A stretch of DNA of 52,791 bases, filler included, from Porpidia crustulata (lineage: Eukaryota): assembly GCA_964255105.1 (NCBI GenBank). It is 4 parts of 4 records of this genome, joined end to end, with 100 filler letters (N's around TTAATTAATTAA, not from the genome) between each part and the next. Parts side by side here need not be neighbours in the genome. Positions count along the whole stretch, not along the records: positions 26,460 to 39,576 come from CAXUWE010000459.1; 3 more parts are not named here. The stretch is one strand, 5' to 3'. The notes below the pieces were generated by a model, which was given only the letters and a program-made list of their open reading frames with translations, was not told the DNA's origin and did no database searches. Numbering within the stretch: position 1 is the first letter of the stretch; each line of letters starts with the position of its first letter. Positions 1 through 52,791 of the stretch are shown here, piece after piece. The position numbers and the translations under genes are program-made.

Positions 1-139
1 AAGTTGGAAGACTTGGTCCAATACTACTAGATATGGTGGGTATGGCCGTAACAATGCTCAGCATATGCTGAGCATGTGTTTCATGATAATATACACATAA
101 CTCAAAATCTAAACGAAATCACATATCTGAATTTAAAAT

Positions 140-899
140 GATGTACTTTGTCGCGGGTTGAGGTTTAACGCTAGCGTTTTCAACTCTAGTCGAGGTATTT
201 TCAACTTCAGCCGAGCTGCGACCCGCTGCTCAACTCACAAACAAAAAAACCAGTCAGTCATAACCGAGAATCACAAAAAGCCTATCCAAAGTAGATCTAC
301 AAATGCCTCATTACCTGCTGAGCGCGCGGCCCTTGATCTCTCCTTTGTTAGTTGGTGTTGGTGAAGTGGAAAGCTTAGAAGAATTGATCAAGTCAAGGAG
401 ATAGTGATAGTTGTGTCCTGTTGATAAAGCGCGGTATAAAGGACCTCCCGAATGGATCCATCATTTGTCCCTTTGCACTTACATTTTCATTCAATCATTC
501 GCCTGGGGTGGATGTTTATCTGCTTGCTTCCCCATATACGACATACCTTGCTTCCTTTTATCAACGCAGGTTAAATTGGTTGTTGGGCAAGGGAGAGTGG
601 TTGCTGGATGGATAGATGCTTATCGATGTTGTGATAGGTGTATTTATTGCTTGTCCCTTTTGCCACGCTCGTAATTTGAGAAGGTCGCTTTGGTGGTGAA
701 TTTGTTGGTCGTATATCTGCTCACCGACGGTTTTGCGGGACTTTTTTTGGAAGGTCTGGGGATATGGTGCTTTGGGTTGAAGGGTTTATTTTGGGAGAAA
801 TAGGACGGTTAGAAGGGGTTGGGGGGGTAAGATGTATCCCGCCGATGAATACAATTTTTTCTCTCAGCGGGATCACAGAGCGGTGGGGTTTCTAAACAT
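140..899 (-). pseudogene. Probable degraded intron-containing gene of unknown function
   Basis: The minus strand reads MFRNPTAL*SR*EKKL.../PTPSNRPISPKINPSTQSTISPDLPKKVPQNRR*ADIRPTNSPP...QQPI*PALIKGSK, followed by GTATGT...CAG and GTAAGT...CAG intron-like segments. The stops are TGA/TAA, each one C>T change from CGA/CAA, and there is a frameshift in a C-run. No family recognised; boundaries approximate. Confidence 0.3.
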
Positions 900-2424
900 G
901 CCCCAAAACAATGACAGGCTTTGTCCAGGAGAATTAACGGCGATGGAGGAGCTTTTAGGCATCATTCTTGAAGTGAATTGTCTATGATTGCTGATTACGT
1001 AGCCCGAATGAATGCGTCAGTAAACGCTCCTCTCGTTCTGGAAGTGAGTAGTGCCGCTATATCACCCATACAACTACTAGGTGAACTGAGCGTGGGGTAG
1101 GGGTGAGCCGCAGCTGAGAGGGCCTGTTTGAGCTCCGCAGCCTTCGATTGGACTTGCTCAAGTATGGACTTCTATTTTGAACCTTGACTCTGAAATCAGG
1201 GTATCGTAATTGCAGCGCCGCAGTGAGTAATCAATGATCTTCGGTCTGCGTGTTTTCCAAATCAAAGCCATCCGGGGTAGTCGTCCGGAGAGGGCAAAGG
1301 GTCAATGGGTCGGACCATACCAGACCAAAGGTATTCCAAATCCTGCTCGTGCTTGATATTGGAACAGGAGCCTTCGAGAATTCTTCTTCGGAGCGAAGTC
1401 TGCCTCCTACATAGAGGAGCATAGTCTTGGAACGGATGTGGTGACAGACGATTATGAAATGTCTGTGCAGTGCTTAGAGCGACGGAGAACGAAGGCTAGA
1501 CTTTGGCAATGGATCTACAGACTCAACTTGCGGGCAATTCCAGTAGGTGCAAACCGGTGAACATCGGCTAATCTCCTGAATCGAACAGCTTGATTGGAGG
1601 TTCTCCGCCGATAAATTTGACGAAGACAAGCAGAATCACCTAATAACGCAATTAAGTATCATCAACGGTCGATCAAATATCCGAGGGCTCGTTTCGAACT
1701 CTCAGGAGACAAAGTGACTTTTGGTTTGCCAAAAGCTCTTGATCCTAGTTTTGTAAGGGGCATGTAGGTGACATGGGAACACTAGAAGACGTTAAGAGGG
1801 TGTTACTTGATAAGCCACGCTTTTGTGGAACAACGCTTTTCTGATGGATATTCTTACGTACTGAACGGGCCGATAATTTATCCAAATCTGTTGCTTTCAG
1901 TTATGTGTCTTCGCCCGTGAAAAAGTTTAAGCCTGTTGCAGTGATCAGAACCAGATGAATGATATGAATGAACAATGATGATCAAAGCTCGCGAATTGGG
2001 GATCGCAAAACTCGGAGATGGAGAAGCATGCCGCTGATGAGATTTGAATTAAAACGACCAAAGTACGAAAGGGACAGCATGCAAGATTTCGATTTTGGCG
2101 ATCCTTTTATTAACACCTTTCATTTTTCATAGATATCGCTTTCAGGGCGAAGGCTTCTTTTATGACTTGAACACGGGCATTGCTTCTTGGTTGACCCCAG
2201 CAGCGGTGTAACACAGATGTAGCAGTAGATTCGTGAAGATGCGAGTATAGCCTCGAGCACATTTCCATCAGCGCAGTAGACGATTGATTGATAGCGGGTT
2301 TATATCGACATGATGTTGACTGTAGTCGACAATAATATGTCACAAAGAGCACTTGACTGACATCCTGAAACACGCAATCTTTCAAATTATACTTTAAAAG
2401 AAGCTCAAGATGGCCTCGGCACTC

Positions 2425-5400
2425 CTATTGGATCCACCCCAATTTCTTTGCTTCTTCCCTCGCAGGAGTAGCCTGTTGCTGCAACTCAAGCGAAACGCTC
2501 GTTGCTTCTGCTAACGTAGTCCTTACCCTGACAAGCTCTCTCGGATGGCTTCTAGAGATTTCGCCAGCTTCGGCTCCTCTGCTTGTCTCGATTTGGCTCT
2601 CAATACTCGCGCACATCTTAATGATATGATTATTGACGTTGTTGTAGGTGTTAGTAAGTGTACTATTTATAGAGGTTCTCACTGAGCTAGCGATGATTCG
2701 AAAGATGTCTCCCTGGCGTAAGCGAGCTTCCATGATGGCATGCATACGTCGTTCCATCCCATGCCCGCGTTCCAAGGCACAAGCACGGTAGGTAGGCAAC
2801 ATGACAGTAAGTATTGATGAGCTGTAATGGTCGCCTGTTGCATTGTAACGAATTCTTCTAAGATGTTGTTACTAATGTCCAGACTTGAGACTCTAAAAGC
2901 AAACCTAATTTCCTGGCTCAACTTCGAGAGCTCTTCGTGCACCAAGTACCCAAGCTCCCGTTCCTTCAATTTCATGGTTGTCACCAAGCTCTGTGAAATC
3001 TGCAAATCTACAGAGCCATCAGTAGCGCCCACGTTATTGTTGGGCGAGGGAGCTCACCACGCATCTTTTTGCTCATCTTAGAGAGCTCTAATTGCATGAA
3101 ACGCGGTACTTCGTCCGCTGCCTTATCAAGCATATTGGTGAAGTCTGCCCATCGGTCTTTAAGATCTTCGTTCATTTGCTGTAGAAGTTCATCATTCCAA
3201 CGTTTGAAGCCCTGAGCTCCAGTCTGATGGGTGCCATCATGCCTGGCCCAGGCTTTGTAGGATACTTGTATCTGATATCAGATCCGATCGATCCAAGGTC
3301 ATGCTTGACTTTCCAATGCTTACTGTGATGCCACTATACGTGAGACGTCAGTATCTACGTCGTTTTTTAAGGGCGGAAGCCCTACAGATAGCCATTTCTC
3401 GCTGGCTTCGCGAGCTTTGTCATTGAAACAACTCTCTCGTTCTCCTAGACGAGGTCAGCTTGAATATCACAGGCAAAATTAAATAGATTCGTACTCCAGA
3501 AGTCTAGGATGTGAGTCCCTAGACAGTCGTTGACTGCATCTGAGAAGGCGTCGACCTGCCCCGATAGTTCCTTTGAAGGTTAACGAACAATCATGTCAGA
3601 ATATGTGGTAGTCCTACCGACTGAAGCTCTGGAATGCAGTCTAGTGGGACCAGAGGTGGCGCACCTTGTTCCACGGACGCCATCCATACTTCTAAGGATT
3701 GGACCAGGTCCGGTATTTCAACATCCAAGAAGTGGTTCGTGACCCTGAATTGGGCTCGTGCTACCACCGAGTGGCAGAAATGGCGAAGCTCCGGAATGCC
3801 ACTGCCTGGGATTAGGAGGTTTCGCGTCTCACCGTCCCAAGACCTTTTGCTCCCCATTTCGTAGTCATTGTTGCCAATGCAGAACACACTAATATTTGAA
3901 TTTCCTACATCAGGTTCGTACCTCTCAAGGACCTTCCTCCTGACGGAAGCGTTCCTCGCCTCGACATAGACATACTTGTATCTGCAAGTGTCAGCTACAT
4001 TGTTGAGTTGAGGGAGCATATTACCGTATCTCAGCCCGCTGTTGTTCTTCTGTGATGCCATGTCCTCTTCGTATGGAATCGTTCACAATCTTGAGTGCGC
4101 GTGTCGTAGCTAGCTGTGTTACAGCTTGATACTGCTTTTCACTACCCTTAAGGTCGATCACCTGAAAATATCATCAGGTAAGCACGTTTGAAGACAGCAA
4201 AGACCCACATCAGCGTGCGTGCAAATGACACAGATGTTCTTGCTAATCCCTTGCTTAGGATCTAAGCTACTCCGAACAAATCGGTCGACACTTTGATCTG
4301 TCACGGCTCGTTTGATGTTCGCAACAACAAAAATATCGTCACATTGTACAAGGTATTGCTCTGCTCGTCGAACTCTAGCAAGGTTGATGTCGCCGAAGCC
4401 TACGATTCATTAGGATGTGATTGACGCCGTGCAGGGGAAAGGCAATACATGCCTGGTAGATCTGCAAGTACGGTTCCTGTCTTCAGGACTTGAGCACTAA
4501 GATAGATTCTGTGAGTAGGGCCATGTCAGCATCCAGATTTGGTATCTGCCTCCAAGAACGCAAAGCGATCAACGTACCTGACTATATTGGTCAATGGCCA
4601 AAGTCCATTCTCCATGAACTGTGCTACTTTTTCATGACACTCGCTGGCGTCATTCGCCGTCGAGAGCCAGCGACCGTCTTTCGCTCCAGCAGGCCATTTT
4701 AAGGACTGGGCGAGGCCTTGCAGATCGCTTTCTATTTCCTCAAATGTACGATCCGAATTCCCTCCCCACGTGCCCCGAAGGTATTCCTGCTCTATCTCCG
4801 GACAGTCTGGGAAGATGCTCTGTAGTGTAGACAAGGCGACTTCTGACTTCTTCTCTATATTTCGATATTCATCGTCTGATAATAGCTCTTCCTGTAGCCC
4901 AGGCCTGTAGATGTGTCGATAGCTGAATATTAGCTCATGGAGCTGCGCTTTGATCTCTTCTGCGTTGGCGTATTCGACCTCGATCGTGAAGGGCTCGTGT
5001 TGCTCCGGCTTATGCTTTCTGTACTCGGTGACGAAAGATGTAACTGCAGAGCCATGATCTCCCTATGGTCTTAGATTAGTTCTCATTGTCAGACAAGGAG
5101 CCGTTTCTTCAGACCGTGGGCGCCAAATCTGGTAGGTCAAGCAGGGAGTTGATCAGACTGCTTTTCCCTACGCGCTATCATTAAATAAAGTCAAGCGACG
5201 AAGAAAGGAGGCTCGTACCAGCTGCAGAGTCTCCTACTATAGCAACCGTTCGGCTCGCAGGGCTGTCAAAGCGACTAAGCTGTGAAGCGCGTTGTTTTAT
5301 TTTATAAAGCTGTGAATCGCCTCGATTCGCCACCTCGCACTGGCTTAGGTGACTACAGACATCGCCTACAAGCGTTTTGGCTCTCTTCAACGCCTGTTGG

Positions 5401-6177
5401 TAGTCACGATTGAAACAAGGGTTTGAGGGCAGAGCCTCAGCAACCACATTGTATGGTATGAACTGTGCCTCGTCATCACCCAGCGAGAGCCCTTTGAGAT
5501 TTGGGAAGTCTCCCGATCGACCATCACTAGCTTCAACATCTTGGTAGTGGTCCTGATTGATGACGGAGCTTGCTTCCAACGTTGAGCTGCGTTCTGGCTC
5601 CGGCGAAGGACTCGGTCTCGGCGTAGCATTGGGAAGATCTCTGACAGTGATCAGGTCTGCTCCCTCCACACTGGGAAGCGGTATATCCGGTGACAACAGA
5701 CGACTTGGAGGTCGCGTGGCGGTTGGAGAAGAAATCATGAGCTCAGCGAGTCGGTCACCAATGGAAATCTGACGCTCGACGAAATGTCTTGGTACGCTGC
5801 TTGCCGGGTCGTCGATTGGTGGAGAAAGCTGCACTTCAATTCCAGGATCCACTATGATGTCTCGAGTCTGTGATTCATAGTTGTCATGCATGATTGAGGT
5901 CACTCCGGTCTGTTCGTCCTGAACATATGCTTTTCCTGGCAGGCCACGCATTCTTGAATTCTCTTTGATTCTTTCAACGAAGAAAACGAGTCTAACGTGG
6001 GAACTTTAAGTCGCAGGAAGAGTATGGCGAGCATAGCCTGGTAGAGTAGATCTGGTGGGGTCCATGCGGGCTGAATGCTTTGCTGTGCCCCTCCCTGGCA
6101 TACCTCATGGGCTCTGTTTCAGCGGTAGCATCGATGCTCGCCTGTCCCTCGCTCTTCGCATAATCTTTGCCAGACAT
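2425..6177 (-). CDS. Dynamin-like P-loop GTPase (SLIP-GC-like, Dynamin_N domain plus helical C-terminus), 14 exons
   Basis: Manual splicing gives a continuous frame from ATG 6177 to TAG 2425. Motifs: G1 VAIVGDSAAGKSSLINSLL, then GSAVTSFVTEY, LWPLTNIVRIYL, G3 LADLPGFGDINLARV, G4-like VICTHAD, and C-terminal WHHISYKAWARHDG. All 13 introns have AG acceptors; one has a GC donor. Confidence 0.85.
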
Positions 6178-7014
6178 TGAAAGCTATTCTTGACGAGAGG
6201 ATCTGACAGTAAAACAAATCAGAGACGAGACCTTCTCTAGGGGATTCAATAATGACAGAAGACGAATTATCATCTCTAGAGACCAGTAGCAATAGACCAC
6301 AGAAGGGCCAATGAGTGTGGGGGGGAAGGAGGAGGAGGGAGGCAAGCCGCAGCCATGCCGCCGGGTCACATCGGTGTGCAGCCCCAAAACACAGGGCGCG
6401 CGCGAAAGTGATCCACACTCGACAATGTCCAATGCAAACGCTCATAGCGACTACTCGTCCCGGTTCCCCGAAGCCGCCGTCATGATGATTGACGCTTCTG
6501 CATCACATTTACAGACGTGAGAGATTCGAAGCGACCTTCAACCCTGGATAGATCATGTATCTAGCGTGCTCTTCAAGATAGCGACCAGAGAACGAATCTT
6601 CTGTAATCGTTCTAGCTAAACCACAGGGTCGCAGGGACGAGGTGGGCAGAAGAAAGGATGGAATCTCGTAAGTGGTGATGAAAAAGAAAGCGCAGCCTCG
6701 TCTAGGTACCTCACTGTGGGATACTATTCGACTGACGGTTGCAGTGTCTACCTGAGCACTTATGCTACGGGCTACAGCAAAGATAGCTATCTCGCCTCGA
6801 TAGTCATCTATATTAAAATCTCGTCATCAAATGGATTTCTACTGAGTTGAGACGATGCTCATCATCAATACAGTCAAAGACACAATGTGACATCGTTCAT
6901 TAATTCCCCTTTGTTCAAGAAAATAGTGCATATATGACGGAGCGCTTTTTCGACGTTTCATCTTTTTCATTTGGACTCAGAGTCCTGCGAGTAGAGTCTT
7001 TCTGGCATGCCATA

Positions 7015-7140
7015 CTCGTACTCACCCCTCAACGGAACACACCCCTTAAGGGAACGACTTGTCTAGGGTTAGGGCTATTTTCGTTATTTTGAGTCTGTTA
7101 TTCCGTTGATGGGCGTGTTCCGTTGAGGGGTGAATACGAG
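7015..7140. mobile_element. 126-bp MITE, Tc1/mariner-pogo type
   Basis: Left end CTCGTACTCACCCCTCAACGGAACACACCC matches the reverse complement of the right end, CTCGTATTCACCCCTCAACGGAACACGCCC (28/30). Flanked by TA at 7013-7014 and 7141-7142. No coding capacity. Confidence 0.85.
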
Positions 7141-10128
7141 TATGTTCAACAAGCTTCTTGGAAATTCCTATCTTGGCCGAGTTGCCGGGGTAGCATATCA
7201 GCAGACATGCAGTTTTCAGACATTAGAGTAGCAGATTTGGAGCTGATATCTTACTCCAGACGTGTTTCTCTGCAGATCTAGTTCATAGCTTCTCTCTATA
7301 TCCTCAGGTAGAAGGAGGTGCTAGTAGTAGCCAGTACACGTGCAAAGTCACGTTTATCCCTCCAATATATCTAAAAATACGACACGGAGTTCAGCTGTTC
7401 CTCAGTCGCAACAGATGATGTCTAGGTAACAATGCTTCAACGCCGTTTTCAGTGCTCAGATCGCTTTTGCAACAACAATGCCTCTGGACATGCTTAAAGG
7501 TGTGTTCTAGACTTGTGAGCGTTAGAGTCAACGAAATACTGTGCACGGCGACTGTGATCTGTCTTGTCATCATTCAAACAGCGATCCAGTCACACTCGCC
7601 CCGGGGAAATATGACAATCTTATGCCCGAGATTTGGGGAGAGTGCTAGGGCAATAGCACCTAGTGTACCATTAGGCGTGAGTGCCTAAACGGTTGAGCCA
7701 CAGCACTTGCACATAATCTCCTCCCGAGATGAAGGTCGGAAAATCAGGAGTACGGTAGCGGTACTAGTAACTGGGGAAATGACCCTGAATTATGGATTAT
7801 TATTAAAATTTTAAGGGTAAGATATGGCGATCATTTCTTGGTGTAATTGTGATGATGCTTGCTCTACCACAAAATCCACAGTCGGACAGATCTGCCGACC
7901 ACGCCGACGAAGCAATGAGATGCGCTAAGACGTGTTCCTTTGCAGATAAGCGAAGATTCGTGGCACAATTGGCACATTTGGCACATTCTGGCTACCAGGG
8001 GAACGTGACCACTAAGCTGGCACAAGATCATACTTGCATACCTATTCTACCTACTAATTAATTACCAAATATGGGCTACCATAGGGAGACAAGTACACAA
8101 GAAGCAGAACTTGGGAGGCTAAGAGAATAAGCATTTCGCCCTATGGTTGTAGTACAATGATATCGTCGTCAGCCCGCTAATAATCACTCTGATAGACAAG
8201 CCTACGGTCATTGCGGTTTTCCGTCCGTCCCTCCGTACGCAATTGGCCCACTTGAGACTTATCGGCACACCCACTCGAAACCACTCTGCTGCGGTACATA
8301 CAGGATGGACTGATGGAGAGCATGGCATTTCGACTTTACCAATCTCGCTCGTGCTCGGCAACAGGCCAGGAAGGGTGGTCAGTTATCGGATTGGGAGAGG
8401 CCTGCTTCTGTTCGACGCCGATAAGACGTCCATTATCGATAATGGCGCCTTCGGGGCTAGCTGACATGTGAACGTTGGGAATGGGCGAAGAAGTGGAGGA
8501 TAGCTGCATGCACCAAGGCCGACCGACCTTGGCGCTGGTCCCGACGGACAGCATAAACGCTGAACAGAATAAGGTACTCGCAACATCATGACTTTCCTTG
8601 TTATGCAAATTCGTCTGGTATCCCGCACGCCGGGCTCATCTGTAGTACCGGCAGCACAACAATCAAATAACCAGCCTGCCCGCTCTAACTTTAATTTCTT
8701 CAGAGTCTTTGCGAATAGCCGACAGTCGACAGGAACAAGAGGAACAACCGCTCATGCCTCATGGAGAGCAGAGTTCATCCCCATCGTCAGGGTCTATCCA
8801 CGATCAAGTGTCCTACGAGCCTACCAAACTTGGGATCGCTGTAGGAGTTCCGGCATGCTCAAGATTGCATGTTTCGAAAGTGGGGGTGGGTGCATAAGCT
8901 TGGTGATTGCCCGCATCAATTAGAATCCAAAGGATTCGGTCTGTGCGGCTCAGTGTGAAAATCAATACTCGATAGGATGAAGTGGTCTCCGCTTAGCTCC
9001 TGCTCTTCATCCCCTTCAAATCTGAAGTTGGCATTTCCAGACCTATCTTCAAGACGTTGACTCAACAGTAATCTCATTGTTGATCCAGATGAACTACGGA
9101 CGTGTGGAGTAGTGAAACCCCCTTTCAGCGACGCGTCTTAGACTTCCAGTTGGACCCAAGTGACGCCTTCCCTAGTATTCATGCGCTAGTGGCAGTAGCG
9201 AGACGTGACCCCTGTCCCCCAGTAGTGGCAGCTACAATTTAACAGCCGTACTCCGTATTCGTGCACAACAGACACAAGAGCATTTGGGGGCCTGGTTGTA
9301 TATCTTCTCTATCCACCATCATCAACACCACTACCGCTTCATCGGCCACGAATACAACTCGTTGTGCCTTCTCCCGATCATCGTGGCCAGTGTCTTCTCC
9401 TTCTCCATTGCCTTTAATTGCTTGTAATTGCCCCCCATTCCAATTGCCCTTACTACAACATTCTTTCTCCCGTGTCCCGGGATAACTTTTGCTTCGCTAC
9501 CAAACTTCGTAATCTGTACGCTCCAGGGGAAAATCTCCATCAATCATCAAATCTGCTCAATCCGCCGCCGTTAGATTCTCTTGTGTGCCTGAGCCGCCCA
9601 TGAGGGATCGGACGTGCCGAGTAGACAGTCGTTCTTGACGGATACGGTATCTACTTTACGGCCTATTGCTTCGATTTGAATCTACTCTGAGCCGCCAGCC
9701 GAGAACTACGGTACAGTCAATTTTTCCACTGCTTCAAACACTTCGACGATCTCGCCGGCCATTGACGATACGGCCAATTCTATTCTATCACTGTCTTTGT
9801 AGTAATTTCAACTCTTGGTTACCCACACAATCCTTCAACACCTACCTTGCCACCACGGACCGTACGTCTGACCTGGAAGTCTAACCCCTCCTGTTGAGCC
9901 CCTTCACTTCACAGTAGAATCATGCTCATAGCCCAGGGACGGGCTTTTGCAAGACCTCTTCAATGGTACTCATGCTGACATCTAAAATTGGTCTAGGCAG
10001 GTAACAACCATCTCTTCCCACCTCAATAAGCCGTCCACCTAAGGATTACATACCACCCATTCCTCTCCCGGCTTGAAGCCTCCCCACAGAATCTCTGAAG
10101 GACGTCAGCTCTATAACAGCGTTCCATA

Positions 10129-12865
10129 ATGGCTGCTTTGGTGCAGTCCTTCCCTTCACCTTCGTCAACGATCACAATGCTCCAAACACGTCCATCGTCA
10201 TCCGATGCGTTTCAGACTGGATCACAGAACCAACAGCATCAACGTAACTCGCCAATGCCGAGAAACATATACAACACGTCTGTGGGAGGCATGGCGGCGG
10301 GAAATTACCGAGGCCACACGTCCACGCCCCCAGTCAGCCCATATGCGTTCACGTCGACGCCTGTGACGCCGAATGGTGGAAATCCACTTCGTCAACATCC
10401 TACGACCCCACATCTTCGTCAGGAGAACCGGACCACCTCTGCACCTACAATACCATTTACACAACAGACAACATCGCTCAGTACAGCCACTAATCGGCCT
10501 CGTCTGCCAGCAGTCAGTCCACTACCTTTGGACCTGGGGAACGCCTTTTCACCGCAACAACAAATGAACTCCAAAGACGATACGTCAATCACATCTTCTC
10601 ATATCAAACAGATCAATCCGAGGCCGCTATCATCGATTGAACTTAATTCCCCTTCATTAGCCACGCCTCCGCCCATCACAACTACCGCCAAACCCTCACC
10701 TGATCGTTATCGCCGTAATAATCGTCGGCCTGACACGCAAGGATCTCCGGGAGCTATAATTACCCAAGGTGGATCCGCCCCACCCTCTGGCTCTGGTATG
10801 GCAACAATCGGTCACCTGTACAACATTCCTACGCAATCTAGCAGTACACCCTCACTGTCGACTTATCCCTCATATAGAAGATCTCAGTCACCCTTATCTC
10901 ATAGCGGAAGTGATGGCTCTTCTGCTACATTAATAAGCTCGGATGATATGAACCTGCCTAAACAGTCTATATCAGAGCAAGCCAAGAGATATCGTAGGAG
11001 AAGTATTAGTAGCTTAGAGGCGAAGGAATATACATCCCAATCGTTCGAGGTACCGATACCACCATCAACCCCACCAAAAACTTATGCCGCGATGCTTGCA
11101 AGCCCTGCACCACAAGAACGAAAAGAGGCCAGAGGCCCTACTACGTTGCAGCGACCTGACTCATCTCATGGCCGTCAAGGCAGTTCTGAGAGTGCAAGTA
11201 CTGGCCGGTCCAACTCAAGACCACCTTCGGTAAGTAGAATCTTTCCCCTGCACTCCCTGTCTTGCGGGTCAGGAATGTTGGCTGCACCTCATTTTCATAT
11301 GGCGGCCTCCGAAAACGTAGCTTACTATTATTTCAGTCCAAACGAGAAGGTGCGACCACTTCAACCAACCCTGCTACTCTACAAGCGACCCCAATTGCCA
11401 GAAACGAAGCGAAGATTATAAATATTCCTCCTCGTGGGGCTTCAGATGCGAACAAAAGGCTCACGAATCCATCCCCATTATCGCGGCCTATGCATATGAG
11501 CCCTGAATCTCCTTCGAATAAAAATGCCTTTGTGGCCACAGTGCAGTCCAAATCTCCCGAGACTCCTACACCTCAAGCCGGCATTCCAGAGAGCCCGGCT
11601 GCTCAACATCTGGCAGCGCTCAACAAAAAAGACGCAAAGAAAGAGGGAAAGTCCTCGAGGTTACGGCGAGCGTTTTCGTTTGGGAGTGCCGCTGAGCTAA
11701 GAAAAGCCTCCGCCGAAAACAATATGAATAACAACGCATCCGCTGAGCGTGCGAAGCTGAGGAAGGATCGTTATCAAGATGAGCGTGAAGCTGAACAGGC
11801 TGCTATTGTACAAAAGCAAGAGGCAGGAGGACTGGGAGAAGGCATATATTCTGGACAAGGTCATTTCTTTACTGGCTCCACCGACAACCTCTCGATCTCC
11901 TCAACTGCATCTTCCGCGTCTGTCATGATCCGAAAGATGGGTAAGGGAATGAAAAAGGGCTCTCGGTCGCTGGTTGGGCTCTTCCGACCGAAGTCGGTCG
12001 TGGGGGTACCACCAGCGGACTCTGCTGTTCCTGAACCGAGCGTGGCCCAAGTTTCGATGGTAACAGTCGAAGCTGAGCGTGAGAAGGTTAATGTTAATGC
12101 AAACCCTCATGAACAAGCAAAAGGTGGCACCGGGTTTCCTAAATTGGAGAGAAACTCGATCGATGCTGCTAGTGCCGGTATGGAGCCATTTACAGCCCAG
12201 AACGATTTTAACGAAATCTCGCGGGGGAGACGGAGCATCGTCGGTGGTGAGAAAGAACGGGCTGAAGTACTTGCTGCGGTCAAGAAAGGCATCTTGAAGC
12301 GTGGGTCTTCCCAAGGCTCTGTGGTGGAGTCTTGACTAACAACAAGTAGGAAGCGGCACCGACTCTGGAAACTCTTCACCTGTTGTGCGACCTGTTGACT
12401 CGAAGTCTGCTTACTTCGACCTCCCTCAAGTCCCTCAACTGACCGACTCGCCACGTTCCAGCTCTCCACATAGCCCGGCTGAAGGAAGCAATGGGCGTCT
12501 TGGTCATCGGAGGACCGATTCTGTCAATTTGGACGGTGAAGAATACTTCATGAGCGTGGCAGCGAATTATGCTGGAGGGGATTCAAAGAGCATGCCGGGC
12601 ACACCGCGGAGTAATCCTTCTCGCAATATCAGCTTCAGTCCTCGCATCCAGTTTCATGATACATGGACGAGTGGGGAATACGATCGAAGAGGAGAGATTG
12701 CAACTTGCAATCGATTGACCCCAATGCTAGCTCAGCAAATCAAGGAGGAGCTGAATACCTTCAAGATGGTAAGCTGATTAGCCTCGTCATCTGCAAACCT
12801 TACTAAAGTTGGACCAGGAAATGGAAGTTCATGAAATGTCTAAAGTGCACACCCACTTCTTCTAA
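10129..12865 (+). CDS. BNI4: Bni4-like PP1(Glc7)-targeting septation/bud-neck protein, 4 exons
   Basis: Exons 10129-11229, 11337-12300, 12350-12768 and 12818-12865. Long Ser/Pro-rich region, then KKGILKR and the conserved C-terminus NISFSPRIQFHDTWTSGEYDRRGEIATCNRLTPMLAQQIKEELNTFKMEMEVHEMSKVHTHFF. Confidence 0.85.
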
Positions 12866-13134
12866 TGAGTCCGCATGTGGTGGGCTCTGCCCCACAAGGA
12901 AAGCTGATCAACAAGAATATTTGTCTGGATCTCGATGGATAGTACTTCTTGGGCACCTGATTCCGCAGCGCCGTCTTCACATACTCAGGCTCTTGGCTTT
13001 CGGTCAATTCATATGAAGCATTTGGCGAAGTGCAGGTCTCCGGCTCGAGTGAATACTTCCACGTTGTCATCATCTCGACGAGCATTTTCGGTCCATACTA
13101 TCTAAGATCCGAGCTGGTCACGGGCACCTAGAAC

Positions 13135-13234
13135 NNNNNNNNNNNNNNNNNNNNNNNNNNNNNNNNNNNNNNNNNNNNTTAATTAATTAANNNNNNNNNN
13201 NNNNNNNNNNNNNNNNNNNNNNNNNNNNNNNNNN
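13135..13234. other. Artificial contig-joining spacer
   Basis: 44 N + TTAATTAATTAA (stop codons in all six frames) + 44 N. Confidence 0.97.
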
Positions 13235-14428
13235 GTCGTTATAGGGGTGGCGGATGTCGTAGACGCCGCGGCCACCGTAGGAGTAGTAGGGTCCTTCGAC
13301 GTTGTCACGGCACATGTTGGTTGCTTCGGCGCAGATGTCCTTGCCAACGGCGGTAGAGCGATTGGCTTGGCGGCAGTACTCAACTTGGTCAAGGCAGCCA
13401 TTGATCATGAAGCAAGCGAATTTCATGTATTCGTATACCGTATCGTTAACGGCTTTGATACCGTAGGTGTTGTGGTTGGCGAATTCAGGGTAGTATGGCG
13501 CCTGGACTGATTCGTCGATAATACCATTGATTATGCCGAGGGTGTCAAAGTTGAGTTTGACACCCGGGGTGGTCCCGTTGCCGATCTGCTGGTTTTGCAT
13601 GTAGAAATAATCGTAAAACGCGGGACCGTAATGGCCACCGTACGATTCTGTCCAAAGGTTGAAAGTTTTCTCCATCTTACCCTTACCCTCAACCCGATTG
13701 TCTAGCTGGGGAAGAGCACTTAGGAACGCCTGGAGAACGTGCCAGGCTGCAACGGCGGCGAGTTCAGTAGTGTCCAATATGGTGGCATCAGCAACCGGGT
13801 ACCTGCCATCAACAGGTCCAAAGGTAGAATTCTCATCCTCTCCGGTAAAGGGGTTGATACTACCCGGTGCCTCTTGCTGGTATGAGAAGCCAGTACCCAA
13901 TGGCTGCGAGAGGAACAGCATGTTCGATATTTCGCTCCATGAGTACGGGTTCACTTCAGTTGTGAGGTTTGCCGTGACATTGCAAGGGCCAAGTTCTATG
14001 CAAGTTTAGCCACGTCCGTCTCGCTTAAAGTTCTGCCTCGTCCAGTCGTGCCAAGACATACCTTGAAAGAGTCCAATAAGTGAATCGCTGCCAGGACCAC
14101 CGTTTAACCATAGAGTTATGGGCTTGTTTGCTGGGTCATGTCTAGCTTCAAAGAACCAGAAGAAGGTGTGTGCGTCTGGTGCGAGGTCGATGTAGCCAGA
14201 ATAGGAATTAACGCCCTTGGTCGTCTCACAGACGCCAGCTTTGCCGGGTTCCTTGTAACGGACAGTTGCACCGCTGGGCGAGTGAATGGTCTTTTGGCCA
14301 GTGACCGCTGCAGGAAGCCCTCTCGGGTCAAATTTGGGAAGTGACTTGGGGTCAAATTGAGGGAACGCGCTAATAATAGTAGATAAACTCAATGCCAACG
14401 AGACCGATTTGACTGTTGGAAAAAGCAT
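13235..14428 (-). CDS. Secreted serine carboxypeptidase (peptidase S10, carboxypeptidase S1-like); 3' end cut off at the contig end
   Basis: Hydrophobic N-terminal signal, [22 protein letters not shown], intron, ELGPC, NPYSW...[15 protein letters not shown], and catalytic-Ser motif [10 protein letters not shown]. Confidence 0.93.
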
Positions 14429-15369
14429 GACGAATTGCTTGAATGGACACTATTCCACTGAAAGAATAAATGCAGGAAAATAAACAGCATCGAGGGGTCA
14501 AGCAAGATACTTATACGATGGGTGTCCAACACTGATTCACAGCTCAACCGAGGAACAGCTCCAAAAAAGCATGGAGCAACAGTGTTATGACGCCAGCCTA
14601 CACCTTAACGGCAGCTTCATATCGAGCTACTGCTGCAGTGTCTTGCTCATTTCTGCACAAGCCTGCAGGCAACACCTAGGTAATGGTAAGGCACGAGGCC
14701 CACCTAGGCAGGTACTGCTCCGCCACCGCTGCGGTGGGCTCTTTACCAACTGCATTACGCAGTTCATCGTCCCTATGGATGCCCCGGGAAAGCAGTTGTC
14801 CAGCAAACAGCGAAGTATTCCGCAATGTCGATTGGGCTAGCGTTCTTATTGCCCAAACGGGCAGGTCAGTACTACGTTCCCCGCAGAGCCTTGCTCTAGC
14901 GGAGATTGAAAATGTCTCTCGTTCGGGTGGCAGGCCTGTCGATCCGAGACTCTCTAAGTCTTGCCATGATTATTATCTATCGGCCATGTCCTCTTTCCTA
15001 TGAATGTGGAGCCGGCCCCAATCGTCCTCGTAAAGTCGTCTGCAGCCACTAGAAGGCTGACTCGGGGCTCCAAGAAACAAAGAGTTTCGCAACGAATGAG
15101 CAAGACACATTGCTATTTGTGGATTAAAAGATAAGATAACCGGCGCAAGGCTTTTAGGATTGGGGGCTGTCATAGGGACCAGGAAGGACGAATAGAGTAG
15201 GGCTAGAAAAACCCTGAAAGGCTAGAATACACGTGATCTGGCGTTGAGGGGCTTACGCGCCCGTTTGACATTCGTGCATTCAACCTTCCTCACCTCCATC
15301 CTCCAAATCTCTCCACTTTCCCGTTCCACCTTCGAGACCCTCCGCCTTCCACCCTCCACTCCCGCCGCC

Positions 15370-15849
15370 ATGGTCTCCGAAGCCACCCCCCGCATCAACG
15401 CAAAATACCTTCAACCCTTCACCAACCAAACCGTCCGCATCCTCGGAAGAGTCTCCATCCTACGCGGTGACACCGCCACCATCGACGCCAGCGGCCCCAT
15501 TAATATCCACCTCACTCGCGTACGTGTACAACTTCCGCTCTCCTTCGCCCTTTTCCCATTCCCTCACGCCCTCTCTTAAGAATGAACCCGATCCCACCAC
15601 CATCGTCCGCCCGGCGCACACTCCCCCCAATTACGTCCCTCCCCCATACTGGCCCCAAGACTAACAATCCACCAGGACTCCCACCTAACCCTCAACAACG
15701 CCGTCGAGATCGTCGGCAAGGTCCAGCCGGACCTCAGCGTCAAGGTCTTCCAGGCAACCGACTTTGGCGAGGGCATCGATTTCCAGGCCGTCGAGGCGGT
15801 CGTGGACGCGACACATCGGTACAAGGAAATTTTCTACGAGGGGGAGTGA
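15370..15849 (+). CDS. RFA3: Replication factor A subunit 3 (RPA3/Ssb3), 2 exons
   Basis: MVSEATPRINAKYLQPFTNQTVRILGRV...IHLTR, intron 15520-15675 (GTACGT..CTAAC..CAG), then DSHLTLNNAVEIVGKVQPDLSVKVFQATDFGEGIDFQAVEAVVDATHRYKEIFYEGE*. Confidence 0.9.
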
Positions 15850-16280
15850 TGGTTGTATTGAAGACCCAGAGGGGGGACGATTCGTTCGTAAGGATGAGTT
15901 AAGAAATAGGGAAGAGGTGATGAGAGAAGGTGTAGATCCAGCCAGGGAGGCATGATCGTTGGGAAGGGGGTGGTGGAGAGATTGATGAAGGCACTGTGAC
16001 TGCAAATTGGGCTGGCATCATATCATGACAGGAATGATATCATGGCGAACATATGGTGGATAGGCGCATCACTATACGGGGGAGATCCTCTCTGAGTACA
16101 CTGCTATATTCTGGATGAGAATATCCTATCTCTCATGACTTCATCGAACCCAAGCGACTGAAAACCCTCCCACCCAGTCCAACGTGATTCGACCTGAATC
16201 CCTCAAGTGAAGTAACCACAGGACGGGCGACAATGCTTCACCGCGTCATTCTCGGCACGCATTCAAATCCATCATACTCC

Positions 16281-19200
16281 TCATCCAGCCTGTAACGGAA
16301 ATTTGATAGTAGCATGCCCGTTCTCGTCCACCGCAAGTCCAGGTGTCTGCGGCGAAATCGCCGACTCAGTCTCGATCGCAGCGCTCGCTGATGGAGGCTC
16401 ATAATCGTTCCACAACCCGCCACCCTGCTCGGCCGGGTCCTCATAAACCCCAAACCAAGCCGGAGGACTACTGGGCATAGGCGCATCCGTGCTCATGAAA
16501 TCTTGCGAGTCGAAGTGGGAGAAGTCATAGTCGTTGCGTATATTGCTAGGGCTACTTCCTAATGAGGGTAGGGAAGGAAAATCAAAATTGTCATTGGCAT
16601 CAGAAAGGAGTGATTGGAGATGGGCTGTGAAGGGTGTCAATTCCATTAGCGGCTGACTACTTGATTTGGTAGGCGTTTGCTTCGGCGTCATGGTGGGATT
16701 CAAGAGCGCTCTGGCGGCTGAAGAGAAGAAGTCGCTTGTTCTTGGAGTGCCATGGGGCAAGTTGGATTTGGGTGGAGTTTTGAAGGAAGACGCACGATCT
16801 TTGCTACTCAGATTGGGTGTGGTAGGCGATGGTACGTTTAGCTCATCCTCTCCAAAGATGTGGTCGAGGTCTTCATCTTCGTTGAAAGGTGGCCGGTTTT
16901 CCTTGTCTGCTTGATCGTAGTCTGGACAAGGTAGTTTGCTCGCGCCTCGCGGGCTTCTTTTCATCTTGTTTTCTTTATTGGAGTTATGGTCTTGTAGTAC
17001 TCTACCCCCTTCGGCTTGCGTTGATGATGTAAAAAGTAATCTTTTTGTGGGTTTCGGAGTTAAGTTATTATTTTCGGTGGGAGTACGTTGCGTGCCCATA
17101 GATCGAGCAGGTGAGGACTGAATGGCTCGTTGCAGCGCTACTGCTGCTGTCGAACCACTCATGCTGTTAGCGTTTGTCTTCGCTGGGACCGTCTGCACGC
17201 TCGACGCTCTTTTCCGGTTACTTAGGGGTATGCCTGTTGACTCCTCAACTCCCTTCTCCTGAGAAGCTTCGTTTGGAGGCGACGATGCGTCAGAGTGTAG
17301 AGCAGTACCGTTTGATGCGTCGCTTGCAGCCTGGCTATTTGCTGCGGGCTTTCGGGTCCTAGGTGCCCGTTTCCTCTTCTGATGGGGACCCCTTTGCGAG
17401 TGAGTTTTCTCCCATACATCCTTTGGGCGCATACATTTACGGTTATGCAACCAAAGACCACATGCTAAGATTACTCAGTAAAGCTTTTGGCACCAAAAAG
17501 GTATGACTTACGGTTACAAAGCAAAATTTCCGCAAACCCCTCATCAGCAGTCAAAAGTTTGCTCTTGATGATTCTATATAGATTTATGACCCCACTCTCA
17601 TCAGTGGTCAGTGCTTGCCAGGCGACCACACCTCCCTCTTCTTCAGAGATCTGTACATGTTCTGGAGTACCACTATGGCACTTGACCCACGCCTTCCTCC
17701 ACGTTGGTGTCTCAATGGCTCCGCAATTTTCACAGAAGGGCGGCATCTCTCCAGCTGCTATCGATGATTCTAAACGAGCTTGTATTGCCTTCTTCCGCCT
17801 AGCACCAGCGCAGCTTCCGGATCTGCCTCGCGAGCTGGGACGTTCCGGTATTTCTGGAGCTGGTCGCAGTGTTGGTGCATCTGATGCGGGCTGCTGCGCT
17901 TGCTGCCCAGACCATGTCTGGGAACGATGTAGACCAAAGGGACGAATAGGATCGCTTGCAGGAACTGCCGGTGTTGGTGGAGCTCCTGATGACGCTGTTC
18001 GGCTGAGAATATGGGACGATGAGGCGTATGTAAAGGACTCTTGCGGTTGAGGAGCTGCTTCTGGTTCCAATTGCTCTGGTTGACTAGTACTTCGAGTACT
18101 GTTCTCGCCTTCCGCTGTATTATGGTTGGGTTGCGGGTTCGAAGGCAATGTTTGGCGCTTGCTATGGCGGGCAGCCATCGCGAGGTCCTCGTCATCCAGC
18201 GGACGGTCTTCATCGTCCTCGAACAGGTCATCAATTGGACCACTCATAAAACCGGAGTCCAAGTCTCGAGATATGGTTGGCAACCTGGGGCTGGAAGGAG
18301 CCGTTGATATTCCTCGATACACTGGCGGTGAGGATGGAATATCTGGAGGCGTGTTCGAATCGCTACCGATTCTACTTTGTTCAGGCGATGTCATGACGGA
18401 TCCGGGTGGCTTTGAAAGCCCATCGGAGGGCGCGTATGGAGACTCGTATTCGGTGGGTGTTGCTGTGAAAGATTCACGGCCCAATCCGCTGCTAGGTGCA
18501 GGAAGAAGTGATCTTCTGATCATGCTAACAGGATCTGCAGTGGGAGTGGGGACCCTGGGAGGCCCGTCTAAAGAGCTTGCTGTATTTGCCGTTGGGCGGA
18601 TTGCTGTCGGCTGATAAATGCGAACGGACGCTGCGGTACTTGCCGCAACTCTTAGAGAATCAGACTGACTACCAAGACCAGCCTTGGTGGGCCAGTCTGC
18701 CTTGGTGACCTTGGCTCTCTTCTTGGCTGGCCCTTCTTCGAAACGTTCATCATTGCTTGCAAAACCGCTGTCCATTGATTCTCGTCTTGTAAGGTCCCTT
18801 CTTGCACCGCCGCGGCCACGCGATGAAGCAATTGACGCAGAGCGCGGCGGCCTACCCCTTCGTTTCGTTGTCGTAGCAGCCGATTGAACGCTTGAGGCGG
18901 GACTCGTCACTCGAGGGAGCTGTTCAACAACTCCTATGGCCGAGAAGCTGTCATTGTGCGAGAGAAAGCGCTGATCCCCGGTGTCTCCCATTGAACCCTC
19001 ACTAAGTAGACGCTGAACATGTCCAATTCCAACCCTGTCTCTCTGTCCAGAGCCTACTGCAGGAGATTGACTTCGACTTTGATCGGCCAATTGTAGGATC
19101 GTAGGATTTGCTTGAATGAATGATGTCCACGATCCAGTGTCAAATCCTTCAGGCATTATCCTGCTTATATCTCTGTACTTTTTCATGCTCTCAAGATATT

Positions 19201-19819
19201 CACTCTGCAGACAGGTCGGTACCGGCACTAGCCGGAGCTTTACTTCCAGTGTTTCTTGTGATCCACTTCCAAATAAGCCTACAAGATTCTTACAGACGCG
19301 TCCGGTAACGACTGTCCGAGACTGATGTCCAGGAGCGGTTGGTGTCGAGGAAGAAGATGCAAGTACCCACGAGAGCATTCCTTGACCCACAAGTGGAGTC
19401 TCGTACTCTGAATAGTCGTAAGCATACACGGTATAATCTTGACCAAGCTTTGCTACTAGTTCCGGGCTGGCTGAGACGATAGCCTGGATACATATTTTCA
19501 GTTCGATGACACCGACTTCCGTGGTTTCATCAAGATGGGCTGTTCGAATATCAAGGGGCTGTGGCCATCGAGCAAGGCAATTCGTCTTATTCTCGCTATC
19601 GAAGCTATATAAGACCTTGACTGCACAAGTGGGTATGTTAGGATCATGTGGGCATCTCAAGCTGTGATGATATTCACCTCTCATAAGGCGCACTGATACA
19701 TCGCCTGACCCTTGTGACTCCTCAGCTCTACTAGCCAATGTAGGAGAAGACGCGGTTGCTCGGTCGGGGTACCCATAATTTGGCACAGTGAACGGGGACG
19801 ACATTGCATTCCTGGCCAT
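16281..19819 (-). CDS. AMS2: Ams2/Spt21-family GATA-type transcription factor, 3 exons
   Basis: N-terminal Spt21-like block VKVLYSFD..KTNCLARWP...ELKICIQAIVSASPEL...DYTVYAYDYSEYETPLVGQGMLSW. GATA finger CENCGAIETPTWR...LCNPCGLW is joined across the intron at about 17465-17511; first intron 19621-19677. Confidence 0.85.
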
Positions 19820-20247
19820 GAAAAGGAAGAAGATCTATGTGGGACAAGTGATGTAAGTAAATCAGTAGCATAATGCCCATCAAAAAGCTCGACTGACCTG
19901 GAAGAGTTCAGAAGGCCTCGCTCTGTTTGACACTATTCGAACATTCCGAAAGAACGAATAACCAATTTGAAATGATGTATAGCAAAAGGTTCTAGCCTAG
20001 TTCTCTATGTTTCTAGGACTTAATCATAAGTAAAACAATGATCTAGGGTGTAGATATATGCACGGATGAAGAGAGTACTGAGCGCGCCTGGTGATACGCG
20101 ATTTGGCAGTCGCGGGGCTGAACGTATTACTCAGCAAGTTGTGGCCAATCGGTCACTAGCTCCTGGATCGCACAGGACCACAATTCTAAGTAACGGCTCT
20201 GAACGCTGCAAAAGTAATCGATCAAGACAACCGCCCTTTATCACAAA

Positions 20248-20824
20248 ATGGCGGACGCAAAGATCCAGTATGTGACTCATACTGTTCCTCGTGACACTCT
20301 CAAACTAACGCTATTCAGGGACTTGCTGAATAAGCCCCGTATGGAGCTCACGTACGTCCACCACCTTGAGACTGTCGTATGCGCCATATGACTTGACCCG
20401 CTGTATACTTGTTGGGCTCTTCAAGACAATGGCTGACTCTGATCTCTCTACAGCGAGTATGAGATTGCATTACTCGAAGAGCATGAATTTACTTCAGGAC
20501 CTCTCTCCATTCTACAAACCGCTGTTCGCTCGCACACACAGGTCCTGATCTCGTGTCGCAATAATCGAAAGCTATTGGCAAGAGTGAAAGCTTTCGATCG
20601 GCATTGTAACATGGTCCTAGAAAACGTCAAAGAGATGTGGACGGAGACACCCAGAGGTTCTGGAGGTAAGAAGGGCAGACCGGTCAACAAAGATAGATTC
20701 ATCAGCAAGATGTAAGTTGGCTCGAAAATTCAAAGATGCGATTACCGAGAGTGAGCTCTGATTGCTCACAAGCGTTTGCAGGTTTCTTAGAGGGGACTCT
20801 GTCATTTTGGTTTTACTAAGTTGA
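20248..20824 (+). CDS. SMD2: Small nuclear ribonucleoprotein Sm D2, 4 exons
   Basis: Spliced protein [82 protein letters not shown]...[23 protein letters not shown]. Not called in the ORF track. Confidence 0.95.
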
Positions 20825-20909
20825 TCGGAGTAATAATGTGTTCCGGAGATAAAAGGCGTTTAATCAAGATGAAGATATTTGTACTACAGTAAGAATATAT
20901 TATACCCCA

Positions 20910-22795
20910 TTACAAGCCATTTGCAAGTCCTGTCAGGATTTCACTTAGTCCGTAGGCTCCAGGGTCTGGTACCTCTTCGAATCCCACACCGCCTACATAT
21001 ACCGTCCTTCCTAATTTGGCTTTCATGCCTTTTGTCCCATCAGCACCTTCCTTCGCTGCTGCCGCCGCTTGTTTTGGGTCTTTTGTCTTTTTAAGGATGC
21101 TCACAAAGGGATACAATGCATCCATCAACGTCCGATCTCCTGGCTGAGCAGGAGTGTATTTGATTAAAGCACTCAGCGACATTTCCAAAGCCTTTGCCCA
21201 GGTCTCTGCCGTAACTGAGATGGGTGTTGAAGTATCAAGACTTCTCAAACTAGCAGCGAGCGAGTTAAGGAAAATCGCATATATTGCGCCAGATGTCCCA
21301 TCCATGGTGGCCTCCACAGCCTGGACAACGTCCGCCAAGTTCACCAAGACGTCACCGGATGGCGTGGAGCTCTCTAGCTTCTTTAGGACGGCCTCTGCGC
21401 CTCGTTTCAGACCAATGCCGCAGTCGCCATCTCCAACTATTGTATCGAATTTAGTGACTTTGCTCTCTGCAGCTATGGCACGTTTGAGACCTGATTCTAA
21501 GGCGCTAGTCCAGATCTTGGGATCCACTACCTTTCTATTAGCTCTCGTAGATAATGCTGTGGCTTGGTGGAACGTGCCTTTCAAATTACTTGGTTTTGTT
21601 TCGTTTTCGCCTGCTTCGAATTTCTTCTCGAAGTTTTCGTACACTCGCTCCCAAGTCTCTTTTTTGATAGCTGCAGACCATCCGTTGGCCTCGGCTGGTT
21701 CGTCTATCAAGTCCAGTATTGATTTTCCAGGTCCGAGGCCCGTATCTACTAGCTTAAGCACCGATATGATGAAGCCCGGCCCATTGAGGCTTCCGAAGAA
21801 TGTTCCCGAGATAACTCTCCTGGGTTTTATACCATAAAGTTCTTTCAATTGTTTTACAACCTCATTGACAATTCCTCCGAGCTCCAGATGACTAGTACCA
21901 CCAAAGTTATTGATCAGTAGTACCGTCTGGTCTGACCTTCCTATCTGCACATAGGCCCTGTCTTTGTCGTTAGGATCGAGCATCTGCGCCAACATAATTC
22001 TTACAAGGCCCGGTAAGTCTGTCCGTACTTTCTCGCATCCTGGCTCATTGTGCACTCCCATTCCGATCTCTACCAGTCCAGGTCCTAGCCTCTCCTCCTC
22101 TTCTTTTGCTTCTTGCAGTGTACGGCCTGGCTGGTGCACTCTGCTTAGACTTGCTCCAAGACTGACCAGGTTTTCGGCTACCAGTCTCCCCACTCTTGCA
22201 CAATCTTCAAGATTCGCACCCATTTCGGCCAAGGCACCACATGTCTTTATTACGAGCGCGGTTCCCGAAAGGCCCCTCCTACCCACTTTACCACTCTTGG
22301 CTCGTCCTACTCCAACATCATCGCCAACGACTACCACCTCCACTTGTTTCCCTAGTGCTCTCGCATTTTCCACTCCCATCCCAAAATTCAGCACGTCGCC
22401 AGTATAATTGGTGACGATGCACAAAGTTCCCTGTGACTCTGCAGGTAGCCTTTGCAATAAGCACGCTCTGACTTGCTGGGCTCCGGGAGAGGCAAAGATG
22501 GTGCCTGCGACGCAGGCGTTGAGGACACCTCGTCCAACAGTGGAGGCCCATCCAGGTTCATGGCCAGAGCCCCCACCAGAGATGACAGAGACATTTCGAA
22601 GACTTGTGAGCGAAGCTGGTTGTCGATACACGATCTTATTGGTCTCATCAAACAGAAGAGAAGGATTAGTCAAGGTAGCAGCTCGAAGAGCAGAAAGAAC
22701 CGCTTGGATGGGATCGTCAAGGTAATGCTTCGCTGGGATAATTGAAAGTTAGTAAGTGCTGAGGGTGAAAAGGCTTCTGTGCACCGACCTGACAT
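20910..22795 (-). CDS. DAK1: Dihydroxyacetone kinase (Dak1 + Dak2 domains)
   Basis: ATG TCA G, intron, AKHYLDDP...; motifs SGGGSGHEP, IFASP, NYTGDVLNFG, GRRGLSG, GMGVHNEPG, GDGDCG, MDGTSGAIY, GDRTLMDAL and VPDPGA. Confidence 0.95.
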
Positions 22796-23203
22796 TGTAG
22801 GAAAAACTTTGGACTTGGTGCCATCAATCCAAAAGCATATTTCGAGGCAGAAGCTCAATTTGCCTTTGATGCCTTACCCCATACTCGTTGCTTTACGGAG
22901 AATGGTGTGCGCGGGGCGATCGTGCGGGGGAATTGGTGGGGCAAACTGACACTCGGCAGACCTGCCCAATGGGTACGTCTACTTGGCAACCTTCTGAGGC
23001 GTCAGCATTCGTCAGGTACCATACATTATACTTATGATTCAGTGAGAGTCTATGGATCTTCACTTTCCTCAATGAATGCAGTAATATCAAAAACAGGACT
23101 TTCCCAAAGAACGTTCAGAGTCTTGGCAGCAAGCGTGAGCCTATGTACATTTCCTGGCCTGTGATATACCACTGACAGCTTATAGCTAGCCATAAATCGC
23201 GCC
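22796..23203. promoter_or_regulatory. Probable bidirectional promoter shared by DAK1 and GLO2
   Basis: 408-bp gap between divergent start codons. Inferred from geometry only; no specific site identified. Confidence 0.5.
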
Positions 23204-24393
23204 ATGCATATTCAATCGATTCCAATGTGTACGGCAGAGGATCTGGAAATTGCCAAGTATCCTTTTGCATCTCGCTAAGACATTGTATTCAAACAGGGAC
23301 GGGGTCGAGTAACAACTATGCGTATCTGGTCGTAGACGACAAATCGAAAGATGCCGTTATCATCGATCCTGCGAATCCTCCAGAGTATGTCTGATGGAAG
23401 TCAAGAGCAGGGCTCCAGGGATAACACGTCGCTCTAGAGTTGCGCCAATATTAAAGGACCAGATTGAGGCGGGCAAAATAAATCTGACAGCTATCATGAA
23501 CACTCACCAGTGAGTGTGCTCAAACTTCGGGTTTCTGCAGAATACTAAGGTTTGGGAAGTCATTGGGACCATGCAGGCGGAAATTCTAAGATGGTTAGAT
23601 TTGAGAATTTGCCCTCAGTGTCTTAAGGTCTAATGGGTATTCCAGCTTGCGCAATTCAAGGACTTGCCCGTCATCGGTGGAAAGCAATGTGATGCCGTTA
23701 CCAGAACACCTAAGCACGATGAGACATTCAAAATTGGTCAGGTTATAACGGTAAAGGCCTTACATACGCCATGCCATACCCAAGACAGCATTTGCTGGTT
23801 AATGGAGGACGGGAACGATCGGGTGGTATTCACGGGAGACACCCTATTCGTAGGAGGTATGAATCATGAGACACTCCAAGAGATCATATCACCAATCTTT
23901 CTCTTCAGGCTGTGGACGCTTCTTCGAGGGAACTCCAGAAGAAATGAATACAGCCCTTAACAAGACTCTTGCTGCTTTACCTGATGATACCAAAGTCTAT
24001 GTAGGTAAATTCGAGTGTAACAAGGGATACCAACGTTCTGATCCTCAGTAGCCTGGTCACGAGTACACGAAGCAGAACGTCAAATTCCTTACTACAGTCC
24101 TCCAAAATGAGGCGGTGAAGAAACTGCATTCATTTGCTGAAAACAATGAAGAAACTCAAGGCAAATTTACGATTGGCGATGAGAAGGCGAGTTCCCGGTC
24201 TGAGACTAATGTTTGAAGAGTGCTGATGACCTCCAGCAATACAACGTTTTCATGAAATTGAATGTGAGTATTTTGAGGCCAAATTTGATGCTAATGCTGA
24301 ACTTTCCAGGATCCAGTAGTGCAGAAAGCCACTGGGAAGACTGATCCGATAGATGTCATGGGGAAGCTGAGAGAGATGAAGAACAATATGTGA
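23204..24393 (+). CDS. GLO2: Glyoxalase II (hydroxyacylglutathione hydrolase), 9 exons
   Basis: Spliced [20 protein letters not shown]...IIDPANP...[12 protein letters not shown]...[10 protein letters not shown]...[17 protein letters not shown]...VYPGHEYT...TIGDEKQYNVFM...LREMKNNM*. Carries the metallo-beta-lactamase motif THxHxDH. Confidence 0.95.
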
Positions 24394-24848
24394 AATCCGT
24401 TTTATCCTGGTGTTACCACGCAGCTCCTGGCCCACTGTCGAATGAACCAACTAACGTTTAGGTTTTGCTAGGCCCTCATCTAGAATGAAAAGTAGTTTAT
24501 GAGAACGCAAACCCTATTAGGAGACATTTTCATTTGTAAGGTGCCTCGATATCTATACAGCGATTTCTCCATTAAACCATTCACATCCTTCGGATTGACA
24601 GCTGCAGCGATGCTTGGGCATGCAGCTTTCGTCATCATGACGTATGCGAGTTGGAAATCATTACACGGGACATTACATTGCTCTTTCAGTGTCGTGATAT
24701 TCGAGGTTAAACATTAGCATCTTATCTAGGACCCTACTGTCTGTAAGGACGCGGGCTTCTTTTACCTCAGAAGCATCTCGCAATTTGAGCTTGAATCTCA
24801 GTGTATTTTACCTAACCAGCTTCCTGCATTTTGGCTACAATCACAAAC

Positions 24849-25734
24849 ATGAGCAGTGTAGATAAACTCACAAACGATGCCACCGGCAATCCTCTCTCCA
24901 CAAAGAGCCAGGTGCTAGAGACTGGAGCTGCAGCTTCGCAGGTCCTATACCCATTAACAAGTATCCTTATGGACTTTCCTCACTGACCCACTTTCCCTGG
25001 TCCAGAACTTCGCCCCTGTGAAACAAATCTGCGCCCATCTAAATGCATTTCATGTCTATGCCTCAGACCCAAGACGATGCGTAGAGGCAAACCATTATTG
25101 CTCCCATCTCAATGAGGGTGGGTAGGCCCTTTTCATCTCCTTGGGCTTTGCGCTGGCCATCCTGATGCTGAATTGATATCTGCGCAGACGTCCGTCAATG
25201 CCTCATCTACGATGCCCCTACGCCCAACGCTCGCCTCATCGGCGTTGAATATATGATCAGCGCTACTCTCTATAATACCCTCGATGCCGAAGAGCGCAGG
25301 CTTTGGCATTCCCATGCGTTCGAGGTTAAGAGCGGCATGCTGATCATGCCCGGGCCCCAAGGTCTTCCCACAGGGCTATGGGAAGAAGCGGAGACGAAGG
25401 AGATGGAGGACGTCGTGGGGCTGTATGGGAAGACTTATCATTTCTGGCAAGTGGACAGAGGCGACAAATTACCTTTAGGTCAGCCAGAATTGATGATGAG
25501 TTTTACAAATGAGAACCAAATCTCGGCGTATGAGGGGAAGCTTGAGGAGAGGGATAAGAGATATGGGGTGAGTAGTCAGGGGAAGAAGGCGAAGAGAGGG
25601 TATGTTCCTGAACCGGAGATCCATGAAGGTCGGCCATGCTGCTGCTACTGGCATATTCGACAAAAGCTGACGATGCCGATACAGATGCAGACAACGTGTG
25701 GAAAGAGGCAAAGGCACAGGAATTCAAGAAGTAG
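24849..25734 (+). CDS. DUF1264 / oil-body-associated-protein-like protein, 4 exons
   Basis: [47 protein letters not shown]...RLIGVEYMI...[14 protein letters not shown]...[26 protein letters not shown]. Confidence 0.88.
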
Positions 25735-26281
25735 AAGCTTAATAAATAAACTCAACAGGAACACCACATTATTGTCAAGTGCACAAACCATTCATGTGTA
25801 TTGCCGAATCTTATCCCCATCCGTTACCACTTACTGATGAGCCTTCGAATTCGTCCACAGTCAGAAGCATATGCTTTGATATACGGTCGAAATTGTCAAA
25901 GATATTCTTTTCAAGAATCGATAGGATCAGTAATACACTTATAAATCTAGACTCGGGATGCAGAACATGTCAACGAGATCGAAGGGCGCCTTCTCCCTCT
26001 TGCAATGATTTTACCATAATGCCCCGCCCTCCCCTCTCCTCATAGCCCCAAAATGCCTGAAATAAATCCTCCAGCCCCCCTCAATCCAGCAAGAAGAATC
26101 TGGACGTCGCATTCAATGAATAGCATGACGGGAAGCCAAAGGAACCCCGCGCATCACAAAGAATGCGCAAGATGTTGTTTCAATCTTGCTTCTCTGTCCA
26201 CACTTGCGCGTCCTAGAGATGGCGACGGCTAGCTCTAGCAAATTTAGAAGCTTTGGGGGTTTTCGAACGAGTGACAATAGC

Positions 26282-26283
<2 letters not shown>

Positions 26284-26327
<44 letters not shown>

Positions 26328-26331
26328 TATA
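26284..26331. repeat. (GA)21 microsatellite followed by a short (TA)n
   Basis: Read directly; lies just before the contig end and may have caused the assembly break. Confidence 0.95.
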
Positions 26332-26359
26332 GATTTAAGAAAAAAAAATAAGAAAGTAT

Positions 26360-26459
26360 NNNNNNNNNNNNNNNNNNNNNNNNNNNNNNNNNNNNNNNNN
26401 NNNTTAATTAATTAANNNNNNNNNNNNNNNNNNNNNNNNNNNNNNNNNNNNNNNNNNNN
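26360..26459. other. Artificial contig-joining spacer
   Basis: 44 N + TTAATTAATTAA + 44 N. Confidence 0.97.
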
Positions 26460-27717
26460 ATATATATAGTATCCTTGAGTTTCAAATATATAGTACGGCG
26501 GCATTGTTTCCGTGTTAAAACTCACTTCGTGCTCTTGCTTCCTCTCTACTCTCTCATGCTTCCTCGATGCTTTCTTGCTGCGCCTTCTGCTCCCCCTTGC
26601 TCCCCCAGTACTCCCTTATCGCTCTTCCTTGCTCTCTCTCTGCTCCTTTCAAAGCGGCTCTGCTTTCTTTCTCGATCGAAAACGACAATCGCAAATCTTA
26701 AATTTCGAGGCGTATATAATTCATATGGGGAACTCGATATCTAGCCGACTGGGTGAACTCTGAAAGGCGCAGATGGTTCTCGGACAGAGGGGTTCGAAGT
26801 TTGATACGGGGTTGATTGTGAGAAGATAATGAGACGGTTTATAAGATTGATGAAGGGATTTGTCGAGGAGAATGTTGGGAGTTGAGGCTGTGTGTTGTGT
26901 TGTATTGAATCGATTGAAGAATTGTGAATCGGGAATTTTGATACAACGACAGGCTTCATGAGGATGCATCATGTAGGGTCCAAATTCCGGCTTGGCTGCT
27001 CGGGGACACAGATGCGGCAACTCTGATCATACAAGACCGTCGTCTAAGGGAATAGCAGGATTGCTTTTAACAAAGCAAATTCGGATATGTGTAGTAACAA
27101 TGAATGCGTACAAGATAGGTCGAAGAATATTGAGGGAAACAAATCCTATTGCTCATTCTCAACATCATGTCCTCCTTCGTCGGCAAGCGGGCAAGCTGAG
27201 AGAACCACACTTGTATTAGATGAACTAATAACCAATAACGAGTTGAAGTCGTAATTGAAAGCAACACGATATGCTATGATAAATTTCAATCCCCAAATAT
27301 GACCAACATCATTCTTATCCAAAGTCTTCTCCGCTGCCTGAGCCTAATTCCGCCCAACTTCAAGCCTTTCGATTGGACTTGCGCCAAGTATCCCAAGTTA
27401 TTCTCTTGCCTTGATTGCGCTACAGCCACGCGTCAGGAGTAGTACAATCTTTCCTAATCAAAATGAGAGACCAAACCATAGAAACAGGAGGTGCCCGCAC
27501 GGAATTTTCTTGACTGGCAATGTCAATACGAAACGCTATAGTCCATACTTAAAATATACAAAGACGAAGATCGAAAGGCGCCATTTAATTAGCGCCGACA
27601 AATAGGCTATAATCGAAAAACGACGACGCGGTAGTACTATCAGAAGAACGTGACCATTGATTTTTGGAACCCAGATCTCCTTTATGAGCGTCACTATGAT
27701 GACTTGCGTCGGTCCGA

Positions 27718-28270
27718 CTAGGCCGTCACTGGTACTATCCCACTCGTAGGATGAGCCAGTGACACTTGCGACAATGCCGCGCTTTGTAGGTCCGATTTCA
27801 GCACGTATAAGGTGGAGAGCTTGCCAAGGAGCCGCAAGATCTGGTTTACGACACCCAGTGGAAGCCTGTCAAGGTAGAGTTTCATGAACATGACGTTACT
27901 GTGTCCATCCTTTGTGGCATTATCTGTCGTTGGCTTTGACTCCGTCTCCGGGTCAACGAAAATGGTGACTTCTGTTCTTCTTGGCGGGAGCTGAACCTTA
28001 GTGTAGTTTTCTATGGACCGCAATATGTTAGTTGCATCTGACAAGATAGGCTGAAGATATTAATGTAAGATGAGTCGCTCTCGCACCTTGAGCAATTGAG
28101 GATTTATCCTGCACTTTCACAGTGCCTCGATCCGGATCAACCACTATAACTCGATTCTTCCAGGGCGGACTGGGAGTTTTGCCACGGATCTTGAGGAATT
28201 GATGTTTCGTCGGCACAGGCTCGTCCTCAGATGAAGTTGGGCACGTATCACTATGGAGAACCTTTGCCAT
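27718..28270 (-). CDS. Small protein of unknown function 'X1' (about 158 aa), paralog of 34016-34553
   Basis: Two exons, intron 28011-28086 (GTGCGA..CTAAC..TAG). Protein includes PWKNRVIVVDPDRGTVKV...QENYTKVQLPP..TEVTIFVDPET...HSNVMFMKLYLDRLPLG. Supported by a paralog with the same intron position and phase. Confidence 0.8.
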
Positions 28271-29563
28271 ATATAAGGAGAGGTCGGTGATAACTAAGCT
28301 AAGAGGTGCACCTCTATGAGCCCAAATACCTAGTATGAGGTTGATATGTGCCCCGCTATGTAACCTGGGCAATACTGAACTTGCAGGACGCCAACATCCT
28401 TTTATTGTTGTCAGGCATATATTCAGCCTCTGGGATTTCTGATACGTACACTGCTTCGAATCCATTCGAGCCAAGGTCGTGGTGTATTGGGAAACAAAAT
28501 GATTGGTTTTAAAACCCAAGGCTTATTTTCAGAACAACGTGGTATACCTTACAGGCCCTGCACGTGCCTCAAATACCTTAGGCTTTCCCCAAGGCATTTT
28601 CGAGAAGGCGACTGGATCTTGAGAACACCCTACCTATTTCATTCAGGCTAGGTGTGTATCAAAAGTTTCATATCAAACCTGGAAACATATTTAATATAAT
28701 ATACGTTGTGATAATCGCTTCTGATTTTTCCAAAATTCGCTTTGCTGTTTTGGGTGCGAAGCGCTGTACAAAGATTTGCTTGTCATATCGGGCGAGACTT
28801 GATTGTATAAGAGAAACATCCTTGCAAATACTCGTGGGATACCTGAGATGTTATATTACTAAGATTCCTGTGAGACGCCCCTGCGTGGCGTTCGAAGTCC
28901 TTCGACAATGGCCTTGCGGATACACCTATATTAGCTAGCAAGATGAGGTCTCACGGGCGTCCATAGATCTTTGAATATATGAAGCGGTGTGGAGGTGCAT
29001 CGGGTAGAGCGCGCAGATGATGTTGTGAGAATACCAGTGGTTCTGCATACCTGTTCTTGTAATTCGCCTGCAGACGCTCTGCTGTGGGCCTGTGGCGTGA
29101 TATCTGTTTCTCGTGTTCCTACCTGCCTTCTCAGAGTGGACACCAACCATTCACCTCATTATCCTCCACACCATATGTTTGAGATTGGATCATCGATGCA
29201 GCGCTGATCTCTTGCTATTGGCAATCGAGAGCTTGGCTGATCCTAGAGCCTTGTCCATCAACCTCCGAAGACTAGTTAAGACTTGAGAATACGGGGAACA
29301 GTCTACATCAGCTTAGAATGCCGGCTCAGCGTACAAGGTACGTGATATTGGAGGCTCCTCTGGCAGCCTTCTCAACGAGGCTGTTAATAATGCAGAATAA
29401 ACCCGTGCTTGCGGCTCTTCACTTAGTCTAAGCCAGGATAAGTACCTGGGAAGGACCACATAAGTGGTTCGCATTAGCTTATTCTCGCAATCGTCTCTAT
29501 CCTTAATGTTTTTTCTGGCGTCCATAAGCTCGTTGAGACGTTGTTAACGCGTCAAGACGGCCA

Positions 29564-31456
29564 ATGGACGATATAGTGCTTCCCTTACATGAAGAACCTG
29601 GGACAATTGGGGGATCTACTGATAGAGACGCTTGGAAAGATTATAATTTACTCAGCTTAGGTCGGTACAAACCTCTAAGACGACCTTTCAACGTATTCTT
29701 ACTCTTTGACAACGTAGATGGCGGCGGCATTCGAGGTTATTGGAGTCTTTTGGTTCTCCAATTACTCATGACATATATTGCTGAGAAGGAGGAAAATGAG
29801 CTAGAAGATGCATTGGTCTATTCCAGCTTTCACCCGGAGGTCTTCCCCCCAAATGTGTCTCACGTGCCTCCCTCGGGCGACGAGAAAGAAAGAGTGAAAC
29901 AATACACAAACCACGTTGGCAAACAGCGTGCAAAGCTCAGGCCGCGGAGATACCTTCCATGTCATTACTTTGACTACATATGCGGTTCTAGTACAGGAGC
30001 GTAAGTTCACCGGTGTCTTATAGCCAAAGCCCCATCATCGCTGATAGCGCCGGTAGACTGATTGCTATCATGTTGGGGAGGCTTCGGATGACTGTGCTTG
30101 ATTGCATCAAGGAATACGAAAATCTTGGCGGGAATGTCTTTGGAAAACCACGCTTCTTCACAGGGCTACATTTCCCGGTCATCACAAACAGAGCCAAATA
30201 CGATGCTGATAAGCTTAAAGACATCTTTGAGAACGTCACGAGAAATCGCGATCGACAGACTGAAGAAGACCATCAAAGCACGGCCTTCCCCTCCGAGCGA
30301 GATCTATGCCGAACGTTAGTATATGGCCTCTTTCGCTTTGTTCTGACTCTACCTTCGTCTTCAGTTTGTTTGGAGAAGTTGACTTTCTGATGATCTGGCC
30401 GGGCCATTCACAGCGTCTCGTTTTTGACGTTGTCGTCTCTGCCCTACATGCTTACCGCTGCACAGGTTTGTCACTACATTTCGAAGCATCTCAAGGGACA
30501 CAGGTGCCGCCAGACTGCATCTTATTCGATCTTACGATCATACCCCACGAAACAACTCTGGTCCTCTGATTACACAACCACGGAGAGCGACCGAGCGATC
30601 GACTCGGTCTAATACCGGAGAAAGTAACAAAATCAGCTTGCGTGGACCGGAGAAGAACCAGTCAACCAGACGTACCATCAAATACGGCATAGCACATAAC
30701 CTGGAGATTTGGCAGGTTGCTCGTGCAGCAACTGCGGCTCCTTGGTACTTTGACCGTCTCAAAATCAAGGTTGACGAGCGTGGGTCTGACATGTACTACC
30801 TGCTTTTCACAGACGGAGGCTTTGATTACACGAATAATCCCACAAAAGAAGGTGTATCGGAGATCAAGGAAGCCCGGGGGCCCGATTCAGTGAATACTGT
30901 TGTGAGTATCGGAACCGCAAGATACAATGAGCGACAAGCGGATAGTTTCAGATCAAGGATCAAAGGCGTAATTAATCGGGGCACGGACCCTGAGCGAATT
31001 CATGCAGATATGGTAGAAGATAGTAATAGAAGCGAAGGCGGGTTCTCTTACTATCGGTTGAACGCTCCCGGCTCTTTGGACGTGGAACTTGACGAGTGGA
31101 AACCAAGAGCAAAACCTTTTGGCATAGAACCTGGTATAGAAACGCTGAATAAGATACGAAATGCTTTTAACGAGTGGGCCAGTCTTCACGAGACAATTCA
31201 TAAACTTACGGATTGCGCAGCTGATCTAGTCGAACGCAGAAAGGCCAGGACTTCCGATAGAGCGCAGTGGGAAAGGTATGCTACTGGTGCCAAATTTGTC
31301 TGCTACTTCCAGAACTGTGAAGAGAAGATTTTCCATAGGGGCCGTTTTGAAGAACACTTGGCCCTGGAGCATGGCGTACAGCCTGGTCTCATGTCACAGG
31401 TTGTGGAAGATTGCAAAAAGCAGTGGCGTTACCCACCCGCACCCAATGTACATTGA
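29564..31456 (+). CDS. Patatin-like phospholipase with C-terminal C2H2-type zinc finger, 4 exons
   Basis: Introns 29661-29717, 30001-30056 and 30315-30465. Motifs LLSLDGGGIRG, FDYICGSSTGALIAIMLGRL (nucleophile Ser), IWQVARAATAAPWYF, FTDGGF (catalytic Asp), VSIGT and YYRLN. The tail CYFQNCEEKIFHRGRFEEHLALEH fits C-x4-C-x12-H-x4-H. Confidence 0.92.
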
Positions 31457-31763
31457 TACTTAGCGGGTGAGACTTGTCGCACGGAGTTGTAGGCGTCGGG
31501 GCATAGATCGATAGATACCCTGCCGCGAGCGTTTTGCATACATTTGGAGTTGCAGTCGGCTGCTTGCTGGTACTGCTCGGTATCTACGAGGGACCAGGTG
31601 TTTGGATTCTCGCCGCAACGATTCATTGATTGCCATCATGTACGAACAAAAGTAATTTACCAAATAGCGTAGACGTAGACTAAATGTTCATAGGAGTTGT
31701 AACCCGAGTCAATGTCGGTTCAACTTGTCATGGATATATGAAGATTGCCACATGTTTCGCACA

Positions 31764-32091
31764 CTCGTGCTCGTCCCCAACGGCACACGCTCAGCCCTAT
31801 CGTTAGGGGCAGAGTTACCTGAATACACTAGTGTATCGTAACCCTTGCTCTATATTGAGCACGGCGAGGTGTTAAATCTTTAATTTAGTCTTTTTCGACC
31901 TTCGAACATTAAAACTTTCATTTAATTCCGGTTGAAGTAATCGCGACACGCTGTCGATAAAATTTCTTATACAATATGGATGCAATTATTGGTTTGATAT
32001 ACTCTAGAAGTTCAACATGATGTTCCCATTTATGTAACTCTAACCCCAATGGTAGGGCTTAGCGTGTGTCGCTGGGGAGCGACTGAATGAG
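31764..32091. mobile_element. About 330-bp degenerate MITE with roughly 60-bp imperfect terminal inverted repeats
   Basis: Left TCCCCAACGGCACACGCTCAGCCCTATCGTTAGGGGCAGAGTTAC versus reverse-complemented right TCCCCAGCGACACACGCTAAGCCCTACCATTGGGGTTAGAGTTAC. Mismatches are mostly transitions, the core is AT-rich, and the flanks are TA (32092-32093) and CA (31762-31763). Confidence 0.72.
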
Positions 32092-32820
32092 TACCTTATG
32101 AGTATTTTTTCGACTCAGGATTTCTCGTCAGTGAACAAACATAGTCTCGCCCGATTGACTACTACTTGAAGTCATTCCTCCAAATTATCTTCTAGCAGGA
32201 CTTAGATATCTATTATCTTCTACCTAGCCCTACCTTCGCATCCCCCAATTTGATTTCTATCATCTGGCAATCCGGTGCTCACCCATCGATCGTTCATTCC
32301 CTAAGGACTGTGTGCCCTGGAACTTTAGTCCCAGCACCCATTTATTTGTGTCATCGTGACATTCCGTTTGGGCAGAATAGTCATAGCTTGCCTACCAATG
32401 CCCAGCAGGCCTAGTCTCTATGTGAAACAGGCTGTGGCCTTTTTCAGCTGTGTGACCCCCCGCAGCTAGCTGCTATCCACGGGCGCATCTAGTTACTTTC
32501 TATTCTCACCCTCGACGCCTTCAAGACGTGATGGGATTCTCCTTCATTACAAGGTAGGCTCACAAATTCAATTCCAGCCTAGCCAGAGCAGCCTACAAAT
32601 TCGAAAGTATCTCATGCACGGAACAATGAGTCTTGATACGCCCCGCCGCAATGCTGCCAGAGCGAGCTCTCCAGCTGACCTTGACTAGCGCGAACCAAGT
32701 TATGACAAATAAGAGCCTCTTAAACAGAGTCATATCATGGAACTCCGGTGCAATCAAGGTACGATTTGATAGTCTTTGAACCTGGTTTGTATCGCCTGCT
32801 CGACTGATCATTTTGGACTG

Positions 32821-33846
32821 ATGTCTCAAAAAAGCACTTTTCCCTATCTGTTTAATACATTTCTTGTATTATCTGTTATGCACCAAGCAGCATACACTGC
32901 AGATCTGCATAGCAGTGATCCAAAAACTATTGCTTACCCCCTTCGGTTTCAGCGCCTTCTGTCCACCCTCATCCGACTCCTCGTTCATCTAGTTACCCTA
33001 CCCTACTACCGTTTATTCCAATTTAATACCGGCAAACCAATCTATCGGCTCGCGACCTACGCCTCTATTCCAGGGCAGAACTCGAAAGTAATCCACCTCA
33101 TCGCACACTGGAGGACACGAAAGCTTGCAGAGCTGCAATTCATCTCCATTGCTGTGCGAAGCCTCCTTTATATACTCATTCTCTCCCTATCTTGAATCGT
33201 ATCTCACACTTCTTAGTGCGCAGTCCTCGCCGCAGCCGTAATCGGCGCTTTCTCCTGGACCGCCATACCCAATGCCTACTGGATCTCACTAGCGCTCTGG
33301 TACTGTAGCCTTGTGCTCTCGATCCTCGGAATCTTGGTCGCAGCGCAGCAAGTCGCGGTGCTCACCCTCTTAGGCGAACCTAAAGCCAGTGAAGCAAATG
33401 TATTTATACGGCACTATCTTCCCCTTTTACTGACGGAAGTTGGCGATCGTGGATCAGATGGACGTTTCTTGTCAGACGAGAGAAATCCCGGCACTTGGAG
33501 GCCACGGTGGAAGATGGTGTTCACTTGGCAGTGCCCGATGATGTTCACATCGTATTCAGTTGTATTTTTCCTCGCGGGGTTGACCTTGTACGTTTGTACG
33601 CCTCTGATACGCGGAGCGCAATGGAATGAGGGTGTGAATGTAAGTTGATCGTGGCTCGTCGACCCAAAGCAAAAGACGGAGATCTGACGCCTGATGAAGA
33701 TAGCTACCGTTTTTCTTGCTACTGCCGCGATTGCAGGCACTTCTTTCATACTTTGCGGGTATTGGATCTACCACTATATTGATTTGGAAGATATATTCGA
33801 AAAGCAGGGGGACAAGGAAACAGAAGGAACAAGTGTAACTTTATAA
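32821..33846 (+). CDS. Four-transmembrane protein of unknown function (topology reminiscent of DUF6535/PGG-type domains), 3 exons
   Basis: Introns 33154-33216 and 33640-33699; alternative start 32878. Four hydrophobic segments: ELQFISIACAVLAAAVIGAFSW, YWISLALWYCSLVLSILGILVAAQQ, WQCPMMFTSYSVVFFLAGLTLYV and IATVFLATAAIAGTSFILCGYWIY. The family resemblance is inference. Confidence 0.8.
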
Positions 33847-34015
33847 ATACGACGTAACGGAAGAATCTCAAGGTATACGTTTTACGCAACCCCTTAGGCT
33901 GGAATGATATCATTGGTTGAGTCAATTCCGGCACATGGTATATAGCTCTATAAGATAACATCCAAGTTATGAGTGCTCTTGTTGCTAACCTGTTGGAAAT
34001 AGTACTTTCTCGATC

Positions 34016-34553
34016 TCAGAACTGTTGAAGGTTGTGGCAACCCTTTTCAATATCCCCAAACTCCACCTTCTTCTCTTTCTCCGTTCCTTCGATCGTGTCC
34101 ATTTTCGTTACATAAACCGTCTTGATCATCCTCAATTTTCTCAGCAAACGACTGCAAAACCCCATCGGTAACCTATTGACATATATCGTCATCAACATAA
34201 CGTTACAGTGCTCATCCTCTGTCGTATCTCTTAGTGTTGGCCGGGACGCTGTTTCGGGATCGACAAAGATGGTGAACTCGGTTGTTCCAGGAGGGATGCT
34301 CAGTTTGGTGTGGTTTTCTAAAAAGCAAAGGGGGCAAATTTGTTAGTGATGGACTTTGTTTTGGGAATCAGGGTCGCTGAGGGTTGTCAGGTATGATACC
34401 TTGGACAATGTTGGTTTCATTCCTGATCCTGACCGTTTCACGGTCAGGATCCACAACGATGACGCGGGTCTTCCACGGTAGGATGAGGTCCTTCGAAGTC
34501 GCAGCTCGGAGTTGCGGTGGTTTGAGCTCGTCGGGAGGCGAAGCCGCGGACAT
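34016..34553 (-). CDS. Small protein of unknown function 'X2' (about 151 aa), paralog of 27718-28270
   Basis: Two exons, intron 34318-34399 (GTATCA..CTAAC..TAG). Protein includes PWKTRVIVVDPDRETVRI...QENHTKLSIPP..TEFTIFVDPET...HCNVMLMTIYVNRLPMG. Confidence 0.8.
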
Positions 34554-35910
34554 TTTCGCTCAGGATGATCTTTTTGTATATCTATTATGGGACTTACTGC
34601 TGCGAGAATCATCCGAAGAATCGTGGTAAAATTTGCAGGTCGAACAACATTAATAAAGATCTTACCTCTTAACAAGGGGAGGATTGTGTCGTATCATACA
34701 TCTACTCATACCTGACTAACCGCGTGATGAGCAAACAGTCACATGTCGTTCAGCTTCACTCATCGTCGAGCCTGGGAATGAGTAAAATCACGTCTTCGTG
34801 CCCACTGCAATTAAATTGATTCACATCTCCCCCCACCCAAGCCCCTAATCAAAATATCTAAGCCTCCTAACCCTGCTTCACCGATTCAATAGATATGAGC
34901 ATTCCAACCGCAAGATCGCATGACCCAGCAGACGATCGCCTGTGGCATTGCTCGGGTTCGTACTCGAATCGCACGCTTACAGCTTCAACGCAGCCGCCCT
35001 CAGTCGAAAGAGGTTTGCCACCCACAACCACACTCTTTCGCGTTTCTTGCTTCACGATCCTCAGCCGGCACACAACATTCCAAAATCCCCCATCCCTCCT
35101 CCCAAGCTCTCTCGACCACACTCCCCTCATCCTCTTCCAACCTTCCAACCCCCGTTGCCATTCCTACATCCCCGCTCCGTTCGCCGAGGTCCCGCTCCAA
35201 CCGCCGGAGTTGAGCCCCTCTCGGATGAGTAGAAGCCAACGACTTTGGCCCGCGGTAATTTGATACCTTCGCCGAGGTCCCGTGCAGCCTAGGAGGATGT
35301 AGACATTTCCTGGAACTTGGATGAGATCGGTGATCTGGGTGGAGATACTGGAGAGCACACCGTCGCGCGGGTGACGGAAGAATTGAAGCCTGCCCCCTTT
35401 GCATTTTCTGCTAATGGAGTATTGTACTGTAATTCATAGGTAACTCTTCATTTCCTACATACCGTATAGCAATGATAGGGTATCAATGAAGATATGGATG
35501 TAGAATCACATATCAATTATATTAGAATCCGTCGTTGGGGAGGAGGGGAAGCGTCCAGCTGTTCCGTCACCCGCGTACCCCATTACGCTGATTACGTTTC
35601 TATTCTACGCCCTGGGTGAAATATACCCCGTAGGTGTGAGGTTCAGGTGCAGTCAATTGCATGGTTTGTGTAGATATTTGGTTAGATTTCTTTCTGGTAT
35701 AGGTTTAGGGCTACAAATCGCCGTACGGATTGAGGCTGACGCTAGTCTCCTGGAGGTTAGACCTAAACTTGAAGGGCAGAATCTGCACGGTAGGTAGTAA
35801 GTAGTAACTAACGATTCTACCGTTCACTATACAACTCATAGGCTCGCAACGACCTTTCGCCATCCAACGTGCCATCTTGCAACGAATCAGCGAACGATAA
35901 CAGACACTTT

Positions 35911-37635
35911 CTACCGGATCTCCCATATCATTTCATCCCGTGACTCGCAGCAAGCGGAAGAAACATAGGTGAAATTGTAGAAACACCCGTGCGCCTCCTT
36001 CTCCAGTGGCAGTATTAGATCATCAAGCGCCCGCCCATTGAAGCTTGAAGTCCCGGCCACCGCGGCCACCGTTAGACACACTCCCTGAGGAAACAACGGA
36101 TCGAGACCGAGCTTCTTAGCCTGCGCTGTGCTTGGTTTCCTACAATTACATCCCTTGCGCTCGTCGGCGTCGCAATCGCTGGGGCCTTTACACTTGCCTC
36201 CGCATTTCCGTTCACCGACAGTGGCGGATTGGGAAGCGGGCCAGGAAACGTTCTTTGCTGTCTGCGGCTGTGGTTGCTGTGGCTCCGGTCCTGCTGCTTT
36301 GAAGCTTTCGTCTGGTGGCGAGCGGGGGATTGGCCCGAACGCGTCCGGCCAAGGAGCGATATAAATTGCTTTCTATCAGCTCCATACGTACCGGCGGAAG
36401 GTCCGGGCACATTCTGCGGTGGAAGGATCTACGTAGACGTACCCCCTGCTTGTGAAACGTGTACCGAGCCGTCATCTACGGTGAGCATTTCAACGCCACG
36501 GACGAACTTCTAAAGTTTACTGGTCGAACGGCTCCACTCCTGGTCACGTTGACCGGAGTTTTCGCACCTGCAGTTCCTCCAGCAATGATATCGAATCGCT
36601 GCAGAAGCGTAAAAGCTTCTTAGACTATAACCCCATGTCCATTCCAGACGCGGAGTCATGTCATCCGCGAACCAAACCACCCTTGGCGAATCCACGGTCT
36701 GGTGTTGTCTGCGACAATATCCCCCTGCGTTTGCGTTACTGGTGTAGATCACTACAAGTTAGCGTGTACCTCAGGCGCGTTGGAAAAGAAACGCGCTTAC
36801 TCGTTGCCGCCCGAGAGTCCAACTGCACAAAGCGCTGTGTTATCTTCGAAGTCGGTTACAGAAAATGGCGGAGGTAGGGGAAACCTTGGTAGTTCTCCTT
36901 GACATTCGATGCGATTGAGTTGATGGATCCCAGTATTTTCTCCGAACCAATCTCCAGTACCACGTTCACTGGAGTCATCTTGACGGGAGCCATGTTGAAG
37001 GGAGAGGCGTTGTTGAAAAGCGATTTGGCTGCCGAAACGCGCGTATGTGACAACTCAGGATTAACTCCCGTGCGTAGGCTCGCAAGCGAAGAGCTGTCCA
37101 GCGTTATGGCAAATCAACTGGACGAGTCCGGCAAAAAAGGGTTAAGCCAGTCAGGTTCGTCCCACCAAGACGAAATGTTCGGTTTCTGGGTGGTGTCTTG
37201 TAACCCGAAATTGCAGAAACAGCGTGCCCGGCACTGTAGAATTGCGCGCATAAAAGCCCCAAACCCGGGAGGTTCGTGCAAGATGGCCAATGCTTGAGGA
37301 GAGGAATCATCAAAGATGAGTATGGACAGCTCCTCGTCATAGAAAGCGCCCAAATTCCCGCTCGAGGCTCGCCCCCTATACTGAGTCTTGGCACATAGCT
37401 GCTGCATGGAGATAGAATTGAGATTGATCCCGTGCCATTTCGGTAGGTTCAGACTTGAGCTGGCCCCGAGACAAGTCAAGTTAGACTTTAGGTTAGCCTC
37501 TCTAGGATCAAGATTCTCCTCTGCTAGGGGATGTGCCAGGTCATAGATGGCGTTAGCAGCTGCGAAAAGGCAGGTTAGAGACACTAACGGAATTTGAACA
37601 GAATTGTTCGATGGTATACACCCCCGGAGTCCCAT
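35911..37635 (-). pseudogene. Pseudogene of a secreted cysteine-rich protein with two tandem LCA..GG..N.GG.C..C...C.C units
   Basis: Signal-like LVSLTCLFAAANA. Unit 1: QQLCAKTQYRG..NLGAFY..CRARCFC. Unit 2: ALCAVGLSGG..NAGGYC..CWRNCRC. C-terminus CGGKCKGPSDC..CNC..GCFYNFTYVSSACCESRDEMIWE. In-frame stops at 37114, 36510 and 36429, plus at least two frameshifts. Confidence 0.75.
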
Positions 37636-38036
37636 GTTGATAATGGATCTTCCAGAGCATTGGAATTAGGATGAAAGATGAGATCAGCACGTTAAGCCGA
37701 ACTCTCAACTTACTGCATGAATCATGGATGCAACGAATGTATATGCCAAAGATGTTCAGCGCATACAGAACCAATTACAATCTTTCCGAAAGTCGCGTAA
37801 AAAAAAAACCCTCTAATTCATCGAACAGATGTATATGCGTTGCGGGTAAAACTTTAACCGCTGCGCAAGTACGGTTGGGAACAGCGCGACCATTCGATAA
37901 AGGACTAGGATATCTTAATGTAGCTTGTATAAACAGTCCGCTTAGTCTGGTGTTCTTCGTATTCCCATTTTCCTCTGCGTCCTGTCCTCCTTCCCGCACC
38001 GCTTGCATTACAGGCTTCAAATAGTTTACAAGAAAC

Positions 38037-38215
38037 TATTTAAATAAATTGTAAAAACTGCAAAATACCGCTCTAAGGAAAACTTTAGGAGTATTCCGGG
38101 CCTCACCTATTGAAGCAATGCAAATAGAAGCCGAAATTCCGCCTGTAGAACTGCGGATGGATTAGAAATGCAGGACTTTCAGGCTTCGGGTCACGATTTT
38201 AAGAGACAAACCCAA
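38037..38215 (+). mobile_element. Mutated fragment of a non-LTR (LINE, Tad1-like) reverse-transcriptase ORF, thumb/connection region
   Basis: Reads YLNKL*KLQNTALRKTLGVFRASPIEAMQIEAEIPPVELRMD*KCRTFRLRV, matching the LINE pattern LQ.LQN.ALR.I.GAFR.SP..A.E.EA..PP...R. The TAA/TAG stops are consistent with mutated CAA/CAG; surroundings are AT-rich. Confidence 0.75.
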
Positions 38216-38859
38216 AAGCTGACGTTCTATCTCCTCTTTTAAATCATACCATATACGCTGTTCTAATACCTTAAAAATTCTCTTAACTTTCGCTATTGAG
38301 CGTACTAAGATTTGATCGAAGATTCTTCGTTAATAAACGAGAATTTAATAATAGTCAAATTATTATTCAGATAGACTCAATGATCTATAATAAGCAATAA
38401 GTAACATTTATCGAGTCCTTTACTTAAACATTTAACGGTCCGCGCGGACATCCTCAAGGAACTTGATTTGTTAGTATTGAAGTCGAATTTTGTGATCAAA
38501 GCTCTGACAACTCTGACTGTTTGCTAAATAAAGAAGATTTTCATACATCTAACGTGAGATTTACTATGTACCAAGCTATACTTCTTGGAATCGCGGAATA
38601 ACAGGTCATCAGGATACACTTTTCACTTATAATGTGGGTTAAAGAATAGCACGTCGCGTCCGGAAAACGGAGACGAAAGCAAAGGAGTAAAAGCCATGTA
38701 ATGGATCATCCACGAAGCGGGCATGGCCAGGGGTATTTGGGTTTTTGAAAGACGGAGAGAGTAGCTCAAGCCAAAGGACTAGGGATTCATTTCAGGCTAC
38801 CCACCTGTTGCGTCCCTACGCCTTTGCTCCCTCGGTACTCCCCTCGGGACTCCCTCGAT

Positions 38860-39400
38860 GCTCCCCCGTGCTTCCCCGTGGATTGACTCTTCGTCCACGG
38901 CGCGATTCACACCAACGATGGAAGGAGCCGGGAAAGAGTTGATGCGTGTGCCAGAACAGATCAACATCAAGGGGTCGGCATATTTGTTCCCATCACACCT
39001 TTCTCGTCTGTTTTTCATCAGCGGTATAAACATATAATACCTATGCGAAGCCGTTGTCAAGTTTCCATCTCACTTCAGATCATTTAGTCGGATATTTTTT
39101 TCCATGAGAATGATTGCTGTTCTCGAAACCGCAGCAAACAGGATCGAGGCTGAGACTTGGGCCAAAGACTTTCAGAATACACCTGTCGGATCCCAGGTAA
39201 CAGGCATCTGTTCAACGCAGGCGTGCATTTCCTTTACGGCCTCCCCTTGCGTCTCGTAGCCTACATCTTCGAATTTTAGCCCACATAAAAGAATGGTCAT
39301 TCATGTGTAGGTACCTCCGTATTGAAGACACGCGTCCAGATCCACACAGGCCAGATCAATAAGAGACTTTCCGACTGCGGCTTTTCCGATTCTCCGATTA
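38860..39400 (-). pseudogene. Frameshifted DUF1399 / glycine-rich-domain (GRDP-like) gene relic
   Basis: Across several frameshifts it reads LFAAVSR-QQSF...ASHRYYMFIPLM...MPT-LDVDLFWHTHQLFPGSFHRWC, matching the family hallmark PTLD.DL.WHTHQL. Boundaries approximate; it may extend to the contig end. Confidence 0.7.
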
Positions 39401-39576
39401 ACAGGTATTCCTTTGATGTCGTGCAGCGCCTTCTCCGGATCATCACCGGCGATAAATTGCTCTGCGTCGTCGCGCAGATGAGCACCGCTTACAATTTCAC
39501 CGGTTTCTTTGCCTTCTTATCCTCCCCCTCTGCCCTCCCGCACACCTCTTTAGCCCCTCCCTGCAGTGGTAAATTG

Positions 39577-39676
39577 NNNNNNNNNNNNNNNNNNNNNNNN
39601 NNNNNNNNNNNNNNNNNNNNTTAATTAATTAANNNNNNNNNNNNNNNNNNNNNNNNNNNNNNNNNNNNNNNNNNNN
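39577..39676. other. Artificial contig-joining spacer
   Basis: 44 N + TTAATTAATTAA + 44 N. Confidence 0.97.
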
Positions 39677-39989
39677 CTCTATAAATATCGGCTAGGTGGT
39701 CGTGGAGGATGGTTTTGAGATGATGGAGTCCGTCGGGTCCGCTGAGAGCCTTGGAGGCATCGGCCCAAGCGAATTCGGTGGCGGTGGCGAGCATTCGGTC
39801 TCGGTGGTAGCTTAGCATGTAGAATTGGCAGGGCTCGGCGGTGCCTGAGAGGGCGGTGTTTGTGGTACTTTTGGTTAGTGTGATGTCGCTACGGATCGAG
39901 GTGGTGATGTCGATGCTGGGATCCTGGGGATCTTTCGAGTGGGTGGGTGTGTGTTGGGGAACTGGAGGGTTTGTTCCAGTGATTGTCAT
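39677..39989 (-). CDS. ABZ2: Aminodeoxychorismate lyase-like protein (aminotransferase class IV); N-terminal part only
   Basis: ITTSIRSD...QFYMLSYHRDRMLATATEFAW resembles the fungal Abz2-like N-terminus. The frame runs into the gap. Confidence 0.65.
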
Positions 39990-40619
39990 GGCGTGAGTCT
40001 CGAATGCAAAGGCTGAGAAGAATGAGACTTTGGCTCTCGGTACGAACGAGTGAGAGCTTCAGAAGCTGTACCGTACCCTCGCATGAATACTGGCCGGAAG
40101 GGAGTAATGAAAATGCGACAAGTTTTCAGAAAACAACGATATAATTTTAAATACGTCTCAGAGGATAAAATAAAAATATAATTTCGTAGTAGAACAGAAG
40201 CTCATGCAGAGAGGTGGAAATATATATATTGTTATAGTCGTAGCGTTTCAGCAGCAGTCTTCTAACTCCTCTTTTGTGGCAAGGAATTCAAGTGAAAATA
40301 AAACAAATCTATCAGGCTTAGGGGAAATGGTCAGGGCTTTTAATAAATGTCGACTTTTACTCTTTGACACGAGCTACATCGATATAAAATATATCTGTAA
40401 ACATCAGATTGAAGCCGTGACGTATTCTGCGGCTTCGCTCGCCAAAAATTTCCGAACCGAAACTCCGGGAATCTCACGAGCTTCTTCGAGTCTTCATCTA
40501 CAAGACTCAGATATTCCAATTTCTTGCTTTCCTGGCGCCATCTGTACGCCTACATTTGAAGTACTAACAAGGTGCTTCATTGGGGATTATCAACCCTTTT
40601 TCTTGACAGTCCACGCATC

Positions 40620-42749
40620 ATGTCATCTAAGCCAGTCCCATTTTCTTCGGCGCCCAATACAGCTCTCGACACGTCCTCTCTCTCTTCTCAATCGTCATCA
40701 TTACCCTTGTGGGACCGCTTATCAACATGGGCTTCTGAGAACAGAGCTGTTGTCTACACAATTGCGGGTGTCGCGGTGGTCTTCTCCGGGGCTGGCGTTG
40801 TGTACTATTTGTCAGACTCACGGAGAAAACCCGCGGACAGCGCAGTTGAGCAAGAAAGGAAAGCCAGCAAGAAATCAAAAAGAAAAGCAAAGAAGAATAA
40901 AGGGGATTCTGAAACTAAGGCAGCACCTGAGCAGCCCAAGGAGCAGGGTGAGCGTTCGCTGTCCATCCTTGTTGTATTCGTACCTAATATCTTTGACGGT
41001 ATAGTCAAGCCACAAACACCCTCGGTGGAGTCGGATCCATTAGAAAGCCTCCCGACAATCGACGCGTCTACTGTCGAGTCACTGTCCGAACAGGTGGGTC
41101 ATTCTCGAGCGTACAATGCAGCAATAGGACACGTACCTAACTATTCTTAGGAACGAAAAGACTATTCCACAAAATTAAAAGTGGCTGGCAATAAAGCTTA
41201 TGGGGACAAAGCTTACAACGAGGCTATTGATCTGTATGGTAAAGCAATTCTTTGCAAACCAGATCCAATTTTCTACTCAAACCGAGCGGCCTGCTACAAT
41301 GCTATGGGCTCCTGGGACAAAGTTGTTGAGGATACCACGGCTGCCGTAGCTCTCGACAATGAATACGTCAAGGCGCTGAACAGGAGGGCGAATGCTTATG
41401 AACATCTTGAGAAATATAGCGAAGCTCTACTCGATTACACAGCCAGCTGCATCATCGATCAATTCAGGAACGAGCAGAGTGCACAAAGTGTTGAGAGGCT
41501 CCTTAAAAAGGTTGCGGAAGCCAAGGGGAAGAAAATCCTGGAGGCCAAGGAGAAGAAGTTACCGAGTCCAACATTTGTTACGAATTATCTTCAAAGCTTC
41601 AGACCGCGCCCACCGCCGGCAGGCTTGGAAGAAACAGCTGACATGGACAAGGACACCGGAAAAGAGCAACTACGAGCAGGTTTGGTCGCTATGAATTTGA
41701 AGAGCGGCGAAGGCTACGAAAAGGCATCAAAAGCTTTTGATAAGGCGCTCGAGCTTCGAGATTTGGATGAGCATGAAGCCTTTGCCTACAATATGCGGGG
41801 AACCTTTAGATATCTGCGGGGAGAGAACGCAGACGCCTTGAAAGACTTAACGCGAAGCGTCGAGCTTCAGCCATCACTGACCCAAAGCTTCATTAAACGG
41901 GCCAGCATGCACCTTGAACTTGGTAAGCTTCAGACAGTGCCGCCTATAGGATTTTATTGACTAATTGCATGTAGGCGAACGAGACCTTGCCGCCAAGGAC
42001 TTCGAGCAAGCTATGGAGCAGAAGGAGGATGACCCGGATATTTATTATCACAGAGCACAGCTTCACTTCATCCTTCAGGAATTCGCCGAGGCAGCTAAGG
42101 ATTACCAGAAATCCATTGACCTCGATAAAGATTTCATATTCTCCCACATCCAGCTGGGCGTGACCCAGTATAAGATGGGATCAATAGCTTCTTCAATGGC
42201 CACGTTTAGACGATGCATTAAGAATTTCGACAAGGTCCCTGATGTCTATAATTACTATGGAGAATTGTTGCTAGATCAGCAGAAATACCAGGAAGCCATC
42301 GAGAAATTTGATACTGCGATTGAGATGGAGAAGCAATCAAAACCATTTGGAATGAATGTTCTGCCGCTCATCAACAAAGCATTAGCTTTGTTTCAGTGGA
42401 AGCAAGATTTCCAAGAAGCAGAAAAATTATGTCAAAAAGCACTTATCAGTACGTCCTTTCGTTCCCACAGCCCCGTTGAACATCCTACTGACCTGTCACA
42501 GTCGATCCCGAGTGTGATATAGCCGTAGCGACGATGGCCCAACTGTTGCTGCAACAAGGGAAAGTCACCGAGGCGCTGACATACTTTGAAAGAGCAGCCG
42601 AGTTATCCAGGACAGAAGGCGAGATTGTCAATGCCTTATCATACGCAGAAGCAACAAGGACACAGTTAGAGGTACAAGAGAAATATCCAAAGCTTGCAAA
42701 CCGACTTCAGAGTATGGGCGGCGGAATAGGAGGGCCTGGTATGCGATAA
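40620..42749 (+). CDS. TOM70: Mitochondrial import receptor Tom70, 5 exons
   Basis: N-terminal anchor [28 protein letters not shown], a basic tract, then TPR repeats ([71 protein letters not shown]). Confidence 0.95.
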
Positions 42750-43460
42750 TCATACCTATCTAGGACTTCTAGGTTTGAATTTGCGTTGTACTAGGCGCCT
42801 TGCCATCTTACAGTCACCGTTGATACTACACTTTTGTATTAAAACTAGTTCTCCACTTCTACTGTGTCAGTTGTGTTTGTGAGCATGCAGCCTTCAGTCG
42901 GCGAGACCTGTGGTTACTGGCGTTTCTGTATCATAGATTGCCATAACATTTGTGGGACGGAATACAGGGTTCTTCCAGGGCTTCTAAAATTCGCCTAATG
43001 TGTCCATGACGTCTGGATAAAAGATAGAATGCTTCGGAAGAATCTTGTTTACCGGATTCGCCATCTCAATTAATGATTGACTGACATGTGAATGAGACAG
43101 TATGATAAGAGGACTACGGCGCCCTTCAAGCGCTGTGCAGCGACGTGGGTCTTTTGGCTTACACGCTAAACCTGACTAGTGTCAAATGTTTTTTGTAATT
43201 TTGGTAACCTCGACGTCAGCAACCCTCCGTACTCCAGAAATCTATTCATCTTATCGACTCCGAAGATATTGTCACCGCTGACCGTATACATCCACATCAC
43301 CATCTTCCGAATATCAGCGGCCCTGGACGCGTGAGCTTCGATTTTGTTGTCCATGGTGGATGCCTGATTCGACGCCACTTGCTGCCGTCCACCTCATCAA
43401 CTGTGCAAATCTTGACCCTCTACACTGGGTCCTACGGGAACGTCTCAACTTCGGGTCACC

Positions 43461-45599
43461 ATGGTTGCACCCCGGCGGAAGAATCTCATTAGCAGTCGGC
43501 GAAGAGTGGATGATGAGGGCGAGGACGAGGATGGTTCAACAGCAGCCGGAGTAGAGGATGAGTCGTTGAGCGAGGGATCTATAATCAGTGATGCCGATGA
43601 TGACGCAGATGCGGAGGGAAGTGATGGCAGCGATAGAGACTCCATCGAGCGGCGAAACCTCAAAGCGAAGACCCTGGGGAATGGACACCTTGGAGGTGGT
43701 CGAGACTCGCCGCCCAAACCAACCTCAGTCTCTGAGAAAGCTACCTTCTCAGCTGTGATGAATGATACGGCAGTCATGATGAACGGCCTGAAGTTCTCTG
43801 GTGACGTGGACGAAGGGGAGGAGATGGAATTTGACGACATGGGAAAGCAGGTCCAAGAGCCACCCGTAGCCGCTCCTGTGCAAGAAAGTGTAGCACCGAC
43901 GTCGCTCGATACACTCAGCGAGAGAAGGCGACGAGAACACGAAGAGTACCGAAAGAAGAGGGATGCAGATCCGGCCTTTGTACCTAATCGTGGGGGTTTC
44001 TTCATGCACGATCACCGTCCTTCTGCACCAGGACAAAACGGATTCAGGCCTTTTGGCAGGGGCAGAGGAAGAGGCAGGACTGGTCCTGGAGGACATTTTC
44101 TAACAATTGGGTACGCATTTGCAAGGCTACCGTGGTGCTTTCGTCCGCTTTTTACTAATGAACATAGTCACATGTCGCAATCTTCCGGACCTGTTGATGC
44201 CCCTTGGGCGCACGATTTGCACGAAACTGTTGTGCAGGAAGTACCGCAACCCGCCATCACACAAGGAAACTACCAAGGATCGCAAGACCGTACAAAAGCA
44301 CCGTTGTCCTCTCTCAAGCCTCAACCGCCAAACCGGTCATTCTCGAGGACTACCCGCATCGGAAATGTGCAGATCAGAGTTTACATGCCCGGCATGGTAG
44401 ACCCAATTTCGTTTACCGCCGTACCAGTAAACCAGCATACCCGTCTGCCTCATCACCGGCCGCCACTTCGTCGAGATAAACCTGTTCGTATATCGATACC
44501 CCATATGCCTATACGCTATATATTTCCCTCCATGGACAGGTCATTCATTTTCATTCCGAGAGCGCTACGTCCAAATCAACAGGGCTTTGGGAAAGCTAGA
44601 GGAAGAGGAAGCTTCAATGGGGGATATGGCAGCTTTGGTGGATTCTCAAGTAGGAAAACTAGCGCCTACGCAGGTAGTACTTACTCGCCCAGCGTCACCA
44701 TGAGCAGGAGATCTTCTCTAGTGCGTGAGGTCATGTTGGATGGTGTTGCGCCTTCCACATCAATGGAGCCTGCTAAGCCTGTTGTGCGGCTGCCGCCCGC
44801 CATCGAACAAATGCATGCAGGAAATCAGCAAGCCATGGAGGCAGTTGAAACTCCCACAGTCAATCTTCCTCAACCAACAAATTACCCTCTCCCACAAAAG
44901 CCAACTTTCAGAGAGAACCGGCCGGCACCGATACCAATGCACCAGCCAATTCCTCAAAAAACTGTGTCCGTTGCGGACATCGAGTCTCCAGCCACTCTCA
45001 ATTTTAATCCGCCTCAGCAGCAACAGCAACAGCCGTTCCATCAGCAGGTGCCCACACAAGCACCTGGCCAAGGTTATCCACCAGACATGACTTATTATCC
45101 TCATTCTCGTCATCCGTCCCATCCAAGTCAAGGTTCAGGCACTCCACTCTCACAGATACCTGAGCGAGCCATACATGCTCAGCCATTCCATCCGATTCCA
45201 TACCAGCAGCCTCAAGCTTTCTACCCACAACAGTACCCTCCACCAATATACTACTACCCAGCAGCTGATCAAATACCGGTCATGACACCCTCTATTGCTG
45301 CTCCTCCATTCGTACCAGGTCAACAATACCCCTACCCTGTTCATGTAACGGCGCCGCCGCCACCGCCATCCGCGGAGCCAACGACCCAACCAGGTACTGT
45401 TGCTCACGAAAGCCATGGCATGGTTTATTACTTCGACTCCTCTCAACTATCCGTTGCAGCGGAAACCAACGTGCAATATTCGTCTGCTACGTACGTAATG
45501 CCAGACTCTGAAGGTGTGGCTAGTATGGGTGGGATGATGACACCCCCGGTGCACTACTACCCCCAACACTCGCCGGCAGCCTACTATCCTCAACAGTAA
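43461..45599 (+). CDS. Btz/CASC3 (Barentsz, exon-junction-complex SELOR) domain protein with Pro/Gln/Tyr-rich tail
   Basis: DPAFVPNRGGFFMHDHR...GRGRGRG...WAHDLHE; probable in-frame intron at 44111-44167. Confidence 0.85.
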   Translation: MVAPRRKNLISSRRRVDDEGEDEDGSTAAGVEDESLSEGSIISDADDDADAEGSDGSDRDSIERRNLKAKTLGNGHLGGGRDSPPKPTSVSEKATFSAVMNDTAVMMNGLKFSGDVDEGEEMEFDDMGKQVQEPPVAAPVQESVAPTSLDTLSERRRREHEEYRKKRDADPAFVPNRGGFFMHDHRPSAPGQNGFRPFGRGRGRGRTGPGGHFLTIGYAFARLPWCFRPLFTNEHSHMSQSSGPVDAPWAHDLHETVVQEVPQPAITQGNYQGSQDRTKAPLSSLKPQPPNRSFSRTTRIGNVQIRVYMPGMVDPISFTAVPVNQHTRLPHHRPPLRRDKPVRISIPHMPIRYIFPSMDRSFIFIPRALRPNQQGFGKARGRGSFNGGYGSFGGFSSRKTSAYAGSTYSPSVTMSRRSSLVREVMLDGVAPSTSMEPAKPVVRLPPAIEQMHAGNQQAMEAVETPTVNLPQPTNYPLPQKPTFRENRPAPIPMHQPIPQKTVSVADIESPATLNFNPPQQQQQQPFHQQVPTQAPGQGYPPDMTYYPHSRHPSHPSQGSGTPLSQIPERAIHAQPFHPIPYQQPQAFYPQQYPPPIYYYPAADQIPVMTPSIAAPPFVPGQQYPYPVHVTAPPPPPSAEPTTQPGTVAHESHGMVYYFDSSQLSVAAETNVQYSSATYVMPDSEGVASMGGMMTPPVHYYPQHSPAAYYPQQ

Positions 45600-46447
45600 G
45601 GTCTTGTTACTGCTGGTATGCATAGGTTCTGGTCCTAAGTCCCCGTTTTTGGTCCTGTATTTTGAGCGTATGCATGCGAGCGCGAGCGTCATTGATTCTT
45701 TACTAATTAGCTTCTACGTGTCTTTAATACTTTCGTCATACTAGAGGCATTTTTCTGCAGCGCACCGGCCTCTCCGTGTCTTCTCCTCGATGAGACAGAA
45801 CAGCTGCTTGTCACGAGTCGCTTCGCATGCTAGTTGTCAGGTTGCTCAGTTACAGAACAAGGCTACTTCTTGTACAAATTACTTAGGGCGTACTTTCACC
45901 AAATCCCCTGTCCTTTAGTTAGCATTGGATCGCCATGATACTTCTCGCAAATGTGCAACTAATTTCTCCATGTGTTGAGCCCTCCGTTTCGCGCGGCACT
46001 TATGCACACCATATTTCATGGACCAGCATATTTCGAGGTGTTTTGAGAGGCAACAATCTCACCGGCCATCACATCCAATCCAGGCCTCCACTTGGTGTCT
46101 TGAATTCAATGAAGTGATTGTAAATCACATGGAAACACGAAATACTGAGGTAGGCAACAAAACACGGATTCATAAAATAGCCGAAAGAGGTTTAGCGCCA
46201 AGGCACCAAATCTACCTTACCTTCATGCTTACTCGACCTCCACTTCAGCTCTCACCTACATCTTCTTTCATCATCAACCCTCCAAGTTTGAACATCATTT
46301 GTTTCGGAATCTAGTCTCGGTCATCGTGAGCTACTCACATCCACACCACCATCATCAGACTGTCTCTTTTCACCTGTACAGGTGCTTAGATAAACCCCCA
46401 CTTTGGTCGTTCGTCATCCTACACTGTAGCCTTGTACAGCTCCAAAG

Positions 46448-49174
46448 ATGTCGAATATCCACCCCGCCGTATCCCCGGATCAACCCATCACTATCAAGAT
46501 TGCTTTGAGCAATAGTGAAAACCGGAGATTCAAGCTTGCTCTGAAAGAGCTCGGAGCAAATACTCTCCCGGACAAGGTACGTCTTACAATAAATCGCCTG
46601 GTCAAATCGCTCAACTTAGCAATATCAATCCTGATCCACGGCAACATGACTTACACTCGCCGTCAAACTTGGCCTTACTGATAGCGTCTTAGCTGCGTTC
46701 ATTACTTGCCATCCCACCAACACACGATGTTGTGTTTGAACGTTTCTCGGACAGCGCTGGATCCTACATCACGCTCGATAGCAACAACCCGTCTGTATAC
46801 AAGCAGCTTTACCGTGCTGCCAAAGCCAAGCTCAAGCTTCGTATCAAAGCCACCGTCACTGAAATTGGCCCTCATACGTCCATTACTTCCATACCGGAGC
46901 CGGTGCATACCCATCTTCTTACTTCTCAGCATTACATCCCCATGAAAGCCCTGAATTCTCCCAAGGTTGAAGCGGCAAACTCGCCGAAGATGGAAACGTC
47001 TTCCCCGGGTATATCATCTGTTGCTGCTATGCCATTAGACCCTGAGTCCAAGACGGATACGAATCGTCGCGGATACACGGAGGAACCTCGGCAAGTAATC
47101 AAGGACGAGTCTGTGAAAGAAGGTGACGACGAAGCACCACTCCCCGGTTTCTTTAACGCTCTTCACCATTTTGATGTCAAGACTGAGAGCATGGCAAGAG
47201 ATCCTCCAAATCCACTCCGTAGTGCGGACCAAGCTTTCACAGTCCCAGGAGTCGCCTTTACCATCTGCTGCAACAACTGCGACACTGGTATCCCTGATGC
47301 TCACTGGCACTGCAGCATCTGTGATGATGGCGATTTTGATCTATGCAGCAAATGCGTCGAGAAGGGGGTTTTGTGCGATTTTGAGGATCATTGGTTGATC
47401 AGGAGATTTGTCAAAGGTGGCAAGGTTATTAACAGTACTACTGAAACTATAGCTCCCAAGAAGTATGCGAAGGTTGAAGACGAGAAGGATGTGCCAGGTG
47501 CTTTCGACTGTAATATCAAAGAAGAGCTTCGGGAGTGTCTAGACTTGAGTCGCACATGCAACTCCTGCGTTCGAGGTGGGTCTCCTAATTGTTCGAGATG
47601 AGAGAGAACCTTATGCTAATCAGTCAAGTCTTTGACGAATCCAATTTCGTGACCTGCACAGTCTGTGATGATTATGATCTTTGCATTCCTTGCCACGTTA
47701 GCTTGAAGCATGGCCATCATCCTGGTCATACATTTGTACCTGCCTCTGATGATACTAGCCTTGATTCTATGGCTAGTAACCTTTGTGCTCCCGGCCGCAA
47801 CATTCGTCATTTTGCAGTCTGCGATGGATGTGATAAGGTACGTGCATACCTTTATTTGAAATCGGGTCCCCTAACGTTGCTTAGTATATCTATGGTACGC
47901 GCCACAAGTGTATGAATTGTCCTGACTGGGACTATTGCTCTGCTTGCTTCAATAACGCTCGTAAAAACCACCCTGGACATCGCTTTGTACCACTTTACGA
48001 GCCTATTGCTCAGATGCCACAGCGCAACCAGCGACATATCGGCATCAATTGTGATGGTCCGCTATGCAAAGATAAGGGATACGGGTCTTATATAACTGGC
48101 ATTAGATACAAGTGTGCTGTCTGCCACGACACCGACTTCTGCGCCAGTTGCGAAGCCCTACCTACGCTCCGCCACAATCGAACTCATCCTCTGATAAAGT
48201 TCAGAACTCCGGTAAGGGATGTTTCGGTGACTACTTTCGCGGAAAAAGATAATGGTGAAGATAAGCGTACTATGGGTGATCAGCATGCACAAACTAGTTC
48301 TAAGGCTACAGAAACTGTCTCCCCAGCACCATCCGCCAACGCTGCAACACAAGTGCAGACTATTGCAGAGGTCAAGCCTACTGAATCGAGGCCAACAAAG
48401 GAGGAACTTCCGTCCGAAGCGAGGAAGGCCGCCACCTCTGAGCTCCAAGCTCATTTCATCCACGATGCTGTTGCTGATGGATCTGTCCTTGGGCCAAACA
48501 CCCGATTTACACAAGTCTGGACACTTCATAACCCAGGACCCCACGCTTGGCCTGCAGGATGTAGCGTCCGCTTTACTGGCGGCGACATTATGTTTAATGT
48601 TGACCCGAATCACCCATCCAGTGTCAGCGAAATTGTTAAAGCTACCGAGAGCAATATCATTGATCGAGTCGTTGAAGTTAAAGAGGAAGTTAACTTTGCC
48701 GTGATCATGAGGACTCCAGAGCGTGAGGGCAAGGCGATCTCCTACTGGCGTCTAAAGACCGCTGATGGGCTGCCATTCGGCCACAAACTTTGGTGCGACA
48801 TTGACGTTCGCACTGCCAAGGTGTCCAACGCAGAAGTAAAGGCTGAGCACATCGAGGATACCGTTAAGCCGGAGGTCTTGGAGCAAATCGTAAAGGTCGA
48901 AGATGCTCCTGAGGGAGTAAAGCACGAGAGTACAGAGCACAGCCAGATGATTTTCCCTAAGCTCGACAAGGAGTCTCTTATCTCAAGCACCCACGAGGCT
49001 CAAAATGCACCCACCCCTGCTACCGACGTTGAAGGGAAATTACTCGAAGATGTTGAGACTTTGACATTAGAAGGCGAGTCCTCCACGGACGACGAATTCT
49101 TGACTGACGAAGAGTACGAAATGTTGGATGCCAGCGATGACGAGTGGATGGAGGCCAAGAATGGAAAGAACTAA
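46448..49174 (+). CDS. NBR1: Nbr1-like selective autophagy receptor (PB1-like N-terminus, 4 ZZ zinc fingers, FW domain, C-terminal AIM/LIR), 4 exons
   Basis: ZZ fingers begin CNNC, CNSC, CDGC and CDGPLC. FW domain FTQVWTLHNPGPHAWP...ISYWRL...FGHKLWCDI. The acidic tail DEEYEML matches the W/F/Y-x-x-L motif. Confidence 0.9.
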
Positions 49175-49857
49175 ATTTGAGACTAGGGAGATGAGACTGG
49201 AGTGGTGGGCTCAAATTGACACATTTGGAGGGGTGGAATGACGGACGGACATGGACATCTCAATTCTCCTTGGGGTTTTCGGGGCGCGTGGTCTTGCTAC
49301 CTGCTTCCTGAATTTAACATGCAGGCTAAGAAATGACAAAGTCCTCTCTACAAGGTGGAATCGTGTGATATTTGGTTTGCTGATGATTATGCACGACCTG
49401 ATGCTACCATACGATCATATTCTCCGTCATACTCAGTCTTTTGCACTATACAGTTTGTTAATCTTTTTCAGTCTCCCTGGCACCTTGGTCCCTAACCGGT
49501 GCAGCCATTTACTATTGGCGCCCGAGTAGCTACGTCCAAAGAATGGTAAGGGAGGCGATGGGTGATCATAATAATGTGACGATGGTGCATGTTGTTAGGG
49601 GAATAGTACTTGTATGCTTGTGCCCATAATATCTTAGAGCTAGATATTACAGGATGTGGATGATATTGTCCTCGGTTTCACTTGCCATACCTCGCTTATG
49701 AAGCCAGTCTCGAGCACGCTAGTGACAGCTGGTTGATTTGTGGAGAATCTCAAATTTCTTTCTAGCTCTGACCGCCCAAGATTTGAGGAAGAGCTCACAA
49801 TACTTCCTTTGGATAACCTCATTGCAGTATTTGTCGTTGCCCAAAAGAACAGCCGTC

Positions 49858-51339
49858 ATGGCCTCTCGTATTCCTAGTCGCGCATTAAGAAACTCTCTAA
49901 CCCGCCAATTGACCTTACCAACAATCCAACGCAGAACATTCATTTCAGCACTCGGGGGGACCAGAGTTGGCCTGACTTCACCCATACAGCCAATTTTGGG
50001 GGCATTTGTGCAGCAGACTCGTGGGGTCAAAACCATTGATTTTGCCGGGCACAAGGAGAAAGTCTTCGGTTCGTCTTGAGCTTCTAAGTGTGGGCAATTA
50101 TTGAGAATTAACAATGAGCTAGAGCGTGAGGATTGGCCACGAGAGAAGCTTTTGGTACGTTTGACGATAGCTACGCGGCAGAGTCTAGGGAAACGATGTC
50201 GGAAAAGCTTGGTGTCGTGCCTCCTCCAACATTCCATCTAATTGATATTGTAGGATTACTTTAAGAATGATACCCTTGCCCTTATCGGATATGGATCGCA
50301 AGGACACGGACAAGGACTTAACCTTCGCGACAACGGCCTGAATGTTATTATCGGTGTCCGCAAAAATGGCGCTTCGTGGAAGGAAGCTCAGCAAGATGGC
50401 TGGATTCCTGGTACCAACCTGTTCGATGTAGACGAAGCTATCTCGAAAGGAACAATTGTTATGAACTTGCTTAGCGACGCTGCTCAGAGCGAGACTTGGC
50501 CAGCGATTAAGCCACAATTGACTAAAGGCAAGGTATATGAACAAAGAATTCCCAAAGCTTCTGGAAGTAGTGCTAATCGTAGCAGACCCTGTATTTCTCT
50601 CATGGATTCTCTCCAGTCTTTAAAGATCAAACCAAAGTTGATGTGCCAACGGATATCGATGTTATTCTAGTTGCACCCAAGGGCTCAGGCCGGACTGTTC
50701 GCACGCTTTTCCGTGAGGGTCGTGGTATCAACTCCTCTGTCGCGGTCTACCAAGACGTCACAGGCAAAGCCGAGGAGAAAGCTGTCGCTCTTGGCGTTGC
50801 CGTTGGCAGTGGATATCTCTACAAAACCACGTTTGAGAAGGAAGTCTACTCGGATCTGTACGGTGAGCGTGGGTGCTTGATGGGTGGGATCCACGGCATG
50901 TTCCTCGCACAATATGAGGTCCTAAGAGAACGAGGCCACAGCCCAAGCGAAGCTTTTAACGAGACCGTCGAGGAGGCCACACAGAGCTTATACCCCTTGA
51001 TCGGAGCAAACGGTATGGATTGGATGTATGCCGCTTGCTCTACCACAGCCAGACGAGGTGCCATCGATTGGAGTGGAAAATTCAAGGATACCTTGAAACC
51101 TGTATTCAATGAATTATACGACAGCGTGAAGAGTGGAAAGGAGACAAAGAGATCACTGGACTACAATTCACAGCCAGATTATCGGGAGAAATACGAAAAG
51201 GAAATGCAAGAAATTAGGGATTTGGAGATTTGGCGTGCAGGGAAGGCGGTCCGGTAAGTATCGTATCTGTATTCGTCTTTGAGGGTAGACTAACCAAAAC
51301 AACAGGTCTCTACGTCCTGAGAACCAGATCCAGGCTTGA
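49858..51339 (+). CDS. ILV5: Mitochondrial ketol-acid reductoisomerase, 5 exons
   Basis: Arg/Ser/Thr-rich presequence, then IGYGSQGHGQGLNLRDNG, LLSDAAQ, FSHGFS, VAPKGSG, SDLYGERGCLMG, CSTTARRGA and AVRSLRPEN. Confidence 0.97.
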
Positions 51340-51603
51340 CACCTCATCTTTGACTTAATGCTTGGGCGCATCTGTATCATGCTAGCAGCATATCATGAAT
51401 TGCTGAAAAAGTTATACTACGCGCGTTTAGCCCGGGATTTGCCGACCGATAATCGGCCCCAAAACATGATTAATTTACCACCCTGCTGCATCAATGCCAA
51501 TGGTGATCTGTTTATACTACATGATGCATATTACTGATTTTCCTGGGTAGCCCTTACTGCTGCACTATCTCTACTAACTTAGGCTTCCTCCATTTTCGGC
51601 GAA

Positions 51604-52791
51604 ATGACGATCGAGCATAACCTACCACTGGAACGATCGTCAGTGCAGTCCGCCCACAAGCTCATCAAATCACATATTCACCGCACGCCTGTGCTGACAT
51701 CAACAACCCTTTCAAACCTCGCTTCTACTCCGCAGACTCCAAAAGACCTGGTTGGTACGCCTTTTGAGGGGCAAACTCCGTCGCATCCCAAGATCAATTT
51801 CTACTTCAAATGCGAGAATTATCAGCGCATCGGAGCCTTCAAGTCTCGGGGTGCTTTCCACGCCCTTTCTAGATTAAATCAAGATGACTTGTCGAGGGGC
51901 GTGGTAACTCACAGCTCTGGTACGATCCTATGGCTGATGTCATTAGTATCCCCACATAGACTATTGGCCTGACTTTTGTGAGCTTGACCATAGGTAACCA
52001 CGCACAAGCCCTCGCACTCGCTGCCCGCACCTTCGGTATCTCGGCTTATATCGTTATGCCAACAATCTCCACTCCCTCTAAAATTGCTGCGACACATAAT
52101 TACGGTGCTGAGGTCATTTTTAGTGGCAGCACATCGCAAGAGCGAGAGGCCGTTGTAGAAGAGGTCATCAAGCGGACCGGGGCAATTCTGGTACCGCCAT
52201 ATGACCATCCGAACATCATACTAGGGCAGGGGACCATGGCACTAGAGCTTGAGGAACAGGTCAAGGAGCTGGTGGCCAGTGACCCGGCGTTGAGCGTACA
52301 CCAACACCTAGATCAAGGTGTAAATGGATATACAAACGGTGATAGAATGGTAAACGGTCATCAAGTACGATTGCGTCCTAGACCCGGGCATCTCGATGCC
52401 GTCATCGCGCCTCTCGGGGGCGGCGGCATGCTTTCCGGCATAGCAACCGCCCTTCTGAATACCGGTACCGTTGTCTTTGGAGCTGAGCCTTCATTTGAGG
52501 GTGCCGACGATGGACGGCGAGGCCTTGCGGTGAATAAACGAATCGAGACGGTGAAGACGCTTACCATCGCTGATGGACTACGAACACCGGTAGGAGAGCT
52601 CACTTGGACCGTCATAAGCGACAAATCGAAAGTGCGAGGGGTCTATGCTGTGACAGAAGAGCAGATCCTCAAGGCAATGAGATTGGTCTTGGAACGCATG
52701 AAGGTATTTGTAGAACCGAGTGCGGTGGTAGGACTAGCGGTGTGTTTGTACGACGAGGAGTTTAGAGCCTTGGTGGAGAGGGAAGGGGGAG
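51604..52791 (+). CDS. SRY1: PLP-dependent serine racemase / threonine-dehydratase-like enzyme (Sry1-like); 3' end cut off by the window
   Basis: IHRTPVLTS, KCENYQRIGAFKSRGA (PLP lysine), THSSGNHAQAL across an intron, PPYDHP..GQGT, GGGGMLSG, TIADGLRTP and VEPSA. Confidence 0.85.

Follow-up and report, generated by a model that had tools for sequence, protein, structure and literature searches.

The block of four genes described here is best explained, with about an even chance of our being right, by an old, selected unit of three genes in Pezizomycotina, organized around a predicted-active membrane phospholipase A of the patatin type and not yet described. Besides the lipase, the unit includes a small protein without a family, here called X, and a protein with four membrane helices, here called 4TM. 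The trio is adjacent here and also in fungi that are only distantly related, an arrangement suggesting that its members work jointly as one unit. The fourth gene of the block, X2, is a paralog of the X gene proper, X1.

Gene models and their setting

The window, i.e., the whole 52,791-nucleotide stretch of Porpidia crustulata DNA that was analyzed, consists of four contig pieces joined by N44-TTAATTAATTAA-N44 spacers. Piece 3 (26460-39576), which houses all four genes, is an entire 13,117-bp contig, as seen from the match to the window's own protein P0027. The order X1(-), patatin(+), 4TM(+), X2(-) given by the first-pass annotation was confirmed; the genes all bear introns, every intron is GT-AG, and the spliced models have intact frames in four cases out of four. 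Each aligns nearly end to end with full-length homologs.

X1 (27718..28270, minus strand) has exons at 28270-28087 and 28037-27718, separated by a 49-nt GT-AG intron, and encodes a small soluble protein of 167 aa. The start codons of X1 and of the divergently transcribed patatin-like phospholipase gene (29564..31456, plus strand, 542 aa) are 1,293 bp apart (intergenic region 28271..29563). The phospholipase gene has four exons (29564-29660, 29718-30000, 30057-30314, and 30466-31456), interrupted by introns of 57, 56, and 151 nt. The 4TM gene (32821..33846, plus strand, 300 aa) has three exons (32821-33153, 33217-33639, and 33700-33846) and introns of 63 and 60 nt. X2 (34016..34553, minus strand, 151 aa), with exons at 34553-34400 and 34317-34016 and an 82-nt intron, is convergent with the 4TM gene, and their stop codons are 169 bp apart.

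The spacer between the patatin and 4TM genes (31457..32820) had been thought to hold a MITE. We found no inverted or direct repeat of at least 14 nt (seed 9) in 31400-32900 and no second copy of the spacer in the window or in 14 fetched loci. Its sole feature is a 14-nt palindrome at 31823-31836, the corresponding spacers of homologous loci are roughly 1 kb long, and as far as these tests go it is ordinary intergenic DNA. Nor could we reproduce the impression that stop codons fill the contig's other gene-like sequences: of the 36 ORFs (≥70 aa) in the rest of piece 3, 0 match Pfam at E≤0.05, so there is no recognizable sequence to call broken. The other three pieces carry ordinary genes with long open exons and strong Pfam matches (Dak1/Dak2, SPT21, S10 peptidase, KARI, PALP, Btz, and NBR1-like).

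The patatin-like phospholipase

The motifs DGGGIRG, GSSTG, and TDGGF can be read directly in the sequence, GSSTG being the GxSxG nucleophile elbow (29984..29998, plus strand) and TDGGF the D-G-G motif with the catalytic Asp (30812..30820, plus strand). Toward the C terminus, a Cys2His2 knuckle of the form C-x4-C-x12-H-x4-H is likewise legible (31301..31372, plus strand). A total of 192 homologs were found; residues 5-535 of the model align with residues 9-560 of one of them, P0054, at 47% identity, and the GSSTG motif recurs in the full-length homologs P0054, P0084, P0120, and P0131. In an alignment of 43 sequences the catalytic Asp (D355 of P0054) is kept in at least 90%, as are the Cys2His2 ligands C515, C520, H534, and H539 (P0054 numbering), in agreement with the original description of a patatin carrying a C2H2 element. 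Single window exons match Pfam Patatin at 6.9e-5 and 0.0035, and full-length homologs exceed the Pfam cut-off; zinc-finger Pfam families matched none of the nine patatin-bearing sequences scanned (six stand-alone homologs and three merged models).

When the family profile was compared with the PDB, the closest solved relative was iPLA2beta (PLA2G6; 6aun, 5.3e-7), with the CBASS effector CapV also detected (8zr9, 8.9e-5), both weak matches limited to profile positions 234-365, the part of the fold holding the catalytic Asp. A single full-length patatin homolog retrieved no PDB chain at E≤0.01. The unit here has neither the ankyrin repeats of iPLA2beta nor the cyclic-nucleotide system of CapV. 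The patatins of the fungal NLRs Neurospora PLP-1 and Podospora HET-Z resemble this lipase in being fungal and cytosolic and in having PF01734, the Gly-rich loop, GxSxG, and DGG. Unlike them, it lacks NB-ARC/NACHT and repeats and ends in a helical region and the Cys2His2 knuckle, and its companions are 4TM and X, not SEC-9 or an NLR; the contrast with PLP-1 is one of described features.

The 4TM protein

Residues 44-292 of the 4TM model align with residues 19-270 of P0152 at 50% identity, and 51 homologs were found in four classes. Homologs align from residue 44 only, which makes the start codon the least secure part of the model. The AF2 model of P0152 has a pLDDT of 83 and a pTM of 0.75, and in its architecture long N-terminal helices precede the four membrane helices. 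No Pfam family covers 4TM. Against DUF6535 the window's 4TM exon scores 14.5 bits, below the cut-off of 23.9; 8 of 38 family members give sub-threshold matches, and P0158 is above the cut-off (27.4 bits).

In an unfiltered structure search with the 4TM model, the top row was Orai (4hkr_A; Z 8.6, rmsd 4.7 Å, 131 residues aligned), the sole chain with Z≥8 among 48,161, although values below about 13 may, in helical bundles, mean mere common packing. With Foldseek, the Orai chains 4hkr_B (rank 30, 0.66) and 6bbg_A (rank 38, 0.54) had the top probabilities among the membrane proteins listed. Orai, like 4TM, has four membrane helices after a long helix, but the two share no sequence similarity, since a PDB search with the 4TM profile missed Orai even at E≤10, and the near-invariant 4TM positions include no conspicuous acidic pore-lining residue. 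We treat Orai and DUF6535 as leads, not memberships.

X1 and X2

X is a small compact alpha/beta protein and, judging from an AF2 model whose core has a pLDDT of >90 over most of residues 40-135, a genuine folded one. We found 26 homologs, and a family profile search gave 181 clusters; no Pfam family matched, and structure searches gave no clear structural match. The family has a near-invariant loop, VTIFVDPETESKPTT...DGxSN. The paralogy of X1 and X2 proposed earlier is borne out by 52% identity over 75 aa in exon 2 (E 8e-29), 63% identity over 27 aa in exon 1, and an identical intron position. Of the two copies, X1 occupies the conserved position, transcribed divergently from patatin, and keeps 18 of the 18 near-invariant family positions. 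X2 keeps 12 of the 18, has X1 as its best match (50%), and sits on a long branch in the family tree; it is a divergent extra copy of X. Both copies are present and intact here, as had been proposed for a pair bracketing the block, but none of the seven other trio loci examined as DNA (L003-L009) has a second X beyond 4TM, and hence the bracket is specific to this contig.

The X1-patatin intergenic region is presumed to be a shared promoter; the divergent X-patatin spacers of the window, L003, and L005 contain no common promoter motif and share k-mers only at chance level. The association of X with the lipase is not a strict one: in the same assemblies as the trio, a more distant X-like pair (37-42% identity; L011-L014) sits amid housekeeping genes, and neither patatin nor 4TM lies within 10 kb of it.

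Conservation of the trio in other genomes

Scanning metagenome contigs with X as the anchor yielded 14 loci, in 7 of which (L003 and L004-L009) the trio occurs as X(+), patatin(-), 4TM(-), matching the arrangement in the window. L004-L009 belong to one species, and the direct DNA evidence thus comes from three lineages: the window, L003, and L004-L009. When the window, L003, and L005 were compared, matches were confined to the three trio genes, and the flanks, taken to about 5 kb past 4TM and 10 kb past X, had nothing in common at E<1e-5 (1e-4 for the window comparison). In L005, the 4TM gene adjoins an ordinary RSN1/PHM7 channel gene.

Annotated genomes extend this linkage. The locus tags of X and patatin directly follow one another in Circinaria calcarea (Q9187_003334/003333), Trapelia coarctata (MMC30_006778/006777; 006775 is a further patatin), Bacidia gigantensis (KY384_002979/002978), and Pyrenula ochraceoflavens (Q9227_006252/006251). 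Two patatin copies are present in Circinaria, and the two in Trapelia are adjacent. In 3 of the 51 4TM matches (Bacidia, Boeremia exigua, and Chlorociboria aeruginascens), patatin and then 4TM are annotated as a single merged gene model, which proves adjacency only; in Bacidia the Cys2His2 motif is cut by the merge, and in Boeremia another annotation has 4TM as a protein of its own. Indirect linkage evidence comes from matches on equal-sized contigs, seen for patatin and 4TM in Lindgomyces, Clohesyomyces, and two ENA contigs (one of 5,928 bp), and for at least 5 of the 18 X matches on contigs of ≥5 kb, which have an equal-sized-contig patatin match among the 120 matches listed. In Dothideomycetes, the X-lipase linkage rests on one shared 2.06-Mb contig (Lentithecium). 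Pairs are thus linked in species of Lecanoromycetes, Eurotiomycetes, Dothideomycetes, and Leotiomycetes. The named 4TM matches do not include much-studied model genera such as Neurospora, Aspergillus, and Fusarium, a weak point because the search was heuristic.

Among five haplotypes of one relative, patatin and 4TM have pN≤0.009 and pS≤0.019, X exon 2 is invariant, and no stop codon occurs in the trio coding parts; the whole locus differs by about 1-2%, more than the coding parts do. All three trio genes are thus under purifying selection. The earlier proposal that selection maintains the block is well supported for three of the four genes, X, patatin, and 4TM, whose order and orientation are kept amid unrelated flanks.

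Interpretation

One alternative, which we think unlikely, is an NLR-free executioner of cell death or defence, in which the patatin kills, 4TM is its membrane target or pore, and X restrains the lipase until a trigger. According to a review (PMC10197012), patatin is an N-terminal death effector of fungal NLRs, and cell death by PLP-1 requires its patatin domain. The relationship to CapV would also fit, as would families that look patchy and expanded, with the extra patatin copies of Trapelia and Circinaria and, less weightily given the heuristic search, the missing model genera. However, the contig and the 10-kb surroundings in L003 and L005 showed no NLR, HET, HeLo, or amyloid-motif partner, and conservation with low polymorphism would equally fit a housekeeping-type role. 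Allorecognition (het) loci are expected to carry very divergent alleles. The nonself recognition suggested by the first-pass annotation is disfavoured because the five haplotypes, a small sample from a single species, are nearly invariant, the opposite of known het loci. A toxin/antidote or het-like unit with the duplicated X as immunity or specificity factors would account for the tight linkage of X to a potentially membrane-damaging enzyme and for its duplication in this contig; we nevertheless judge it improbable, as the duplication recurs in 0 of 7 other trio loci and the unit is spread over four classes rather than being lineage-specific and selfish.

It is quite improbable that the three genes lack a functional link and owe their proximity to common descent alone. 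Fungi can retain microsynteny, and the direct DNA evidence is from three lineages, but in all three the trio order and orientation are kept amid unrelated flanks, pairs are still adjacent across different classes, and, with the lipase at ~40% identity and nothing else conserved, neutral retention of three neighbours is unlikely. Lipid-gated ion entry, with 4TM as an Orai-like oligomeric channel gated by lysophospholipids from the lipase, is a long shot suggested by the Orai rows in both structure searches and by analogy with iPLA2beta, a reported modulator of store-operated calcium entry (PMC13378579; PMC2737609). Against it, the Z of 8.6 may reflect common helical packing, Orai is absent from the profile matches, no acidic pore-lining residue was seen, and iPLA2beta is merely the nearest solved patatin. 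Least credible, and very much so, is that the patatin is a Starship 'PLP' auxiliary gene and the block travels with the giant transposon. PLPs (PF01734) are one of four Starship auxiliary gene families (PMC9156397), and one is carried by a lichen-fungus Starship (bioRxiv 10.1101/2025.11.25.690456); as here, these are patatin-domain genes of Pezizomycotina that apparently tolerate changing surroundings, and unrelated flanks would fit movement as a unit. The Starship or NLR context raised earlier was not found: the 13-kb contig and the 20-kb loci L003 and L005 contain no DUF3435 captain, DUF3723, ferric reductase, or NLR domain, and the RSN1/PHM7 neighbour in L005 is an ordinary gene. Starships can reach 100 kb or more, compared to the 13 kb and 20 kb scanned.

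Under the reading that we favour, a selected three-gene unit, the lipase would be a soluble, regulated enzyme whose site of action is the membrane marked by 4TM. 4TM may be a docking site for the lipase, its activator, or an oligomeric channel that responds to lysolipids made by the lipase. The output may be regulated cell death or defence, or else lipid and ion signalling. X, expressed from the presumed shared divergent promoter, would act as a soluble regulatory subunit (inhibitor or adaptor), and X2 could be a lineage-specific, fast-diverging spare copy of this regulator.

Conserved linkage of X, patatin, and 4TM

The X, patatin, and four-membrane-helix (4TM) genes form an intact, conserved trio: their order and orientation are kept amid changing surroundings, and pairs of them are still adjacent across fungal classes. 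An X-anchored scan of metagenome contigs yielded 14 loci with DNA, which were searched with the exons of the window. Of these, three span just about 1 kb, seven contain the trio, and four (L011 to L014) have a distant X-like pair instead. All seven trio loci, namely, L003 and the mutually 98 to 100% identical L004 to L009 from one relative of the window's species, read X(+), patatin(-), 4TM(-), which is the order and orientation seen in the window. A six-frame comparison of the window, L003, and L005 gave matches confined to the three genes, and nothing is shared in the flanks of these three over approximately 5 kb beyond 4TM and 10 kb beyond X. The first-pass annotation had described a four-gene module in which two X genes bracket the patatin and 4TM genes. 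This description holds for X1, patatin, and 4TM, whose order is kept between unrelated flanks, but the bracket appears to be a local peculiarity, as a second X beyond 4TM is found in none of the seven trio loci. The divergent spacers of the window, L003, and L005 yielded no common promoter motif: they have four 8-mers in common, compared to 1.8 expected (maximum of 8 in 100 shuffles), and no word of 9 or 10 nt. Locus L005 also has an RSN1/PHM7 gene (calcium-dependent channel family; L005:673-3249) adjoining the 4TM gene and a Ty3-type retrotransposon integrase fragment beyond X (L005:12464-12841).

Adjacency extends to annotated genomes. In Circinaria calcarea, X and patatin have consecutive locus tags (Q9187_003334/003333) on a contig of 12.8 kb. 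Their tags are consecutive in Trapelia coarctata as well (MMC30_006778/006777), where 006775 is another patatin, and X of Pyrenula ochraceoflavens (Q9227_006252) adjoins patatin Q9227_006251; the two genes share a 2.06-Mb contig in Lentithecium. Gene models that merge a patatin, as the N-terminal part, with 4TM are annotated in Bacidia gigantensis (KY384_002978), Boeremia exigua (OPT61_g3396), and Chlorociboria aeruginascens (B7494_g5222). We read these as adjacency rather than natural fusion, because the Cys2His2 motif of the patatin is interrupted in the Bacidia model and because 4TM stands alone in a second Boeremia annotation. The Bacidia X gene KY384_002979 adjoins the merged model, and Bacidia therefore has the trio. 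Taxonomy was checked for six key species (those of Pyrenula, Chlorociboria, Bacidia, Boeremia, Circinaria, and Trapelia); for the other named species, the usual class assignment is used. The two Trapelia patatins, P0056 (MMC30_006777) and P0058 (MMC30_006775), are paralogs whose locus tags differ by two, with X beside them, and MMC30_006776, which lies between them, might be a 4TM or another X gene.

Gene models in the window

The window is made up of four distinct contigs, each roughly 13.1 kb in length, set end to end with three N44-TTAATTAATTAA-N44 spacers between them (13135-13234, 26360-26459, and 39577-39676), so any statement about "this contig" covers one piece only. All four genes lie wholly inside piece 3 (26460-39576). 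This piece is a complete contig, because the window's own patatin open reading frame (P0027) is recorded in the protein database on a contig of precisely 13,117 bp. The patatin gene (29564-31456, plus strand) has four exons and encodes 542 aa, and the 4TM gene (32821-33846, plus strand) has three exons and encodes 300 aa. Around them, on the minus strand, are X1 (27718-28270, 167 aa) and X2 (34016-34553, 151 aa), each with one intron at an identical position. Every intron in the four genes is of the GT-AG type, with lengths from 49 to 151 nt. Over residues 5-535, the patatin model is 47% identical to a homolog of 569 aa from Sticta, and residues 44-292 of the 4TM model align with a Viridothelium homolog at 50% identity. 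With intact spliced models, GT-AG introns, and long alignments of patatin and 4TM with homologs, the four genes are real, as had been proposed.

Two other features reported for this contig did not stand up to analysis. The remaining gene-like sequences had been described as riddled with stops or frameshifts, but there is no other recognizable gene in the contig, and none of the 36 open reading frames of at least 70 aa outside the four genes has a Pfam match. The spacer between the patatin and 4TM genes (31457-32820) had been said to hold a MITE; it lacks terminal inverted repeats, with no inverted repeat of at least 14 nt, and neither the window, which samples four contigs of this genome, nor any of the 14 loci contains a further copy. 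The sole repeat-like feature of this spacer is a perfect 14-nt palindrome at 31823-31836.

The patatin lipase

The catalytic motifs of the patatin are all present. The Gly-rich oxyanion loop (G-G-x-R/K) is found as DGGGIRG across the junction of exons 1 and 2, the nucleophile elbow (GxSxG) as GSSTG at 29984-29998, and the catalytic Asp motif (DGA/DGG) as TDGGF at 30812-30820; in an alignment of 43 sequences, 90% or more have this Asp. Scanned exon by exon, the window patatin scores 23.6 and 18.0 bits against PF01734 (gathering cut-off, 27.7), and full-length homologs score above the cut-off, e.g., P0054 from Sticta (70 bits) and P0131 (66.5 bits). Among solved structures, the profile is closest to iPLA2beta (5.3e-7) and CapV (8.9e-5). 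A search with exon 4 as the query returned 192 relatives.

Near the C terminus, a C-x4-C-x12-H-x4-H motif at 31301-31372 fits the classical C2H2 spacing (C-x2-4-C-x12-H-x3-5-H), and each of its four Cys/His ligands is kept in 90% or more of the 43 sequences. No zinc-finger Pfam family matched at E≤0.01 in nine patatin-bearing sequences (six stand-alone homologs and the three merged models), nor at E≤1 in exon 4 of the window patatin, and we therefore call the motif a Cys2His2 knuckle rather than a member of zf-C2H2. In contrast to fungal NLRs of the PLP-1/HET-Z type, the protein has no NB-ARC/NACHT domain or repeats after the patatin domain; PF01734 is the sole domain found in it and in its homologs, and the model ends at 542 aa.

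The 4TM protein

The 4TM protein belongs to no Pfam family. Exon B of the window gene scores 14.5 bits against DUF6535 (PF20153), below the gathering cut-off of 23.9; sub-threshold matches to DUF6535 occur in 8 of 38 members of the family (best E, 0.011), and homolog P0158 reaches 27.4 bits. DUF3522 gives sub-threshold matches in 9 of the 38. The ESM Atlas returned only Ascomycota clusters without names, plus a lead to DUF6535 at 0.85. Searched with exon B alone as the query, 4TM has 51 longer homologs, distributed over Lecanoromycetes, Dothideomycetes, Leotiomycetes, and Sordariomycetes.

In the structural model, which is confident (pLDDT 83), long helices at the N terminus are followed by four that span the membrane, and there is a small hairpin. 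The top structural match is the channel Orai at Z 8.6; it is the sole chain at Z≥8, but a value of this size is too low to be meaningful for helical bundles. By sequence, 4TM and Orai do not match at E≤10.

The X family

X1 and X2 are paralogous by protein comparison (E values of 8e-29 and 8e-12); their match is lost at the DNA level, and the duplication is therefore old. X2 keeps 12 of 18 near-invariant family positions and sits on a long branch of the family tree, with X1 as its best match. The tree, built by a quick method from 146 rows, leaves 73 of 143 branches open and is too poorly resolved for placing X2.

A profile of X exon-2 sequences retrieved 26 small proteins, of which three are named, all from lichen-forming fungi. 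Against 1.84 billion representatives, the X profile found 181 clusters; 30 were looked up and eight could be named (Bacidia, Pyrenula, Lentithecium, Alternaria, Trypethelium, Bogoriella, Icmadophila, and Lambiella). The idea that X is specific to lichens was dropped in view of the homologs in Alternaria, Lentithecium, Pyrenula, Trypethelium, and Bogoriella.

No Pfam family includes X. The AF2 model (pLDDT 79 overall and about 84 to 94 per ten-residue block through the core) has a confident core with the order beta-beta-alpha-beta-beta...beta-alpha-beta. Foldseek with this model found nothing at E≤0.001 (best E, 0.16); many of its weak matches are ubiquitin-like or beta-grasp domains. VIA-align 2 gave a best Z of 3.5 on the top Foldseek chains and of 3.7 over all 48,161 representative chains, none of which reached Z≥5, and the ESM Atlas gave nothing usable; a relationship to the beta-grasp fold is only a guess. 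The most conserved section of X is a strand plus loop, VTIFVDPETESKPTT...DGxSN, which looks like a candidate binding or modification site. A predicted complex of the Sticta patatin P0054 (residues 20-569) with the Trapelia X protein P0012 (residues 25-150) scored 0.00 in both runs; made without alignments and with an uncertain partner fold, this result counts neither for nor against binding.

The distant X-like genes of L011 (9497-11375), L012, L013, and L014 form a convergent pair with 37 to 42% identity to X1 and retain both family motifs. They lie among housekeeping-type genes, with patatin and 4TM absent nearby, and the assemblies that contain them are those that also contain the trio. The pair is flanked by an inositol-3-phosphate-synthase-like gene and housekeeping-looking open reading frames, named from their translations and not from Pfam.

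Possible function of the trio

Conserved non-metabolic gene clusters are rare in fungi, and a cluster that survives in unrelated surroundings across classes usually means that its proteins work together. We infer that X, patatin, and 4TM encode one functional unit, in which X would regulate the patatin lipase and the 4TM protein would define the place or target of its action. We found no earlier description of the X-patatin-4TM arrangement in openly licensed full texts, and one may exist elsewhere. The cluster links a patatin lipase with intact catalytic motifs to two partner families outside Pfam, one of them also without a clear structural relative. Three sets of "hypothetical proteins" from lichen fungi and crop-associated Dothideomycetes thus become one testable unit and a way into the control of a free-standing fungal patatin lipase.

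Variation bears on what kind of unit this may be. The related species represented by L004 to L009 provides five haplotypes (L004 and L007 are the same, with L005, L006, L008, and L009), among which the whole locus differs by approximately 1 to 2%. The coding parts have no stops and very few differences: pN is ≤0.0043 for patatin and ≤0.0092 for 4TM, and X exon 2 is invariant. This low variation, in five haplotypes of one species, points to purifying selection. The nonself-recognition role suggested in the first-pass annotation is disfavored, as the highly divergent within-species alleles of a het-like locus are not seen among these haplotypes. The toxin/antidote reading of the same annotation, under which one partner would be toxic and the other would rescue, is a hypothetical alternative. 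A Starship element was also considered; a search for the hallmarks of such elements (DUF3435 captain, DUF3723, FRE, and NLR auxiliaries) found none in the 13-kb contig or in the 20-kb loci L003 and L005, short spans for elements that can exceed 100 kb.

In the immunity of fungi, plants, and bacteria, patatin enzymes are known effectors of cell death. The 13-kb contig, L003, and L005 gave no match to an NLR domain. It is conceivable, though we think it improbable, that the trio is an NLR-independent executioner of cell death or membrane signaling across Pezizomycotina, in which X would hold the lipase inactive until a trigger frees it onto an Orai-like oligomeric 4TM channel, where lysolipid would open or build an ion-conducting pore. 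Were this so, fungi would have a three-gene counterpart of the phospholipase-plus-membrane-effector immune modules, and 4TM would possibly be the first channel of the Orai type to be recognized in a filamentous fungus.

Other features of the window

The 5-kb right flank of piece 3, otherwise unannotatable, contains a Cys/Pro-rich open frame of 153 codons (35911-36372, minus strand) without a Pfam match, which may be a gene for a small secreted protein. Pieces 1, 2, and 4 carry ordinary intron-bearing fungal genes, encoding a dihydroxyacetone kinase, SPT21, an S10 carboxypeptidase, a DUF1264 protein, a TPR protein, Btz/CASC3, an NBR1-like protein, a ketol-acid reductoisomerase, and a PALP enzyme. 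Piece 1 also has two long overlapping open frames of 434 and 365 codons (10117-12335, plus strand) that lack a Pfam match, and a C-terminal fragment of DUF7605 (2425-2868, minus strand; E 6.9e-13).
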